Below are positions 1 through 64,000 of a stretch of DNA of 64,000 nucleotides, piece after piece (the first letter of the stretch is position 1; each line of letters begins with the position of its first letter). The notes under the pieces are model-generated. The model saw only the letters and a program-made list of their open reading frames with translations, did not search any database and was not told where the DNA came from. Origin of the DNA: an uncultured bacterium (GTDB lineage: Bacteria > Cyanobacteriota > Vampirovibrionia > Gastranaerophilales > Gastranaerophilaceae); the NCBI GenBank assembly GCA_905215335.1, contig CAJMPQ010000001.1:157383-221382 (forward strand), read 5' to 3'. Position numbers and translations under genes: made by a program.

Positions 1-261
1 CGGATATAACTGAGCATCATATAATGAATATTTTTTATAATTGGCTCTAAAATCATTTGCAACCTTTAACGCTTCCTGAGGATTAAGATTAAATTTTTCA
101 GCCATTGATTTTTGCATTGGTGGCCCTACAAAAGTTTTCAAAATACTTTCTGAAGGCATTTCAAATCCATACTGCTCAATAGTTTTTTTTACAGCACTTA
201 TAACTCCAGATGTTGTATCCAAAAGAGTTCCATCTAAATCAAATAATATTGTATTATACAA
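1..261 (-). CDS. HAD-superfamily hydrolase, phosphoglycolate-phosphatase-like (N-terminal part only; gene runs off the window start)
   Basis: Not in the ORF track because there is no stop in the window. Reverse-strand translation from TTG (261-259): (M)YNTILFDLDGTLLDTTSGVISAVKKTIEQYGFEMPSESILKTFVGPPMQKS... This carries HAD motif I, DxDGT. GGAGG (complement of 269-273) lies 7 nt upstream. The start overlaps the stop of the upstream gene by 8 nt. Confidence 0.75.
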   Translation of the reverse strand, partial: MYNTILFDLDGTLLDTTSGVISAVKKTIEQYGFEMPSESILKTFVGPPMQKSMAEKFNLNPQEALKVANDFRANYKKYSLYDAQLYP

Positions 262-1870
262 TACTAACCTCCTTTTCTAAAACATCATTATATAAACTAT
301 CAGTTACAAAATTTACACTAATAGCACTTTGCAAATCTAATAACATTTCCTTTGTTTCTTTTGTTAGAAGCAATAAATCTTCTTTATTCGTTGTTGTTAC
401 TAAACTATTGTCATAATAATTAAGTTCACTGTTTTCTGAAAACCCATCGAATCCCGCAAAATTCACACTTTTCACACCCAGTTTAGCTAATAAGCGTAGA
501 ATTAAAATAGCAGAAGTATCAACATTTATCCAACCAAATTTAACAAGAGGAAGATAATTAAAAATCAATTCATTTGAATTTGATTCAGTTTTTATATTTG
601 ATGTCAATAATACCTTACATTCAAGATTTTTTGAAATTTCAGTATTCAAAAAATCTTGATATCTATTAATTCCACTAAAGAAAATATAATCCGATTTAAA
701 TTTATCTATATAATTATTTACCGAAATTATAATAGGATTTTTACATCTTATAAACTCTTCTATTTTATCTTTTTGAGAAGCTAAAGTCTTCCCAGGAACA
801 AGCAATAATATTTCACGATTTTTTAATTCTTTTGATAAAAACTCTAATGATCTTTTATCGTCAATCTCTCTATCAAAATGTTCTACATATATTTTTTCTA
901 ATAATTTATAATCATAAGCTTTCTTTTGCTTTTCATCTAAAGTTTCGATAATTGCTCTTAAATCTTTAGATTTGATATTATGTCGACGCAACAAATGATT
1001 AACATTAAACACATGAGAACTATGAACACCTGAAAGAAAATACGGAATACTATATCCCCATTCACATTCTTGTATAAACTTAGGCATTAAATAATCAATA
1101 ATATCCAACAATACATTAAGCTCATAATCTTGTCCGAATTTTTTATTTAAAAATTCGGACAAACACTCAGTATGAGCGTTTCCTGCGCCACGTCCACAAC
1201 CTAAAATTGAAGAATCTACATTAATTTCTCTACTATTTGATGCTAAATTTATAAATTCTTGAGTATTTGCATTTGCTAACATTAGGTTATTATGAGCATG
1301 AAACCCTAAAATAATTTCTTTATCTAAGTTATGATTTACTATTGAATAAATATGTCTTAGATCTTCAGCATACATAGCGCCAAAAGTATCTACAATCGAA
1401 TAAGCATAAGGTTTTAACTCATTAACTTTTTCTATAACTTCTAATAACTCAATATCAGAATAACTCATTGTATCAACATTTTGAAAAAATACTTTATAGC
1501 CTTTATCTTTTATAGCTTTTGCATATTCAAAAACTTCAAATCTTTCATCTTTTTTAAAACAAATTCTAATACCATCAATAGATTTACCATTATAATCAGA
1601 CAAATATTTTAAATCATATCTACCATAATCTACTAATGCAACATATAAAGTTCCTTCTTTTTTCTGTTGAAGATAAGGTTCAATTTCCTCAACATATTGA
1701 AAAATAGTACTATCCGGATTATGTGGTAAATTTTTCAAAAATCCACACTCTATAATATCAATATTTGAATTTTCCAAAGCATTGATGAACTTTTTTATAT
1801 AATTTTTACCTAGAACAAGCCCCTTAATTGGAGCTTCTCTCAAGGTACAATCCAACAAATTTATTTTCAT
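254..1870 (-). CDS. Fusion protein: N-terminal HMGL-like (pyruvate carboxyltransferase/aldolase TIM-barrel) domain plus C-terminal DUF115(MptE/Maf)- or GT42 sialyltransferase-like domain
   Basis: 538-aa ORF with ATG start. N-terminal half: MKINLLDCTLREAP..., GFHAHNN (HxH metal motif) and GCGRGAGNAHTE, typical of the HMGL-like family. C-terminal half: LLLVPGKT..., DYIFFS and TSAILILRLLAKLGVKSVNFAGFDGF, which resembles the CstII/DUF115 core motif. Confidence 0.6.
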   Translation of the reverse strand: MKINLLDCTLREAPIKGLVLGKNYIKKFINALENSNIDIIECGFLKNLPHNPDSTIFQYVEEIEPYLQQKKEGTLYVALVDYGRYDLKYLSDYNGKSIDGIRICFKKDERFEVFEYAKAIKDKGYKVFFQNVDTMSYSDIELLEVIEKVNELKPYAYSIVDTFGAMYAEDLRHIYSIVNHNLDKEIILGFHAHNNLMLANANTQEFINLASNSREINVDSSILGCGRGAGNAHTECLSEFLNKKFGQDYELNVLLDIIDYLMPKFIQECEWGYSIPYFLSGVHSSHVFNVNHLLRRHNIKSKDLRAIIETLDEKQKKAYDYKLLEKIYVEHFDREIDDKRSLEFLSKELKNREILLLVPGKTLASQKDKIEEFIRCKNPIIISVNNYIDKFKSDYIFFSGINRYQDFLNTEISKNLECKVLLTSNIKTESNSNELIFNYLPLVKFGWINVDTSAILILRLLAKLGVKSVNFAGFDGFSENSELNYYDNSLVTTTNKEDLLLLTKETKEMLLDLQSAISVNFVTDSLYNDVLEKEVSIV

Positions 1871-1880
1871 GAAACTCTCC

Positions 1881-2612
1881 TCACACTCTACAATTTCTGT
1901 TTGTCATAATCTGCGTTACTTTTTCTATATCGCGAGGATTATCAACAGAAATAGAATCTGAAGACACCTCTATACAATTTACAATTTTATGATTTTCAAT
2001 CCAACGAAGTTCGGCAATATCTTCTATTTGTTCAATTTCTCCCGGCTGAGTATTTACAAAAAAGTCAAGAGCGTCAATAGAAAAACCCTGAATTCCGATA
2101 ATCTTTTTATAATCAAACATTACACTCTTATGAGGACAAGGAACCGGATAACGAGACAAATAAACTAACTTGTTATCACTAATAACAACTTTAATATTTC
2201 CTGTATCCAATGTTTCTACTGGATTTTTCAATTTTCGATAAGAAAATAAATAATCTGCTTCAGTTTTAATAACTTCATCAACAACTGTCTTGATACATTC
2301 AGGCTCAATTAATGGTTCATCTCCATTTATCATAATATATCTATCTGCCTGTATTTTATGAACAACCTCATGCATTCTATAGAAACAATTCATATGATCA
2401 TTTCTAGTCATAAGAACATTAATGTTATATTTTTCACAAACTTCATAAATTCTTAAATCATCAGTAGCAACATAAACTTCATCCAATTCTTGCACTTGTT
2501 TAGCACTGTTATAAACCCAATAAATCATTGGTTTCCCACAGATTTCAGCTAATGGTTTTCCTGGAAAGCGGGTAGAACCATATCTAGATGGTATTATTCC
2601 AATTATTTTCAT
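1881..2612 (-). CDS. KdsB/NeuA-family cytidylyltransferase (CMP-ulosonic acid synthetase-like)
   Basis: 243 aa. MKIIGIIPSRYGSTRFPGKPLAEICGKPMIYWVY...VATDD...INGDEPLI matches the 3-deoxy-manno-octulosonate cytidylyltransferase pattern. Its ATG shares one base with the stop of the upstream gene (TAATG at 2612). Confidence 0.85.
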   Translation of the reverse strand: MKIIGIIPSRYGSTRFPGKPLAEICGKPMIYWVYNSAKQVQELDEVYVATDDLRIYEVCEKYNINVLMTRNDHMNCFYRMHEVVHKIQADRYIMINGDEPLIEPECIKTVVDEVIKTEADYLFSYRKLKNPVETLDTGNIKVVISDNKLVYLSRYPVPCPHKSVMFDYKKIIGIQGFSIDALDFFVNTQPGEIEQIEDIAELRWIENHKIVNCIEVSSDSISVDNPRDIEKVTQIMTNRNCRV

Positions 2613-3703
2613 TATTCAAACTCCCTTAATACTTTATCAATTATTTCATCACTTGTTAGTTCATCAGTATCATATTCTGAAATATTCTTCTGATTTACAT
2701 TTGGCAAATATTTCAAACTAAAAGCAAGAATATTTTCTCTAGCAGAACTGACAATATTACATTTAAATCTTGTATACAATATATGCTGAGGTACATTTAT
2801 TGTTGAAAGCACATCATTTAATCCACTTCTAAGTGAAATAATCCCCTTGGACATCTGAGCTAAATAATAGGTCTGTTCAATATCATATAATCCACAAACA
2901 CAATCGGGGATTTTCATTATGTCTGATGAAGAATTTATGAATATGTCATAACCTTTATCTCTTAAACGTTTACAGATTTCTACCCAAAAAGTTCTATCAT
3001 AACTACAATTACTTGAAGCTTCTGGGGAAATAAATATAAACTTATCAAGATTTAATCCAGAAAGTTCTAAATCTGCAAATAATTCATTTTTAGCTTGTTC
3101 TGAAACATGACATATTGTAGACTTGTTATAAAAATCAGCATAATACTTAGATAAATTTTTTACAAAAGAACAATCTTCAATAGGAGTATTACTATTATCT
3201 TTCACATTATTATGAATATCTAAAATTATTTGCTTATTAATATATGAAAAAAATCGTTTATTTTTATATGAAAAACCTTTATTTCCTATATCATTATAAA
3301 AAATTTCCAATGCTAAACGTTTATTGAAGTCTATTTTTTTACATTCTATGTTGGGAGAAAATAAATTAAAAACTTTTTTTGCATTATCATTTAAAACAAC
3401 TAAAACTGGTTTTTTAGAATTATTTTTCTTTACCCAATTTTCAAACATAAAACTTAAAATATATAAATCTCCAAGAGTAATCATTCTATATATATAGATA
3501 TCATCATAATCATCATTTAATTGTGATAAAATCCCATCAAAAAAAGTTTCTCTTACACCTTTTGATGGAAAAATATCAAAATATTTTTCATAAGCAGTCT
3601 TTTCACTAAATGTAAAATGTCTACAACCATATTCACAAATAGGCTTATCTAGCAAACGGATTTCTCTTTCTTTACCTATATCAATAATTTCAAATAATTT
3701 CAT
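2612..3703 (-). CDS. Hypothetical protein, possible GT-B (GT9 heptosyltransferase-like) glycosyltransferase
   Basis: 363-aa ORF inside the operon. The C-terminal part FIFISPEASSNCSYDRTFWVEICKRLRDKGYDIFINSS...SLRSGLNDVLSTINVPQHILYT resembles the GT9 donor-binding domain pattern. The match is weak. Confidence 0.35.
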   Translation of the reverse strand: MKLFEIIDIGKEREIRLLDKPICEYGCRHFTFSEKTAYEKYFDIFPSKGVRETFFDGILSQLNDDYDDIYIYRMITLGDLYILSFMFENWVKKNNSKKPVLVVLNDNAKKVFNLFSPNIECKKIDFNKRLALEIFYNDIGNKGFSYKNKRFFSYINKQIILDIHNNVKDNSNTPIEDCSFVKNLSKYYADFYNKSTICHVSEQAKNELFADLELSGLNLDKFIFISPEASSNCSYDRTFWVEICKRLRDKGYDIFINSSSDIMKIPDCVCGLYDIEQTYYLAQMSKGIISLRSGLNDVLSTINVPQHILYTRFKCNIVSSARENILAFSLKYLPNVNQKNISEYDTDELTSDEIIDKVLREFE

Positions 3704-3711
3704 AGTGCCTC

Positions 3712-5796
3712 TTATTTAATAAATAATAACTTTCTAAAACTGATTTCAAATCCGAGAAATCTCATATAAGCAATATTTCTGCTACGAATAATTTCTAAAT
3801 TAAATAAAAATTTTCTAATACTTCCATATTTTTTTCGAATATTTAATAACCTTTTCACAAATTTATCAGAACGAATATAACAAATATTTGGCAACTGTAT
3901 CTGACTATTGTCATATCCACAAACTAAATCTTTGACAGACAATACAGGTGCACATTTATATGTTCTTTTTTCTATACCGTAATAATTTGAAAATGGTATT
4001 TCACCAATAAGCTCAGCAGTTTCTAAATCCGGATTTCCTGTTATGTAATCAAAATAAAATAAAAAAGGCTTCAAATTTGGAACACTATTAGGAGTATTGC
4101 TAAGAATTTTATAAAATGTTTGACAGAACAAAATTTCACCTTCCAACACCTTATCATACTCGTATTCTTCTAAAGCTTTTCCTTCTAAATCTTCCATAAC
4201 AGGAACAATTTCCCCATTAGTTTTATTATATGAAACCGTAGCTCCGCAAAGAGATCTACAAAATAACTCCATTTGAGATCTTATTTTCGGAGATGAATAA
4301 AATGAAACCATTTCAAAATTTGGTGATAAAACTTTTAATGGATTAAATTGAGAATAAAAACTTGTTATTTTTATATCAGAAAATGTTTTTATAAGATTTA
4401 CCAGACAATTTTGAGTTCTACCACTAGCAGCTAAATCTACTAAGGCCAATTTATTATCCGACAAATCTATTTCTTGTTTTATATATTGAATTAAATAATT
4501 TCTTTGCTCTGAATTTGATTTTATAACTAAATCCAAAAATTTTGAATTGGCAGAAAGAATGCCTGATAATTCTGTTAATTCTTCTCTATTATAAGGTCTC
4601 GTATAATCTTTAAATTTTTGAGGAATTAATTTTATTAATTCACCTTTATCAACATGAAATCTTGCTGCTATTCTATCAATAGTATTAATTTCTCTTGCTG
4701 AAGCAAACATAAAACTAATGTCAGGATTTTCGTATGTAATAGAAGGTGCTCGCCAAGCCTCTCTTGAACCATACAACAGTTTTGTTTTTATATCTAAACC
4801 TTTTTCTTTAATTAAAACATCACACATTTGTTTTAAAACATAACCATCTCTCATAACAAAATATAAACGATTTATACCTCGCTTAATACTTTGCTCTATG
4901 ACCCAGTTAACATATGGATATAAAATAACTCCACCCATAGAAACACCTAAATTAAACTTTTCATTTCTTTTATAAAAATTCCTAATATTTTTTGCCGTAC
5001 CAACAGCTAATTGTACATATACATCTTCTGGATATCTTCCCAACAAACGTTTTTCATACTCTTTTAAATTTACATAATTATATTTTTCCGACTTAATTCC
5101 AATTCTATTTGCAGCTTTAATATCAGAATTCAAATTATCACCAATATGTATCCATTTTTGTACTTCAATATGCTCTTTTTCTTGAACATATTTAAACAAA
5201 TCCCCAGATCCTTTCATGCATCTACACTCTGAAGATACATAAATTGGAATATTTTTAAAAATCTCATTTTTATCAGTTAAAAATTGCCTTAATGTTTCTG
5301 AAGAATGATAAATATCAGAAATAAGTATAACTCTATATCCTGAGCTTATAGCACTCTTAACTCGTTCAATATTTTCTGGTATACCTATTAAATTCTTTCT
5401 TTCGGTACTAATTTCAAAATTTTTTAATAAAAATTTTTCATCATCAGAAAGTGCATAATTTTTTTGAATATAATCATATATTTCATCTAAAGTTATTTCA
5501 TTAATTCCATGAAAGGCATAGTGTTTACGTAAAAAAGCTTCGCTCTCCACTCTAATAATATAAAAATTTTCTCTAACATATTTATCAATTATTGAAAAAG
5601 ATACATTATCTTTTAATTCTTTTTGCATCAACGCAAAAATACCTTTAGGCACAGCAGTTGTACGAGTTAACAATGTATCAAATACATCAAAAGAAATTAC
5701 TTCCGTTAAAGTATTTTTTATTTTATTTTGTTCCAACTGAAGCATTTTCAACCAAACCTTTCTCAAAAATTTCACCATTTTCAGTAATATACTCAT
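3712..5796 (-). CDS. HAD-like hydrolase domain fused to a roughly 440-aa domain of unknown function
   Basis: 694-aa ORF. HAD motif I is VISFDVFDTLLTR and there is a later GDNLNSD motif. The C-terminal two thirds are unrecognised. The start is ambiguous: in-frame ATGs lie at 5796, 5778 and 5745, none has a clear SD, and all overlap the 3' end of the upstream gene (stop at 5723). Confidence 0.6.
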   Translation of the reverse strand: MSILLKMVKFLRKVWLKMLQLEQNKIKNTLTEVISFDVFDTLLTRTTAVPKGIFALMQKELKDNVSFSIIDKYVRENFYIIRVESEAFLRKHYAFHGINEITLDEIYDYIQKNYALSDDEKFLLKNFEISTERKNLIGIPENIERVKSAISSGYRVILISDIYHSSETLRQFLTDKNEIFKNIPIYVSSECRCMKGSGDLFKYVQEKEHIEVQKWIHIGDNLNSDIKAANRIGIKSEKYNYVNLKEYEKRLLGRYPEDVYVQLAVGTAKNIRNFYKRNEKFNLGVSMGGVILYPYVNWVIEQSIKRGINRLYFVMRDGYVLKQMCDVLIKEKGLDIKTKLLYGSREAWRAPSITYENPDISFMFASAREINTIDRIAARFHVDKGELIKLIPQKFKDYTRPYNREELTELSGILSANSKFLDLVIKSNSEQRNYLIQYIKQEIDLSDNKLALVDLAASGRTQNCLVNLIKTFSDIKITSFYSQFNPLKVLSPNFEMVSFYSSPKIRSQMELFCRSLCGATVSYNKTNGEIVPVMEDLEGKALEEYEYDKVLEGEILFCQTFYKILSNTPNSVPNLKPFLFYFDYITGNPDLETAELIGEIPFSNYYGIEKRTYKCAPVLSVKDLVCGYDNSQIQLPNICYIRSDKFVKRLLNIRKKYGSIRKFLFNLEIIRSRNIAYMRFLGFEISFRKLLFIK

Positions 5797-6817
5797 TATT
5801 CTTAGAGTAAATATCTACAAATAATCCTTTTAATCCCACAGGATTTACTGACACAATTTCAACATCAGGATACATCTGTTCAACAAATTCTTTAAACTTC
5901 TGATATCCCCAAGTCTTACCGGAATTATCCCCAGCTATACAACCTTCTTTCATTTCTATTTTTTCAGCTTTATAAAAATATCCTTTATTACAATCTTGTC
6001 CAACAAGAAAAATTCTTTTTGGATGAGCATAAAGTATAAATTGAAGAGCTGAAAAAACAGCACCTCCAAAATCTCCAAAAGGCTCATTGTCAATATCCAC
6101 AGCCCATTTATTGCCAAAAACATCTTCTAACAAAAATGGGGTTGCTTCAGCATTATAAATATGATACTGAGGAATTCTATCTACTAGAATTCTTTCCCTA
6201 ATTCTATTAACTTGTCTATGAGGCAATATTGCATAAAACTTCTTACAAAAACCTTTACCATACGCATCCAAACGCTCATTCATTTGTTTATTTGCTATCA
6301 TATGGTCATGCACAAATAAATAGTCTAACTTAACATTTTCTAAATTTATTGCACCATTTACACCAACTTGAATAGCATCCTTAATATAAATATAATCTTT
6401 AACTGATGGACCTGCACCATACAACACAACATCCTTGCCCTCAAAAGCCCTTTTATATGGTAAAAATGGCCTATGTAAATTTTGAACCTGATTTAAAACC
6501 TGCATATTAACAAAAACATCATCAATACGTCTTAAAATACGAGATTGAGAGTCACTTAATTTTATTAATTCATTACATATTTGTTTTTGAGTATTTTCAA
6601 CAATCTCTTTAATTTTATAATTTTCGTCGTACTTTTTCCAAACTTGAATTCCTATTAAATAATATTTCTTCAACGACTTATTTGATTTAATTTTAAACAA
6701 ACCAACCAAATATGATTTTACTTTAAATCCAAATCGATATTTTTGCTTATAAATTGTAATTCCTAAGATTTTTAAAACTTTTTCATTTTTAAAATTTTTA
6801 TATGAAAATATTTGCAT
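5723..6817 (-). CDS. DUF115 (MptE/Maf)- or GT42 sialyltransferase-like putative glycosyltransferase
   Basis: 364 aa counted from ATG 6817; the track start at 6820 is a TTG. GAGAGG lies 6 nt upstream. Motifs: VVLYGAGPSVKDY (GxGPS), DYLFVHD, and GGAVFSALQFILYAHPKRIFLVGQD (compare Campylobacter CstII TSGVYMCAVAIALGYKEIYLSGID). Confidence 0.5.
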   Translation of the reverse strand: MQIFSYKNFKNEKVLKILGITIYKQKYRFGFKVKSYLVGLFKIKSNKSLKKYYLIGIQVWKKYDENYKIKEIVENTQKQICNELIKLSDSQSRILRRIDDVFVNMQVLNQVQNLHRPFLPYKRAFEGKDVVLYGAGPSVKDYIYIKDAIQVGVNGAINLENVKLDYLFVHDHMIANKQMNERLDAYGKGFCKKFYAILPHRQVNRIRERILVDRIPQYHIYNAEATPFLLEDVFGNKWAVDIDNEPFGDFGGAVFSALQFILYAHPKRIFLVGQDCNKGYFYKAEKIEMKEGCIAGDNSGKTWGYQKFKEFVEQMYPDVEIVSVNPVGLKGLFVDIYSKNNEYITENGEIFEKGLVENASVGTK

Positions 6818-6846
6818 CAAATACCTCTCAATATTCTATAATCTCT

Positions 6847-8034
6847 TTAATCATCTAATTCTCTTGGATAAGCAAATAATACCGTGCCATAAATATGCAT
6901 AGATTCCGAAAAATGAGAATCTATATGAATTGAATAATCCAAATTTTGAACAATATTATCTAATAAGATTTTCGTTTCAAAGAATTCTTCTGCAGAATGA
7001 TAAATAGCAAAAGATAAAACCGGACGATTTTCTTGAATGGTATTAACCATACCTTTTAAAGCCTGAAACATTGCCCCTTCAATATCCGCTTTTATAAAAC
7101 CAATAGAATTCTCAATTTTTTGGACATAACTATCTAATATAATAGTTTTTACAAATTCCCCATTACCATTATAAATTTTTTTACCCATATCACCATTATT
7201 ATTTATTTTTACTGATGCACATTCCGAAGATAAACCACATGTATTTATTACATATTTATATTCAGGAACATCATTCAAACGCATTGTATGCTTATAATTT
7301 TCAACATGTTCTTGTGAAATTTCAAAAGAATGAATTTTATTTGGATTATATTCTAACAATACAAGAGCACTATCACCAATATAAGCACCAGCATCAATAA
7401 AATCTTTATTTTTTATATAATTAATAATTTTAGAATTTGCATATTTTAATCCATGATGGTATAAAAAAACTTCCATATCATAGTTTTGTTTAGATAATTT
7501 ATATTCAGATTTAATTCTTGCAAAATTCTCAGATAATAACTTTGAATACATTTTGTCTTGTTCTGTATCATATTTCAATCTATAACCGTTGAAATCCAAG
7601 TTACATAACTTTGCTAAAGATTCATCCGGAAGCCTTAACATTTTATCAATAACAATATTTGTAATCTTCAATGATTTACTATCCAAATTTTTTTTAAATA
7701 GCTCTATTTTTTCAACCATATTATTTTCAATAAAATAATTTCTAAAAGATCCATTTATAGAATCAATGAGGCCCCACGCTTTCTTATTTATAAATTTTTC
7801 GCAAAATAAATTAATCTTATTTAATTTTTGAGTTTGTTGCTCTACGATTTTATTTAAATCTTCAAAATTATTATTAAGTTGTAAAACACATTTACGTTCT
7901 TCTGCCAACTCAAACAATATAACTCTATACAACAACTTAAGATTAGTAAATTTAAGTTTTATACCAAGTATTGTTATAACTTTATGATTCCCAATATTTG
8001 TAACTGAAAAAATAAATTGTAAAATCTTTTTCAA
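6847..8034 (-). CDS. FkbM-family methyltransferase with an N-terminal coiled-coil/unknown extension
   Basis: 395 aa. TTG start with AAGGAGG immediately upstream, and no in-frame ATG nearby. FIDAGAYIGDSALVLLEYNPNKIHSFEISQEHVENY is the FkbM (Methyltransf_21) SAM-binding pattern. Confidence 0.7.
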   Translation of the reverse strand: MKKILQFIFSVTNIGNHKVITILGIKLKFTNLKLLYRVILFELAEERKCVLQLNNNFEDLNKIVEQQTQKLNKINLFCEKFINKKAWGLIDSINGSFRNYFIENNMVEKIELFKKNLDSKSLKITNIVIDKMLRLPDESLAKLCNLDFNGYRLKYDTEQDKMYSKLLSENFARIKSEYKLSKQNYDMEVFLYHHGLKYANSKIINYIKNKDFIDAGAYIGDSALVLLEYNPNKIHSFEISQEHVENYKHTMRLNDVPEYKYVINTCGLSSECASVKINNNGDMGKKIYNGNGEFVKTIILDSYVQKIENSIGFIKADIEGAMFQALKGMVNTIQENRPVLSFAIYHSAEEFFETKILLDNIVQNLDYSIHIDSHFSESMHIYGTVLFAYPRELDD

Positions 8035-8150
8035 GTTACCTCCTTAAACAAATACCCAAAAACTTATTTCCCAGTTGCTTCAAATTTAGACAAAACAAGT
8101 AAAAAAAGATATTAGCCAAGTGGGTATATTAAATACTACAAAAACTTCTG

Positions 8151-8159
8151 TGATATAAT
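8151..8159 (+). promoter_or_regulatory. Candidate extended -10 element (TGaTATAAT) upstream of the 8247 gene
   Basis: TGATATAAT lies 88 nt upstream of the ATG in a 212-nt divergent intergenic region. AT-rich background makes chance matches likely. Confidence 0.3.
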
Positions 8160-8246
8160 ATTAATCCACCATCTTGTATAAAAATTTATTTAATTAATAC
8201 TCAAAAAAATTTTTCACGGATTTTATAACAGAATGAAGGATTAAAT

Positions 8247-17780: not shown

Positions 17781-18029
17781 ATGAAAGTTCAAGCAATAAA
17801 TAATAACCAAAATCAACAAACACAAACAATACCTAAAAAGAAAAGTAAATTTAATTCTGTAACTCTTACAGGATATGCTTCTCTAGGTTTTGGAATAGCC
17901 AGTGGCATTGCTGGAGCTAAAAAGAAAATTAAATTACATAAAAATTTAGCTTATATTGCAGGAGCATTGGCAATAATACATACAGGAATTATTGAATGGT
18001 CCCATTATAAATATCGTAAAAATAAATAA
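17781..18029 (+). CDS. Small membrane protein (82 aa, two hydrophobic segments)
   Basis: N/Q-rich N-terminus followed by LTGYASLGFGIASGIAGA and LAYIAGALAIIHTGII segments. Same strand and spacing as the preceding genes. Confidence 0.55.
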   Translation: MKVQAINNNQNQQTQTIPKKKSKFNSVTLTGYASLGFGIASGIAGAKKKIKLHKNLAYIAGALAIIHTGIIEWSHYKYRKNK

Positions 18030-18053
18030 ATAAAAAGAAAGAGAGAGAAACTT

Positions 18054-18509
18054 ATGACTGAATATTTAAATACAGAAATTCTTGGCATAGATAAAGATGG
18101 CAATGAAAATAAATACAAATTAAGTGATTTTAAAGGCAAAAAAATAATTTTATATTTCTACCCAAAAGATAACACTTCAGGATGCACGCAAGAAGCTTGC
18201 GATTTTAGAGATAATATCAATAGATTAACTTCTTATGCAACCGTAATAGGAGTTAGCCCAAATGATATAAAAAGTCATAAAAAATTTCAAGAAAAACAGA
18301 GTTTAAATTTCATTTTACTTGCAGATACCGAACAATTATTATCTAATCAATTTAATGTTTGGGTTGAAAAATCAATGTATGGAAAAAAATACATGGGTAT
18401 TGAACGTTCAACATTTATACTTGACGAAAACGGGCTTATTGAAAAAGAATGGCGCAAAGTCAAGGTGAAAGGCCATGTAGATGAAGTTATTTCATATTTA
18501 ACCGAATAA
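18054..18509 (+). CDS. bcp: Thioredoxin-dependent peroxiredoxin (Bcp/PrxQ)
   Basis: DFKGKKIILYFYPKDNTSGCTQEACDFRD is the peroxiredoxin active-site pattern. 151 aa. Confidence 0.9.
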   Translation: MTEYLNTEILGIDKDGNENKYKLSDFKGKKIILYFYPKDNTSGCTQEACDFRDNINRLTSYATVIGVSPNDIKSHKKFQEKQSLNFILLADTEQLLSNQFNVWVEKSMYGKKYMGIERSTFILDENGLIEKEWRKVKVKGHVDEVISYLTE

Positions 18510-18511
18510 TC

Positions 18512-18895
18512 TTAAACTTCTCTAGATGGAAACAACGCAACAATTATTGGTTGAATACAAAAAACTAATAATACAATCACGTAAAATAATATATGACTTT
18601 TTTGATTTATAAAATAAGATAATAATAAATGATCAAAAGTTAAAATAAAAGCAATAATAAATGCCCAAAACAGATTATTTATTATATCAAAAATTCTTTT
18701 TTTATAATTAAACATAACAAAAACATTAATAAGAAGTAATAAAACCATTACAAATAATGGATGAATATGATATCTTTGAGCTAAAGGGAAAAACAGTAAA
18801 CCTACAGCAAAATATAAAAAAGTTAATAAAATATGATAAATAATAAAAGTACTACTATCTAATTTCCCTTTTGGACTAAAAATATTATCATTCAT
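18512..18895 (-). CDS. Integral membrane protein, unknown function (possibly DUF805-like)
   Basis: 127 aa with four hydrophobic helices, ATG start and GAGGAG SD. Confidence 0.55.
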   Translation of the reverse strand: MNDNIFSPKGKLDSSTFIIYHILLTFLYFAVGLLFFPLAQRYHIHPLFVMVLLLLINVFVMFNYKKRIFDIINNLFWAFIIAFILTFDHLLLSYFINQKSHILFYVIVLLVFCIQPIIVALFPSREV

Positions 18896-18953
18896 AAAAT
18901 TCTCCTCAAAAACATTTTTATTATAACACTATAAATCAAAAATTTGCAAACAT

Positions 18954-18992
18954 AAAAAAAAGTCCGTAGATAAAATAAATCTACGGACTTTT
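18954..18992 (-). terminator. Rho-independent terminator of the 19012-19239 gene
   Basis: AGTCCGTAGAT-aaaataa-ATCTACGGACT. On the minus strand it is followed by a run of 8 T. Confidence 0.8.
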
Positions 18993-19011
18993 AAACTTAA
19001 CTAATTACAAA

Positions 19012-19239
19012 TTAAACTAATTTAACTGTAACTGATTTTGGTTTTTGAGTATAAGAGATTTTATCTTCTCTTGATAACCAACCTAAACCCATGTAAGTGA
19101 AATTATCATCTAAATCCATATCTTTTCTTAATTTGTTGATAGTAACTTCACCTTTGTCAGATAGGTAATTGTAGATTTTACCTGCTGATTCAATAATTTG
19201 AGTTTGCATTTCTTTTTGTTCTTTTTTTGCTGTAAACAT
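19012..19239 (-). CDS. Winged-helix domain protein (DUF2582-like)
   Basis: 75 aa. AGKIYNYLSDKGEVTINKLRKDMDLDDNFTYMGLGWLSREDKI matches the DUF2582 wHTH pattern. AGGAGG SD. Confidence 0.65.
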   Translation of the reverse strand: MFTAKKEQKEMQTQIIESAGKIYNYLSDKGEVTINKLRKDMDLDDNFTYMGLGWLSREDKISYTQKPKSVTVKLV

Positions 19240-19635
19240 GTTAAAAAACCTCCTTTAAAATCACAATTTTATAGTACTACTTTTTTATTATTAATGGAAT
19301 ATAATTTTTTTAAAAATATTAAAAACACCATTATGTCTAGGTTTTAGGCGCTTAACATTTCTAAACTTTCTTAAAGTATACTGCAAAAAATAAAAATTAT
19401 TTCATAAAAATAGCGTATTTTTTTATTAAAAATACATCAAATTATGTATTTTTGATATAAAAAACCTCTTTTAGGGCTAAAATTTATGAAAAAATAAAAA
19501 AATTTTAGAATAATTTTTTCATAATTAAAAATAAAAACACTGATTATAAAAAGATTTTCAAGATATCCACAAGATATAATTTTAACAAAATTATAAAAAC
19601 AAAAATTTTTAAGAAAACTGCACAAATAAATAAAA

Positions 19636-20106
19636 TTAATCTCTATTTAGAATAATTTTATCATTTTTACCAGACATTTGATTAGTCAAATTCTTGATAA
19701 CACTATCCAACTCTGATTTGTCATAATAATCACTATAAAAAATAAGTAACGGATTATTATTCTTTAAATTAAATACTAATAAATATGAAGAATACCCTTT
19801 TGCATATCTATTCCCTTTAACTTTTTGCCTTAAATAACCAACACTTTTAATATCAGAATAATCCACCAAATATTTTTTTGATTTTTGATTTATCAAATTA
19901 GTTTTTTCAACATAGCATTTATTCTCTGATTTTGAACATATTAAAGTTTCTTGTTTATAATTTGTGAATATCCCTGCAATAAGCACACCAACTGCAAGTG
20001 TTATAAAAATGATCTTTAATATATTTTTTAAACCTTGTTTTTCTAAATCTACAGACTCATTACTCATGCTTGCATTATCTCCAACTAACATTTTACAATC
20101 TACCAC
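19636..20106 (-). CDS. Membrane-anchored hypothetical protein
   Basis: The ORF carries a single TM segment (ILKIIFITLAVGVLIAGIF). The track start at 20106 is a GTG; in-frame ATGs at 20091 and 20067 are equally plausible. Confidence 0.55.
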   Translation of the reverse strand: MVDCKMLVGDNASMSNESVDLEKQGLKNILKIIFITLAVGVLIAGIFTNYKQETLICSKSENKCYVEKTNLINQKSKKYLVDYSDIKSVGYLRQKVKGNRYAKGYSSYLLVFNLKNNNPLLIFYSDYYDKSELDSVIKNLTNQMSGKNDKIILNRD

Positions 20107-20142
20107 AAAACATTTTTTGAGTATAATATGACTGAGGTTATT

Positions 20143-20799
20143 ATGAAAAAAAATATATTAATTTTTGATTTAGACGGAACACTTTTGAATACATTAGAAG
20201 ACTTAGCTGATAGTACAAACTTTGCGCTTCGCCAATATAATTATCCAGAAAGGACAATTGAAGAAGTTCGTAACTTTGTAGGTAATGGAGTTGCAAAACT
20301 TATAGAAAGAGCCATACCTGAAGGTTTAAACAACCCTAATTTTGAGAATTGTCTAAAAACTTTCAAAGAAAATTACTCACAAAACATGTACAACAAAACG
20401 GCTCCATACAATGGAATTATAGAAATGCTTGAAAAACTAAGAGCTGACAATTGTAAAATTGCAGTTGTTTCAAACAAATTTGATGCAGCTGTAAAAGAAC
20501 TTTGTCAAAAATATTTTCCAAACCTAATTGATATTGCAATTGGAGAAAACGAAGCAGCCGGTATAAAGAAAAAACCAGCACCGGATACAGTAATTCAAGT
20601 ATTAAAAGAATTAAATTGTGACAAATCTGAAGCTATATATCTCGGGGATTCCGAAGTTGACATTATGACCGCTGAAAATTCAGGAATGCCTTGCATAAGT
20701 GTAACTTGGGGCTTCAAAGATGAAGACTTTTTAAAAAGACATAATGCGCAAATAATTGTTAACAATCCACAAGAGATTATTAATTTTATAGAACAATAG
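20143..20799 (+). CDS. HAD-family hydrolase, phosphoglycolate phosphatase-like
   Basis: MKKNILIFDLDGTLLNT..., VVSNK..., GDSEVDIMTAENSG. ATG 20143 follows GAGG. A TATAAT at 20121-20126 would place the track start at 20128 inside the leader. Confidence 0.85.
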   Translation: MKKNILIFDLDGTLLNTLEDLADSTNFALRQYNYPERTIEEVRNFVGNGVAKLIERAIPEGLNNPNFENCLKTFKENYSQNMYNKTAPYNGIIEMLEKLRADNCKIAVVSNKFDAAVKELCQKYFPNLIDIAIGENEAAGIKKKPAPDTVIQVLKELNCDKSEAIYLGDSEVDIMTAENSGMPCISVTWGFKDEDFLKRHNAQIIVNNPQEIINFIEQ

Positions 20800-20877
20800 C
20801 TTAAACAAATTAACCAATTGATGTCATAAATATTCTTATTTAAAGTATTTGAAAAGAATACAAAAAGGGGAATTTTT

Positions 20878-22152
20878 ATGCCATCAACAGTAAAAAATAT
20901 TCATGCTCGTCAAATTCTTGATTCTAGAGGAAATCCAACTATAGAAGTTGATGTGATGCTTTCAAGCGGAGAAGTTGGAACAGCCTCTGTACCATCAGGA
21001 GCATCAAAAGGTAAATTTGAAGCAATAGAATTAAGAGATAACGAAGATGAATACGATGGTAAAAGTGTCCGCAAAGCAATCTACAATGTTAATAAAATTA
21101 TAGCTCCTGTACTGATTAACCAAAACATATCAAATCAAGCATTTATAGATAAAACACTAATTGAACTTGATGGAACTGAAAACAAAGGAACTCTTGGTGC
21201 AAATGCAATGCTAGGGGTATCTATGGCTTGTGCAAGAGCAGGCGCTTCTTCATACAAACTACCATTATACGAATATTTAGGTGGTATTTTTGCAAAAACA
21301 ATGCCTGTACCAATGATGAACATTTTAAATGGTGGAGTTCATGCAAATAACAATTTAGAATTTCAAGAATTTATGATTGCACCCGTTGGTGCAGAAAATT
21401 TCACGCACGCACTTGAAATAGGTGCAGAAATTTTTTATGAATTAAAAAAAATACTGACCAAACAAAAATTATCAACAAACGTTGGAGATGAAGGTGGATT
21501 TGCTCCAAACATCAGCACAAATACAGATGCAATAAAACTTGTTATTGATGCCATAGAAAAAACAGGATATTCAACAGACAAAGTAAAAATTTGTCTTGAT
21601 ATAGCAGCAAGCGAATTTTATAACAAAGGAAAATATTTTATTAGAGGATATGGATATTCAACAACAGAATTTATAGAAATTCTTGAAAAAGTAATAACAA
21701 CATTTCCTATAATTTCAATAGAAGATCCATTAGCACAAGACGACTTAGAAGGTTGGGCTACACTTACGAGGAAAATAGGAAGCAAATGTCAACTAGTAGG
21801 AGATGATCTATTTGTTACCAATATAAAACGTATAAAAATGGGAGTTACTAAAAAACTTGCCAATTCAGTACTAATAAAACCAAATCAAATTGGCACAATT
21901 TCAGAAACAATAGATGCAATTACCTATGCACAAAAACATTGCTATACAACAATAATTTCTCACCGCTCAGGTGAAACTGAAGATACATTTATTGCAGATT
22001 TAGCTGTTGCGTCTAATAGTGGCCTTATAAAAACAGGTTCAATTTCTCGCAGCGAAAGAGTAGCAAAATATAACAGACTTTTAAAAATAGAACAGCACCT
22101 TGGAAATAATGCCAAATACCTCGGTTATGATGCTTTTAACCCTAAAAATTAG
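20878..22152 (+). CDS. eno: Enolase
   Basis: IHARQILDSRGNPTIEVDV...SGASKG..EA.ELRD...IKPNQIGT..E...SHRSGETED: a full-length 424-aa enolase pattern. Confidence 0.97.
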   Translation: MPSTVKNIHARQILDSRGNPTIEVDVMLSSGEVGTASVPSGASKGKFEAIELRDNEDEYDGKSVRKAIYNVNKIIAPVLINQNISNQAFIDKTLIELDGTENKGTLGANAMLGVSMACARAGASSYKLPLYEYLGGIFAKTMPVPMMNILNGGVHANNNLEFQEFMIAPVGAENFTHALEIGAEIFYELKKILTKQKLSTNVGDEGGFAPNISTNTDAIKLVIDAIEKTGYSTDKVKICLDIAASEFYNKGKYFIRGYGYSTTEFIEILEKVITTFPIISIEDPLAQDDLEGWATLTRKIGSKCQLVGDDLFVTNIKRIKMGVTKKLANSVLIKPNQIGTISETIDAITYAQKHCYTTIISHRSGETEDTFIADLAVASNSGLIKTGSISRSERVAKYNRLLKIEQHLGNNAKYLGYDAFNPKN

Positions 22153-22186
22153 AGAATAAAAACAAACAATGACAAATAAAGCTGAA

Positions 22187-22214
22187 TTGATTAATTTTTA
22201 TTTTTTACTATAAT
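22187..22214 (+). promoter_or_regulatory. Candidate sigma70-type promoter of the DAHP synthase gene
   Basis: TTGATT (22187-22192), a 16-nt spacer, then TATAAT (22209-22214), about 25 nt upstream of the ATG. The AT-rich background lowers specificity. Confidence 0.35.
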
Positions 22215-22238
22215 CTTAGTAAAAATAGAATAAGGAAT

Positions 22239-23294
22239 ATGAAAATGATTATAATAATGGAACCCCAGGCTACTGCTGAAAACATTAAAGCAGTTACAGA
22301 ATTATTAAAAGAACACGGATTTAAAGTTATAGTTCATAAAGGTGATGTACACACTGTAATAGATGCACTAGGCGATAAAACCACATTATCTCCGAATAGA
22401 ATTGACGCAATGGATGGTGTGAAAAAAATTAAATTTATAAGAGAACCATTTCGTTTAGCATCAAGAGATAGAAAATCAGAAGATACAGTTATTGAATTTG
22501 ACAATGGAGTGAAAATAGGTGGAGCAAACAGACCAGTATTTATGGTTGGACCTTGCTCAGTAGAAGATAACTACGAAGGTTTATTAGAAGTTGCAATTGC
22601 AGCAAAAGAACTTGGATGCCAATTTCTAAGAGGTGGAGCTTTCAAACCTAGAACTTCACCTTATGAATTTGATGGATTGGGAGAAAAAGCTCTTAAATAT
22701 CTTGCACAAGCAAAAGAAGAAACCGGCCTTCTCGTTGTAACAGAACTTATGGATTCAGCGGATTTGGAATTAGTATGCAATTATGCAGATGTAATTCAAA
22801 TCGGTGCAAGAAATATGCAAAATTTCAAATTACTAAAAGCTGTAGGTAAATGTAACAAACCAATTATTCTAAAACGTGGACCTGCAAGTACAATTAGAGA
22901 ATTTTTACTAGCTGCTGAACATATTATGTACAACGGAAACGAAAAAGTTATACTATGCGAACGTGGTCTAAAGAGTTTTGATAGTGCATTTACAAGAAAT
23001 CTATTAGATATTTCAGCAATTCCGGTAATAAAAAAATATTCACACTTACCAATAATTGTAGATCCTAGCCATGGAACAGGACAAAGATACTTAATTGAAC
23101 CAATGGCTAAAGCTGGCTTAGTAGTAGGGGCTGATGGTGTAATGGTAGAAGTACACCATAATCCGGCACAGGCATTAAGTGATGGAAAACAGAGTCTATC
23201 AATCCCTCAATTCAAAGAAGTATTTACAAAATTAAATAATTTAATTGACACACTTCATCTTGAAAAAAGTCTTACTATTTCTAACCTTGAATAG
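22239..23294 (+). CDS. 3-deoxy-7-phosphoheptulonate (DAHP) synthase, type I-beta, with an N-terminal regulatory domain
   Basis: Core pattern GPCSVE....LRGGAFKPRTSPY.F.G....GL..L.....E.GL.VVTE...IGARNMQNF.LL......KP..LKRG...DPSH. A roughly 70-aa N-terminal ferredoxin-like extension resembles Thermotoga-type enzymes. The start may be ATG 22245. Confidence 0.9.
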   Translation: MKMIIIMEPQATAENIKAVTELLKEHGFKVIVHKGDVHTVIDALGDKTTLSPNRIDAMDGVKKIKFIREPFRLASRDRKSEDTVIEFDNGVKIGGANRPVFMVGPCSVEDNYEGLLEVAIAAKELGCQFLRGGAFKPRTSPYEFDGLGEKALKYLAQAKEETGLLVVTELMDSADLELVCNYADVIQIGARNMQNFKLLKAVGKCNKPIILKRGPASTIREFLLAAEHIMYNGNEKVILCERGLKSFDSAFTRNLLDISAIPVIKKYSHLPIIVDPSHGTGQRYLIEPMAKAGLVVGADGVMVEVHHNPAQALSDGKQSLSIPQFKEVFTKLNNLIDTLHLEKSLTISNLE

Positions 23295-23409
23295 TATTAC
23301 AGCTGCATTATTAAGAAATATTACATTTAAACTTAAAATAATAGCAATTTAAAAACTTTTTAGTACTTTATAAACTTGTAAGGGAAAAGGCAGAAAGGAA
23401 TTTTTATTT

Positions 23410-24570
23410 ATGGTAGAAGTAAATAGGATTGGGAATTATGGTTATTATCCTCAAGCCACATCTTTCACTGCACAAAGACGTGAATACAGAGGAATTGAAG
23501 ATTTTAAACCAGGTTTATACGACCCTGAACAAAGAGAAAAAGCTGAAAAAAAATCTAGCAATTTATTAAAATTAACCGCATTAACAGTAGCTGGTATTGG
23601 TGCATACTTGTTCTTTGCTAAAACAGGTAAAGGAAAAGCTTTATGGAATAAAATTACAAGTTTCTTTAGAAAAACTCCTACAGCTCAAGCAACACAAGGT
23701 GCTCAAGCAACACAAGCAACACAAGCAGCCCAAACTGCAGCAACAACTACTGCGACAAACGCTACAACAAAAGGAGCTAAACCACATAGAGTTAGAAAAC
23801 CTAAAGCTCAAAAAGCTATTGTTGCTGAAAATGCAGAATTATTACCAAATCAAAAAGTAAAAATAAAAAATGGCGGTGGAAAAGAAGCTGTACATAAAGT
23901 TAGACGTAATGAAAAGAAAATTACAAATGAAACATTAATGAACGAAAAAAATAATGCAGTGACAACAAAAGATTTAGATAATTGGCAAGCTAGTTTAGGT
24001 AAACAAGCAACACCAGAAGAAACTGTACTTATTAATAATAACAACAAACCTGCAACAACTTCATTAGCAGACGTAATGCAAGAACAAGGTATTCAAAGAA
24101 CTAAAAATTCATCAGGTCGTATTGTGTTAGAACAAACTCAAAAAGCTCCAAAAACAAAAGCTCCAGCTACACCAGTACCTGCAGTTCCTGTAGCCGATAA
24201 TGCAACTAAAATCGCAGAAATTGAAGCTAAAATTGCACAAAATAATAAAACTATAAAGATGTGGAAAGGGATGAGAACATCTCATCTAGAACAAGAAAAC
24301 GCAAAACTACTTAAAGAACTTGATGCATTAAAAGGAAATACTCCAGCAGCTGTTTCTAAACCTGTAAAACCAGTAGCTGAAGTTGCGCCAAATACAAAAG
24401 CAGCTCAAATTGAAGAAGCTTGGGCACAATATACAAGTAAACCTGCAGCAGCTGTTCCTGAAACAAAAGCTCCAACATTAGCTGAAAAATTTGCACAAGT
24501 AGATGCTGAAGCAGCAAAAATGGCTCAAGAAGAAGCTGAAGCACTTGCAAAAATGGGAATTTCCCTATAA
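23410..24570 (+). CDS. Hypothetical membrane-anchored, Ala/Thr/Gln/Pro/Lys-rich low-complexity protein
   Basis: 386 aa. N-terminal ...ATSFTAQRRE motif, one TM segment (LLKLTALTVAGIGAYLFFA), then low-complexity and coiled-coil sequence. Confidence 0.65.
   Translation: MVEVNRIGNYGYYPQATSFTAQRREYRGIEDFKPGLYDPEQREKAEKKSSNLLKLTALTVAGIGAYLFFAKTGKGKALWNKITSFFRKTPTAQATQGAQATQATQAAQTAATTTATNATTKGAKPHRVRKPKAQKAIVAENAELLPNQKVKIKNGGGKEAVHKVRRNEKKITNETLMNEKNNAVTTKDLDNWQASLGKQATPEETVLINNNNKPATTSLADVMQEQGIQRTKNSSGRIVLEQTQKAPKTKAPATPVPAVPVADNATKIAEIEAKIAQNNKTIKMWKGMRTSHLEQENAKLLKELDALKGNTPAAVSKPVKPVAEVAPNTKAAQIEEAWAQYTSKPAAAVPETKAPTLAEKFAQVDAEAAKMAQEEAEALAKMGISL
23683..23727 (+). repeat. Short in-frame tandem repeat (18-nt unit twice, then a 9-nt CAACACAAG unit) encoding AQATQG-AQATQ-ATQ
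   Basis: GCTCAAGCAACACAAGGT / GCTCAAGCAACACAAGCA / ACACAAGCA, read directly. CAACACAAG occurs at 23690, 23708 and 23717. Confidence 0.8.
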
Positions 24571-24607
24571 CCAACCCCACTTCAACCCATAAATAAAATT
24601 CCAAATA

Positions 24608-25360
24608 TTATAAAAACATCGATTGGCGATTTAATTTAATCTCATTTATCTGTTCAAGATAATCCGAATTAGTTAAATCGCCAATCGATTTATACAATTT
24701 TAAAATACTTGTTTGAATATTACCTGAATTCATCATAACCATATCATTGGCCATTTCAGTGTTAGACATAGCGAGTCTTGTCATATCTCTAAATCCCGAT
24801 GAGGCAATTTCTAAAGCTAAAGGATTTTCACTGGCAGTTTTAAATATCGCTTGAGCAATAACCATTGGCATATGAGAAATTAATGCAACAGCTTCATCAT
24901 GTTTGTCTGGCGTCGTTTCTACAATTTTTGCACCCAAAGCATTGATAATTTTTATTAATCTTTCATCATTACCATAAACCGGAGTAATTACCCATTTTGC
25001 ATTTTTAAACAGACCTTCAAAAGAATTTTCAAATCCCTTATGCTCAGTTCCTGCCATAGGATGTGATGGAATAAATTTATACGAGCGTTTTTTATTACAC
25101 ACAAACTGTTTCAGGGAACAAACATCAGTAACAATAGTTTCCTCACTTAAAATATCTTCCAATTTATCTAAAATAGAAAGTGTTTTATTCATTGCAGAAC
25201 AAACAAATACAACATCGCAATCTTTCAAAACTTTATAATCTTTATAAATTTTTTCACCATTTTGAGAATTTGAAACCGCTATAACATCATATCCAAGCTT
25301 AACCAAATCCTTAAAAATAGAACCACCTATTAAACCTAAACCAATAATTCCAATTTTCAT
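24608..25360 (-). CDS. tyrA: Prephenate dehydrogenase
   Basis: MKIGIIGLGLIGGSI (Rossmann), SHPMAGTE, and the HD..VA.ISH.P pattern. 250 aa. Confidence 0.85.
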   Translation of the reverse strand: MKIGIIGLGLIGGSIFKDLVKLGYDVIAVSNSQNGEKIYKDYKVLKDCDVVFVCSAMNKTLSILDKLEDILSEETIVTDVCSLKQFVCNKKRSYKFIPSHPMAGTEHKGFENSFEGLFKNAKWVITPVYGNDERLIKIINALGAKIVETTPDKHDEAVALISHMPMVIAQAIFKTASENPLALEIASSGFRDMTRLAMSNTEMANDMVMMNSGNIQTSILKLYKSIGDLTNSDYLEQINEIKLNRQSMFL

Positions 25361-25438
25361 TCTTACCCACTTTCAAAATAAAATATAACATAATAATAAT
25401 TTGTAGCATATATTTAGTCCTTGTGCTAATATTTTTAT

Positions 25439-26584
25439 ATGGATAGATTAGAATTTATTAATGCAAAACGTATAGTTATAAAATTAGGAACAAATGTTTT
25501 AAGAAATGATGAAGGATATGTTTCTTTACCAAGAGTATATTCATTCATTGAAGATATCGCAACTCTTGTAAAATCAGGTAAAGAAGTTATTATCATCACT
25601 TCAGGTGCTGTAGGACTAGGCAAAAAACGATTAGGACTTGAAAATACTCAAGGTACAGCACTAAAACAAGCTTGTGCTGCAATTGGACAAGGAAAATTAA
25701 TGTCAATTTATGAAAATGGATTTGACACTTACGGATTAACCGCAGCACAAATATTATTAACAGAAGACGACTTTTCAGTTCGCCAAAGATACTTAAGTTT
25801 AAGAACCACATTCAACAAACTATTAGAACTTGGTGCAATTCCTGTAATAAATCAGAACGATACAGTTTCAACACTTGATGTTGCACTAAGATATATTCAA
25901 GAAGATATGCAAGTTTGTTTCTCTGATAATGATAAATTATCAGCTTTAGTAGCAAGTGAATTAGATGCAGATTTATTAATAATATTATCAGATATAAACG
26001 GATTATATGATGATAATCCTAAAAATAATCCTGATGCAAAATTAATAAAATCAGTTCCGGAAGTTAATGATGAAATTATGGCATTAGCATCTGGAGTTTC
26101 TGATGGCGGTCGTGGCGGTATGGAAACAAAATTAAAAGCCGCAAGACTTGTAACCAGATTTGGCGGTAAAGTTCTTATTGCTAACGGAAAAGAACCTTTT
26201 ATTATCAGACGCATATTTAGTGGCGAAGATTTAGGTACTATGTTCTTACCGCAAAAAGAAAATTTATCTGATAAAAAACGTTGGATTGGATATGCTACAA
26301 ATATTATCGGAAAAATTATTGTAAACGATGGAGCTAAAAAAGCTCTTCTTGCAGAAAAGAGTTTATTACCAATCGGTGTTATTGGAGTAAAAAATTCCTT
26401 CCATAAAGGTGATGTTATATCAATCCTTGATGAAAAGAAAAAAGAATTTGCTAGAGGTATTGTAAATTACGATTCTGACTCTTGCAAAAAACTTATAGGT
26501 AGCCACTCTGATAACATTGTAGAAATTTTAGGATTTAAAAACTACGATGCAATTATTACCCGAGATAATATAACTATTTTATAG
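25439..26584 (+). CDS. proB: Glutamate 5-kinase (with C-terminal PUA domain)
   Basis: RIVIKLGTNVL...IITSGAVGLG...FSDNDKLSALVA...LLIILSDINGLY...GGMETKL, plus a PUA-like C-terminus. 381 aa. Confidence 0.93.
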   Translation: MDRLEFINAKRIVIKLGTNVLRNDEGYVSLPRVYSFIEDIATLVKSGKEVIIITSGAVGLGKKRLGLENTQGTALKQACAAIGQGKLMSIYENGFDTYGLTAAQILLTEDDFSVRQRYLSLRTTFNKLLELGAIPVINQNDTVSTLDVALRYIQEDMQVCFSDNDKLSALVASELDADLLIILSDINGLYDDNPKNNPDAKLIKSVPEVNDEIMALASGVSDGGRGGMETKLKAARLVTRFGGKVLIANGKEPFIIRRIFSGEDLGTMFLPQKENLSDKKRWIGYATNIIGKIIVNDGAKKALLAEKSLLPIGVIGVKNSFHKGDVISILDEKKKEFARGIVNYDSDSCKKLIGSHSDNIVEILGFKNYDAIITRDNITIL

Positions 26585-26592
26585 GATTTAAT

Positions 26593-27849
26593 ATGGAACA
26601 AAATTTTATTGATATTGCTAAAAATGCAAAACAAGCTTCTTTAAAAATAGCTGAACTTGATACTAACTTAAAAAATCAAGCATTAATAAAAATTGCAGAT
26701 ACATTTGAAACTCATAAATCTGAAATTTTTGAGGCAAATAAAAAAGACTTAGATGAAGCTGAAAATTTAGTACAAACTGGCGAAATAACTAAAGCAACAT
26801 TTAATCGTTTAAAACTTGATGAAAACAAAATGCGAGATATGATTCAAGGTGTTAGGGACATTGCTAATCTAGAAGATCCTATCGGTAAAAAACTTTTTGT
26901 TAGAGAATTAGACGAAGGTTTGGTATTAAATAAAGTATCTTGTCCTATAGGTGTTTTAGGAATTATATTTGAAGCAAGACCAGATGTTATCTCACAAATT
27001 TCATCTTTAGCAATAAAATCATCTAATGCGGTTATTCTAAAAGGTGGTAAGGAATCTAAAAATACAAATAAAAAGATTTTAGAAATCATAAATTCTGCAT
27101 TAGATACTATTGAAGGATTTCCTAAAAATGTTATACAACAAGTATTTTCAAGAGATGATGTAGCAGAAATGCTAAAATGCGATCAATACATTAACTTAAT
27201 TATTCCTAGAGGTGGAAATAAATTAGTTAAATATATAAAAGAAAATACAAAAATACCAGTCCTAGGCCATGCAAATGGAATTTGCCATATATTTGTTGAT
27301 AAATCTGCAGATATTGATATGGCATCAAAAATAGTAATTGATGCAAAAACACAATATCCAAGTGCTTGTAATGCAGTTGAAACATTACTAATTCATAAAG
27401 ATTTTTCAAAAGCAGATGAACTTTTAGCTTCATTACAATTATCAGAAATAAAATTAGTTTCTAATCCTGAAGCTTGGGACATTGAATATGGAGACAAAAT
27501 CTTATCTTATAAATTTGTAAATGATATTGATGAAGCAATCGAACACATAAATACATACGGTTCTGGGCATACAGATTGTATCATTACAAAAGACGTACAA
27601 AATGCTGAAAAATTCATGAACAATGTTGATTCAGCTGGAGTATATTTAAATGCATCAACAAGATTTGCTGACGGCTTTAGATACGGTTTCGGTGCAGAAG
27701 TAGGAATTTCTACAAACAAAACACATGCCAGAGGTCCTGTTGGTTTAGAAGGATTAACAATATATAAATACAAATTATTAGGAAACGGTCATATAGTTGA
27801 CGATTATGCTAAAGGAATAAAACAATTTCATCACAAAGACTTAGCATAA
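26593..27849 (+). CDS. proA: Glutamate-5-semialdehyde dehydrogenase
   Basis: PIGVLGIIFEARPDV....LAIKSSNAVILKGGKES...CNAVETLLIH...GSGHTD.I.T...NASTRFADG..YGFGAE.GIST.K.HARGP. It lies 8 nt after proB. Confidence 0.93.
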   Translation: MEQNFIDIAKNAKQASLKIAELDTNLKNQALIKIADTFETHKSEIFEANKKDLDEAENLVQTGEITKATFNRLKLDENKMRDMIQGVRDIANLEDPIGKKLFVRELDEGLVLNKVSCPIGVLGIIFEARPDVISQISSLAIKSSNAVILKGGKESKNTNKKILEIINSALDTIEGFPKNVIQQVFSRDDVAEMLKCDQYINLIIPRGGNKLVKYIKENTKIPVLGHANGICHIFVDKSADIDMASKIVIDAKTQYPSACNAVETLLIHKDFSKADELLASLQLSEIKLVSNPEAWDIEYGDKILSYKFVNDIDEAIEHINTYGSGHTDCIITKDVQNAEKFMNNVDSAGVYLNASTRFADGFRYGFGAEVGISTNKTHARGPVGLEGLTIYKYKLLGNGHIVDDYAKGIKQFHHKDLA

Positions 27850-27853
27850 TACA

Positions 27854-28537
27854 TTATGCTCGCCAAGTTTCTTCCGGTAGTAAATATCTAAGCTTGATAA
27901 TCGTATAATCATTATCCGCATCTTTAACTTTTTGCGTGCCAAGACACTCAAATTTTGAAGAACGTGGGAATACTATTTCGTCATTTGAACCAATTTGGCC
28001 GACTCTAGAAACCCTTGCACCTTCAGGTATTTCAATTTCATACCTGATGCCTCTATTATTTGGCAGATATACAGATGCGTAACCTTTATCAGATGTGGCA
28101 TAAGCATATTCACGCATTATAATAACATCGCCCTTTTTGACATCTAAAGCTTTTTTATATTGTTTATATTCTGAAAAGAACTCCGGTTTTTCACCTATAC
28201 ATCTATATGTATACATCTTTTCAGCAGTAGGCTTTAAAGATTTAAACTGCCAATCCGTTTCCCTTATCATCTCGCGAACTGTCAAGTTTGAATTTATCGC
28301 CGGCATATCTAAATGCTTTGGATTTACTGGATGTATAAAATGATGGTTTATACCATTTAATAAGCCATGAGTATCAACAGATGTTCTTGAAGTGTTTCTA
28401 ACAACTCTATCCGCAACTGCTTCTGCCCAATATTCCTGACAAAACATTGTTTTTTCAAAATGTTTTGCGCTTTTAGTTACTTGTTTAGTATTCGCAGGGT
28501 TTAGTACCTGCTTAACTATTTTTGGCAAAATTTTCAT
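27854..28537 (-). CDS. ADP-ribosyltransferase-like protein (R-S-E clade, C3/Vip2-like catalytic pattern)
   Basis: 227 aa, monocistronic. Arg in TY-R112-CIG, STS-like YAY-A147-T-S149-D, an ARTT-like segment RYEIEIPEGARVSRV, then N185-D-E187-IVFPRSSKFE where Q/ExE normally sits. AGGGGA SD. Confidence 0.5.
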   Translation of the reverse strand: MKILPKIVKQVLNPANTKQVTKSAKHFEKTMFCQEYWAEAVADRVVRNTSRTSVDTHGLLNGINHHFIHPVNPKHLDMPAINSNLTVREMIRETDWQFKSLKPTAEKMYTYRCIGEKPEFFSEYKQYKKALDVKKGDVIIMREYAYATSDKGYASVYLPNNRGIRYEIEIPEGARVSRVGQIGSNDEIVFPRSSKFECLGTQKVKDADNDYTIIKLRYLLPEETWRA

Positions 28538-28616
28538 ATTTATCCCCTAACATCTATATAAACAATTTTTAAAAAGAAAAATTGCCCTCAAATTTATTAA
28601 ATTTCAAAATATAAAT

Positions 28617-28651
28617 AAAAAGGCTTTTGGTATAAATCCGAAAGCCTTTTT
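28617..28651. terminator. Bidirectional hairpin terminator downstream of the NifX-like gene
   Basis: AAAAAGGCTTTTGG-tataaat-CCGAAAGCCTTTTT (one G-U pair) with flanking A and T runs. Confidence 0.7.
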
Positions 28652-28686
28652 ATAATCTTACATATTAAAATATTTATTTTACGAAA

Positions 28687-29085
28687 TTAGTGATGACATT
28701 TACCACAGCCATGAGAACCGCAAGTATGAGCACCTTCCCCGTGCACATGATCATGATGAGAACAACTTACATTTGGATTATATGATAATGCTCCAGCCAA
28801 TAATGCATTAACTGCCTCATCAGCATTACCTGAAACCCCGCCAAACAACTTAATATTATTTTCGGCCAAGGCATTTTGAGCACCACCACCAATACCACCA
28901 CAAATAAGTGTATCTACATTATGATTAACTAAGAATTGAACAATCGCACCATGTCCAGCGCCTTCTGTTGCTACAACTTCAGAATTAACAATTTTATTAT
29001 CTTCTACTTCATAAATTTTAAATTGTTCACTATGTCCAAAATGTTGAAAAATTTCATTATTATCATAAGTAACTGCTATTTTCAT
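28687..29085 (-). CDS. NifB/NifX-family (dinitrogenase FeMo-cofactor-binding domain) protein with a His/Cys-rich C-terminal tail
   Basis: MKIAVTYDNNEIFQHFGHSEQFKIYEV...HGAIVQFLVNHNVDTLICGGIGGGAQNAL matches the NifX/NifB-C family. The tail is CSHHDHVHGEGAHTCGSHGCGKCHH. The start at ATG 29085 has GGAGG 5 nt upstream; ATG 29088 is the alternative. Confidence 0.75.
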   Translation of the reverse strand: MKIAVTYDNNEIFQHFGHSEQFKIYEVEDNKIVNSEVVATEGAGHGAIVQFLVNHNVDTLICGGIGGGAQNALAENNIKLFGGVSGNADEAVNALLAGALSYNPNVSCSHHDHVHGEGAHTCGSHGCGKCHH

Positions 29086-29098
29086 CATTTCCTCCTTT

Positions 29099-29377
29099 TT
29101 AAACTTGAGATAACTTCTTTTGTTTGTATTCAATCAAACATTTTGCAAGCTGATCAGGACAACTTGTTGGTTTTGGTCCACAAGTAATACCTTGCAAACG
29201 TTCAATAACCTCGTCAATATCCATTCCTTTTATAAGACTTTTAATGCCCTTCAAATTTCCATTACAACCGCCAAAAAATTCAGCATCTAATATTTTATTA
29301 TCTTTAATTGCAACTTGCATCATCTGACAACAAGTACCACTTGTTTGATATTGTATAACTTCTGCTTGCTCTGACAT
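29099..29377 (-). CDS. TSCPD-domain protein (TIGR03905-like four-Cys protein)
   Basis: 92 aa. GTCCQMMQVAIKDNKILDAEFFGGCNGNLKGI...GITCGPKPTSCPDQLAKCL contains the TSCPD motif. Confidence 0.75.
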   Translation of the reverse strand: MSEQAEVIQYQTSGTCCQMMQVAIKDNKILDAEFFGGCNGNLKGIKSLIKGMDIDEVIERLQGITCGPKPTSCPDQLAKCLIEYKQKKLSQV

Positions 29378-29568
29378 TATATTATCCTTTCTTATTAAAT
29401 TCTATTCTACAACTATACAATAGCTTAGCATACATTATATTTATCATAATATTTATTAACTATTTCTTAACTTTCTTAAAATGATACAGAATCTTAATAT
29501 TTTATCCTTGAACTATCAAAAAATGTTTTTATATGTTTTAGAACGAACATGTATTATGGGGAAATCTA

Positions 29569-32500
29569 ATGAGAATATTTAATATAAATATATTTAATCC
29601 TAATTTTAAAGGACAAAGACAAGATAGAAAATCAGTTGCTCAATTAAAACAAGAAAATGCTTATGATTTGAATGTTCCAAATCAAAGAAAAATTAATGAA
29701 GCCATAAATAGATTGGCTACAGTTCCAGGTGAAGATAATGCTAAGTTTTTAATGGATGTAGCAGAGAACTTACAATATGGTACTAATATAGATTTAGAAG
29801 GGAAAAAATCTTATAATGACTGGCAAACTAAATTACGTAACGCAACTGAAAACTCATTAGCACTATCTGATAAATCTGTTCAAGAAAAATTAAGTGAAAA
29901 CTTCAATACTACATTCTCAACACAAAAACCTCTAACAAATACAGAAAAGGAAATTCTTGCTCAACGCAAGTCATTACTCGAAAAAGTAAATCCTGAAGAT
30001 CTTGAAAATATCAAAAACCCAAATATCAAAAATCTTAAAAGAAACTTAGATTATTTAATTGTTTCATCAGAAGTTCCAACATCTCAAAAACTATATATTC
30101 TTAAACGATTAAACTATTTTATGAGTCCGGAATATAAAATAAATGAACAATTAAAAGATAAAAAAACTCAAGCTTTAGCAGAAATGGTTAATGACTTAGT
30201 AGTTAATACACCAGAATCAAAAATCCCAAACATTAAAGCTATTAACCAAAGAGGGCATGGTATTTGTGCAGCTATTTCTATTTGTAGAAAAGCTTTAGCA
30301 TATGAAGATAAACCAAATTATGTTGATATGATTTTATCTGAACTTGATAATAGTAATGAACTTCAAGTTTATGATATTTCAAAATTAGGTTCACATACAA
30401 AAATTCCTATTGACAAAATATATATAGATTTTGATTACGCACTATCTAAAGGATATAGAATTGTAGATACATCAGCAATGTATTGGATGAATGTTGCAGA
30501 TACTGCAGGCCCTAAAAATAATCCTATAGGTTCATATAGTCCTTTTGACAAAAGCAATTTCGATACATTCAATGATGCTCATATAATTAAAGATATTAGT
30601 AATGAATTAGTAAATCAACATGATTATTTCAGAAGCCTTGTAAAAGCTAAAGAAGCATTAGTTAGAGCTAAAAAATCTAAACTAAAAGACTCTATATCAC
30701 CTAAAAACAATAAAGACTTAGCTGAAAATAATCTAGAATTGATTCAAGCTTATAGAAAAGATTTAGTGAATATATTAAAATCAATTTCACCAAATTTATC
30801 AAACAATACAGCTTACGAAATTCTTAGAGATTTGGAAAATCTTGAAGTTCCAACATCTCAAAAACTTAATGAAATTAAGGATTATAAAAAAGACTTTTCA
30901 TACTTACCAAATGAAACAACTAATAGTAAACTTGAAAAAATAAAAGCATTTTTAAGCATTAGTTTACCTAAAGGTACTGATTCTGATAAAATTCAATCTA
31001 TTGCACCTGATGTAATAGATATTACAGATAAAATAAAAGAATACCAACCTGAAGATAAATCATCTATAGCTGCACGAAATATAAACAGAGCAAAATTACT
31101 ATATAATGCTGCTGCAGCTTATAGAACTCAACAAGTTTTCCAATTAGATATTCCAGAAAGACGACTTGATATGATGGAAAGTTTAAATATTTCCGACGAC
31201 GAAACTCGTATTCTGGAAAACATGGATAAATTAATTAAAAAATTAAATAAAAATGAAATAAACCCTGAACTAAGAAGCCGCTTAGCTAAAAACTTTGAGT
31301 CATCAGAAGACAATTTAGAATTAGCCGAAAAATTAAAAAATAACCGAGATACAGTTGAATACATATTAACTGATATAATGGATGATTTATATAAAACTTG
31401 TTTATCAGTAAGTAGAAAAAATGTATTGCTAAATGAATTAAAAGGCTTGCAAGAAGCAATGCTAACTAATCCTGAAGAAGAAACTATAATAGAGTTGGCT
31501 TCAAGATTACAAGTAAAAGAAAATCCAAAAATAATAGCTGAAGAATTACAACACGATATAGAAAGTCTTGAAGCTGAAGACTGTACAAATGAAAAATATA
31601 TCAAACTTTATAATAAATACGGACACAAATCTCAGCTAATAGATTTTAAAAATACAATTGAACGACTCGCAAGTATCATATTTGATGAAAAGAATCAAAC
31701 TATAATAAGAGGTTTTAATGCAATAAATGGTGCCAACCCTGATGCGCCAATGGAAGTTACTACTGAAATATTTAATACAATTGCTCAAAATTTCAATAAT
31801 ATTTCAGGGCTAATCAATGGTTATCAGCAAGCACTAAAAATCATTGATGATAATAATAATATCTTAAACACTACAGATTCTAAAGAAATCATTCTAAAAA
31901 AATTAGAAAACATGGGTGAAATCCCTACAGTAAAAGAACTAAAAACATTACAAGACCATTTTACAAGAATTGATCAAGCTAAAGCAAATAATGAAAATCT
32001 AAAATTAAAAGATTTACCTACTGAATTAACAAGCTTGTCAAAATTTGAAAAAGAAATTCTAAAAAAATATGAATACAACATTAATAGCTGGTATTCAATG
32101 ACAACAAGACGCTTAGACGCTCAATATAAAGAAATTAAAGAACCGCTAAATGAATTAAATAGAGAAATCGGTGTTCAAACAGGAAACAGATGGGTTAGCT
32201 CTGAAGGTCATAGCGGACTTAACTCTCGTCAACAAGTTAAAATTATCGAACACATGACTGACCGTCCATACTATATTGAATATGACGGGAAATTAGCTCT
32301 AAATAAAATTAAAGAATCACCATATTCAGGTATATCCTCAACATCAGTACTTCATACTGAACCAGCTTGGCACGCACAATATATCGTTGATGTAAAACCA
32401 ATAACAATAAATAACAATGGACAAAAAGAAGTAAAAGATACTATAGTTCATGATAACACTTGGGGCGCTGCGGAACACGAAAATACTTGGATTGATGAAA

Positions 32501-35475
32501 ATGGCTTAACTAGAACCGATTATTCAAATGATTATGGCGGTGAGTTAGGATATATTACAGATGAAAATTATAGAAACGGTAAAATCGCAGATAATTTATT
32601 TAATAAAGTTGGAGTTATTCATTCAAAAAACATAGACTCAAAATTATATAAAAAATTGAATAAAGGTGACGATAACGGAATAAAATTCCCACTATTCTCA
32701 GATATAATCCTACCTGGAGAATATCCAAATTCTATGCAATATATTCAACAAATTAGAGACAACACTCTAATATCACCAATAGCATATCTAGACGATTTAG
32801 AAAAATATGCACACTCAATGACTAAGGCTCAAATTCTAAATAGTATAAAAAAAGTTGAAGAAGCCGGCAAATTGACCAATGAAATTTATGAAAACTATAT
32901 AAAACGAATCGAAGGGAAAGAACCATTTAACAATGGAATAAAAACTCTTGAAGATTATAATAAACTTTCAGATAACGATGATTTAAAAATCTTACTTGAA
33001 AAAATAGCTCTTATAAAATCATATCCATCTATGCCTGATATAAAAAGTTTCTATCAAAAAAATCAGGCTAAAGATATCGTAAATATGAAACAGAAAATTC
33101 GTAAAGAAGCTCGTAAAAACTTCGATTACGCATTTAGTAAAAGTCCTGAAATTACTGAATATGGAACGGAAAGCTCTAGAAAAGAACTAAATGAAATTCT
33201 TGATAAGTTCTTAAAAACAAATAATATCTCTATAGCAAATAATAAAATTAATATAATTATCAATTCATTAAAACATATTGATAATACTCAATTTGATGGC
33301 AACTTAGAACACACAATTGATTTAATGTCAAAATCCTTTGAAAGTTCTATGTTGAAAAACACTCCGGATTTTGAAAATAAACAAGAAAAAATTCAAATTT
33401 TAGCTAACAGTATAAAAAATATTTTGCAAACAAATATGGGATTCACGTTAGCTGACTTGGACACTTCTTCATTCTCAGCAGGGAAAATGAAAAGTATTGT
33501 CGATTGGATTGATAATACTTTTGATCCTGCAACAGATGAAGAATTTGTCCAAGTTTTTAATAAATTACAAAACATGACAACTAAAGAATTCAAAGAAAAT
33601 TTTGATTCTAAAATATCAGATAAAGACCTAGGTATAAAACCGATTACAGGCTATGATGTTCTTGTTCAAATAAATTCAGAAAATGAAAAAACACATAATT
33701 CATTATTCAACATAATTTATCAACAAGAATGTTCTAAAAACATGCAACTAAGTAAAACAATTCCTTCGTATGATTACAAGAAATTTGAACGTAAATTACA
33801 CGGTGCAAGATATGTCAAAGGTCAAAGATCTTTTGATGATATTTACATGGATTATTACTACTCATTATTATCTTTAACTCTAGATAAAAGATATAATAAA
33901 ATTAGACAACAAGTCTTTGATAAGTACGGTATGTTTCCTGCTTATCCAAAAATAGACTACGAATCAGAAGAAGATATTGAAGAAATCACAAATAAATTAT
34001 ACAGTGATATCTCAAATGGTGTAGGAACCATAAATGCTTATAAAAAACAAATCAAATCATTTGAGATTATGCAAAAATTAAGCAATAATCTAAATAAATT
34101 GCCTGCAAATCATGAATTAACAAATAAACAAATGGCTTATGTAAGCAAAAAATTAAATGAATTTTCAAACATAAATAAAGATGACGAAACTATTTTATAC
34201 ATATTGGAAAAAATTCAAAACACATTAGCTACTAGCAAAACTGCAGGAGATTTCAAAAATCTAGTTGACTTTATGTGGCACGAACTGAAAATGTATGAAA
34301 AAACCGCAGATGGCAGACCTCTTGCTGATGCGGTAGAATCTCAATTGAATTTCATTAATGAAAATAAAAAAGATTTCATTAGAAATGCAATTGACCCTAA
34401 ATATCATAAACAAGCTTTTGAAATTTTAAATAAATGGATTACAGCAAAAGCAAAAGAAGATTATGCAATGGATATCGAAGGAGATACTATTCCTCAATCT
34501 GACATAATATTTGCACAATTTAAAGATCTATATGAAAAACATAGATTTACAAAAACTCCGGAAAAAATACTAAATGAATTTTTACTATTAAACGCAAAAG
34601 ATTCAAGACCAATTGATGCAAATCTTTCTGGAGAAAAAGCAATAAACACAGTAAAAGAATTACAAACCATGAGAACTACTTATAAAATAAATTTAGCAGG
34701 ATTATTATATAATGCTAATTTATTAGACATTCAATATATTCTTATGGATTGTGCTAAACAAGGAAACTTAAATGTTGTTAAAGAAAACTTTAAAAAATCT
34801 ACATTGAAGTTAAAAAATGGTAATACAATTCCATTAGATTCTGATATAGGATTAAGTATTATCCTATCACCACTAATTACCGAAGTTGATTTAGCAACCG
34901 CCTTAATGTTTATTGACCAATTTGATTTATCAGAAAAAGTAATGGGTATTCTAACTAAAGATACTTCATTTGAAAAGGAATACAAAAATCTAAAACGAAT
35001 TGCAAGTATTAAAAAGAGTATCTATCAACAACAGATTTTCATAGATAAAGCTATAAAATCTTTGGGTAATATCGACAATAATCCTAATTATATAAATGAT
35101 ATAAATAGAGTTAAAGAAGATATTGCAAGAAGAATTAAAAATAGTAACTATAGACTAACTTCAGAAATCTATGCAAAAGCAATAGAAAATGCATTGACTG
35201 AAATGGAAAATAGACCGGATTGTTCAAAAACCGCATTGCTAATCAGTAATATAGAAACCGCACATGCAGCAGCAAAATATGTTGCAGATAACCATTTTGA
35301 AAAATTAAATACAATCTTATATAAAGTACAAAATACATTCAAAATAGTTAATGCAATAGAAGTTCCTGCAAACTCAAAAGCTCAAGAACAAAAAAATAAA
35401 TACATAGAAGGTTTTTATAAACTTCAAAATTATAAAGAAGATTTAGATGAAGCTTTAGTTAAATATCAAAAATAG
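29569..35475 (+). CDS. Giant hypothetical protein (1968 aa) with the N-terminal leader-like motif and papain/PepC-like Cys, His and Asn motifs
   Basis: Single uninterrupted 5.9-kb ORF with ATG start, GGGGA SD and a terminator hairpin overlapping its stop. Motifs: NQRGHGIC(233)AAISICRK, PAWH(935)AQYIVDV, VHDN(963)TWG. The rest is predicted helical and K/N/E-rich. Confidence 0.85.
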   Translation: MRIFNINIFNPNFKGQRQDRKSVAQLKQENAYDLNVPNQRKINEAINRLATVPGEDNAKFLMDVAENLQYGTNIDLEGKKSYNDWQTKLRNATENSLALSDKSVQEKLSENFNTTFSTQKPLTNTEKEILAQRKSLLEKVNPEDLENIKNPNIKNLKRNLDYLIVSSEVPTSQKLYILKRLNYFMSPEYKINEQLKDKKTQALAEMVNDLVVNTPESKIPNIKAINQRGHGICAAISICRKALAYEDKPNYVDMILSELDNSNELQVYDISKLGSHTKIPIDKIYIDFDYALSKGYRIVDTSAMYWMNVADTAGPKNNPIGSYSPFDKSNFDTFNDAHIIKDISNELVNQHDYFRSLVKAKEALVRAKKSKLKDSISPKNNKDLAENNLELIQAYRKDLVNILKSISPNLSNNTAYEILRDLENLEVPTSQKLNEIKDYKKDFSYLPNETTNSKLEKIKAFLSISLPKGTDSDKIQSIAPDVIDITDKIKEYQPEDKSSIAARNINRAKLLYNAAAAYRTQQVFQLDIPERRLDMMESLNISDDETRILENMDKLIKKLNKNEINPELRSRLAKNFESSEDNLELAEKLKNNRDTVEYILTDIMDDLYKTCLSVSRKNVLLNELKGLQEAMLTNPEEETIIELASRLQVKENPKIIAEELQHDIESLEAEDCTNEKYIKLYNKYGHKSQLIDFKNTIERLASIIFDEKNQTIIRGFNAINGANPDAPMEVTTEIFNTIAQNFNNISGLINGYQQALKIIDDNNNILNTTDSKEIILKKLENMGEIPTVKELKTLQDHFTRIDQAKANNENLKLKDLPTELTSLSKFEKEILKKYEYNINSWYSMTTRRLDAQYKEIKEPLNELNREIGVQTGNRWVSSEGHSGLNSRQQVKIIEHMTDRPYYIEYDGKLALNKIKESPYSGISSTSVLHTEPAWHAQYIVDVKPITINNNGQKEVKDTIVHDNTWGAAEHENTWIDENGLTRTDYSNDYGGELGYITDENYRNGKIADNLFNKVGVIHSKNIDSKLYKKLNKGDDNGIKFPLFSDIILPGEYPNSMQYIQQIRDNTLISPIAYLDDLEKYAHSMTKAQILNSIKKVEEAGKLTNEIYENYIKRIEGKEPFNNGIKTLEDYNKLSDNDDLKILLEKIALIKSYPSMPDIKSFYQKNQAKDIVNMKQKIRKEARKNFDYAFSKSPEITEYGTESSRKELNEILDKFLKTNNISIANNKINIIINSLKHIDNTQFDGNLEHTIDLMSKSFESSMLKNTPDFENKQEKIQILANSIKNILQTNMGFTLADLDTSSFSAGKMKSIVDWIDNTFDPATDEEFVQVFNKLQNMTTKEFKENFDSKISDKDLGIKPITGYDVLVQINSENEKTHNSLFNIIYQQECSKNMQLSKTIPSYDYKKFERKLHGARYVKGQRSFDDIYMDYYYSLLSLTLDKRYNKIRQQVFDKYGMFPAYPKIDYESEEDIEEITNKLYSDISNGVGTINAYKKQIKSFEIMQKLSNNLNKLPANHELTNKQMAYVSKKLNEFSNINKDDETILYILEKIQNTLATSKTAGDFKNLVDFMWHELKMYEKTADGRPLADAVESQLNFINENKKDFIRNAIDPKYHKQAFEILNKWITAKAKEDYAMDIEGDTIPQSDIIFAQFKDLYEKHRFTKTPEKILNEFLLLNAKDSRPIDANLSGEKAINTVKELQTMRTTYKINLAGLLYNANLLDIQYILMDCAKQGNLNVVKENFKKSTLKLKNGNTIPLDSDIGLSIILSPLITEVDLATALMFIDQFDLSEKVMGILTKDTSFEKEYKNLKRIASIKKSIYQQQIFIDKAIKSLGNIDNNPNYINDINRVKEDIARRIKNSNYRLTSEIYAKAIENALTEMENRPDCSKTALLISNIETAHAAAKYVADNHFEKLNTILYKVQNTFKIVNAIEVPANSKAQEQKNKYIEGFYKLQNYKEDLDEALVKYQK
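30070..30092 (+). repeat. Copy 1 of an exact 23-nt direct repeat inside the giant gene
   Basis: GAAGTTCCAACATCTCAAAAACT, encoding EVPTSQKL. An identical copy lies at 30844-30866. Confidence 0.9.
30844..30866 (+). repeat. Copy 2 of the exact 23-nt direct repeat inside the giant gene
   Basis: GAAGTTCCAACATCTCAAAAACT, in the same reading frame as copy 1, 774 nt downstream. Confidence 0.9.
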
Positions 35476-35503
35476 GTAAGTTGTAAAACTTACCTATTTT
35501 TTA
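35468..35503. terminator. Bidirectional terminator between the giant gene and ftsZ
   Basis: AATAGGTAAG-ttgtaaaa-CTTACCTATT flanked by AAAA and TTTT. The TAG stop of the giant gene lies in the 5' arm. Confidence 0.75.
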
Positions 35504-35520
35504 CAATATATTATCTAATC

Positions 35521-36672
35521 CTAATTTTTCTTCAAGAAATCAGGTACGTCTAAATGAATTGGTGCCATTTGAGGGAAACCAAATCCTGAAGAACTTGAAT
35601 TATTTTGAGTTGAAGCAGGAGTTGAATTTACAGTTGATGTAGTAGATTTACCTTGAAAATATTCAGCTGCAGATAATCTAGGAGCTTCATCTTTTGATTT
35701 TTCAGCAAAACCAGTTGCAATAACTGTAATCTGAATTTCATTTTGGAATGCTTCATTAATAGCAGTACCAATAATAACATCTGCATCATCTTTAACAACA
35801 TTGTTAATTACAGAAGTTGCATCATTGATTTCATATAATGTCATATTAGAACTACCAGTAATATTAACAATAATACCACTAGCACCATTAATTGATGATT
35901 CTAACAATTGAGAATTGATAGCCATTTCAGCAGCCTTAATAGCTCTACCTTCACCTTGAGCTCTACCAATACCCATCAATGCTGTACCAGAATCTTTAAC
36001 AACTTTTCTTACATCAGCAAAGTCAATATTTATCATACCTGGAATAGTAATGATATCTGAAAGACCTTGAATACCTCTGTATAGAACTTCATCAGTAACA
36101 CAGAAAGCCTCGCGTAAACCGATTTGTCTTTCTACAACTTGAAGTAATTTATCGTTAGGAACAACAAGAATAGCATCAACATATTTTTTAAGTTTTTCAA
36201 TACCAGCTTCAGCTTGAGCCATTCTTTTTTTACCTTCCCAACAGAAAGGTTTTGTAACAAAAGCAATAGTTAAAATTCCTAAATCTCTAGCAACTTGAGC
36301 TACAATAGGAGCTGCACCAGTTCCGGTACCACCACCCATGCCGGCAGTAATAAATACCATATCTGCACCTTCTAAAGCTTTAGTAATTTCATCTTTAACT
36401 TCAATAGCAGCTCTTTCACCAGTTGAAGGATCACCACCAGAACCTAAACCTTTAGTTGTTGCAACACCTAATTGCAATTTATTAGGAACATTACTAAAAG
36501 TTAATACTTGCAAGTCAGTATTCATAATCCAGAATTCAACACCAGCAAGTTTAGCCTTAATCATTCTATTAACAGCGTTTCCACCGCCACCACCAACACC
36601 AATAACCTTGATGCGAGTAGGGTTTATATGTGATCTTTGATTATTATCATAATTAGATATAATATTTTCCAT
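35521..36672 (-). CDS. ftsZ: Cell division protein FtsZ
   Basis: IKVIGVGGGGGNAVNRMI...GVEFWIMNTDLQVL...GLGSGGDP..G...A....ITAGMGGGTGTGAAPIVA. 383 aa, GGAGG SD. Confidence 0.97.
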   Translation of the reverse strand: MENIISNYDNNQRSHINPTRIKVIGVGGGGGNAVNRMIKAKLAGVEFWIMNTDLQVLTFSNVPNKLQLGVATTKGLGSGGDPSTGERAAIEVKDEITKALEGADMVFITAGMGGGTGTGAAPIVAQVARDLGILTIAFVTKPFCWEGKKRMAQAEAGIEKLKKYVDAILVVPNDKLLQVVERQIGLREAFCVTDEVLYRGIQGLSDIITIPGMINIDFADVRKVVKDSGTALMGIGRAQGEGRAIKAAEMAINSQLLESSINGASGIIVNITGSSNMTLYEINDATSVINNVVKDDADVIIGTAINEAFQNEIQITVIATGFAEKSKDEAPRLSAAEYFQGKSTTSTVNSTPASTQNNSSSSGFGFPQMAPIHLDVPDFLKKN

Positions 36673-36789
36673 TGTACCTCCTACATTATAATCTATATTA
36701 TATACTAAAAAATAAACAATTCACGTATTTCAATATTTCGTAATAAATTAAATGAAGAGGTCATTATAAAATCTAATTAAAATTTAAAA

Positions 36790-37155
36790 TTAAGCTCGTA
36801 AATCTAATTTATTTCCCTGATTTTTATTTTTAATAGCCTGAGCCTGCATTTTTATTTGTTCAGCTTGACCAGCAACCTTATAATCTTGTCCTGAAGGGTC
36901 TGACGGAGCCATCGCAGCTCTTATAACAGCATTTGCATGATCAATAGTTTTTTGAGGATTATTTTTATCCAAAGTAGGCATCTGTATAGGTACATGACCT
37001 GATACCGGGATACCTTCAGCATTTCTTTCAATGGAGATTGCGCCGGCAAATTGTCCACCTGCAGCCTTATGAGCCATTTCATGAGCGTAAATATGATTAT
37101 AATTTTTAGTAATTAAGTCCTGCTTAGCCATTTGAGATAAACAATTTGGAACCAT
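36790..37155 (-). CDS. SprA-related family protein (putative small metalloprotease-like, HExxH)
   Basis: AHEMAHKAAGGQFAGAISIERNAEGIPVSGHVPIQMP...IRAAMAPSDPSGQDYKVAGQAEQ matches my recollection of the SprA-related family pattern. ATG 37155 has GGAGG 5 nt upstream; the track start at 37161 is a GTG. Confidence 0.6.
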   Translation of the reverse strand: MVPNCLSQMAKQDLITKNYNHIYAHEMAHKAAGGQFAGAISIERNAEGIPVSGHVPIQMPTLDKNNPQKTIDHANAVIRAAMAPSDPSGQDYKVAGQAEQIKMQAQAIKNKNQGNKLDLRA

Positions 37156-37212
37156 ACACACCTCCAGTTTATGTTACAAGTGTAGCAAATTTATTTATCT
37201 CTGTCAAGAAAC

Positions 37213-37677
37213 TTATTTAATTAGCTTGCCATAATCATTTGCTTCAGCTTCAGGAATCCTTGAAATAAGTTCATTTACTTTTGAATTAATAGTATTCAAT
37301 TCATTAGCTTTTTTCTCTGCTGCATTTAAAAATTTCAAACTTCCATTTTTGAAAAAGAAAAATGGTTGAGAAGTAATATAATTTTTAGCTGCACCAAGTT
37401 TACCACCAGCTTCAGAATCAACAACTTCTGCAACTAAAGCATTACGTTTATCTGATTTTCTAATAATAATATTAACAGGATTTTTTTCTTGATTTTTTAC
37501 TACTTCGTCAATACCTTTAAAAAAGCCTTCTCTTGATTTTTCTCCTAATTTTAGTACTTGATGTTTAATAACGCTATGTGCGCTTTTATCTAATTTTATA
37601 GCCATACCAAAACTTGGATTTGCTTTATATGTATTACAGTTAAGATTTTGATTAAAATTAGTAATTCCTAAATTCAT
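37213..37677 (-). CDS. Hypothetical protein (154 aa) with N-terminal ...ANPSFGMAIKL motif
   Basis: ATG with AAAGGG SD. No family recognised. Confidence 0.6.
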   Translation of the reverse strand: MNLGITNFNQNLNCNTYKANPSFGMAIKLDKSAHSVIKHQVLKLGEKSREGFFKGIDEVVKNQEKNPVNIIIRKSDKRNALVAEVVDSEAGGKLGAAKNYITSQPFFFFKNGSLKFLNAAEKKANELNTINSKVNELISRIPEAEANDYGKLIK

Positions 37678-37773
37678 AATGAGACCCTTTCTATTATTTT
37701 ACAATTTATAGAAAACACATAAAAATAAAATTTGCTACATTGGTAATAAATAATAAAATATAAATTATAAAAT

Positions 37774-37845
37774 AGCGGGCAACGAGACTCGAACTCGCGA
37801 TCTTCTCCTTGGGAAGGAGACATTCTACCACTGAACTATGCCCGC
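37774..37845 (-). tRNA. tRNA-Gly (anticodon CCC)
   Basis: Reverse complement: GCGGGCA-TA-GTTC-AGTGGTA-GAAT-G-TCTCC-TTCCCAA-GGAGA-AGATC-GCGAG-TTCGAGT-CTCGT-TGCCCGC-T. This folds as a full cloverleaf with a 7-bp acceptor, a T-loop TTCGAGT, an anticodon loop TT-CCC-AA and discriminator U. CCA is not encoded. Confidence 0.95.
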
Positions 37846-37891
37846 AAACAAAGTTCAACTTAATATATCATGAAAAATCTATAACTAAACT

Positions 37892-38770
37892 TTACACAAT
37901 TTCTTTATTTCTAAAATGTTCTTGTTGAACAATTGAAATCAATTTATTTAAAAATGCTTTATATCTTGCTCTAACAGCTTCACCAGATAACACAATATCA
38001 GCTTCATTTTTACATGGTCTTATATAAATTTCAGCTTTTTGAGAAGCATTTTTATATATACCATCTGCTGATGCACCTAAATCTCTTTCTGCAGCTCTGA
38101 TATAAAATCTATCTTTTTGAACTTCACGTCTTACATCAACATAAATCTTAAAATCAAATGCATCTTTTATTTTATCTGTAAGCGTAAATAATCCTTCCGA
38201 AATAACAATTTTGGAAGGATTAGCCAATGTGTAATTATCATATCTTTTTGCAGTTCCTGACATGTCATATTTTGGAAGATAAACAGAATTACCTGATAAT
38301 AATTCCTTAATATGCTTGCTCATAAGTTCTAATTCTAGAGCTTGAGGAACATCTAAATCATAGTTTTTAGCAAATTCTGCAAAACTACCTGCTGCTTTTA
38401 CCATTTCTGAACGATCATAATAATAATCATCAGTATTAACACGAGTAATAGCATCTTCAATTTCGAATTCGGTAGCAAATGATTTAATAGTATCAATGAT
38501 ATCTAAAGTTATTGTAGATTTACCACTTGCTGTTTCTCCTGCAATACCAATTGATGCGGAACGTGTAACATGTCCAGATAAAAATTTGGCTAACTTTGAT
38601 ATTATTTCTGGTTTATAACTAACTAAAATCGACCCTTGTGCATTTAATTCATCTTCAAAAATCTTATTTAATTGATCTTCAATTACCTGAACCTTGTTTA
38701 CCGGAACTGAAACATACATTTTTTTTGTTTTGAATGCTGTTTCTTGGGATTTATGTATTATATCTACCAT
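37892..38770 (-). CDS. Uridine kinase / phosphoribulokinase-family P-loop kinase with an N-terminal extension
   Basis: IGIAGETASGKSTITLDI (P-loop), NTDDYYYD, LPKYDMSGTAKR, IVISEGLF, KIYVDV: the PRK/udk family order of motifs. 292 aa. Confidence 0.7.
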   Translation of the reverse strand: MVDIIHKSQETAFKTKKMYVSVPVNKVQVIEDQLNKIFEDELNAQGSILVSYKPEIISKLAKFLSGHVTRSASIGIAGETASGKSTITLDIIDTIKSFATEFEIEDAITRVNTDDYYYDRSEMVKAAGSFAEFAKNYDLDVPQALELELMSKHIKELLSGNSVYLPKYDMSGTAKRYDNYTLANPSKIVISEGLFTLTDKIKDAFDFKIYVDVRREVQKDRFYIRAAERDLGASADGIYKNASQKAEIYIRPCKNEADIVLSGEAVRARYKAFLNKLISIVQQEHFRNKEIV

Positions 38771-38924
38771 CTTTTTCCTTCAAATTCTATTACTACGTTC
38801 ATAGTCTTTTCTAAACTATACCAAAATTAAGTAAAAAAAAAAATAATTTTTGTCAAAATATTAACTTTGGTAAATATAATTTAACATTTTAAGATTAAAT
38901 TTTTATTGAAAATTTATGCTATAA

Positions 38925-38933
38925 TCAGCATGA
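38925..38933 (+). promoter_or_regulatory. Candidate extended -10 element (TGcTATAAT) upstream of dapL
   Basis: TGCTATAAT lies 30 nt upstream of the dapL ATG, followed by GGGAG SD. Confidence 0.35.
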
Positions 38934-38963
38934 GAGACACTTTAAGAAAGGGAGTTTTAAACT

Positions 38964-40139
38964 ATGAACATCAATACAAATTACCAAAATATTGCTGATA
39001 GTTATTTATTTTCAACTATTGCAAAAAAAGTAAATGAATTTGCAACTAATAACCCTGATAAAAAAATCATTAAATTAGGAATCGGAGATGTAACTCTACC
39101 TCTTTGCAAAGTTGTTGTAAATGCTCTAAAAAAAGCATCTGAAGAAATGGGAGTAAAAGAAACTTTCCACGGTTATGGACCTGAGCAAGGTTATGACTTT
39201 TTAAAATCAAAAGTTCAAGCTTATTATGCTTCTCATAATGTATCTTTAGAAAATGATGAAATATTCATTTCAGATGGTGCAAAATCAGATTTAGGTAATA
39301 TTTTAGATTTATTTGCGGTTGATAATACAGTTTTAGTTCCAGATCCGGTTTACCCTGTATATGTTGACACTAATACAATGGCTGGAAGAAAAATCATTTA
39401 TATCGATGCAAATGCTGAAAATAATTTCTTACCACTTCCTGATAAATCTGTAAAAGCTGATATTATTTATTTATGTTCTCCAAACAATCCAACAGGTGCA
39501 GTTTACAATAAAGAACAACTAAAAGCTTGGGTTGATTATGCGAACGAAAATAAATCTGTAATCCTTTTCGATTCAGCTTATGAATGTTTTATTACAGATG
39601 AAAATTTACCAAGAAGTATTTATGAAATAGAAGGCGCTAAAACTTGTGCTATAGAATTTTGTTCACTATCTAAAATGGCAGGATTTACCGGTACAAGATG
39701 CGGTTATACAGTTGTTCCAAAAGCAATTGAAAATGGATTATTAAATAAAATGTGGTTAAGACGCCAAACTACAAAATTCAATGGTGTTCCATATATTATC
39801 CAAAGAGGTGCTGAAGCTGTATTTACAGAAGACGGTCAAAAAGAAATCCAAGAAAATCTAAATTATTATAAAGAAAATGCAAAACTTATTTCTGATGTTT
39901 TAACTAAACATAATATTTGGCATATTGGTGGACAACATTCTCCATACATTTGGTTAAAATGTCCTAACAACATGACTTCTTGGGAATTCTTTGATTATTT
40001 ATTAACAAATGTTCAAATCGTTGGAACACCAGGTTCTGGTTTCGGACGTAACGGAGAAGGTTATTTCCGCTTAACTTCATTTGGCAGCAGAGAAAATACT
40101 CTAGAAGCTGTAAAAAGACTTGACGAATTCTTAAAATAA
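38964..40139 (+). CDS. dapL: LL-diaminopimelate aminotransferase
   Basis: NYQNIADSYLFSTIAKKVNEF......KIIKLGIGDVTLPL, CSPNNPTG, SLSKMAGFTGTRCGYTVVP (PLP Lys) and FNG.PYI.QR: the DapL pattern. 391 aa. Confidence 0.85.
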   Translation: MNINTNYQNIADSYLFSTIAKKVNEFATNNPDKKIIKLGIGDVTLPLCKVVVNALKKASEEMGVKETFHGYGPEQGYDFLKSKVQAYYASHNVSLENDEIFISDGAKSDLGNILDLFAVDNTVLVPDPVYPVYVDTNTMAGRKIIYIDANAENNFLPLPDKSVKADIIYLCSPNNPTGAVYNKEQLKAWVDYANENKSVILFDSAYECFITDENLPRSIYEIEGAKTCAIEFCSLSKMAGFTGTRCGYTVVPKAIENGLLNKMWLRRQTTKFNGVPYIIQRGAEAVFTEDGQKEIQENLNYYKENAKLISDVLTKHNIWHIGGQHSPYIWLKCPNNMTSWEFFDYLLTNVQIVGTPGSGFGRNGEGYFRLTSFGSRENTLEAVKRLDEFLK

Positions 40140-40165
40140 TTTTAAAATCATATTTATAAAAGATA

Positions 40166-40204
40166 CAAAAGAGCCCCAAAAAATTTTTGAGGCTCTTTTG
40201 TCTA
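40166..40204 (+). terminator. Rho-independent terminator of dapL
   Basis: CAAAAGAGCC-ccaaaaaatttttga-GGCTCTTTTG followed by a T-rich stretch. Confidence 0.75.
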
Positions 40205-40228
40205 TATAGTGAAAGGAGTTAAGACTAA

Positions 40229-40387
40229 ATGATTACTAAAGAAGTAAATGATTGGATTAAAAGAGTTGAACAAGGAAATTATTCATCTTGGGACATTATG
40301 GAAGAATTTACACAATTCCACAAATACCTAACAAAAGAAGAAGTTCAGCAAATCAAAAAGAGATTAGAAAGTTCTATTAAACGTTAA
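40229..40387 (+). CDS. Small hypothetical protein (52 aa), below the ORF-track size cutoff
   Basis: ATG preceded by AAGGAG (8-nt spacer). Translation: MITKEVNDWIKRVEQGNYSSWDIMEEFTQFHKYLTKEEVQQIKKRLESSIKR. It lies between the dapL terminator and the promoter-like element of the next gene. Confidence 0.5.
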   Translation: MITKEVNDWIKRVEQGNYSSWDIMEEFTQFHKYLTKEEVQQIKKRLESSIKR

Positions 40388-40413
40388 AACCTATAGTCTA
40401 ATTATAAAAAATA

Positions 40414-40422
40414 TGCTATAAT
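40414..40422 (+). promoter_or_regulatory. Candidate extended -10 element (TGcTATAAT) upstream of the DUF2971 gene
   Basis: TGCTATAAT lies 25 nt upstream of ATG 40448. It is flanked by a direct repeat TATAGTCT at 40392-40399 and 40428-40435. Confidence 0.35.
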
Positions 40423-40447
40423 ATTCTTATAGTCTGCGAGGTTCTTA

Positions 40448-41359
40448 ATGTCTTATTATGATGATTTGCTGGAAAAAATTCCGAAAATAAAAAAGATATT
40501 GGATAATGATACTAATTACACAATTTATCACTATACAAAACCAGAAAAATTATTAAACATTTTAGCAGGCAGTACTCTAAGATTTTCTAATGCTCTTTAT
40601 CTAAATGATAAAGAAGAAATTGCGTATTCTTATAAATTGATTGTTCAACTTATCGGTGAAACAGAAGGACTAAATCCGGATCTTTTTGGGAAAATTGAAA
40701 ATCATTTTAAGAATAAATACAAACATATTGTTGATGGCTATAGCGATTTAATAAACAAATTAGAATATTTTACCACATCATTTTCAACTGAAAGTGATAA
40801 CTTAACTCTTTGGAATAATTATGCAAAAGGTAAAAGTTACACAGGCTATAATATTGGATTTGATAAGAAAAAATTAGTTACAGAAATGACTAACAGTGGT
40901 TATCTTCCAATTTATGGCAGTGTAATTTACGATAAGCAAAAACAAATTAAAATTATCCACGCAATATTTAAAAAATGGAACATGCTTTTTGAAAGAGCAT
41001 TAAAAGCAAAAAAACAAAATGAAGTTAAACTATTTGATATATTGTTTGAATTGATTGATGTTTTAAGCATTGTAAGTATATTCTTCAAAAATCCACAGTT
41101 CAAAAATGAACATGAATATAGAATAGTTATAGTAAATGCTTTTGGTGCACCTAATTCTAAACCAACTGGTGTGGTTGAAAAAAATGGATTATTTGTACCT
41201 TATTTAGAATACAAGTTTTCAAAAGATTCCGTTACATCAATCAATATCGGACCTACATTTGATGAAAACATTTTCTACACAAGTACCAATAGAATGTTAT
41301 TAAACTTTGGCTATGATAACAAACAAGTTTTTCGTTCTAAAATTCCACTAAGATATTGA
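40448..41359 (+). CDS. DUF2971-family protein
   Basis: IYHYTKPEKLLNILAGSTLRFSNALYLNDKEE is the characteristic DUF2971 N-terminal pattern. 303 aa, GAGG SD. Confidence 0.7.
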   Translation: MSYYDDLLEKIPKIKKILDNDTNYTIYHYTKPEKLLNILAGSTLRFSNALYLNDKEEIAYSYKLIVQLIGETEGLNPDLFGKIENHFKNKYKHIVDGYSDLINKLEYFTTSFSTESDNLTLWNNYAKGKSYTGYNIGFDKKKLVTEMTNSGYLPIYGSVIYDKQKQIKIIHAIFKKWNMLFERALKAKKQNEVKLFDILFELIDVLSIVSIFFKNPQFKNEHEYRIVIVNAFGAPNSKPTGVVEKNGLFVPYLEYKFSKDSVTSINIGPTFDENIFYTSTNRMLLNFGYDNKQVFRSKIPLRY

Positions 41360-41434
41360 TACCCAAAAGTTTGATGCAAAATTTTAACTATTAAGCTATA
41401 ATAATCAAAATTATATTTAATAGAGGTATTTATT

Positions 41435-41740
41435 ATGTTAGTAGAATTAAACAACGATAATTTTGAACAAGAAACAAAACAAGGTTTAAAACTGATAGAA
41501 TTTTACACAACTTGGTGTATGTATTGCCGCAACCAAAGAATTGAACTTGAAGAATTGAAAGATTCTGACATGTGGATTGGACTTGTAGACGGCGATGAAT
41601 CCCCAAATATTGCTCAGAAATATGGAATTAAAGGCTACCCAACGTTTGTTTTGCTAAAAGATGGAGAAAAAATCGCAGAATTTGTTGGATTCCATCAAAA
41701 AGGTCAATTATTGAATAAACTTATGAATTACATAAACTAA
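41435..41740 (+). CDS. Thioredoxin-fold protein with an atypical WCMYC active site
   Basis: LIEFYTTWCMYCRNQ....VDGDESPNIAQKYGIKGYPTFVLLKDGEKIAEFVG. 101 aa. Confidence 0.85.
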   Translation: MLVELNNDNFEQETKQGLKLIEFYTTWCMYCRNQRIELEELKDSDMWIGLVDGDESPNIAQKYGIKGYPTFVLLKDGEKIAEFVGFHQKGQLLNKLMNYIN

Positions 41741-41746
41741 TATATT

Positions 41747-41780
41747 AAAAAAGAGCTGACAAATTGTCAGCTCCTTTTTT
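41747..41780. terminator. Bidirectional rho-independent terminator
   Basis: AAAAAAGAGCTGACA-aat-TGTCAGCTCCTTTTTT, between convergent genes ending at 41740 (+) and 41796 (-). Confidence 0.85.
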
Positions 41781-41795
41781 AATATCAAAAAAATT

Positions 41796-42413
41796 TTAAG
41801 ACACTCTATTTAAATCTTTATCTATTAGATAAACTTCACCACTGTTGTGATCAAAATGACATTTTGCAATATATAATTCATTATTTTCTACAGCAGTCCT
41901 TATAATATTCGAATGTTCCATAATATAATCTTCAACCCATATTGTATGTTTTCTTGCAAATTTATTATTACAAGACATCTGACCACCCTTATCTATTACA
42001 GGATAAACACATTTTAAAATAGATTGAAAATTCTCTGTAACTTCAGGATAATGCTCATTTGCATAAGTCATAACACCACAATCATCATGTCCTAATAAAA
42101 TTAATAATGGTACATGTAATTTTTTTACAGAGTATTCTAAACTTTCCAAAACATTAGGACCAACAGTAATTCCTGCAACCCTAACTACAAAAAGCTCACC
42201 TATTCCACAATCAAAAATAATTTCAGGTACAACTCTTGAATCAGAACAACTTAAAACACAAGCATAAGGTTCTTGATATAATGCTAACTTCTGCAAAGTT
42301 GAAAGACACATATTCTTTGCAGTAGGAGTTCCATGTATAAAGTTTTTATTTCCACTCAATAATTTTTCTAACTCTTGTTTGGCTTTTACTGGAATATTTT
42401 CTGGTAAATTCAT
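41796..42413 (-). CDS. Beta-class carbonic anhydrase
   Basis: CSDSRVVPEIIF..GIGELFVVRVAG...LGHDDCG carries the zinc ligands Cys, His and Cys in canonical context. 205 aa, AGGAGG SD. Confidence 0.88.
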   Translation of the reverse strand: MNLPENIPVKAKQELEKLLSGNKNFIHGTPTAKNMCLSTLQKLALYQEPYACVLSCSDSRVVPEIIFDCGIGELFVVRVAGITVGPNVLESLEYSVKKLHVPLLILLGHDDCGVMTYANEHYPEVTENFQSILKCVYPVIDKGGQMSCNNKFARKHTIWVEDYIMEHSNIIRTAVENNELYIAKCHFDHNSGEVYLIDKDLNRVS

Positions 42414-42554
42414 ATTGCCTCCTTTTAATTACATTATTTTATATTATGTTTAATCTTATGTCAAAATCATATAAATACATACAATTAAAATCAGTTAATT
42501 GAATGAATAAAAATCATATAAAATCTTATATACTTTAATAAAGGTAAGTATATT

Positions 42555-44225
42555 ATGATTGAAGATTTTTTGCTATTAAAATTAAATAGAACTGTTTGGA
42601 TAGCATTATTAGCACAAAATAAAATTATTGAAGCTGTAGGTTACTATGAAACATACAATAATAATCTTGCACTATTTCAAAAGAACAAACAATTAAAAGA
42701 GCAAGTTCTGAATGAAGCTGCATATTCTCAAGCTTATTTCTTAAATAAAATCACAACAATTGCTGAAAAATATATCGCAGAAAAAGACTATGCTAATGCT
42801 GCAATATGCTATACTGCAATATTTAAATATAATCAAAATAATATAAACGACATTAAAAACTACATACTGTGCCTAGAAAAATTAGACCAATTTGATTTAG
42901 CTACAGAAGTTATTAAACACTTAGAAACAGCTACTCCAAATGACATTTCAGTATATAAATTATTGAGCGAAATTTATAATAAGCAAAATAATAATTATAA
43001 AGCTGTTCAATATATGGAAAAATATTTAGCAGAAAAAACATCTGATAAAATATCTGCATCTGAATACAATCTTCTAGGTTGCTATTATAATAAACTATAT
43101 TCTGACAATAGCCATAAATATGAAGATATAGTAAAATCTCTAGATAATTTTAAAAAGGCTTCTGCAATAGAACCTTTTAACAAATTATTTATGAAAAATG
43201 CAACCATAATGGCTTCAAAAGCGAATGATTACCAATCAGGTAAATACTACTGGGATGAGATTCTAAAGCTAGATAATATGTCAAACGATGACAAATATGA
43301 TTACGCTGCATTTTGCTTAAAAAATCAAGATTTTGAAGGTTGGTATAAATACTTTAATGCTCGCTTTGCTAAAGAAAATAATCCAACACAGTTCCCTAAA
43401 ATTTCAAAACCTGAGTGGAATGGGATTAAAAATATATCAAGTTATACATTGTTAGTACACTATGAACAAGGTTTTGGAGATACATTTTTAACTTGGGGTT
43501 ATATACCAAGACTAGTAAAATTAGCAAAACACGTAATATTTGTTTGCCAAGACAATATTTATGAATTATTAAAAGATAATCCATACGGAGTTGAAGTTAT
43601 ACCAAAGAGTTTAGCAGATTTAAGCAAAATAAAATTTGATTACTATATTCCTTCAATGACAATTCCTATTGCACTAAAACTAAATAGAGAAAATATTTCG
43701 GTTGGAGAAAGTTATATTCAAGCCAATCCTGAACTTGTAAAAGAGTTCAAAGAAAAATATTTTAACAATAATAAATTCAAAATAGGGATTTCATTTGCTG
43801 GCAGCATAAATGGAAATCACACAAGAGATATTCTTATAGAAAATTTCTTACCTTTAGATAAATTACAAAATATAGAAATATATTCTTTAACCAAAGATAT
43901 TTCAGACAATAAATTTGAATGTTTCAAAAACAATCATGTTCAAAATATTGCTAAAGATTTTAAAAATTTTGCAGACACTGCAGCAGCAATTGAAAACCTA
44001 GATTTAGTATTAACAAGTGACAATTGTATACTAAATCTGGCAGGTGCTTTAGGTAAAAAGACATTAGCACTATTCAATTGGCATTATGAATTCAGATGGT
44101 TTGATTTGTCTGGTAAAGATGTTGTATGGCTTACTTCTGTAGAGCCTATAGTTAATGATAAAATCGATAACTGGTCTTATTCAATCAACAAAGCAATTGA
44201 AAAAATTGAAGCTATGAAAAACTAA
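42555..44225 (+). CDS. TPR-repeat protein with a C-terminal GT9-like (heptosyltransferase-fold) domain
   Basis: The N-terminal 250 aa or so are TPR-like. LLVHYEQGFGDTFLTWGYIPRL and KIGISFAGS.....FADTAAAIENLDLVLTSDNCILNLAGALGKKTLALFN fit the TPR-GT9 fusion pattern. Confidence 0.55.
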   Translation: MIEDFLLLKLNRTVWIALLAQNKIIEAVGYYETYNNNLALFQKNKQLKEQVLNEAAYSQAYFLNKITTIAEKYIAEKDYANAAICYTAIFKYNQNNINDIKNYILCLEKLDQFDLATEVIKHLETATPNDISVYKLLSEIYNKQNNNYKAVQYMEKYLAEKTSDKISASEYNLLGCYYNKLYSDNSHKYEDIVKSLDNFKKASAIEPFNKLFMKNATIMASKANDYQSGKYYWDEILKLDNMSNDDKYDYAAFCLKNQDFEGWYKYFNARFAKENNPTQFPKISKPEWNGIKNISSYTLLVHYEQGFGDTFLTWGYIPRLVKLAKHVIFVCQDNIYELLKDNPYGVEVIPKSLADLSKIKFDYYIPSMTIPIALKLNRENISVGESYIQANPELVKEFKEKYFNNNKFKIGISFAGSINGNHTRDILIENFLPLDKLQNIEIYSLTKDISDNKFECFKNNHVQNIAKDFKNFADTAAAIENLDLVLTSDNCILNLAGALGKKTLALFNWHYEFRWFDLSGKDVVWLTSVEPIVNDKIDNWSYSINKAIEKIEAMKN

Positions 44226-44344
44226 ACATTTCCACAAGCAAACAATCTAATTAAATATTTTAAGATTATTCATATAACATTGACGATATCTCAATGGATA
44301 TTTTATACTAGGGTATATAAGATAAGTTTCAAAAGGAGCAGGGG

Positions 44345-45598
44345 ATGCAAGAAATAAAATGCCCAAAATGCGGCGGAATTTTTCAAGTTGATGAAGCTGG
44401 ATATGCTGCAATTGTAAAACAAGTAAGAGATAAAGAATTTACACAAGAAATTCAAAGCCGCGAATCTCAATTCGAACAAGATAAGGCAAATGCTGTTCAA
44501 TTAGCTAAACTAGATACTCAAAAACAATATGACGAAATTCTGAAACAAAAAGAACTTCTTATTGCTGAACTAAAATCAGAAAAAGAAAAAGAAATTTCAG
44601 AATTAAAAAATAAACTAAATTCTTTTGATAAAGATAAAGAGCTGGAAATCAATAAACTCGTTAATAATATGAATTTGGAACTTACAAACAAAAATAACCA
44701 AATTGATAAGTTACTTGGAGAAAAAGAATTATCAGAAAAAGAATTTCAACTAAAAGAACAAAATATTAAAAATACATATGAAACAGAATTAAAATATAAA
44801 GATGAAGAAATTTCTCGTCTAAAGGATTATAAATTAAAACTTTCAACAAAGATGGTTGGTGAAAGCCTTGAACAACATTGTGAAATAGAATTCAACAGAC
44901 TCCGCGCTACAGGTTTTCAAAAAGCATATTTTGATAAAGATAATGATGCAAAAAGCGGTAGTAAAGGAGATTATATTTACAGAGATTATGACCAAAATGG
45001 TGGGGAATTCATTTCCATAATGTTCGAAATGAAAAACGAAATGGATACAACTTCTACCAAAAAGAAAAACTCTGATTTCTTAAAAGAATTAGACAAAGAC
45101 CGTAGAGAAAAAAATTGTGAATATGCAGTTTTAGTTTCATTACTTGAACCAGAAAATGAACTTTATAACACAGGTATAGTGGATATGTCTCACTGCTACC
45201 CTAAAATGTATGTTGTAAGACCTCAATTTTTCATTCCAATTATCACACTTTTAAGAAATGCTGCACTAAATTCCCTTGAATATAGAAATGAACTTGCAAT
45301 AATTAAAGCTCAAAACATTGATGTTTCAAACTTTGAAGCAGAAATGAATGATTTTAAAGAAAAATTTTCAAGGAATTTCAGACTTGCAAGTGAAAAATTC
45401 CATAAAGCAATTGATGAGATTGATAAAACAATTGAACATCTTCAAAAAACAAAAGAAGCATTATTATCGTCAGAAAACAACTTGCGCCTGGCAAATAATA
45501 AAGCTGAAGATTTAAGTATTAAAAGATTAACTAAAAACAATCCGACAATGGAAGCTAAATTCGCAGAATTAAAATCTGCAAATAAACAAGATAATTAA
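44345..45598 (+). CDS. DUF2130-family protein (zinc ribbon, coiled coil, putative PD-(D/E)xK nuclease-like C-terminus)
   Basis: [32 protein letters not shown] is the DUF2130 N-terminal pattern. A long coiled coil follows, then GDYIY...[11 protein letters not shown] (D...ExK). AAGGAG SD. Confidence 0.7.
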
Positions 45599-45614
45599 CA
45601 ATCTGACTTAAGCT

Positions 45615-45651
45615 AAAAAAAAACTCTTCATATTACTATGAAGAGTTTTTT
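45615..45651. terminator. Bidirectional rho-independent terminator
   Basis: AAAAAAAAACTCTTCATA-ttac-TATGAAGAGTTTTTT, between convergent genes ending at 45598 (+) and 45669 (-). Confidence 0.85.
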
Positions 45652-45668
45652 ATCAATCTTATATTCAA

Positions 45669-46589
45669 TTAAGCTACTTCATTTACTGAATTTTCAGATT
45701 TTGCATTAGTAAAATCACTAATTTTGTAATCATGGTGACTAAAACGTTGCATTTGAGGTTCTACGCATTTTTTAATGATAACTTTTTCTGTAAATACATC
45801 AATTGGTTTTACAGTCAATAATAGTAATGCAAATGAACCTAAAGATTTCCAAGCTTTAAGCTTAAATATACGTTTATCAATTGTTTTCTTTAAAGCTTCT
45901 GAATCATTACAAGTTTCAAGAAGATTTTTAAATTCTTTTTTAGCAAAATCTTTCAATCTATCTTGATTAGAATTAGCAATTGCACCGTGCTTACAATTAC
46001 CTAGGATTTTATCATACACTTTTACAAATATATTTTTGCCTTCATAATTCTTTCTTCTATCATCCAAGAAAATGTTAAGGTTATTCTCAAATTTTTCAAA
46101 CATTTCTTCTCTATTTAACGAAGGATTAAATAAATCATGTTCTGCGGCATGATTTTTTATATATCTAAATGTTTGTTCTTTAGCATTAGTTGATAACTTT
46201 TCACCTTTATACTTATCAATTTGAGAAAATGCACTTTGACCGGCATGACCAAAAACTGTTGGTAAAATTATACTGGCAAATGCTTGGAACACTGCTTGAG
46301 AAAATGCTCTTTGCGCATTTGGATCATATTGATTACCTTTGTTTTTGTATTTATCATAAACATCCGCGCCAAAATACATTAAAGCAGGAACCCAAAATAA
46401 AGTAGCTGCAGTTGGTGCAATTTCGTTTATCGCAACACCAATATCATTAGTATAACCTAAACCTCTCATTGGCCAATTTGCCAACGGATCTACATACTTC
46501 TTTTCTTTTTTCTTTTTTCTTGCATCAAAGTTCACATCTTGTTCTTGTCCGGTGAAACTTCTTGTCATCGTAATTGAGTTAATTTTCAT
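45669..46589 (-). CDS. Hypothetical protein with an MTP18/MTFP1-like (mitochondrial fission process protein 1-like) N-terminal domain and the leader-like motif
   Basis: 306 aa. MKINSITMTRSFTGQ..., then RGLGYTNDIGVAINEIAPTAATLFWVPALMYFGADVYDKYKNKG and AVFQAFASIILPT. Compare, from my recollection, human MTFP1 RYLGYANEVGEAFRSLVPAAVVWLSYGVASSYVLADAIDKGKKAG and FVWQALASVAIPG. Confidence 0.45.
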   Translation of the reverse strand: MKINSITMTRSFTGQEQDVNFDARKKKKEKKYVDPLANWPMRGLGYTNDIGVAINEIAPTAATLFWVPALMYFGADVYDKYKNKGNQYDPNAQRAFSQAVFQAFASIILPTVFGHAGQSAFSQIDKYKGEKLSTNAKEQTFRYIKNHAAEHDLFNPSLNREEMFEKFENNLNIFLDDRRKNYEGKNIFVKVYDKILGNCKHGAIANSNQDRLKDFAKKEFKNLLETCNDSEALKKTIDKRIFKLKAWKSLGSFALLLLTVKPIDVFTEKVIIKKCVEPQMQRFSHHDYKISDFTNAKSENSVNEVA

Positions 46590-46740
46590 TTATTCTCCCA
46601 AGCCAATTTATAGGTAATATGCTATTTATAAATCCTTGTCATTCAGATTTGATGGACTTTTATATTATATTAAACAGTATAAAAACTCAACAAAATATTT
46701 TTTGCTGTAACAAAATGTTATAAAATATCAATATATCTAA

Positions 46741-47718
46741 TTATTTTAAATATTTAGTAAGCAATAACTTTCTCAAAGCCTTTGCATTGACACTATCTGG
46801 GGCAATTTCCAGTAATTCATCAAGCTTTTGTAACGATTCTTTAAAGTTACCTAATTTTTTCTGAATTACAGCAATTGTATAATATGCATCAATAAATTTT
46901 GGATCTAATTTAATAGCTTTTTCTAAATCTTTTATTGCATCTTTCAATTCTTTTTCTTCAGAATTTTCTTTTGAAATAATCAATTGAGCTCTATTAAAAT
47001 AAGCATCTATGGTATTTTCATCAATTTCTATAGCTAAAGTATAATCTTTAGCAGCCAATTCAAAATTACCTTCCACGTGTTCTAATATTCCTCTAAACAA
47101 ATACACAGGAGCATAATCAGGTTTTAATTCAATTGATTTATTATAAGCTTCTTTGGCCTCTTTGTACTTACCCAAACGAGCTTCTGCCATACCTAGATTA
47201 AAATAAAATTTATAACTGTTTGTTTGCTCTTCACTAGCTTTTACCAAATCTTCAAACTCTTTTTTGCCTTCTAACTCAGCTAAGAGTTGAGTTCTATTAT
47301 CTGATGCTATCTTTAATTTTGGATTTAATAAAAGAGCTTTATCATAGTCATTCAAAGCTTTTTCATATTCTTTTTGTTGATAATAAGAGTACCCTCTATT
47401 GTTGTAAGCTAAAGCACAAGTAGAATCAATTTCAATAGCTTTATTATAATTTTCAATAGCTTTATCTAATTGACCCGCTTCATCTTGAGCATTAGCTAAA
47501 TTAATTGTCGCATCAAGATTATTTGGATTTGCTAGAACAGCTTTTTCATAATTTTTTATTCTTTCATCAACCTCTAAAGAAGCTAAACCAAGATACATAT
47601 AATATTCATCCTTGGTTCCAACTCTTTTTAAATCATTTCTTATAAGTTTTCTAGCTTTAATATAATCTTTTGCAGCCAAATATTCATCAATTTTTTTAAT
47701 AGTAGAGTACTTACTCAC
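46741..47718 (-). CDS. Tetratricopeptide (TPR) repeat protein
   Basis: 325 aa of repeated 34-aa units (AxxxYxxAIxLxPxxxxAYxNRG-like). GTG start with AAGGAG 7 nt upstream. Confidence 0.85.
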   Translation of the reverse strand: MSKYSTIKKIDEYLAAKDYIKARKLIRNDLKRVGTKDEYYMYLGLASLEVDERIKNYEKAVLANPNNLDATINLANAQDEAGQLDKAIENYNKAIEIDSTCALAYNNRGYSYYQQKEYEKALNDYDKALLLNPKLKIASDNRTQLLAELEGKKEFEDLVKASEEQTNSYKFYFNLGMAEARLGKYKEAKEAYNKSIELKPDYAPVYLFRGILEHVEGNFELAAKDYTLAIEIDENTIDAYFNRAQLIISKENSEEKELKDAIKDLEKAIKLDPKFIDAYYTIAVIQKKLGNFKESLQKLDELLEIAPDSVNAKALRKLLLTKYLK

Positions 47719-47769
47719 TTTAATTCTCCTTAGATAAAATTCATTCTTATTATAGTTTTATCATAAAAA

Positions 47770-48252
47770 CTAAGAATTACTAAGGCATCCTGAATCTTCC
47801 AAAAGATTTTCACCATTTGCAGACTCAACAGCCATCTGATCACATCTTTCGTTAAATTCATGCCCGTTGTGACCTTTAACCCAAATAAATTTTACATTAT
47901 GAGGTTCTTTTGCTTTCAAAAGTCGTTTCCATAAATCTTGGTTTTTAACAGGTTGTTTATTTGAACCTTTCCAACCTCTTTTAATCCAACCATCAACCCA
48001 TTTTTGATTAAACGCATCTACCAAATATTTAGAATCAGATGTTAATTCAACATCACACGGTTTTTTTAAAGCCTCTAAGCCGACAATTGCAGCTAACAAT
48101 TCCATTCTATTATTAGTTGTAACTTTAAAACCTTGAGTAAGTTCTTTTTTATGTACAACACCATTATCATCTTCTGCAATTAATATAGTTCCATAACCAC
48201 CTTTACCAGGGTTACCGCTGCACGCACCATCAGTATATATTTTTATTAACAT
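47770..48252 (-). CDS. rnhA: Ribonuclease HI
   Basis: IKIYTDGACSGNPGKGGYG...TNNRMEL.A...L.......V.L.SDS.Y......W...W.......K.V.N.DLW.......H.V.F.WVKGH.GH..NE.CD..A. Confidence 0.93.
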   Translation of the reverse strand: MLIKIYTDGACSGNPGKGGYGTILIAEDDNGVVHKKELTQGFKVTTNNRMELLAAIVGLEALKKPCDVELTSDSKYLVDAFNQKWVDGWIKRGWKGSNKQPVKNQDLWKRLLKAKEPHNVKFIWVKGHNGHEFNERCDQMAVESANGENLLEDSGCLSNS

Positions 48253-48274
48253 TATATTTTCTCCGTTTAAAAAC

Positions 48275-50278
48275 TTACTCTTCTGTTATATCCCAGACTT
48301 CCAAAACTTCATCCGGAATATTATCCAAAAATCTTGAAGGTTTTGATAACACCATATTCATTGAATAATCATACATATCAACAGGATAAGTTATGTATAA
48401 ATTATTTTTTGCACGAGTTGTTGCAACGTACATCAAACGCAACTCTTCATCCATTTCTTCCTCAGAATTGAATGAATAAGCACTCGGAAATCTTCCATCA
48501 ACAGCTCCAATGATAAATACACTATCCCATTCCAAACCTTTTGCTGAGTGAATAGTTGAAATTGTCAACGCTTCGTCATCAGAATTATTTTTATACATCC
48601 CCTCAACACTAGCTTCGGGAGGCTCCAAAGCTAAATCACTCAAGAAATCTTCCAAATTTGAATACTGAGTTGCTAAATATTCAAAATGATCTAAATCTTT
48701 TTCTCTTTTTGAAAAATCATCGTATTTATCTTTTAAAATTGGACGATAATATCTGACAATTTCTTCCACAACTTCTGACGGTTTCTTTTTAGGTAAAGAT
48801 GCTCTAACCTTTTCTAAAGTCATAAGTAATGGAGATAAACTAGACATTTTATTTGACGGTAACAATTTCACATCAGGATTTAAGTTACCTTTTAAAACAG
48901 GCATAATATTATTTACGGTTGAAGCTCCAATACCTTTCAACAACAATAATATCCTATTAAAACTAATAATATCATCCGGATTTAATATAACTCTTAAATG
49001 AGCTACAATATCTTTAATATGAGCAGTTTCCATAAATTTTGGCCCGCCAAATTTTTGATAAGGAATTGCTCTTTTAGAAAGTTCTATTTCCAAATTAAAA
49101 GACATTCTAGCATTTCTTGTTAAAACACAAATATCTGATAAGCTTACATCTTCATCCAACAATTCTAAAATTCTTTGACAAATAAAATCAGCTTCCATCT
49201 GAGTATCTTTAGCACAAATCAATGCAGGCACCTGCGGAGAAACAATATCTGAAAATAGTTTTTTAGTATATTTTTCTTGTGCTCTATCAATAATAGTATT
49301 TGCTAATTTTAAAATATTTTGAGTACTTCTATAATTTTGTTCCAATTTTATAATTTTTGTATTTTCAAACAACTTAGGAAAATCCAAAATATTTCTGTAA
49401 TTTGCACCTCTAAATGAATAAATACTTTGAGCATCATCTCCAACTGCCATAATATTATTATGTTCTGAAGCTAAAAGCTTTATTACATCAGCTTGTAAAG
49501 TATTTGTATCTTGGTATTCATCTACCATAATATATTTATATTCGTTTGATAAATTTTTTCTAATTTGTTCGTTATTTTCTAAAAGTAATTTGACATATAA
49601 AAGTAAATCATCATAATCTAAAACTGAATTCTCTCTTTTATAGCAAACATAAGCCTTATGAACCTCAATAATTTTATCTGTACAATGTGCAAATTGAGGA
49701 AATTCTTCTTCAATAATAATTTTTGTTGGTGTAACTTTATTTACACTTTTAGAATACATATCAAGGATAGTAGATTTTTTAGGAAAACGTTTTTCTTTCT
49801 TAGGAAACATCTTTCCAACAATGTGATTAATAATATCTTCACAGTCCGCTCTATCCATTATTGTAAAATTATTTTTCAATCCCAAAAATTTTGAATATTT
49901 ACGCAAGATTATATTGGCAAAAGAGTGAAATGTTCCTCCCGCAACTTTTTCACATCTGCTATCCAAAACTAATGTCGCTCTAGACAACATTTCTGCCGCA
50001 GCCTTTTTGGTAAACGTAAGAAGCAATATATTTTCAGGCTTAATTCCATCCTCAATTAAACGAGCAACACGATAAGTTAGAGTTTTTGTTTTTCCAGAAC
50101 CTGCTCCGGCTATAACCAAAATAGGACCTTCCTTAGATTTTACAGCCTCTAATTGAGCTTCGTTCAAATCCTGCTCATAATTAACTTTATAATTTGTAAT
50201 AGCAGAAGCACGTTTTTTGAGCACGTATTTTTTACGCGCTGGTTTTGTTTCATTTAATGTTACAATCTCTTCTGCCAT
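48275..50278 (-). CDS. ATP-dependent DNA helicase, UvrD/PcrA/Rep family
   Basis: LNEAQLEAV....GPILVIAGAGSGKTKTLTYRVA (motif I), IMVDEYQDTN (motif II), NYRSTQNIL, TIHSAKGLEWD, YVATTRAK. 667 aa. Confidence 0.92.
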   Translation of the reverse strand: MAEEIVTLNETKPARKKYVLKKRASAITNYKVNYEQDLNEAQLEAVKSKEGPILVIAGAGSGKTKTLTYRVARLIEDGIKPENILLLTFTKKAAAEMLSRATLVLDSRCEKVAGGTFHSFANIILRKYSKFLGLKNNFTIMDRADCEDIINHIVGKMFPKKEKRFPKKSTILDMYSKSVNKVTPTKIIIEEEFPQFAHCTDKIIEVHKAYVCYKRENSVLDYDDLLLYVKLLLENNEQIRKNLSNEYKYIMVDEYQDTNTLQADVIKLLASEHNNIMAVGDDAQSIYSFRGANYRNILDFPKLFENTKIIKLEQNYRSTQNILKLANTIIDRAQEKYTKKLFSDIVSPQVPALICAKDTQMEADFICQRILELLDEDVSLSDICVLTRNARMSFNLEIELSKRAIPYQKFGGPKFMETAHIKDIVAHLRVILNPDDIISFNRILLLLKGIGASTVNNIMPVLKGNLNPDVKLLPSNKMSSLSPLLMTLEKVRASLPKKKPSEVVEEIVRYYRPILKDKYDDFSKREKDLDHFEYLATQYSNLEDFLSDLALEPPEASVEGMYKNNSDDEALTISTIHSAKGLEWDSVFIIGAVDGRFPSAYSFNSEEEMDEELRLMYVATTRAKNNLYITYPVDMYDYSMNMVLSKPSRFLDNIPDEVLEVWDITEE

Positions 50279-50442
50279 CCCTATATCCTTCTTTAGCTTA
50301 TTATATGCCAGTTTCTAAGTCTTTTTCAATATTTTTTTTGTAAAGTTTTAATAAGTCGCAACTAAAAATTTCTAAATTTTTCAAAACTTTATCCGAATAC
50401 AAATATGTGTGTGTATGAAAATAAAAGAGAGAATGTAAAAAC

Positions 50443-50985
50443 ATGAAAAAAATTTTACTACTATTTTGTTTAGTTGTATTGTATATTTTTTCTTTCAGTA
50501 GTATGGCCCAAGCAATTTCCAGAAAACTTGCAAATCCAAACTACATAAAAACATACATTCAACCAAACCACAAAAATACTGTAATGATGAAACACGCATT
50601 TGCAGAATGGAGTAGATTGACAAATAACAAATTTGTTTTCCATTATGTAACATCCCCACGTGTCGCCAAAATTGATGTTTATTTTGTAAAAAAAATAGAT
50701 ACCGGTAATAACGAGGGTTTAGATCGAGCAATAGGTTTAACCAGAGGCCTAGGTACTAATACTAGAATAGCTCATGCGACTATTTATATAGCAGATTATA
50801 CACAAGATGGAAGAACTTTGAGTAGAGATGAAGTTTATACTGTTATGCTACACGAAATTGGACACGCTATAGGACTTGAACATTCAAATGACCCGGAAAG
50901 TGTAATGTTCCCTGGGGTAAATGTAATTCAAGAAATTGCAAAAAAAGATTTACTAAATTTAAAGAAACTATATGGATGGAATTAA
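50443..50985 (+). CDS. Secreted matrixin-like (peptidase M10 family) zinc metalloprotease, paralog 1
   Basis: Signal peptide MKKILLLFCLVVLYIFSFSSMAQA. Zinc motif HEIGHAIGLEH plus Met-turn SVMFP. 180 aa. Confidence 0.8.
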   Translation: MKKILLLFCLVVLYIFSFSSMAQAISRKLANPNYIKTYIQPNHKNTVMMKHAFAEWSRLTNNKFVFHYVTSPRVAKIDVYFVKKIDTGNNEGLDRAIGLTRGLGTNTRIAHATIYIADYTQDGRTLSRDEVYTVMLHEIGHAIGLEHSNDPESVMFPGVNVIQEIAKKDLLNLKKLYGWN

Positions 50986-50986
50986 A

Positions 50987-51535
50987 ATGAAAAAATTTGC
51001 AATCATTATATTAGTAATATTTATTAGCTTAATTTTAACACCAAATAAGGTTTTTGCAGGACAAAAATATTGGAGAAATCCAAAAAATTTAAAAACATAT
51101 ATTCAACCTGGATATGGTCGTTCAGAATTAATAAAAAAAGCATTCCGAGCTTGGTCAGTTGCGACTAAAGATAAAGTGATTTTTTACTACGTTAATAACC
51201 CACAAGACGCGCAAATTGAAGTATCATTTGGCGAAAAAATTAAAGGAACCAACAATCCGGGAACAGCAGGTTTAACCCGCACAAGATCACTTGGAAATGA
51301 AATGGTACACGCAGAAATTTTAATTCCTGTAAAAACATCAAGTGGAGTAGAGTTACCACAAGAAATGGTTTACATATCAATGCTACATGAAATAGGACAC
51401 GCACTAGGTATCATCAATCATTCAACTAATCCACAAAATTTAATGTATCCTTCAACTAGTAAGGCTGACAAAAAAATCACAAAATACGATCTTGCTGAAC
51501 TTTATAGAATTTATGGCTGGCAACACGATTTCTAA
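50987..51535 (+). CDS. Secreted matrixin-like zinc metalloprotease, paralog 2
   Basis: ATG 50987 lies 1 nt after the paralog 1 stop; the track start at 50972 is inside paralog 1. Signal peptide MKKFAIIILVIFISLILTPNKVFA. HEIGHALGIINH has a one-residue longer spacing to the third His. Met-turn NLMYP. Confidence 0.8.
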   Translation: MKKFAIIILVIFISLILTPNKVFAGQKYWRNPKNLKTYIQPGYGRSELIKKAFRAWSVATKDKVIFYYVNNPQDAQIEVSFGEKIKGTNNPGTAGLTRTRSLGNEMVHAEILIPVKTSSGVELPQEMVYISMLHEIGHALGIINHSTNPQNLMYPSTSKADKKITKYDLAELYRIYGWQHDF

Positions 51536-51550
51536 TAATTGAACCCAGTA

Positions 51551-52138
51551 CTATCTTCTATCTAACAATGACCAATCATATAACATAAATAAATCTTTAA
51601 TATCCATTTTTTTGATATCTTGAGATTCATCAATTGGAACATGCATGATACTTGAAGGTTTACCTTGCTTATCTTTTAACCCCAAAGCATGACCAACTTC
51701 ATGTACCATTGTTGTATAAATATAATTATTAGAGTATTTATTTATTTTTGAATTTTTTGTAGCAAATCTTACTTCCGCTTTTGTTATCGCATTTTCCTTT
51801 ATTTGCAATATACATTCACCTAACGGACCATCTGCACCACTAACCTTTTCCAAAAATACAACATCAATATCTGCAGGTCCCTTACTCACGAAATTAAAAC
51901 GTATTTTACCTGAAGAAACACTTTGCCAATACTCAAAAGCTCTTCTAACACTACCAGATCTTGCGTCTTTTGGAATATAAACATTTATTGATGTTTTCCC
52001 CCAATGAGGTGCATTAGATATTTTACTTGTTCTTCTTTCTTGAAGTGAAGGGATAGTTGTTGAAGCTTGTGATGTATATACACAAGAACTTGTAATAACT
52101 AAACCTAAAAATAATCCTAATGCAATCTTTTTAAACAT
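51551..52138 (-). CDS. Secreted matrixin-like zinc metalloprotease, paralog 3
   Basis: Signal peptide MFKKIALGLFLGLVITSSCVYTSQA. HEVGHALGLKD has Asp where the third His normally sits. SIMHVP follows. 195 aa, convergent with paralog 2. Confidence 0.75.
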   Translation of the reverse strand: MFKKIALGLFLGLVITSSCVYTSQASTTIPSLQERRTSKISNAPHWGKTSINVYIPKDARSGSVRRAFEYWQSVSSGKIRFNFVSKGPADIDVVFLEKVSGADGPLGECILQIKENAITKAEVRFATKNSKINKYSNNYIYTTMVHEVGHALGLKDKQGKPSSIMHVPIDESQDIKKMDIKDLFMLYDWSLLDRR

Positions 52139-52251
52139 AATAAAATCCTCTTTTTCACCTAAATTATATTTTATTTATTTCAAAAATGCAAATTCTAACA
52201 GGTAACTTTATGATAATATATTTACAAATAAATCTGAGAGAGGGAAAAACC

Positions 52252-52809
52252 ATGAATGAAAGAGAAAAAATGATTAATGGCGAGATCTACCAACCTTTTT
52301 GCGAAGAACTTGAAAATGATAGATTTCGTGCAAAAAAACTTTGTATGGAATACAACAAATTACTTCCTGAACAAAAAGAAGAAAAACAAAAAATATTAAA
52401 AGAATTACTAGGTGATGCTGGAAACAACAGTACTATTGAACCAAATTTTTTCTGTGATTATGGATATAATATTGAATTAAAAGGATTTGTATATATAAAC
52501 CACAATAGTGTTTTTCTAGATTGTGCAAAAATTGAAATTGGTGAAGACACTTTTATCGGTCCAAATTGTGGATTTTATACAGCAATTCATCCAATAAATG
52601 CGGCAGATAGAATTAAAGGACTGGAATGGGCTAAACCAATCACCATAGGAAAAGGCGTATGGCTAGGTGGAAACGTAACAATATTACCTGGAGTAAAAAT
52701 TGGAGATAGAGCTGTAATAGGAGCAGGTTCTGTTGTTACTAAAGACATTCCATCAGATGTAGTCGCTGTTGGAAACCCTTGTAAAGTAATACGTAAAATA
52801 GAACAATAA
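52252..52809 (+). CDS. maa: Maltose/galactoside O-acetyltransferase (left-handed beta-helix, hexapeptide repeats)
   Basis: MNEREKMINGEIYQPFCEELENDRFRAKKLCMEYN (Mac N-terminal domain), then IGPNC.....H.......R..G.E.AKPI.IG..VW.GG.V.I.PGV.IGD..VIGAGSVVTKDIP...VAVGNPC+VIR. ATG 52252 has GAGGG upstream. Confidence 0.9.
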   Translation: MNEREKMINGEIYQPFCEELENDRFRAKKLCMEYNKLLPEQKEEKQKILKELLGDAGNNSTIEPNFFCDYGYNIELKGFVYINHNSVFLDCAKIEIGEDTFIGPNCGFYTAIHPINAADRIKGLEWAKPITIGKGVWLGGNVTILPGVKIGDRAVIGAGSVVTKDIPSDVVAVGNPCKVIRKIEQ

Positions 52810-52842
52810 GAAACAATTGTTCATAATATCTAAATTATTAGC

Positions 52843-52868
52843 AAAAAATCCCCTTGAGGGGATTTTTT
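52843..52868 (+). terminator. Rho-independent terminator of maa
   Basis: AAAAAATCCCC-ttga-GGGGATTTTTT. It overlaps the TTG start proposed by the track for the next ORF, which argues for the downstream ATG 52878. Confidence 0.85.
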
Positions 52869-52877
52869 CATTTTGCT

Positions 52878-54905
52878 ATGCTTATACAAAACATCTTTTC
52901 AACAAATAATTACAATAACAACTCTCTCAATAATACTCATTTAAAAAAAACAAATCCATATTTTACAGGAAACATAACAAAAGAAATTCAACTAACTCAA
53001 AAAGAATTGCAACAAGTTTCTGTAATTTCTGAATGGTATGACAAAATTTCAAAGATATTTACATCGCTAAGCAGCGGTCTTTACCAAAATAAATTTAAAT
53101 CGCTATACCCTAATTTAGTTAGCGGAGAAAAAATAAAGGGTTTTGTCTTTAATTCTTTCAAAGAATTAAAAAATAAAAACCTGCAAATTGTAAAATTTAA
53201 TACTAAGGAAAATAGTGATGAACTTTTAACATTCAGCATTTTGGATAAAAATAATAAAAATCTACTAAGATACAGAATAAATAAACTTGGAAAAGCTATT
53301 ATATCAGCAGATGAAGAAAACCTTTCCCAATTATCAATAAATCCATTTCAAAAAAATACAACTATTGATTATGATAAATTTCTAACTTCTTTCCAAAAAG
53401 AAGTTGAGAATTTAGGATTTTATTCTGAAAACTTCAAAGATATACACAGAAAAACCTTCGGAAGAGCAAGTGTTGACTTCACTCAAGCTTTTTCAGAAGT
53501 GAAATCCTTACAAAAAAGTTCTGGAATTAATATCAAAGATATTTCAAACATAACCAATAATTATGCAAGCTTAAATCAAGTAATAAATGCAAATAACGGA
53601 AAAGATGCACTAGCTTTAAAACAAGCGTATTTTAATTACATGAGCGCAAAAACTAAAGGGCTTATATTTAAAAACTTATTAGGAGAAAAAACTGTTGCCT
53701 ACTGTCCATTACAAAGTAAAGATGACAATAGAGTATTCAAAATAACCATACACAATTCGAATAATGAATTGGAAAATGCATTTGTTATATTCGCAGATGG
53801 GAGAATTGCAAAACAAAAAATTCTATCTGCCGAAACTAACGCATTCCGCCCAAATAATTTAACATATATATCTGATGAAGAAATTAATAATTTTGAAATT
53901 CCTAAGATTTTTACCGCATTAAATGATGAATTTGAAAAATTTAAAACATTTATAATTGATACCAGAAATTCTAAAATTCAAAACAAAATAGAAGCAAAAG
54001 AAACTAAACAAAAAGAAAAACGCCAAGCTCAAAAACTAGAAAAGCAAGAAAAACAAGAACTTAAACGTCAGGAAAAAGAAAAAATAAAGAGTGAAAAAGA
54101 AGCACAAAAACAAGAACAATTAAAAATAAAACAAGAAATTAAAGAACTAAAAGAACAGCAAAAAAATGCAAAAATCGAACAAAAACGTCTTGCAATAGAA
54201 GAAAAACAAAAACAAGCAACCTTAAAAGCGCAAGCAAAAGCAATAAAAATTGCTCAAAAAATTATGAAGCAAGAAGAAATACAACTTAATAAGTTTATAA
54301 AAAAACTCGCTAAAATAAAAAAACAACAAGCAATACTCGAAGTACCAAATATATCAAAAAGAACAAATACAACAAGATATAGAAATCTATTACTTAAAAA
54401 CCTTTCAAAATCACTAAACGAATTATTTAATTTACCAATTGAGCAACGCAGTCCTCATCTAATCCACGAAAAATTACCAAACGGAAATATATTTGTCGGA
54501 AGATGTTCTTTCAAAGCCTCAGATGGTGCTTACATAACTGTATCAAGAATAAAATCACCTAAATATGTTGATTTTACTTATTACTCAATAAAGGCAGAAA
54601 AAGATGGAAAAGAATTAATTTTCAATCTTGATCCTGAAACTTCTAAAATAATAAATTCAAAAAATGGAAAACCTATTATCAATAAACAGGCTATAATTAG
54701 TTACATCAGCAAAGATGACTATTTACAACAAAATCCTGATGCCATAAATCTTCCAATGTACATAAAAGAATTATTTAACAATAAGCCATCAGCAAAAAGA
54801 AAAATAATTGATCTAAAACCTACACTCCAGCAAAATATCTTGACTGAAAAAGAGAAGGCCATTCAAAAAGCTTTAAATGACATTGAAGATTTAGATGAGA
54901 TTTAA
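52878..54905 (+). CDS. Hypothetical protein (675 aa) with the leader-like N-terminus, three similar beta-rich modules and a central K/E/Q-rich coiled coil
   Basis: MLIQNIFSTNNYNNNSLNNTHLKKTNPYFTGN.... The central stretch KETKQKEKRQAQKLEKQEKQELKRQEKEKIKSEKEAQKQEQLKIKQEIKELKEQQKN... is charged low complexity. No family recognised. Confidence 0.7.
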   Translation: MLIQNIFSTNNYNNNSLNNTHLKKTNPYFTGNITKEIQLTQKELQQVSVISEWYDKISKIFTSLSSGLYQNKFKSLYPNLVSGEKIKGFVFNSFKELKNKNLQIVKFNTKENSDELLTFSILDKNNKNLLRYRINKLGKAIISADEENLSQLSINPFQKNTTIDYDKFLTSFQKEVENLGFYSENFKDIHRKTFGRASVDFTQAFSEVKSLQKSSGINIKDISNITNNYASLNQVINANNGKDALALKQAYFNYMSAKTKGLIFKNLLGEKTVAYCPLQSKDDNRVFKITIHNSNNELENAFVIFADGRIAKQKILSAETNAFRPNNLTYISDEEINNFEIPKIFTALNDEFEKFKTFIIDTRNSKIQNKIEAKETKQKEKRQAQKLEKQEKQELKRQEKEKIKSEKEAQKQEQLKIKQEIKELKEQQKNAKIEQKRLAIEEKQKQATLKAQAKAIKIAQKIMKQEEIQLNKFIKKLAKIKKQQAILEVPNISKRTNTTRYRNLLLKNLSKSLNELFNLPIEQRSPHLIHEKLPNGNIFVGRCSFKASDGAYITVSRIKSPKYVDFTYYSIKAEKDGKELIFNLDPETSKIINSKNGKPIINKQAIISYISKDDYLQQNPDAINLPMYIKELFNNKPSAKRKIIDLKPTLQQNILTEKEKAIQKALNDIEDLDEI

Positions 54906-54911
54906 TTTCAA

Positions 54912-56162
54912 TTATTTTTCAGTTGAAAATGAATAAATAATTTCTCTATTAAATTCTTCGTTAGGTTTTAAAATACCTTTTTCTTCAAAGCTTTCAACAT
55001 TAATAGCATTTGGATAGAATTGAGGTTCAACACAGAAGGAAGAACGTTTTTCATATCTTGAACCATCTTTTCCATTTGGCTGAGTAGATTTACCTAAATG
55101 ATTTGCTGTATAGAACTGAAATCCCGGTAAATTAGTTGAAACTTTAAGATTAATTCCTGTTTTTGGAGATTTTACATTTGCAACTTCAACTAAAGTTTTA
55201 CCGTCATAATTATCTACACAATAATTTTGATCAAATCCGGAACCAATTTTCATCTGTTCGTGATCGGAATTAATTACATCACCTATCTTCTTTGGTGTTC
55301 TAAAATCAAAAGGCGTATTATCAACTTTAGAAATTTCACCTGTAGGAACAGCTATTTCGCTATTCACAGTATATGATGATGAATTCGGAAGAGTCACAAC
55401 ATGTTCATACACTGAATTTTCTTGGGTATATTCTGCACCATCAAGATTGAAATATGTATGATTTGTCATATTTACAATAGTATCTTTATCAGTCTTAGCC
55501 TTATACTGAATATGTAAATTGTTATCATTATCAAACTTATAAATAACACTTGCTTTTACATTTCCGGGATAACCACTTTCCATATCTTTCTTTTCATAAG
55601 TGAATTCTATCCCATCTTTTAAAACATTAGCTTTCCAATTCTTTGTATCAAATCCTTGAGTTCCGCCGTGAGAATGTGTTTTTCCATTATCTTTATTACA
55701 TTCTAGGGAATATTCATTATCTCCTAAAGTAAATTTTCCGTTATTAATTTTATTTGCATAAGGCCCAATAGTTCCACCAGCATGCCCAACCGGCGATTCT
55801 TCGTAAGGAGTAACACTATCATAACCTTGTGTTACATCTTTTAATTTCCCATCTTTATCAGGAACTTTAATTGATGTTATTGTTGCTCCATAAGTTGATA
55901 AATCAACACTTGCACCATTTTTATTGGTTATAGTATATAAAGTTGCATCTTCGCCTGATTTTTTTATTTTACCAAAAGACTTTTGCTCAATTTTAATCCC
56001 ATCATAATTTGAATCAATTTTCTTATCATCAACTTTAACGCTTTTAGTAAAAGTATCTTGAATTGGTTGATTTGCTATATAAACCTGATTATTAGATACT
56101 CTTTGAGCTACAGGACTACTAAAGTTAGTAAACATTACGTGTGGATTAAAATCTATAGGCAT
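54912..56162 (-). CDS. galM: Aldose 1-epimerase (galactose mutarotase) with a roughly 60-aa N-terminal extension
   Basis: HGGTQGFDTKNW, TNHTYFNLDG and FCVEPQ motifs of the mutarotase family. AAGGAG SD at the 416-aa start. The extension is MPIDFNPHVMFTNFSSPVAQRVSNNQVYIANQPIQDTFTKS... Confidence 0.85.
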   Translation of the reverse strand: MPIDFNPHVMFTNFSSPVAQRVSNNQVYIANQPIQDTFTKSVKVDDKKIDSNYDGIKIEQKSFGKIKKSGEDATLYTITNKNGASVDLSTYGATITSIKVPDKDGKLKDVTQGYDSVTPYEESPVGHAGGTIGPYANKINNGKFTLGDNEYSLECNKDNGKTHSHGGTQGFDTKNWKANVLKDGIEFTYEKKDMESGYPGNVKASVIYKFDNDNNLHIQYKAKTDKDTIVNMTNHTYFNLDGAEYTQENSVYEHVVTLPNSSSYTVNSEIAVPTGEISKVDNTPFDFRTPKKIGDVINSDHEQMKIGSGFDQNYCVDNYDGKTLVEVANVKSPKTGINLKVSTNLPGFQFYTANHLGKSTQPNGKDGSRYEKRSSFCVEPQFYPNAINVESFEEKGILKPNEEFNREIIYSFSTEK

Positions 56163-56236
56163 AAATTATACTCCTTTTTTTTTTGATTATAAATAAAAAA
56201 AACAAATGTATAAATAATTGCCTAAAAAATTTTAAA

Positions 56237-57307
56237 TTAATACAAACTTTTACTATTGTTATAATTTTTTTTCAATTCTTCTAAACTATCGCCACCAAAT
56301 TTCAATAAAATTTCATTTACTAAAACCCAAGCAATACGAGATTCGGCAACAATAGCACAAGCTTCAACTGCACACACATCTGAACGTTCAAAATGAGCCT
56401 CTGTCGGTTGATGAGTCTTATTATCTACTGATTTTAATGGAGTTTTCATTGTAGGGATTGGTTTCATAACTGCAGAAACAACTAAATCTTGACCATTAGT
56501 CATTCCACCTTCAACACCACCTGCATTATTTGATGTCCTTGCGATTTCTCCATTTTCCAAAACAATCTCATCATGATAATTGCTTCCGTAATATCCCAAT
56601 GGATTTGTACCAATTTCAACAACTTTTATCGCAGGAATACTCATTACAGCTTGAGCTAAACGGCCATCAATTCCTCTATCCCAGTGAACATGTGAACCTA
56701 ACCCAATTGGTAAATTTTTGTATAAAACAACAAATTTACCACCAACAGAATCACCTTTTTCTCTTGTTAAATCAATTTCTTCATGGAATTTTTCAGGACA
56801 ACAAGCCGTTCCAATTTGAGTAACTTCAGAAGAACAAGTTATATCAAATTGTTTTAAAATCAATTTAGCAATAGCACCAACCGCAACCTCAATTGCTGTT
56901 TTTCTTGCACTTGAACGCTCTAAAACATTTCTTAAATCATGTTGAGCATATTTTATGCTACCTGCCAAATCAGCATGCCCCGGACGAAAAGTTGAAAATT
57001 CTTTCTCATCAGTTATATCTTCTGGCGCTATACTCATTATTTTTTTCCAACTTTCAAAATCACGATTTTGAATAACTAAAGTAATTGGAGAACCTATAGT
57101 TTTACCAAATCTAACACCTGATGTAATTTCAACAGTATCATTCTCAATTTTCATTCTGCCACCGCGACCATAACCTTGTTGACGGCGTTTCAATTCATTA
57201 TTAATAAAATCAATATCAATTTCTAGACCTGACGGAACACCTTCAATAATAGCTGTTAAACATTTGCCGTGACTTTCACCTGATGTTAAAAATCTAAATT
57301 TCTCCAT
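56237..57307 (-). CDS. aroC: Chorismate synthase
   Basis: FRFLTSGESHGKCLTAIIEGVPSGL....RRQQGYGRGGRM..E.D.VEI.SGVR.G.T.GSPI...RPGHAD...K......R...ERSSAR.TA: a full-length pattern. 356 aa. Confidence 0.95.
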   Translation of the reverse strand: MEKFRFLTSGESHGKCLTAIIEGVPSGLEIDIDFINNELKRRQQGYGRGGRMKIENDTVEITSGVRFGKTIGSPITLVIQNRDFESWKKIMSIAPEDITDEKEFSTFRPGHADLAGSIKYAQHDLRNVLERSSARKTAIEVAVGAIAKLILKQFDITCSSEVTQIGTACCPEKFHEEIDLTREKGDSVGGKFVVLYKNLPIGLGSHVHWDRGIDGRLAQAVMSIPAIKVVEIGTNPLGYYGSNYHDEIVLENGEIARTSNNAGGVEGGMTNGQDLVVSAVMKPIPTMKTPLKSVDNKTHQPTEAHFERSDVCAVEACAIVAESRIAWVLVNEILLKFGGDSLEELKKNYNNSKSLY

Positions 57308-57316
57308 TTTGCACCC

Positions 57317-57784
57317 TTATTTTTGTAATTTTAAAAATGTTTGAACTTTTGTTTGCATCATTTCTTCAGTAATTTTTAACCCTGACTCTGTAGGTTGAAC
57401 TATTTGATACATCTTTAACCAATAAGTTTCTTTTGATGGTTGTCTTTCCGCACTAATTTTTATACCGTTTGGAACTTCTTGAGCAATGATGTTTCTATAC
57501 GTATTTTTATACTTTCTAAGTTTAGCAGTTTTTTGACCTAATTTCAATTCATGAAAAAATTTTTTAGTAGGAACATTCACTGATACAGTCTCACCTGAAG
57601 GCTTTACAACTTCTCTAATAATCTTTGCATCCGGTGAATACATATTCAATAACTTTGCATCATAATTATTCGCATAAGTTGTATATAAATCAAAAAAATT
57701 CATTCCGTCTTTTGGCGTTTCCGCATATACATCCGAAAATGTTAATATCATCCCAATTATAGGTATCAAATATTTAAATTTCAT
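57317..57784 (-). CDS. Secreted hypothetical protein (155 aa)
   Basis: ATG 57784 has GGAGGG upstream. Signal peptide MKFKYLIPIIGMILTFSDVYA. It lies 9 nt upstream of aroC on the same strand. Confidence 0.6.
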   Translation of the reverse strand: MKFKYLIPIIGMILTFSDVYAETPKDGMNFFDLYTTYANNYDAKLLNMYSPDAKIIREVVKPSGETVSVNVPTKKFFHELKLGQKTAKLRKYKNTYRNIIAQEVPNGIKISAERQPSKETYWLKMYQIVQPTESGLKITEEMMQTKVQTFLKLQK

Positions 57785-57882
57785 AAAAATTCCCTCCAAA
57801 GTAAGATTAGAAATATTTATAAAAAATTTCACTACCCAAGAGAGTAGAAAAAATTTATAATTTTATGTAAAATAACCTTGTT

Positions 57883-58269
57883 ATGAAAAGAATTTTAATT
57901 GTCGATGATGTCCCTGGTTGGATAAGATTTCACAAAAATAATATTGAATATCTAAATCTTCCCGACTTAGATATAGATACAGCGAATTCTGCAAATGAAG
58001 CTTTGTCAAAAATTGAAGCTTCCATTGATGAACCTTTCGACATAATTTTCACAGATTTACAAATGGAAAGCAATTATCTACCAATGCTGGCAGGAGAATG
58101 GCTTGTTCAACAAATTAAAACATACAAAGAATATAAAAATAATAAAATAGTTATAGTTTCAGCTTCACCTTCCATACAAAGAATTGCGGAAAGAAATGAT
58201 GTTTTATATTTACCTAAAACAATTGCTAGAAATTCTGATGCTGAAATATATAAACAATTTCTTAACTAA
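57883..58269 (+). CDS. Stand-alone response-regulator receiver (CheY-like) domain protein
   Basis: RILIVDDVPGW (acidic pocket), IIFTDLQM (phospho-acceptor Asp), SASPS and YLPK (conserved Lys). 128 aa with no output domain. Confidence 0.7.
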   Translation: MKRILIVDDVPGWIRFHKNNIEYLNLPDLDIDTANSANEALSKIEASIDEPFDIIFTDLQMESNYLPMLAGEWLVQQIKTYKEYKNNKIVIVSASPSIQRIAERNDVLYLPKTIARNSDAEIYKQFLN

Positions 58270-59023
58270 CTGCTAATATTTGAGATAGCTTTTTATAATA
58301 TTCTGAAGTAAAACCATCCATTCCATCTAAAAACTTAACAGCATCCAAATTGCCGCCACCTCGACCAATACCATCTAAGGTTATATCAACAGAATATGCA
58401 CCTAATTCTATCGCTTTTAAAGTGTTTTCAAAAGCCAATCCTGAAGTATTATGCCCATGAAAACTAACTCTATTGTATCCAATTGATTTTAATTTGTTAA
58501 AATACAACTCTAATTCTTCTGAAGATATAGTTCCATAAGTATCTGCAATATAAACTGTTTCAAATAATTCTTTATTTTCCCAAGACTCCAATATTGAATA
58601 TTCAGCCTCAGACACATTTGAAAAATCCATAAGTTGAAGCAACACACTATATCCACGATTGTACAATTCTTGTGAAATATTTAAAGTTTCTTCAATCCTA
58701 TCAGGTCGACAAGCTATTCTCACAAAATCAATATAATCATCATTTGCATTCGGAAAATCTTCTAATGCAAAACGTTTTGTATCAGTCATTACACCCAATT
58801 TTAATGAGCCTTTTTTAGAATAAAATTCTTTTAATAAACTAGGAGTACATTTATAGAAAGTCCCTTTATCTTGGTTATCAAAATGATTGCGATAACCAAT
58901 TTCATAAAAACTAATTTTTGAATTATTCTGACATGCCATTAAGTCAAAGATGAAATCTTTACTAAAATTCCAATTGAGACAATGACCGCCATCTCTTGTT
59001 GTACAATCTAATATTTTTACCAT
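58262..59023 (-). CDS. HMGL-like aldolase/pyruvate carboxyltransferase-domain protein (short, 253 aa)
   Basis: MVKILDCTTRDGGH (canonical DxxxRDG), VSFHGHNTSGLAFENT (HxH) and GIGRGGGN. The track start at 59029 is a TTG; ATG lies at 59023. The 3' end overlaps the convergent receiver gene by 8 nt. Confidence 0.7.
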   Translation of the reverse strand: MVKILDCTTRDGGHCLNWNFSKDFIFDLMACQNNSKISFYEIGYRNHFDNQDKGTFYKCTPSLLKEFYSKKGSLKLGVMTDTKRFALEDFPNANDDYIDFVRIACRPDRIEETLNISQELYNRGYSVLLQLMDFSNVSEAEYSILESWENKELFETVYIADTYGTISSEELELYFNKLKSIGYNRVSFHGHNTSGLAFENTLKAIELGAYSVDITLDGIGRGGGNLDAVKFLDGMDGFTSEYYKKLSQILAVS

Positions 59024-59134
59024 AGTCAAATATTATCATAAAAAATAGCTAATATAACAATATACAATTATCATCATGGATAATTTATTTTTAAATTTAA
59101 TATCCTAACATGATTTTGTCGAGAGGAGATTTCA

Positions 59135-59992
59135 ATGAAAAGTAATATTTACCAATCAGAAGTTATTAACATGATAGCCTTGAACAATTTATTTATCGAA
59201 TTAACAGGGAAATACTGTAATCAACATTGTAAACACTGTTACATAGATTTTCCACAATATAAAAAAGTCGAAGATTTTATAGATATAGACCTCATAAAAG
59301 AAACTCTTAATGATACTATGCAAGAGCCAATACAATGCATTTATCTAACAGGAGCAGAACCAATGACACATCCTGATTTTAATTCAATTTTAAGATTGTG
59401 CCTAAAACGTTCTAACGTATGTATCTGTACAAATGGTTCTTTTATCAATGAAAAGAAAGCAAGATTTCTAAAAAAGGTTGAAGATGAATCCAATAACGAA
59501 ATTATATTCAAAATCAGCATTGATCACTACGAAGAAATTAAAAACGATGATATAAGATATCGCGGAGCATTTAGACAAGCTGTATTTGCCATAAAACATT
59601 TAATTAAATATAATTTTAATCCAATAATTTCAGTAACAAATTACTACCACGAAGAACAGAATCAATTACTAGAAGGTTTTCAAACTTTATTTGAGAAAAA
59701 TAAATTTGATTTAGATACCACAAATATTCAAATTTCTGAGTGGCACGACAAAAATGCTAAATTTGAAGGAGAAATCCAAGGGACATGGCAAAAACTAGAT
59801 TGCGAATGCGGTAGAATTCTAACCTCACAAGGAATTTACACTTGTCCATTTTTAGCAAATGATTATAGGGGTAGATGCGGCAGCAATTTTAGAGATTATA
59901 CAAAAAAAAGTATGCTAGAAACCAGCTATTGCAACACTTGTGTAAAATCTAAATCCCAAATTTTTGGCATAGATTTTTCTAAATTTGAATAA
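59135..59992 (+). CDS. Radical SAM enzyme with a Cys-rich (SPASM/twitch-like) C-terminus
   Basis: LTGKYCNQHCKHCY (CxxxCxxC), LTGAEPMTHPDF (GGE-like motif), and C-terminal CECGR...YTCPFL...RCG...YCNTCVKS. GAGGAG SD. Confidence 0.8.
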   Translation: MKSNIYQSEVINMIALNNLFIELTGKYCNQHCKHCYIDFPQYKKVEDFIDIDLIKETLNDTMQEPIQCIYLTGAEPMTHPDFNSILRLCLKRSNVCICTNGSFINEKKARFLKKVEDESNNEIIFKISIDHYEEIKNDDIRYRGAFRQAVFAIKHLIKYNFNPIISVTNYYHEEQNQLLEGFQTLFEKNKFDLDTTNIQISEWHDKNAKFEGEIQGTWQKLDCECGRILTSQGIYTCPFLANDYRGRCGSNFRDYTKKSMLETSYCNTCVKSKSQIFGIDFSKFE

Positions 59993-60029
59993 AAAAATGG
60001 GTTCTTCAATATCGAAGAACCCATTTTTT
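59991..60029. terminator. Bidirectional rho-independent terminator
   Basis: AAAAAAATGGGTTCTTC-aatatc-GAAGAACCCATTTTTT, between convergent genes ending at 59992 (+) and 60044 (-). Confidence 0.85.
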
Positions 60030-60043
60030 AAAATTATTTTTTA

Positions 60044-60631
60044 TTATTTTTGAGCATATAATTTAACTTTAAAGTTAATCAACAATACTCTTTTATTCTT
60101 TTTATAAGGTACAATCTCTACTGATTGTAAATCCAAGAAGTGTTGGTGTTTGTACATTTCTTTCAAGAAATTGTCGTAATTTGAATAATTACTAATCATT
60201 TCCATATTTAAACGAGCTACATTATACTTATCACCCGCACCACTTACGAAATTATCATCTGATGGATCATAATCATATTTAATAGATCTAACTTTAATCT
60301 GATTAGCTCTAATAAGTTGAAGAATTTCTGCAAATTCACCAGCAATAACAGCTTCAGTATCCATACCTGATTCTATAGGCTTATAGAAAGGTTTATCACC
60401 ATTTTTACTTGCATTTTCTTTTGCCTTTTCCTCAGCTTCTTTTGCTTTATATTGATCTAATTTAGTTTGTTTTTCTTGTAATGTTGCTTTCTTAGTTTCA
60501 ATATCTTGCTTTGTTGCCATATATGTTTGAACATTTGTAACAACTTGAGGACCTAAATATCCTGCTCCACCTAGAGTTACAAATAACAATAATATTGGTA
60601 CTAAAAACGGTTTTAACTTTTCACTATCCAT
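60044..60631 (-). CDS. PilO/GspM-like pilus or secretion-system assembly protein (single TM, coiled coil, globular C-terminus)
   Basis: 195 aa. N-terminal TM FLVPILLLFVTLGGAGYLG, then the coiled coil ATKQDIETKKATLQEKQTKLDQYKAKEAEEKAK. It lies directly downstream of the PilM/N-like gene. The call rests on architecture only. Confidence 0.4.
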   Translation of the reverse strand: MDSEKLKPFLVPILLLFVTLGGAGYLGPQVVTNVQTYMATKQDIETKKATLQEKQTKLDQYKAKEAEEKAKENASKNGDKPFYKPIESGMDTEAVIAGEFAEILQLIRANQIKVRSIKYDYDPSDDNFVSGAGDKYNVARLNMEMISNYSNYDNFLKEMYKHQHFLDLQSVEIVPYKKNKRVLLINFKVKLYAQK

Positions 60632-60655
60632 TTATATTTTCCTTTAAATTATAAA

Positions 60656-62407
60656 CTATTGATTTTGATTTGCTCCATCTTGTTGAGCAGAAGAATTATC
60701 AGAAGAAGTATCTCCTGTGTTGTTTGCAGAACTATCTGAAGAACTAGAACTATTTCCAGAATTATTATCAGCTTTATCTTTATTATTAGCAGCATCAACT
60801 AATTTCTGCATAAACAATTTCAATTGATTGTCTGACATATTTGTAATTTCAAATATATAAGGAGCATTATCAATTGTTGATAATGTACTATTCACAACAG
60901 TATCTAGTGAACCAGATTTCAAATCTAATTTACTTAAACGTAATTTTGATTCAACCATAGAATCTTTTAAATTTTTGAAAAATACATATACATCTTCTAC
61001 AGAATCAGCACAACCTTTTATGTCAATCATGCCATCATCACCTGTCATAAAGTATGTTAAGTAAAGATTTTTTGGAATTGATTCACCCAATGCTGCATAA
61101 GCCATAATTTTTGTTCTATTATTTTTTAGAACTTTTTCAATTTCAGCAACAGGATCAAATTTCTTTTCATCAGGCTTAGCTTCATATTGTTTTAACTGTT
61201 CATCTAAAGCTGTAATTTGACTATCTAAAGTCGCAATTTCTTCTTGTTGTTTATTACACATTTGAGTAGTTACTTGTTTACCAATTAATACTGGTATTAA
61301 AACTACAGCCAATAATGCCCCTGCAATTATTGTTGCTTTTAATGGTGTAAGTTTAATAACTTGTCCATTTCCTAATGGAATATCTACAACATCGTTTTTA
61401 GAAGCTTTTTGTCCAGCTGCACTCAAGAAATCTACATTAACAGGTATTAAACCTTCAGGTGCAGTATTACCAATTGAATGTAATGAAACCTTAATCTGAT
61501 CTTCAGGAATGATATTTAAACTCATTTCCATTAAAGGTTCTTTTCTAAATTGGTTATCTTCAACAGGAATCATTGCTCCGCTGAATTGTAAACGTTTTAC
61601 AAGAATTTCAGCAGAAACTAAATCTGTTTCTGAAATTACAACCAATGAACTTGAAGGTGTACTCATCAATGCAATTTGTGCAGCATTTTCAATGGCTGAA
61701 TAAATTTCTTCACCTTCATAAGACTTAATAGGAAGAGGTTCTTCGTAATATTCTAAAATTCTCTTACCTTGCATACCTAGCATTTGGAAACCACTGTTAT
61801 TGATAATCATCAAACTCCAAGAATTTCCATCATCATTCATTTGCTCAGCAGCAATTCCAGTAAGGAATAAACCTTTTAAATCTGCAAATAGAGAACAACT
61901 TACACTTGTTAAAGCTGCTCCCATACCCAATAAAATATCTTTAATCTTGTCTACAACTTCAACTTGAACTGCAGAATAAAATACACTTCTTGAATCTGAA
62001 TTTGTTGAAGCTAGAGCATCAAACCAGTATGGAATTGGCTCTTTACGTTTGAATACATAAGTTTGTTCTAATTCGCCAATAACAATATTGGTAATCGCAC
62101 TATCATCTAATAGTAATGGTAAACCTTCTTTTAACCCAAACCATACAGTCGGAACACTCAAATGAACATTCGCTTTTTTAGGGTTAATATTACGCATTTG
62201 GAATAATGCTTCTAAACCAGATTTTAATTCATCATAATTTGCAATTTCTCTTTGGGCTTCGTTATATTCCAAAGGAACTTGTGCATAAGACTTAACATTT
62301 CCATGTCCATCGACAGTAGTCATTTCCAAACCACATGCCGGTGATACAGAAACATATACGTCAATTCCTCCACCCATTCCCAAGCTGTCTAATATATTAC
62401 TTACCAT
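60656..62407 (-). CDS. Fused PilM-like (actin-like ATPase fold) / PilN-like protein (GspL-like architecture) with a Ser/Asn/Asp-rich tail
   Basis: 583 aa. The N-terminal 340 aa or so follow the PilM-like pattern (GIDVYVSVSP..., HLSVPTVWFGLKEGLPLL, FYSAVQVEVVDKIKDILLGMGAALTSV). A central TM (ATIIAGALLAVVLIPVLIG) and a coiled coil follow, then a PilN-like C-terminal region and the tail NNSGNSSSSSDSSANNTGDTSSDNSS. Confidence 0.4.
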   Translation of the reverse strand: MVSNILDSLGMGGGIDVYVSVSPACGLEMTTVDGHGNVKSYAQVPLEYNEAQREIANYDELKSGLEALFQMRNINPKKANVHLSVPTVWFGLKEGLPLLLDDSAITNIVIGELEQTYVFKRKEPIPYWFDALASTNSDSRSVFYSAVQVEVVDKIKDILLGMGAALTSVSCSLFADLKGLFLTGIAAEQMNDDGNSWSLMIINNSGFQMLGMQGKRILEYYEEPLPIKSYEGEEIYSAIENAAQIALMSTPSSSLVVISETDLVSAEILVKRLQFSGAMIPVEDNQFRKEPLMEMSLNIIPEDQIKVSLHSIGNTAPEGLIPVNVDFLSAAGQKASKNDVVDIPLGNGQVIKLTPLKATIIAGALLAVVLIPVLIGKQVTTQMCNKQQEEIATLDSQITALDEQLKQYEAKPDEKKFDPVAEIEKVLKNNRTKIMAYAALGESIPKNLYLTYFMTGDDGMIDIKGCADSVEDVYVFFKNLKDSMVESKLRLSKLDLKSGSLDTVVNSTLSTIDNAPYIFEITNMSDNQLKLFMQKLVDAANNKDKADNNSGNSSSSSDSSANNTGDTSSDNSSAQQDGANQNQ

Positions 62408-62518
62408 ATCTACCTTTTTACTCTTCTTACTATAATCTTATTTTTATTATACAATATATTTTATAAATAGAAAAATCTTAACATAAATTTACACCAAATG
62501 GAGGATGAATAATTTCAA

Positions 62519-63430
62519 ATGGAAAATATAGTAGAAAAAATTAAAACTTTAAAAAAAGAAAAAAATGCAGTTATACTAGCGCACTGCTATCAACCTGTAG
62601 AAATTGATTTAGTTGCAGACTACGTTGGAGATTCACTATATTTAAGCCAGGTAGCTTCTAAAACAGATGCGGATATTATAATCTTTGCTGGTGTATATTT
62701 TATGGCACAGACAGCAAAAATTTTAAATCCTAATAAAAAAGTTATATTACCAAATATAAACGCAGGATGCGAAATGGCTGATATGATAAATTTACAACAA
62801 CTTAGAACATTCAAAGAAAAGCACCCTAATATTCCGGTTGTTTGCTATATTAATTCAACAGCAGAAGTAAAATCAGAATGCGATATTTGTTGCACAAGTT
62901 CAAATGCAGTAGATATAGTAGCAAGTTTAAATGCTGAAAAAATTCTATTTGTTCCTGACAAAAATTTAGGCAGATGGGTTGAAAAACAATTAAAAACAAC
63001 TGAAGTAATAACATACAACGGATGTTGCCCTATTCATAATGAATTTGAACCTCAAGGAATAAAAGATACAAAATCAAAATATCCAAATGCTATTATTTTA
63101 GCTCACCCTGAATGTAGAGAAGAATTTCTTGACTTAGCAGATTATGTAGGAAGTACAACCGGCATTCTTAATTATGTGAAAAACAGTTCTGAAAAGCAAT
63201 TCATTATTGCAACTGAAAAAGGTGTAATTGACAGATTAAAAAGAGATTATCCAAATAAAGAATTTTATAGCATTAATGATAAACCTTCAATTTGTCAAAG
63301 CATGAAATTAAATTCTTTAGAAGACATATATCTTGCACTAAAAAATGAAACACCTTCAATAGAAGTAGATAAAGAAATTGCTCAAAAAGCAATAAAATGT
63401 ATTGATAAAATGTTAGAGGTTTCAAAATAA
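62519..63430 (+). CDS. nadA: Quinolinate synthase
   Basis: NAVILAHCYQ..E....AD.VGDSL.L........ADII.F.GV.FMA.TAKILNP.K.V.LP...AGC.MA and HPEC. 303 aa. Confidence 0.93.
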   Translation: MENIVEKIKTLKKEKNAVILAHCYQPVEIDLVADYVGDSLYLSQVASKTDADIIIFAGVYFMAQTAKILNPNKKVILPNINAGCEMADMINLQQLRTFKEKHPNIPVVCYINSTAEVKSECDICCTSSNAVDIVASLNAEKILFVPDKNLGRWVEKQLKTTEVITYNGCCPIHNEFEPQGIKDTKSKYPNAIILAHPECREEFLDLADYVGSTTGILNYVKNSSEKQFIIATEKGVIDRLKRDYPNKEFYSINDKPSICQSMKLNSLEDIYLALKNETPSIEVDKEIAQKAIKCIDKMLEVSK

Positions 63431-63432
63431 AT

Positions 63433-64000
63433 ATGGATAATTCTGAAATAATATATGGTAAAAATTCCGTAATGGAAGCTTTAATAGCAGGTAACAGAGA
63501 AATAAACAAAATTCTTATATCTAAAAACATTCACTCTGATGTAAAAATTAACAAGATAAAAGAACTTGCACAAAAAAATGGAGTAGTATTTCAATTTGTT
63601 GCAAAAGAAAAATTTCAACCATATGCAGAATTTAACCATCAAGGAATAATAGCACAAATTTCACCTATCGAATATATGGATATTGATGAATTTATAGAAA
63701 CAAGAGAACAAAATAAATATTCATCAGTAGTTATACTTGACGGTGTTGAAGATTCACATAATCTCGGAGCTATAATAAGAACATGTGTATGTGCAGGTGT
63801 AGATGGAATAATCATTCCTTCACGCCGAAATGTTCAAGTTAATTCAATTGTTGAAAAAACCAGCGCCGGCGCTATAAATCACATTCCTATCATAAAAGTA
63901 AATAGCCTGGTTAACGCAGTACAAAAATTAAAAGATAACAACTGGTGGATAATTGCAACAGACGCATCAGCAAAAGATAATTATTATGATGTTAAATATG
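63433..64000 (+). CDS. rlmB: 23S rRNA (guanosine-2'-O)-methyltransferase RlmB / SpoU-TrmH family (3' end beyond the window)
   Basis: Not in the ORF track because there is no stop in the window. ATG 63433 lies 2 nt after the nadA stop. Translation: MDNSEIIYGKNSVMEALIAGNREINKILISKN...HQGIIAQISP...VVILDGVEDSHNLGAIIRTCVCAGVDGIIIPSRRNVQVNSIVEKTSAGAINHIPI. Confidence 0.85.
   Translation, partial: MDNSEIIYGKNSVMEALIAGNREINKILISKNIHSDVKINKIKELAQKNGVVFQFVAKEKFQPYAEFNHQGIIAQISPIEYMDIDEFIETREQNKYSSVVILDGVEDSHNLGAIIRTCVCAGVDGIIIPSRRNVQVNSIVEKTSAGAINHIPIIKVNSLVNAVQKLKDNNWWIIATDASAKDNYYDVKY

Follow-up and report, generated by a model that had tools for sequence, protein, structure and literature searches.

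The operon at one edge of a 64,000-nucleotide stretch of bacterial DNA (the window) encodes a KdsB-type cytidylyltransferase, and the question that it raises is how the ulosonic acid needed by such an enzyme would be made. A sequence-only reading of this DNA had proposed that a pyruvate-type aldolase, fused to a transferase-like domain, provides it. Positions 1-8034 comprise most of a nine-gene operon from a Gastranaerophilales-type (Melainabacteria) gut bacterium. The ORF listing contained six complete minus-strand ORFs and one at 1-261, listed as 5′-truncated, that leaves the window, which bears out the seven co-directional genes described earlier. The genes are indeed tightly packed, with overlaps of 8 nt at 254/261 and 1 nt at 2612 and gaps of 8 to 26 nt elsewhere; the overlap suspected near 5723-5745 is also present, the stop at 5723 overlapping the start of the next gene, for which the longest ORF begins at 5796 and the gene call of a 99%-identical genome at 5745. 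No terminator-like sites were seen inside 1-8034, an observation that is not significant on its own. The features are as follows.

6847-8034, minus strand: FkbM-family methyltransferase, 395 aa, the first gene of the operon, with an N-terminal extension of ~200 aa
5723-6820, minus strand: 365-aa protein, a divergent member of the MptE-like/DUF115 type and candidate for transferring the CMP-activated sugar
3712-5796, minus strand: HAD phosphatase plus PRPP-dependent ribofuranosyl-5-phosphate transferase, 677-694 aa, of the Bcs3 CrpP-CriT type
2612-3703, minus strand: orphan protein, 363 aa, possibly a glycosyltransferase
1881-2612, minus strand: KdsB/KpsU-family cytidylyltransferase, 243 aa (CTP_transf_3)
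254-1870, minus strand: complete ORF of the 538-aa aldolase fusion (ORF listing)
890-1870, minus strand: HMGL-type TIM-barrel aldolase domain and helical DmpG-communication-like region, fusion residues 1-327
254-883, minus strand: C-terminal alpha/beta domain of the fusion, residues 330-538, stop codon (254-256) counted in
1-261, minus strand: HAD-IA phosphatase, first 87 codons of 220 aa, the gene being cut by the window edge

The truncated gene matched NCBIfam models of the PGP/PpaX type, in agreement with its earlier designation as a HAD phosphatase. It is complete in the corresponding locus (L001) of a 99.25%-identical genome, where an AraD-like gene follows it beyond window position 1; the product of that gene is an AraD-type L-ribulose-5-phosphate 4-epimerase (NCBIfam PRK12348, 349.7 versus a cut-off of 331). 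The host is Gram-negative, with a porin encoded near the operon, and may carry housekeeping Kdo genes elsewhere in its genome.

Assignment of the cytidylyltransferase to the KdsB family held (Pfam CTP_transf_3, 8e-42). The protein scored 215 against NCBIfam PRK05450.1-5, above the cut-off of 193, and 134 against the KdsB equivalog TIGR00466, below the cut-off of 155; its best PDB match was the E. coli entry 1gq9 (9e-43), which we take to be the capsule-specific KpsU. The lack of a PEP-type synthase noted in the sequence-only reading extended beyond position 1, as neither the operon nor the 10 kb past the window edge in the 99.25%-identical genome contained one, and no KdsA or NeuB adjoins the operon there. 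KdsA/DAHPS-like ORFs were absent from 85 related loci, and NeuB was absent from the recurrent neighbor families of the fusion loci.

The HMGL domain of the fusion was readily recovered (Pfam HMGL-like, 1e-15, 58 bits versus a cut-off of 29), and the N-terminal motif, LDCTLREAP, was present and invariant in 23 homologues. NCBIfam PRK08195 (4-hydroxy-2-oxovalerate aldolase) covered residues 5-304, with aldolase NCBIfam scores far under the family cut-offs (63 versus 229). The best PDB sequence match was 3dxi (7.5e-23), followed by the DmpG-type aldolases 8ih7, 4lrs, and 1nvm, and Foldseek ranked the aldolase structures in the same order; by all three approaches the domain resembles DmpG-type pyruvate aldolases more closely than acyl-CoA-dependent synthases, as had been supposed. 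D7, R11, H191, and H193 were invariant among the homologues, D7, H191, and H193 being the metal ligands. Position 283 (His, or Tyr in homologues) falls opposite the Tyr of the AmnG segment GVYSS. The aldolase has REAPI where DmpG has RDGxH and lacks the catalytic His of that motif.

The fused transferase of the GT42/DUF115 type that had been postulated was not supported. For the AF2 model of the C-terminal domain (residues 330-538, pLDDT 87), the sole significant PDB matches found by Foldseek were SteA structures 9hmz and 9hmy (E 6e-5 to 8e-4), with no GT42 or Maf structure matched. Pfam yielded no matches to the domain at E ≤ 1, and its likeness to DUF115 is remote (hhalign with the 365-aa family: probability 88%, E 3e-6). 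The model resembles the SteA/thiamine-pyrophosphokinase-like nucleotide-binding type; SteA is reported to be stabilized by GDP or UDP (PMC12977500), its ligand itself being uncertain. The domain occurs almost exclusively joined to the aldolase, in proteins of ~535 aa in which it takes up residues ~330-540, and four loci possess the aldolase without it in an otherwise identical cassette. Because of these two observations, a transferase role for the domain is doubtful.

The cassette of KdsB/KpsU-like cytidylyltransferase, HMGL aldolase fusion, and phosphatase is conserved, widespread, and unstudied; the fusion family spans 336 GTDB species, and we found no experimental literature on it. Comparison of gene neighborhoods revealed that the fusion architecture recurs across phyla with the cytidylyltransferase and phosphatase. 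Of the 81 GTDB-species loci in which linkage was counted, 49 had a KdsB/NeuA-type cytidylyltransferase within three genes of the fusion, and the phosphatase of these loci was of the KdsC family in 24 (TIGR01670, 165.6 versus 107; mostly Gram-positive Lachnospiraceae, Eubacterium, and Roseburia) and HAD-IA in 20, with AraD present in 14 of the latter. The cytidylyltransferase-aldolase-phosphatase order, with overlapping stops and starts, is kept from Campylobacter to Melainabacteria, and an aldolase-HAD triple fusion occurs naturally (P0044, 755 aa). The cassette adjoins kpsC/kpsS-type capsule genes in Campylobacter coli, lies in teichoic-acid-like loci in Lachnospiraceae, and adjoins a Maf-type protein of true Maf size (969 aa) in Lysinibacillus (MptE-like, 3.5e-36). 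Separate MptE-like/Maf proteins accompany it as this Lysinibacillus protein, as TagF-MptE fusions, and as the 365-aa family (13 loci, C. coli among them). Directly upstream of the fusion in three loci are a DHQ-synthase-like gene and an FGGY sugar kinase. In about 22 of the 81 loci there is no KdsB-type enzyme; the fusion is accompanied there by CDP-dideoxyhexose genes and a ThDP enzyme resembling acetolactate synthase, so the family may not have one single function.

The remaining genes of the operon fared variously. The FkbM methyltransferase was recognized as such (Methyltransf_21, 6e-9, residues 214-367; TIGR01444, 57.5 bits versus a cut-off of 37.7). For the 365-aa protein, previously called GT42/DUF115-like, no Pfam match to GT42 was obtained, and the DUF115 half of the call is retained on sub-threshold and profile-profile evidence: the protein matched Pfam MptE-like with E 0.002, under the gathering score, its relatives cover almost the full PF01973 profile (1e-7 to 3e-3), and its family aligned with the Pfam-validated MptE-like domains of TagF-MptE fusions (hhalign probability 97.4%, E 1.6e-11). 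The HAD-domain fusion kept its HAD part, and its identity was corrected by phmmer searches of the PDB to a ribofuranosyl transferase-phosphatase of the CrpP-CriT type, with residues 28-624 aligning to residues 378-983 of Bcs3 (9h50/8a0c, E 1.6e-50) and a further match to ribofuranosyl transferase 7shg (1.8e-14). By reference to the published domain limits and catalytic residues of Bcs3 (PMC10299916), it retains FDxFDT, R-D, and an acidic residue at the position of Bcs3 E818. The GT9-like designation of the 363-aa protein is unsupported, since nothing in Pfam, NCBIfam, or the PDB matched its sequence; only 34 homologues were detected in 5.8 billion proteins, the two with named sources being assigned to Gastranaerophilales and to a 'Cyanobacteria bacterium' MAG, and the only Pfam domains among the homologues were the GT2 domains of one weak 633-aa match.

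Our preferred reading, to which we give about an even chance, is that the operon products assemble and transfer portions of a surface glycan in which ribofuranose occurs together with an acidic keto-sugar, O-methylated and CMP-activated, that arises by an aldolase-based route. The genes and their domain families, the conserved metal site, and the linkage across phyla are observations; the catalytic steps, the aldolase substrate, the sugar, and the acceptor (flagellin, pilin, or polysaccharide) belong to the inferred part, in which the pathway would run as follows. The AraD-type epimerase, encoded outside the window, would supply L-ribulose-5-phosphate out of the pentose-phosphate pool. The HMGL domain, as a metal-dependent DmpG-type pyruvate aldolase, would join pyruvate to a phosphorylated carbonyl compound from that pentulose phosphate, yielding a phosphorylated 3-deoxy-2-ulosonic acid and replacing the PEP-dependent KdsA/NeuB step. 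The translationally coupled HAD phosphatase would take the phosphate off, the KdsB/KpsU-like enzyme would form the CMP-sugar, and the 365-aa DUF115-like protein, separate from the fusion, would transfer it; the CrpP-CriT-like protein would attach ribofuranose from PRPP, and the FkbM enzyme would provide the methylation step. For the fused C-terminal domain the likeliest role is to bind a (cytidine) nucleotide and to serve the aldolase step, via regulation or substrate handling, and not to act in transfer. The aldolase-based route is supported by the linkage of the cassette genes and by their capsule, teichoic-acid-like, and Maf contexts; the route first proposed is partly supported, through this linkage, the lack of a synthase, and the DmpG-type aldolase domain, and loses the fused domain as transferase. 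Counting against it, the operon encodes no enzyme that would convert the pentulose phosphate to an aldose, and since aldehydes are the usual substrates of DmpG-type aldolases, the electrophile is unexplained. The reading is further weakened by the missing DmpG histidine, the low NCBIfam aldolase scores, the ~22 loci without a KdsB-type enzyme, the possible housekeeping Kdo genes of a Gram-negative host, and the lack of export, initiation, and polymerase genes in the operon.

It is conceivable, though on balance unlikely, that the fusion is a tailoring enzyme rather than a primary synthase, its C-terminal domain holding a CMP- or CDP-sugar while the HMGL domain attaches three carbons derived from pyruvate to a keto group of that sugar to form a branched or extended acidic sugar. 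CDP-4-keto-3,6-dideoxyhexose (RfbF/G/H pathway) is an obvious ketone electrophile and would be available in the CDP-dideoxyhexose context. A cytidine nucleotide is common to all three contexts, through KdsB/NeuA-like enzymes (49 loci) or glucose-1-phosphate cytidylyltransferase and CDP-dideoxyhexose genes (~22), and both the phosphonucleotide-binding-type fold of the C-terminal domain (Foldseek; PMC12977500) and its near confinement to the aldolase-attached form are in keeping with tailoring. In the KdsB contexts, however, no other enzyme could make the required ulosonic acid, the coupled or even fused KdsC-type/HAD-IA phosphatase fits a free sugar-phosphate product better, and the four loci that dispense with the C-terminal domain are difficult to accommodate. 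We regard it as distinctly improbable that the KdsB-like protein is a second, glycan-specific CMP-Kdo synthetase (as KpsU for E. coli group 2 capsules) that draws on Kdo from housekeeping KdsD/KdsA/KdsC, with the fusion, HAD, and AraD proteins making some unrelated constituent (for instance, a ketopentose or small hydroxy-keto acid substituent) of an ordinary ribofuranose-Kdo polymer. Well-known examples of ribofuranose-Kdo capsules come from E. coli and Kingella, and the ribofuranosyl transferase, the 1gq9 match, and the porin-indicated Gram-negative host would suit such a polymer; but the cytidylyltransferase misses the KdsB equivalog cut-off, it pairs with the fusion and a KdsC-family phosphatase, without KdsA, in 24 mostly Gram-positive loci, and the overlapping gene order is conserved from Campylobacter to Melainabacteria. 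A Claisen-type, acyl-CoA-dependent synthase (homocitrate/isopropylmalate/citramalate type) that places an acetyl unit on a keto compound is very improbable despite sequence matches to such enzymes (6ktq, 7e-8; 3eeg, 2e-6), similar fold TM-scores, and the missing DmpG histidine, because 3dxi and DmpG-type aldolases come first in every ranking, the DmpG-specific helical region is matched to residue 304, GV(Y/H)SS segment included, and the branched hydroxy-acid product, no ulosonic acid, would offer a KdsB-type enzyme no anomeric center.

Among known systems, the CrpP-CriT portion of Bcs3, the Haemophilus influenzae type b capsule polymerase, and the Thermobacillus composti ribofuranosyl transferase (7shg) are the counterparts of the 694-aa protein, which aligns over both the phosphatase and the PRPP-dependent transferase domains with key residues conserved; unlike Bcs3, the protein has neither a TagF-like CroT nor an SH3b domain and is a free-standing module in another glycan setting. 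The 365-aa protein is a divergent relative of the Maf/DUF115 (PF01973) nonulosonic-acid transferases with a GAGPS motif, half of Maf size and scoring under the Pfam threshold, whereas the C-terminal domain of the fusion, with no Pfam hit, matched SteA instead of GT42 sialyltransferases (CstII) or Maf. Its similarity to the C-terminal domain of SteA, an actinobacterial cell-division regulator, and to the thiamine pyrophosphokinase nucleotide-binding domain amounts to TM ~0.5 over ~200 columns, at 13-15% sequence identity with SteA and with unrelated partner domains. With the class II 4-hydroxy-2-oxovalerate aldolases DmpG, BphI, and AmnG of the HMGL family, which are pyruvate aldolases, the fusion has in common a TIM barrel, a metal site made up of Asp and HxH, an Arg in the N-terminal motif, and a C-terminal 'communication' region that is helical and contains the GV(Y/H)SS segment. 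Unlike these enzymes of aromatic catabolism, it belongs to a biosynthetic glycan locus, has no partner acylating dehydrogenase, has the RDGxH histidine replaced, and continues from the communication region into a Rossmann-like domain. The closest solved structure, at 24% identity, is that of BVU_2661 from Bacteroides vulgatus (3dxi, 'N-terminal domain of a putative aldolase'), a structural-genomics entry without assigned function; it has the same DCTLR motif, followed by RDGG rather than REAP, and the entry title shows that the native protein, too, continues C-terminally beyond the solved domain. The aldolase-based route that we prefer shares its logic and two of three enzyme families with the Kdo pathway (KdsA-KdsC-KdsB) and the KDN/Neu5Ac-9-phosphate routes. 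A KdsB-family enzyme is encoded beside the C-C bond-forming enzyme, together with a phosphatase that is HAD-IA in this operon and of the KdsC family in 24 related loci; the C-C bond-forming enzyme itself is an HMGL TIM barrel of the pyruvate-aldolase type with a nucleotide-binding-type domain rather than a PEP-dependent DAHPS/KdsA or NeuB fold, and the precursor is apparently L-ribulose-5-phosphate (AraD) in place of D-arabinose-5-phosphate (KdsD).

We favor, with confidence evenly balanced for and against, the central idea of the sequence-only reading: the HMGL domain of the 538-aa fusion would use pyruvate to form a phosphorylated 3-deoxy-2-ulosonic acid, this product would then be dephosphorylated and CMP-activated, and the CMP-sugar would be transferred by a separate DUF115/Maf-type protein. 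ORF calling of the operon region recovered six complete ORFs and one truncated ORF, every one on the minus strand, in agreement with the gene set, direction and junctions described earlier.

Features of the glycan operon (window coordinates)
6847-8034, minus strand, FkbM methyltransferase (395 aa, complete ORF)
5723-6820, minus strand, predicted MptE-like/DUF115 protein (365 aa, complete ORF)
3712-5796, minus strand, predicted CrpP-CriT-type protein (694 aa, complete ORF)
2612-3703, minus strand, orphan protein (363 aa, complete ORF)
1881-2612, minus strand, predicted KdsB-family cytidylyltransferase (243 aa, complete ORF)
254-1870, minus strand, HMGL aldolase fusion (538 aa, complete ORF)
1-261, minus strand, HAD phosphatase, 5' part (87 codons, cut by the window edge)

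Adjacent ORFs overlap by 8 nt at 254/261 and by 1 nt at 2612, other gaps are 8-26 nt, and the stop at 5723 falls within the longest reading of the 694-aa gene, for which the start called in the sister genome corresponds to 5745. The block has a G+C content of 26-27% with a strong negative GC skew. A site scan detected no terminator-like sites within it, a result of little weight in DNA so AT-rich, and the promoter scan (58 sites versus 61 expected) was uninformative for the same reason. An exact-sequence look-up of the fusion protein returned no match on record. Its closest named relatives, from Candidatus Gastranaerophilales MAGs, are 65-86% identical, and a 99%-identical protein (P0001) is encoded on a 324-kb contig of GCA_964326415.1 (locus L001). 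By these relatives, the window most probably derives from a gut-dwelling Gastranaerophilales bacterium, a lineage of non-photosynthetic cyanobacteria. Because window positions 1-11870 align with L001 end to end, at 99.25% identity and without gaps, this locus can reasonably stand in for the missing flank. There, the HAD gene is complete (220 aa) and is followed by a 235-aa class II aldolase-family gene, beyond which genes for a flavodoxin-like protein, a porin, and a formate/nitrite transporter all lie on the opposite strand. The 235-aa protein exceeded the cut-offs of two AraD-type NCBIfam models, PRK12348 (349.7 versus 331) and PRK08193 (349.6 versus 257), and did not reach the equivalog TIGR00760 (344 versus 389); by these models, the gene just outside the window is a predicted L-ribulose-5-phosphate 4-epimerase (AraD) and an extra operon member. 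With the whole HAD gene and the AraD-like gene shown by the L001 flank, the operon would comprise nine genes. On the other side, a gene at 8247-10634 (plus strand) diverges from the operon across a 212-bp spacer and encodes a protein of 795 aa that is rich in Asn and Lys and matches no family; homologs (51-59% identity) keep this position beside the cassette in three related MAGs (L006-L008), one of them labeled Gastranaerophilales, and a link to the glycan as acceptor or regulator is possible.

The assignment of the 243-aa protein as a KdsB-family cytidylyltransferase was borne out by matches to CTP_transf_3 (8e-42, Pfam) and to the KdsB subfamily model PRK05450.1-5 (215, cut-off 193), with scores below cut-off for the equivalog TIGR00466 (134 versus 155) and for PRK13368 (230 versus 255) in NCBIfam. 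The best solved relative of this predicted enzyme is E. coli entry 1gq9, which we take to be the capsule-specific KpsU. A paper on Bacillus coahuilensis KdsB was dropped as a lead on the cassette, as it concerns canonical Kdo genes. Pfam and NCBIfam also agreed on an FkbM methyltransferase for the 395-aa protein. The 365-aa protein, previously termed GT42/DUF115-like, scored 18.4 bits against PF01973 (Pfam gathering score 34.6, E 0.002); its relatives cover the full profile at 1e-7 to 3e-3, and hhalign comparison of the family with Pfam-validated MptE-like domains gave a probability of 97.4%. We therefore retained the DUF115 half of that name, for a putative divergent MptE-like/DUF115 protein, and rejected GT42 both here and for the C-terminal domain of the aldolase fusion, as the Pfam CST-I match was absent in both.

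The 694-aa protein, recognized earlier as a HAD-domain fusion, does contain the HAD domain, and its residues 28-624 align with residues 378-983 of the Haemophilus influenzae type b capsule polymerase Bcs3 (phmmer versus PDB, E 1.6e-50); a further homolog is 7shg, a ribofuranosyl transferase from Thermobacillus. In Bcs3, the HAD phosphatase CrpP occupies residues 374-591 and the PRPP-dependent ribofuranosyl-5-phosphate transferase CriT residues 592-1036, and D386, D680, and E818 were shown to matter (PMC10299916). When aligned to Bcs3, the 694-aa protein keeps the phosphatase motif FDxFDT and the CriT R-D, and Asp replaces E818. Because of this homology and these conserved residues, the gene would add ribofuranose from PRPP and remove the 5-phosphate; the whole is thus a predicted CrpP-CriT-type ribofuranosyl transferase-phosphatase, a known kind of enzyme, and is now placed in the recently described PRPP-dependent ribofuranosylation machinery. 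The label GT9-like for the 363-aa protein found no support, as sequence searches of Pfam, NCBIfam, and PDB gave nothing. This protein has only 34 homologs, of which the two with a source name both come from Gastranaerophilales-type MAGs, and they are without Pfam domains save for one weak 633-aa match with GT2 domains. A short N-terminal motif, K-V-x-x-I-L-G-I, is common to the FkbM methyltransferase (6847-8034; residues 18-26, HKVITILGIKL) and the DUF115-like protein (5723-6820; residues 14-22, EKVLKILGITI), and further stretches of similar appearance are present in the 365-aa protein and, close to its C-terminus, in the 694-aa protein; this element may serve in docking or membrane association.

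The fusion family has more than 5000 database matches, is near-uniform in length among the 120 listed (∼535-540 aa), and occurs in 336 GTDB species representatives. To describe its neighborhoods, ORFs were called in 85 fetched loci and clustered, and cluster representatives were annotated; for 81 of the loci, contexts were counted over a span of three genes on either side of the fusion.

Gene contexts of the fusion family
24 loci, cytidylyltransferase (KdsB-like or NeuA/PseF-like) and KdsC-family phosphatase (TIGR01670, 165.6 versus 107)
14 loci, cytidylyltransferase, HAD-IA, and AraD
6 loci, cytidylyltransferase and HAD-IA only
4 loci, cytidylyltransferase only
about 22 loci, acetolactate-synthase-like ThDP enzyme, usually with a CDP-dideoxyhexose set (glucose-1-P cytidylyltransferase, 4,6-dehydratase-type, and RfbH-type genes)
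8 loci, none of the listed partners

The order cytidylyltransferase, aldolase, phosphatase recurs across loci, and the phosphatase differs among three lineages, being KdsC-family, HAD-IA, or physically fused. Related cassettes lie in capsule loci, in teichoic-acid-like wall polymer loci, and in one locus with a Maf-type protein; the operon itself contains no export or polymerase genes. The window operon is of the type with HAD-IA and AraD, which in Campylobacter coli adjoins kpsC/kpsS-type capsule genes. In the C. coli capsule locus (L003-L005), genes for APS kinase, ATP sulfurylase, and a pyruvate-kinase-like protein lie downstream of the cassette and before kpsC/kpsS, which hints at a sulfated component in the capsule of this strain. 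The KdsC-type cassette occurs in Lachnospiraceae, Eubacterium, and Roseburia, together with CDP-ribitol-type genes and fusions of a TagF-like polymerase to an MptE-like domain. These ∼700-aa CDP-glycerol/ribitol phosphotransferase::MptE-like proteins (Glyphos_transf 4e-100; MptE-like 2e-9, above the Pfam threshold) are encoded upstream of the KdsB-like gene in L025, L028, L037, L052-L057, L059, L068-L070, L084, and L085, and might be bifunctional polymerases that make a polyol-phosphate/ulosonic-acid wall polymer. In Lysinibacillus boronitolerans (L021, 6543-13507), a 969-aa, Maf-sized protein (MptE-like 3.5e-36) is followed by KdsC-like, aldolase fusion, KdsB-like, and class I methyltransferase genes, an arrangement that could represent a locus of the flagellin-glycosylation type with the aldolase cassette as its basis. 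Methyltransferases recur beside the fusion: FkbM in the window and several loci, TylF-type in L014, and Methyltransf_23 in L021.

Thus, the CMP-sugar context proposed for the fusion held in the majority of loci, which carry a cytidylyltransferase, but not in the about 22 ThDP/CDP-dideoxyhexose loci; CMP-sugar contexts do not account for the whole family. In the ThDP-type group, every locus but one is without a KdsB-type gene within three genes of the fusion; those with the CDP-3,6-dideoxyhexose genes (RfbF-, RfbG-, and RfbH-like) include L023, L026, L027, L029, L048, L073, L078, and L082. This context points to a pathway for a branched or extended sugar, with the ThDP enzyme encountering either the aldolase product or a CDP-keto-sugar. 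Read from the CDP-sugar side, the fusion could be a tailoring enzyme on cytidine-nucleotide sugars, an alternative that we consider unlikely. ThDP enzymes act on 2-oxo acids, so this neighbor would fit an ulosonate product class; in three of the loci, a DHQ-synthase-like gene and an FGGY sugar kinase lie immediately upstream of the fusion, and the former would likewise agree with an ulosonate, since the substrate of DHQ synthases is a 3-deoxy-ulosonate phosphate.

An ulosonic acid made by the aldolase would account for a cassette that contains no canonical synthase. No KdsA/NeuB-type gene was found in the operon or, using L001, within 10 kb past the window edge, so the check for a canonical synthase just beyond position 1 came back empty. 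No KdsA/DAHPS relatives were detected among the ORFs of the 85 loci by phmmer with the window's own DAHPS as the query, and NeuB was absent from the recurrent neighbor clusters scanned. The only gene of the DAHP_synth_1/KdsA superfamily in the window, at 22239-23294 (plus strand; DAHP_synth_1 9e-76), encodes an N-terminal DAHPS ferredoxin-like regulatory domain and sits among housekeeping genes (enolase, 20878-22152; proB/proA-like, 25439-27849). This separate setting and the regulatory domain led us to reject it as a hidden KdsA, and it is read as a probable aromatic amino-acid biosynthesis gene outside the glycan operon. A chorismate synthase gene is located at 56237-57307. An ordinary supply of Kdo to the KdsB-family enzyme, with an unrelated role for the aldolase, appears improbable to us.

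The N-terminal 300 residues of the fusion matched HMGL-like PF00682 well above the Pfam cut-off (58.3 bits versus 29, E 1e-15), confirming the earlier domain call. The best NCBIfam match was 4-hydroxy-2-oxovalerate aldolase (residues 5-304), with scores far below the DmpG-family cut-offs (PRK08195, 63.4 versus 229; TIGR03217, 56 versus 286). The closest solved structure by sequence was 3dxi, titled 'N-terminal domain of a putative aldolase (BVU_2661)', followed by the DmpG-type AmnG (8ih7) and 4lrs, with homocitrate synthase 6ktq and DmpG 1nvm near them and isopropylmalate synthase ranking after all five. Foldseek with the AlphaFold model of the whole fusion (pLDDT 85) gave a similar order, led by 3dxi and DmpG-type aldolases, and returned TIM-barrel matches only. 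That the domain is a Claisen-type, acyl-CoA-dependent synthase, a case named earlier among those that would overturn the proposal, is very improbable, since acyl-CoA-dependent HMGL synthase models scored 17-43 bits versus cut-offs of 413-748 (NCBIfam) and aldolases outrank such synthases by both sequence and fold.

DmpG-type aldolases hold a divalent metal with Asp and an HxH motif, and Arg stabilizes the pyruvate enolate. The corresponding D7, H191, H193, and R11 of the fusion align with the residues of these enzymes and, like the DCTLREAP motif within LDCTLREAP, are invariant in 23 homologs (50-86% identity); on this basis, the metal site and Arg appear intact. In DmpG/BphI-type enzymes, the His of RDGxH and the Tyr of GVYSS have catalytic roles. 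The former is replaced by Ile15 in the window protein (REAPI) and the latter position by His283, with Tyr in several homologs. As judged from alignment and model, the domain therefore resembles a pyruvate aldolase whose acid/base set is modified. DmpG systems also have a partner acylating dehydrogenase, DmpF, whereas none is encoded in the operon or among the recurrent cassette neighbors. A second HMGL-like ORF in the window (58262-59029, minus strand, 255 aa) covers only the C-terminal part of the profile (positions 157-246/260) and may be a mis-started or truncated leuA/cimA-type gene. Large ORFs with no Pfam match at E≤1e-5 lie at 29569-35475 (plus, 1968 aa), 52854-54905 (plus, 683 aa), 60656-62407 (minus, 583 aa), and 42555-44225 (plus, 556 aa).

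The C-terminal domain of the fusion (residues 330-538) did not bear out its sialyltransferase/DUF115 identity. It had no Pfam match even at E≤1, and hhalign against the validated MptE-like set gave a probability of only 0.8%; against the 365-aa family it gave 88% (E 3e-6), motif to motif. Modeled alone (pLDDT 87), its sole significant Foldseek PDB matches were SteA 9hmz and 9hmy (E 6e-5 to 8e-4, TM ∼0.5), with no Maf or CstII among the top 50. The paper on these structures likens the matching part of SteA to the thiamine pyrophosphokinase ATP site, with a weaker similarity to the CstII CMP site (PMC12977500). Thus, the domain has a predicted nucleotide-binding-type fold that is SteA/TPK-like and not demonstrably GT42 or Maf. 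Its profile retrieved 1280 cluster representatives among 1.84 billion, and in complete proteins it occupies residues ∼330-540 of ∼535-aa chains; in the few longer chains listed (687 and 751 aa), the position is the same and the extra residues are C-terminal, and a 755-aa family member (P0044) carries HAD domains. Four related loci encode a 336-347-aa aldolase that ends exactly at the linker. This near-exclusive attachment, along with the linker-ended aldolases, indicates a dedicated, separable aldolase companion. A 302-aa neighbor in the short-aldolase loci was rejected as the same domain in trans (hhalign probability 0.1%). The short aldolases are 61-63% identical to the Melainabacteria protein and occur in L030 and in L032, L039, and L040 (contigs binned as Akkermansia/Phocaeicola), the last three with an otherwise unchanged cassette (KdsB-like, HAD-IA, and AraD); in L032 and L040 the 363-aa orphan is present twice, together with a 395-aa DUF115-like protein. 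The level of identity suggests that these contigs may be mis-binned or horizontally acquired.

Overall, the aldolase-based CMP-ulosonic route retains its conserved cassette and the absence of a synthase; a transferase role for the fused domain, predicted to be SteA-like, is not supported. An aldolase-made ulosonic acid would best account for the recurring gene order, the three forms of phosphatase, and the absence of a canonical synthase from the loci, including in Gram-positive hosts. The weak point of this route is the aldolase precursor. AraD in the operon and the FGGY kinase elsewhere point to a pentulose-5-phosphate, whereas DmpG-type enzymes use aldehydes, and the operon contains no ketose-to-aldose isomerase for a pentulose phosphate. 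Addition might occur directly at the ketone, which would yield a branched isomer of Kdo; the aldolase might instead use a small aldehyde, for example glycolaldehyde phosphate; or an isomerase might be encoded elsewhere in the genome. A SIS-type sugar-phosphate isomerase identity for the C-terminal domain was attractive because it would supply the missing step, and was dropped on its Foldseek values (E 0.04-0.08, TM ∼0.28 versus ∼0.5 for SteA). More tentatively, and with doubt outweighing conviction, we propose that the HMGL::SteA-like fusion represents a third, non-homologous class of ulosonic-acid synthase, pyruvate- and metal-dependent and of DmpG type, whose product would be an undescribed acidic keto-sugar made from a pentulose-5-phosphate-derived unit, CMP-activated, and displayed on Campylobacter capsules, wall polymers of abundant gut Lachnospiraceae (Roseburia and Eubacterium), Lysinibacillus flagellin, and Melainabacteria.

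Literature searches on the aldolase family, its capsule context, and xylulose found no characterization of the family, the nearest mention being in PMC9858101, where a 'putative 4-hydroxy-2-ketovalerate aldolase', unannotated, is part of a novel capsule locus of C. jejuni. The cassette is present in hundreds of species. It lies in the capsule locus of a food-borne pathogen, where it matters for serotyping and conjugate vaccines, and in commensals that dominate the human gut and influence immune recognition through their surface glycans. A directly testable enzyme set results, made up of the aldolase fusion, phosphatase, cytidylyltransferase, and DUF115-type protein, and with it a possible handle on an unknown sugar. 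Genome mining for Kdo- and sialic-type sugars relies on KdsA/NeuB-type markers, to which a pyruvate-aldolase-based route, if true, would be invisible. To our knowledge, a PEP-dependent KdsA/NeuB-type synthase is part of all established routes to Kdo and to sialic, pseudaminic, and legionaminic acids; the pathway logic proposed here is already known from such systems, and what is new would be the enzyme for the synthase step and, probably, the sugar as well.

Follow-up and report, generated by a model that had tools for sequence, protein, structure and literature searches.

The largest open reading frame of the window, as we term the 64,000-nucleotide stretch of DNA that was analysed, encodes a protein of 1968 amino acids in which three short motifs resemble the catalytic signatures of papain-like (clan CA) cysteine peptidases. 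The first two of these motifs lie about 700 residues apart. This locus raises the question of whether the protein carries a clan CA active site that is split in its primary sequence, or whether the resemblance is coincidental. The available evidence makes it probable that the protein is a large soluble clan CA cysteine peptidase with a calpain-type catalytic core divided in this manner, and that it represents a very divergent new family.

The second largest open reading frame of the window encodes 795 amino acids, which bears out the description of the 1968-aa gene as the largest. Because its upstream neighbour is divergent and its downstream neighbour, ftsZ, is convergent, the gene is monocistronic. 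A hairpin with the features of an intrinsic terminator (Table 1) overlaps its TAG stop codon and is common to the convergent ftsZ. RNA folding assigns this hairpin a free energy of -17 kcal/mol and a z-score of -6.55, and none of 200 shuffled sequences was equally stable. A consensus terminator scan missed the hairpin, which was found by direct folding. The initial annotation had described a monocistronic gene with its own Shine-Dalgarno sequence and a terminator over the stop codon, and each part of that description holds.

Table 1. Features of the 1968-aa protein gene and of the regions that it encodes (positions are those of the window).
Feature	Position	Strand	Basis
Gene for the 1968-aa protein, stop included	29569..35475	+	ORF list and translation; full-length homologues with 36-100% identity
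Shine-Dalgarno-like GGGGA, 7 nt before the ATG	29558..29562	+	Direct sequence reading
N-terminal peptide, aa 1-15 (MRIFNINIFNPNFKG)	29569..29613	+	pLDDT <50 for aa 1-12; ends in family-wide F-x-G
N-terminal helical domain, aa 16-185, strongly conserved	29614..30123	+	AF2 secondary structure, conservation profile
Putative Cys half of peptidase core (L / PC1-like subdomain), aa 186-347	30124..30609	+	Q227/C233 invariant, helix 233-246
Helical insert, aa 348-871	30610..32181	+	AF2, pLDDT about 85-95
Putative His/Asn half of core (R / PC2-like subdomain), aa 872-1052	32182..32724	+	Invariant residues, AF2, Foldseek, hhalign
C-terminal region, about 916 aa, K/N/E/I/L-rich, weakly conserved	32725..35472	+	Conservation profile
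Intrinsic terminator hairpin	35468..35501	.	RNA fold; 15-bp stem, GUAA loop, A-run 5', U-run 3'

All three motifs were recovered from the translation with the codon positions first assigned to them. The Cys motif NQRGHGICAAISICRK starts at aa 226 and includes C233 (TGT, 30265-30267), the His motif PAWHAQYIVDV starts at aa 932 and includes H935 (CAC, 32371-32373), and the Asn motif VHDNTWG starts at aa 960 and includes N963 (AAC, 32455-32457). Two further residues of interest, Gln227 and Trp965, are encoded at 30247-30249 and 32461-32463. The Cys and His are separated by 702 residues and the His and Asn by 28. Together, Q227 (oxyanion hole), C233, H935 and N963, followed by W965, reproduce the clan CA order of Gln, Cys, His and Asn.

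Conservation of the Cys, His and Asn among orthologs had been proposed as a check on this assignment, and it is complete. Residues Q227, C233, H935, N963, W965 and G966 are 100% invariant in 119 homologues. In a second set of 96 homologues that includes the most divergent members, the first five of these residues are again invariant, and G966 is kept in 94. Since only about 39 of the 1968 positions are at least 95% conserved in these sets (96-119 full-length homologues, down to approximately 36% identity), the invariance of the motif residues is far beyond chance; the likelihood that three positions named in advance would all fall within this conserved group is about 8e-6. Within the same group, C233 is the sole Cys and H935 is the sole His. 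Two acidic residues, E969 and D976, located at Asn+6 and Asn+13, are also invariant in the homologues.

A structure model of residues 1-1100 (AF2, pLDDT 89.7, pTM 0.84, with secondary structure assigned by DSSP) places these residues in the secondary-structure context expected for clan CA. A helix spanning residues 233-246 is predicted to open with C233. A strand formed by residues 934-949 begins around H935, and its hairpin partner (952-962) is followed directly by N963, such that His and Asn reside on adjacent antiparallel strands. This arrangement was reproduced when the His/Asn half was modelled alone (pLDDT 86.6).

The model also indicates what separates the two halves. The insert is predicted to be entirely helical, with one long helix (348-406) running outward, a second (825-871) returning antiparallel to it, and a bundle between them. 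It is located where the two peptidase subdomains meet and is less conserved than the core, and every family member carries it (Cys-His spacing 461-1333, median 694). An insert of roughly 700 residues between Cys and His had been described at the outset; the spacing is indeed 702 residues and the insert is helical, but the insert itself comprises about 520 residues. Beyond the core, the C-terminal region is at least 95% conserved only at P1320, P1460 and G1786, and it has no match in Pfam, NCBIfam, PADLOC or the PDB, in keeping with its first characterization as a K/N/E-rich and unrecognizable stretch of about 1000 residues. No internal repeats were found in the 1968-aa protein.

Searches with sequences and profiles did not place the protein in any established family. 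Pfam yielded nothing for the entire protein and no peptidase family for 36 family members from which the insert had been deleted (E<=10), including the calpain family PF00648, and neither PF00112 nor PF03051 gave a match. NCBIfam and PADLOC likewise gave no match for the protein or its parts. When the PDB was searched with phmmer and hmmsearch, using the single protein and both full-length and insert-deleted profiles, only marginal helical or spurious matches were returned, and no calpain was among them. Foldseek comparison of the whole 1-1100 model with the PDB yielded only helical noise, because the domain is discontinuous and a sequential aligner is unable to bridge the insert.

A different result was obtained with the His/Asn half alone, for which ranks 1-7 and 9-11 of the Foldseek list against the PDB are clan CA cysteine peptidases from four families (best E 0.059, best prob 0.80; no PDB match at E<=1e-3). 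The top matches are calpain 1qxp (first, prob 0.77), staphopain, calpain-3, falcipain-2/3 (rmsd 3.5 Å over 84 columns) and a Josephin DUB, and papain-like toxins (CdiA-CT) and a T6SS amidase appear lower in the list. A comparison with the viral library BFVD was uninformative. Although none is individually significant, these matches point to a clan CA-like fold for the predicted structure of the His/Asn half. The original proposal of a clan CA Cys/His/Asn site split by a huge helical insert is supported by residue invariance, by the modelled structural context and by the Foldseek matches, but not by any HMM match.

The Asn motif, which had been thought to point especially to the PepC/bleomycin-hydrolase (C1B) type, instead indicates calpain (C2) as the nearest family. 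Specifically, the sequence NTWGAAEHENTWID is in register with the calpain signature NPWGxxEWxGxWSD. The pattern N.WG..E....W.D is present in 118 of 119 family members and in 111 of 121 calpains, and is found in 0 of 126 C1 peptidases. By sequence, the family thus possesses a calpain-type Asn motif. Profile comparisons with hhalign point in the same direction, although the reported probabilities, at 2-12%, are low: for the His/Asn half, P is 0.0026 with calpain-1 and 0.011 with a set of 121 calpains, and the alignment pairs HAQY with HAYS and NTWGAAEHENTWID with NPWGEVEWTGAWSD. Its score against calpains is 24.8, compared to 13.7 +/- 1.8 for 40 column shuffles, or about 6 standard deviations, versus about 2 standard deviations against C1 peptidases, for which P values of 0.018-0.035 fall within the shuffle range. 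On the basis of the motif pattern and these profile scores, C1B/PepC was rejected as the nearest family in favour of calpain.

The Cys half is less informative in such comparisons. In hhalign, its similarity to calpain PC1 does not exceed that of shuffled columns. The aligner sets Q227/C233 against Q19/C25 of papain and against the Gln and Cys of calpain, though not significantly. A chimeric profile that joins the Cys and His/Asn halves aligns with C1 in one co-linear alignment that covers all motifs of papain and pairs Q227/C233 with Q19/C25 and NTWG with NSWG (P = 0.018-0.027).

It is distinctly unlikely that the clan CA fold serves an enzyme other than an endopeptidase, such as a transglutaminase-like cross-linker, a deamidase, an isopeptidase or DUB-like hydrolase, an amidase or an acyltransferase. 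The Josephin DUB, CdiA-CT toxins and T6SS amidase among the Foldseek matches of the His/Asn half would be compatible with such a function, as would the failure of every peptidase family HMM, whereas the protein has the complete Gln(-6)/Cys/His/Asn-x-Trp set that marks C1 and C2 peptidases, and its Asn motif is specifically calpain-like. In transglutaminases, NlpC/P60 amidases and arylamine N-acetyltransferases, the catalytic residues are Cys/His/Asp or Cys/His/His, and these enzymes are not known to have Asn-x-Trp-Gly. The third putative catalytic residue of the 1968-aa protein is not that of the transglutaminase or NlpC/P60 triad, being an invariant Asn in N-x-W-G, and neither Transglut_core nor NLPC_P60 of Pfam matched the full protein or the 36 insert-deleted sequences.

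The protein was initially considered an orphan, but it has at least 266 homologues at E<=1e-3, which form 195 clusters at 50% identity and derive from at least 142 GTDB species. Nearly all belong to Gastranaerophilales/Melainabacteria, and all are unnamed proteins. The gene is single-copy in these species, its length is constant, and identity is 36-60% along the entire protein. A search of 1.84 billion representatives revealed no short, insert-less relatives that might bridge the family to others, as the best 150 matches are all giants or their fragments. The gene resides in housekeeping synteny (proBA, tyrA, ftsZ), and within its own clade 26 of 38 loci have ftsZ tail-to-tail with it, an adjacency that is confined to this one clade. 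A survey of the neighbourhood found no secretion-system, immunity or mobile-element genes near the gene. Functional linkage or an operon inferred through the neighbourhood was considered and rejected, given that the adjacent housekeeping genes are oriented divergently or convergently and that the ftsZ adjacency occurs in one clade only. An ADP-ribosyltransferase-like ORF is present 1 kb upstream on the opposite strand.

The N-terminus of the protein had been called leader-like. A peptide of the form M-K/R-I...F-x-G is indeed conserved there, and F13 and G15 are kept also in divergent members, but there is no evidence of cleavage or export. A simple hydropathy test revealed no hydrophobic signal or transmembrane segment, as the Kyte-Doolittle mean over 19 residues peaks at only 1.84, around aa 1764, in a segment that contains E and D. 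The conserved residues F13, G15, R17, D19 and R20 run directly into the conserved folded N-terminal domain. Several further lineage-specific ORFs of the window begin with a similar N-terminal sequence, and enrichment of the F-x-G motif outside the 1968-aa family is modest.

These observations bear on the suggestion that the protein resembles secreted toxins and effectors, according to which the N-terminal peptide would act as a leader for export, and the toxic module of a large secreted or injected protein would be its clan CA domain. We regard this explanation as quite improbable. Conservation of an N-terminal peptide that is disordered in the model, the comparable N-termini of other lineage-specific ORFs, the nearby ADP-ribosyltransferase-like ORF, and a size and clan CA domain reminiscent of toxins with papain-like modules could all be accommodated by it. 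Against it stand the lack of a hydrophobic signal or transmembrane segment, the continuity of F13-R20 with the folded N-terminal domain, the modest F-x-G enrichment beyond the family, and a neighbourhood of housekeeping genes free of secretion, immunity or mobile-element functions. Furthermore, the single-copy, wide and syntenic distribution of a gene of constant length in at least 142 species argues for a role in cell physiology and against a role as a toxin. A cell-biological function, even one related to division given the tail-to-tail arrangement with ftsZ, is conceivable.

The notion that the resemblance is coincidental, or that the protein is a dead pseudo-enzyme acting purely as a structural or scaffolding giant, is extremely improbable: a mostly helical protein without any HMM-level match to peptidase families might suggest it, but among the 1968 positions no Cys or His other than the putative catalytic ones is invariant across about 200 clusters, the putative catalytic residues occur in the correct order, spacing and helix/strand context, the best fold matches of the His/Asn half belong to clan CA, and pseudo-peptidases typically lose catalytic residues. 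For comparison, 337 calpain homologues have been classed as non-peptidases on the ground that an active-site residue is not conserved (Rawlings 2015, PMC4631099).

For the favoured interpretation, a split calpain-type peptidase, the following arrangement can be proposed. The Cys half would provide Gln227 for the oxyanion hole and, at the start of a helix, Cys233 as the nucleophile. On a beta-hairpin, the His/Asn half would present His935 as the general base, with Asn963 to orient it and Trp965 to shield it. Catalysis would proceed by a thiolate/imidazolium pair in the cleft where both halves pack together. The helical stalk-and-bundle module of about 520 residues would sit at the position of the calpain PC1/PC2 hinge, and the core would be flanked by the conserved N-terminal helical domain on one side and by the roughly 900-residue C-terminal region on the other. 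A scaffold for substrate recognition or regulation may be formed by the insert together with the helical domains that flank the core. The active site of calpain forms only once PC1 and PC2 are brought into register, and a module inserted at the hinge would be well placed for gating. We infer that the two halves assemble and that the protein is proteolytic, and its activity might be gated.

A more far-reaching reading, and an unlikely one, is that the family constitutes an order-wide, unrecognized calpain-type lineage in a non-photosynthetic group that is sister to Cyanobacteria. Its PC1/PC2 hinge would have become a helical lever of 500 residues by which active-site assembly is gated, possibly in concert with Ca2+ bound at site 2, which would have been retained. 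If true, this would be a mechanistically new form of regulation among clan CA proteases, and it would have relevance for the debate on whether calpains have a bacterial or cyanobacterial origin.

The uncultured Gastranaerophilales are common in the gut microbiomes of humans and animals, and the majority of the proteins specific to this lineage are unannotated. The gene for the 1968-aa protein is among the largest conserved genes of this order, and it can now be given a biochemical assignment that is open to testing and that names the catalytic residues. Our literature search found no paper on this protein family, and the papers on bacterial calpains mention neither Melainabacteria nor split cores. 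As far as the searched libraries and literature show, a calpain-type core with a hinge module of about 520 residues is undescribed. The split core offers a natural experiment on the assembly and gating of clan CA active sites. Because the family escapes all current HMM libraries, its alignments could seed a new Pfam/MEROPS family.

Several known systems invite comparison. Giant bacterial proteins and toxins with an embedded clan CA module, such as those with C58 motifs of the LifA/Efa1 type, have contiguous protease domains, combined with glycosyltransferase or translocation modules, and are encoded by accessory virulence genes. They are similar to the 1968-aa protein in their very large size and in having a cysteine-peptidase-like module within mostly helical sequence. 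In contrast, the 1968-aa gene is core, syntenic and single-copy, and no such glycosyltransferase, translocation or contiguous protease module was detected in its product. Staphopains A and B (C47) match the His/Asn half at Foldseek ranks 2 and 6 (prob 0.63-0.77), but these, like further small peptidases, DUBs and toxins of clan CA, are compact and contiguous (140-180 residues), and share sequence motifs with the protein only at the His and Asn positions. The papain family (C1, PF00112), to which C1B aminopeptidase C and bleomycin hydrolase (PF03051) also belong, shares Gln-x5-Cys, a Cys at the helix N-terminus, a His that opens a strand, and Asn-[ST]-Trp-Gly. The Cys-Trp pair of C1 is absent, as Cys233 is followed by Ala, and so is the C1 spacing NSWG..WG..GY. 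There is also no I29 propeptide, to which the N-terminal domain shows no similarity.

The closest likeness is to the CysPc core of calpain (C2, clan CA, PF00648), in the order Gln-x5-Cys, His, Asn and in a two-subdomain organization wherein PC1 would have its counterpart in the Cys half and PC2 in the His/Asn half. The Gln-Cys spacing of 6 is that of both papain and calpain-1, as verified in their sequences. The His motif is H-A-Y-S in calpain and H-A-Q-Y here, with His-Asn spacings of 24 and 28, and N-x-W-G-x-x-E-x-x-x-x-W-x-D is in exact register, including both acidic positions. In rat calpain-2, E292 and D299 are ligands of Ca2+ site 2 (PMC4631099), and E969 and D976 lie at the same offsets from the Asn; neither Ca2+ site 1 nor the two remaining ligands of site 2 can be clearly recognized in the family. 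The two differ in that the calpain Cys and His are 157 residues apart, whereas 702 residues (461-1333 in the family) separate them here in a non-contiguous core, and the calpain-III, EF-hand and PPC domains are absent from the 1968-aa protein. Bacterial and cyanobacterial calpain homologues have been described (Rawlings 2015, PMC4631099; also PMC9380684), yet bacterial calpains are described as rare and patchy in distribution (PMC4631099), in contrast to the 1968-aa family, which occurs universally, as a single copy, within one order of bacteria. Such a family would also have a bearing on hypotheses that trace calpains to Cyanobacteria or their vicinity. A divergent calpain-like family universal in one order of Vampirovibrionia (Melainabacteria) would alter this picture.

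Translation of the 29569-35475 ORF, which encodes a 1,968-residue protein (hereafter the giant), placed the three papain-like motifs around C233, H935 and N963 exactly where the initial annotation, made from the sequence alone, had located them. These residues are strictly conserved. Specifically, a MAFFT alignment of 119 full-length homologues shows no variation at Q227, C233, H935, N963, W965 and G966. In a wider alignment of 96 sequences, in which the most divergent members were included, Q227, C233, H935, N963 and W965 are 100% conserved, and C233 and H935 are the sole conserved Cys and His residues of the protein. This alignment holds ~39 positions of 1,968 that are at least 95% conserved (36 of the 39 before residue 1005), and the chance that three positions named in advance would all fall in this set is approximately (39/1968)^3, or roughly 8e-6. 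Furthermore, Gln227 lies six residues before Cys233, a spacing identical to that of Q19 and C25 in papain and of the Gln and Cys of calpain-1, as verified residue by residue on PDB sequences.

The giant had been taken for an orphan, but a search of 5.8 billion proteins recovered 266 homologues, at least 119 of them full length (1,930-2,160 aa, 36-100% identity over 99-100% of the query). Names are few among them, and each is 'hypothetical protein' from Candidatus Melainabacteria or Gastranaerophilales. Searching 1.84 billion representatives exhaustively with a profile yielded 195 clusters at 50% identity. When one genome per GTDB species was scanned, 142 species carried the gene, one copy each; essentially all carriers are gut or rumen Gastranaerophilales/Melainabacteria MAGs. 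Three short gene-bearing contigs (L029, L057 and L082) are assigned in their deposits to Acutalibacteraceae, Brachyspira and Gammaproteobacteria MAGs; mis-binning of Gastranaerophilales DNA is the probable cause. Divergent members of 2,100-2,480 aa (proteins P0198-P0238; contig L083, 4885-12321) reside on ~39% G+C contigs (the window is ~28% G+C) adjoining pantothenate kinase, SpoIIM, RDD and photolyase genes, and retain the Q/C/H/N/W set, the large insert and an N-terminal [AS]-F-x-G-x-R-x-D motif. These members probably come from other Vampirovibrionia lineages.

An AlphaFold2 model of residues 1-1100, built from a 68-sequence alignment (pLDDT 89.7, pTM 0.84), agrees with the earlier proposal that a papain-like domain is interrupted by a helical insert. 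The insert (aa 348-871) is predicted to occupy the crossover between the Cys-bearing (L/PC1) and His/Asn-bearing (R/PC2) subdomains, and C233, H935 and N963 are placed relative to helix and strands as the catalytic residues of papain-like enzymes are. Every family member carries the insert, with 460-1,300 residues between the halves. The top 150 clusters of the profile search are all giants (up to 2,478 aa) or pieces of giants, and no short, insert-less relative was seen among these 150 matches from 1.84 billion representatives.

Features of the giant gene, its surroundings and its predicted protein (AlphaFold2 model for secondary structure)
Feature	Position	Strand	Remarks
Giant ORF	29569-35475	+	5,907 nt, 1,968 residues; by far the largest ORF of the window
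C233 codon TGT	30265-30267	+	
H935 codon CAC	32371-32373	+	
N963 codon AAC	32455-32457	+	
Perfect 15-bp hairpin	35468-35501		overlaps TAG stop, between convergent giant gene and ftsZ; dG -17 kcal/mol; 0/200 shuffles equally stable
ftsZ and small SprA-related ORF	35521-37161	-	downstream
92-aa ORF	29099-29377	-	upstream; L001 orthologue has TSCPD domain
227-aa ORF	27854-28537	-	ADP-ribosyltransferase exoenzyme domain (PF03496, E = 1.8e-5, just above gathering score)
ORF, giant-like N-terminus	15877-16791	+	
ORF, giant-like N-terminus	16805-17377	+	
ORF, giant-like N-terminus	17385-17732	+	
ORF, giant-like N-terminus	23410-24570	+	
ORF, giant-like N-terminus	37213-37677	-	
ORF, giant-like N-terminus	45669-46589	-	
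ORF, giant-like N-terminus	52878-54905	+	
Disordered	aa 1-12		
Helical domain	aa 16-185		
Helix opening with C233	aa 233-246		
Cys half	to ~aa 347		two helices, four short strands
Helix leading out of domain	aa 348-406		then helical bundle
Returning helix	aa 825-871		
Strand opened by H935	aa 934-949		
Hairpin partner strand	aa 952-962		then N963 and W965

Foldseek with the whole model returned helical noise only (E>0.2), because the domain is interrupted by 520 residues. We also built a model of the His/Asn half on its own (aa 872-1056; pLDDT 86.6, pTM 0.80). No PDB match to this half is individually significant (best E 0.059), but 10 of the top 11 belong to clan CA and represent four of its families: a mu-like calpain (rank 1), staphopain (ranks 2 and 6), the calpain-3 protease core (ranks 3 and 5), falcipain-2/3 (ranks 4, 7, 9 and 11; probability up to 0.80, rmsd 3.5 A over 84 columns) and a Josephin-type deubiquitinase (rank 10). 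Papain-like CdiA-CT toxins and a T6SS amidase appear at lower ranks, and a viral structure library gave nothing useful.

Pfam, NCBIfam, PADLOC and PDB sequence searches with the giant gave no match, and families were compared by hhalign profile-profile alignment without a secondary-structure term. The C1 (papain family) profile comprised papain, five further seeds and 120 real cathepsin-L-like sequences, all with PF00112. With the insert deleted, the family profile gave one weak co-linear alignment to C1 (P = 0.018-0.027), in which Q227/C233 lie opposite Q19/C25, and NTWG opposite NSWG. The His/Asn half aligned with calpain-1 (P = 0.0026) and with 121 calpains, all with PF00648 (P = 0.011), placing HAQY opposite HAYS and NTWGAAEHENTWID opposite NPWGEVEWTGAWSD in exact register. 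Its calpain score was 24.8, compared with 13.7 +/- 1.8 (maximum 17.6) for 40 column-shuffled queries; against C1 it was 19.5, compared with 13.7 +/- 3.2 (maximum 24.5). The Cys half scored no higher than column shuffles against calpain and marginally above shuffles against C1. The pattern N.WG..E....W.D occurs in 111 of 121 calpains, 0 of 126 C1 peptidases and 118 of 119 family members. Rat calpain-2 has E292 and D299 as this Glu and Asp, and both bind Ca2+ at site 2, which has four ligands in all (PMC4631099); they lie at Asn+6 and Asn+13 on the 1MDW sequence, and the invariant E969 and D976 of the giant have equal offsets.

These scores, counts and offsets make calpain (C2) the nearest known family. 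The PepC/bleomycin hydrolase type (C1B) proposed by the initial annotation is rejected as nearest, given the absence of the motif from 126 C1 peptidases and the better calpain scores; the part of that proposal that is supported is a clan CA Cys/His/Asn site split by a large helical insert. PF00648 matched neither the giant nor insert-deleted members, which places the giant formally outside the calpains, and the description that fits it best is that of a new, very divergent calpain-like family in clan CA.

The gene was described as monocistronic, with its own Shine-Dalgarno sequence and a terminator over its stop codon, and this description holds. GGGGA lies 7 nt 5' of the ATG. A consensus terminator scan missed the hairpin at the stop, which direct folding reveals; because an A-run precedes and a U-run follows it, it can terminate both the giant gene and convergent ftsZ, and is likely a bidirectional intrinsic terminator. 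With the upstream neighbour on the opposite strand and a terminator shared with ftsZ, the gene is therefore monocistronic. An antisense 158-aa ORF with a TTG start inside it (31128-31604, minus strand) is almost certainly spurious.

Resemblance to secreted toxins or effectors had also been proposed. We argue for a cellular role instead, because the gene is single-copy and spread order-wide, with constant architecture and housekeeping synteny. Around it in the window lie proB, proA, tyrA, a FeMo-cofactor-family protein, ftsZ, an SprA-related protein and a uridine-kinase-like protein, and one divergent member on a 39% G+C contig is likewise surrounded by housekeeping genes. Of 38 loci belonging to the clade with at least 43% identity, 26 have ftsZ directly downstream, tail-to-tail, as do 0 of 8 more distant loci, and the 92-aa upstream ORF is kept in 35 of 82 related loci; this neighbourhood is conserved in that clade and missing in distant members. 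The vicinity of the gene lacks an operon partner, a secretion system, immunity genes and mobile elements. Only 8 of 82 related loci have the ADP-ribosyltransferase-like ORF, which in the window lies 1 kb 5' on the opposite strand.

The giant may nevertheless be exported by a non-classical route. The leader-like N-terminus reported for it is real insofar as a peptide M-K/R-I...F-x-G of variable length (10-60 residues) is conserved family-wide, but the peptide has no hydrophobic core, and no hydrophobic N-terminal signal or transmembrane segment was found in the protein. F13, G15, R17, D19 and R20 run directly into the conserved folded N-domain. Several lineage-specific ORFs of the window, mostly without Pfam match, have similar N-termini (M-K/R-I-x-x-I ... 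[SNA]-F-[KTQ]-G; for example MKINSITMTRSFTGQEQD and MKIINFTGTY), with modest enrichment outside the giant family among 638 ORFs of the window and 82 related loci. Hydropathy, folded-domain continuity and motif enrichment gave no evidence of an export leader; the peptide could be a shared tag in Gastranaerophilales. The N-terminal helical domain has no similarity to an I29-type propeptide, and the C-terminal 916 residues, almost without invariant positions, show no internal repeats or detectable homology.

The Gln/Cys/His/Asn/Trp set is complete, invariant and in the correct order and secondary-structure context, and the His/Asn half carries a calpain-type motif and has clan CA peptidases as its best, individually non-significant, structural matches. 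In the mechanism that we propose, the two halves would pack against each other and leave a cleft for the catalytic ion pair of Cys233 and His935, with His935 oriented by Asn963, the oxyanion hole formed by Gln227 and the His-Asn bond shielded by Trp965. Calpain activity requires that PC1 and PC2 be brought into register. Because the insert would lie at that hinge, it is plausible that the insert, and possibly also a retained Ca2+ site, regulates activity.

No model in the libraries searched describes this family, and no description of it was found in the literature. What is new is a predicted clan CA, calpain-like peptidase whose core is split within a giant protein. Bacterial calpains have been described as rare, patchy and contiguous (PMC4631099, PMC9380684), whereas the putative core of the giant is divided by its insert.
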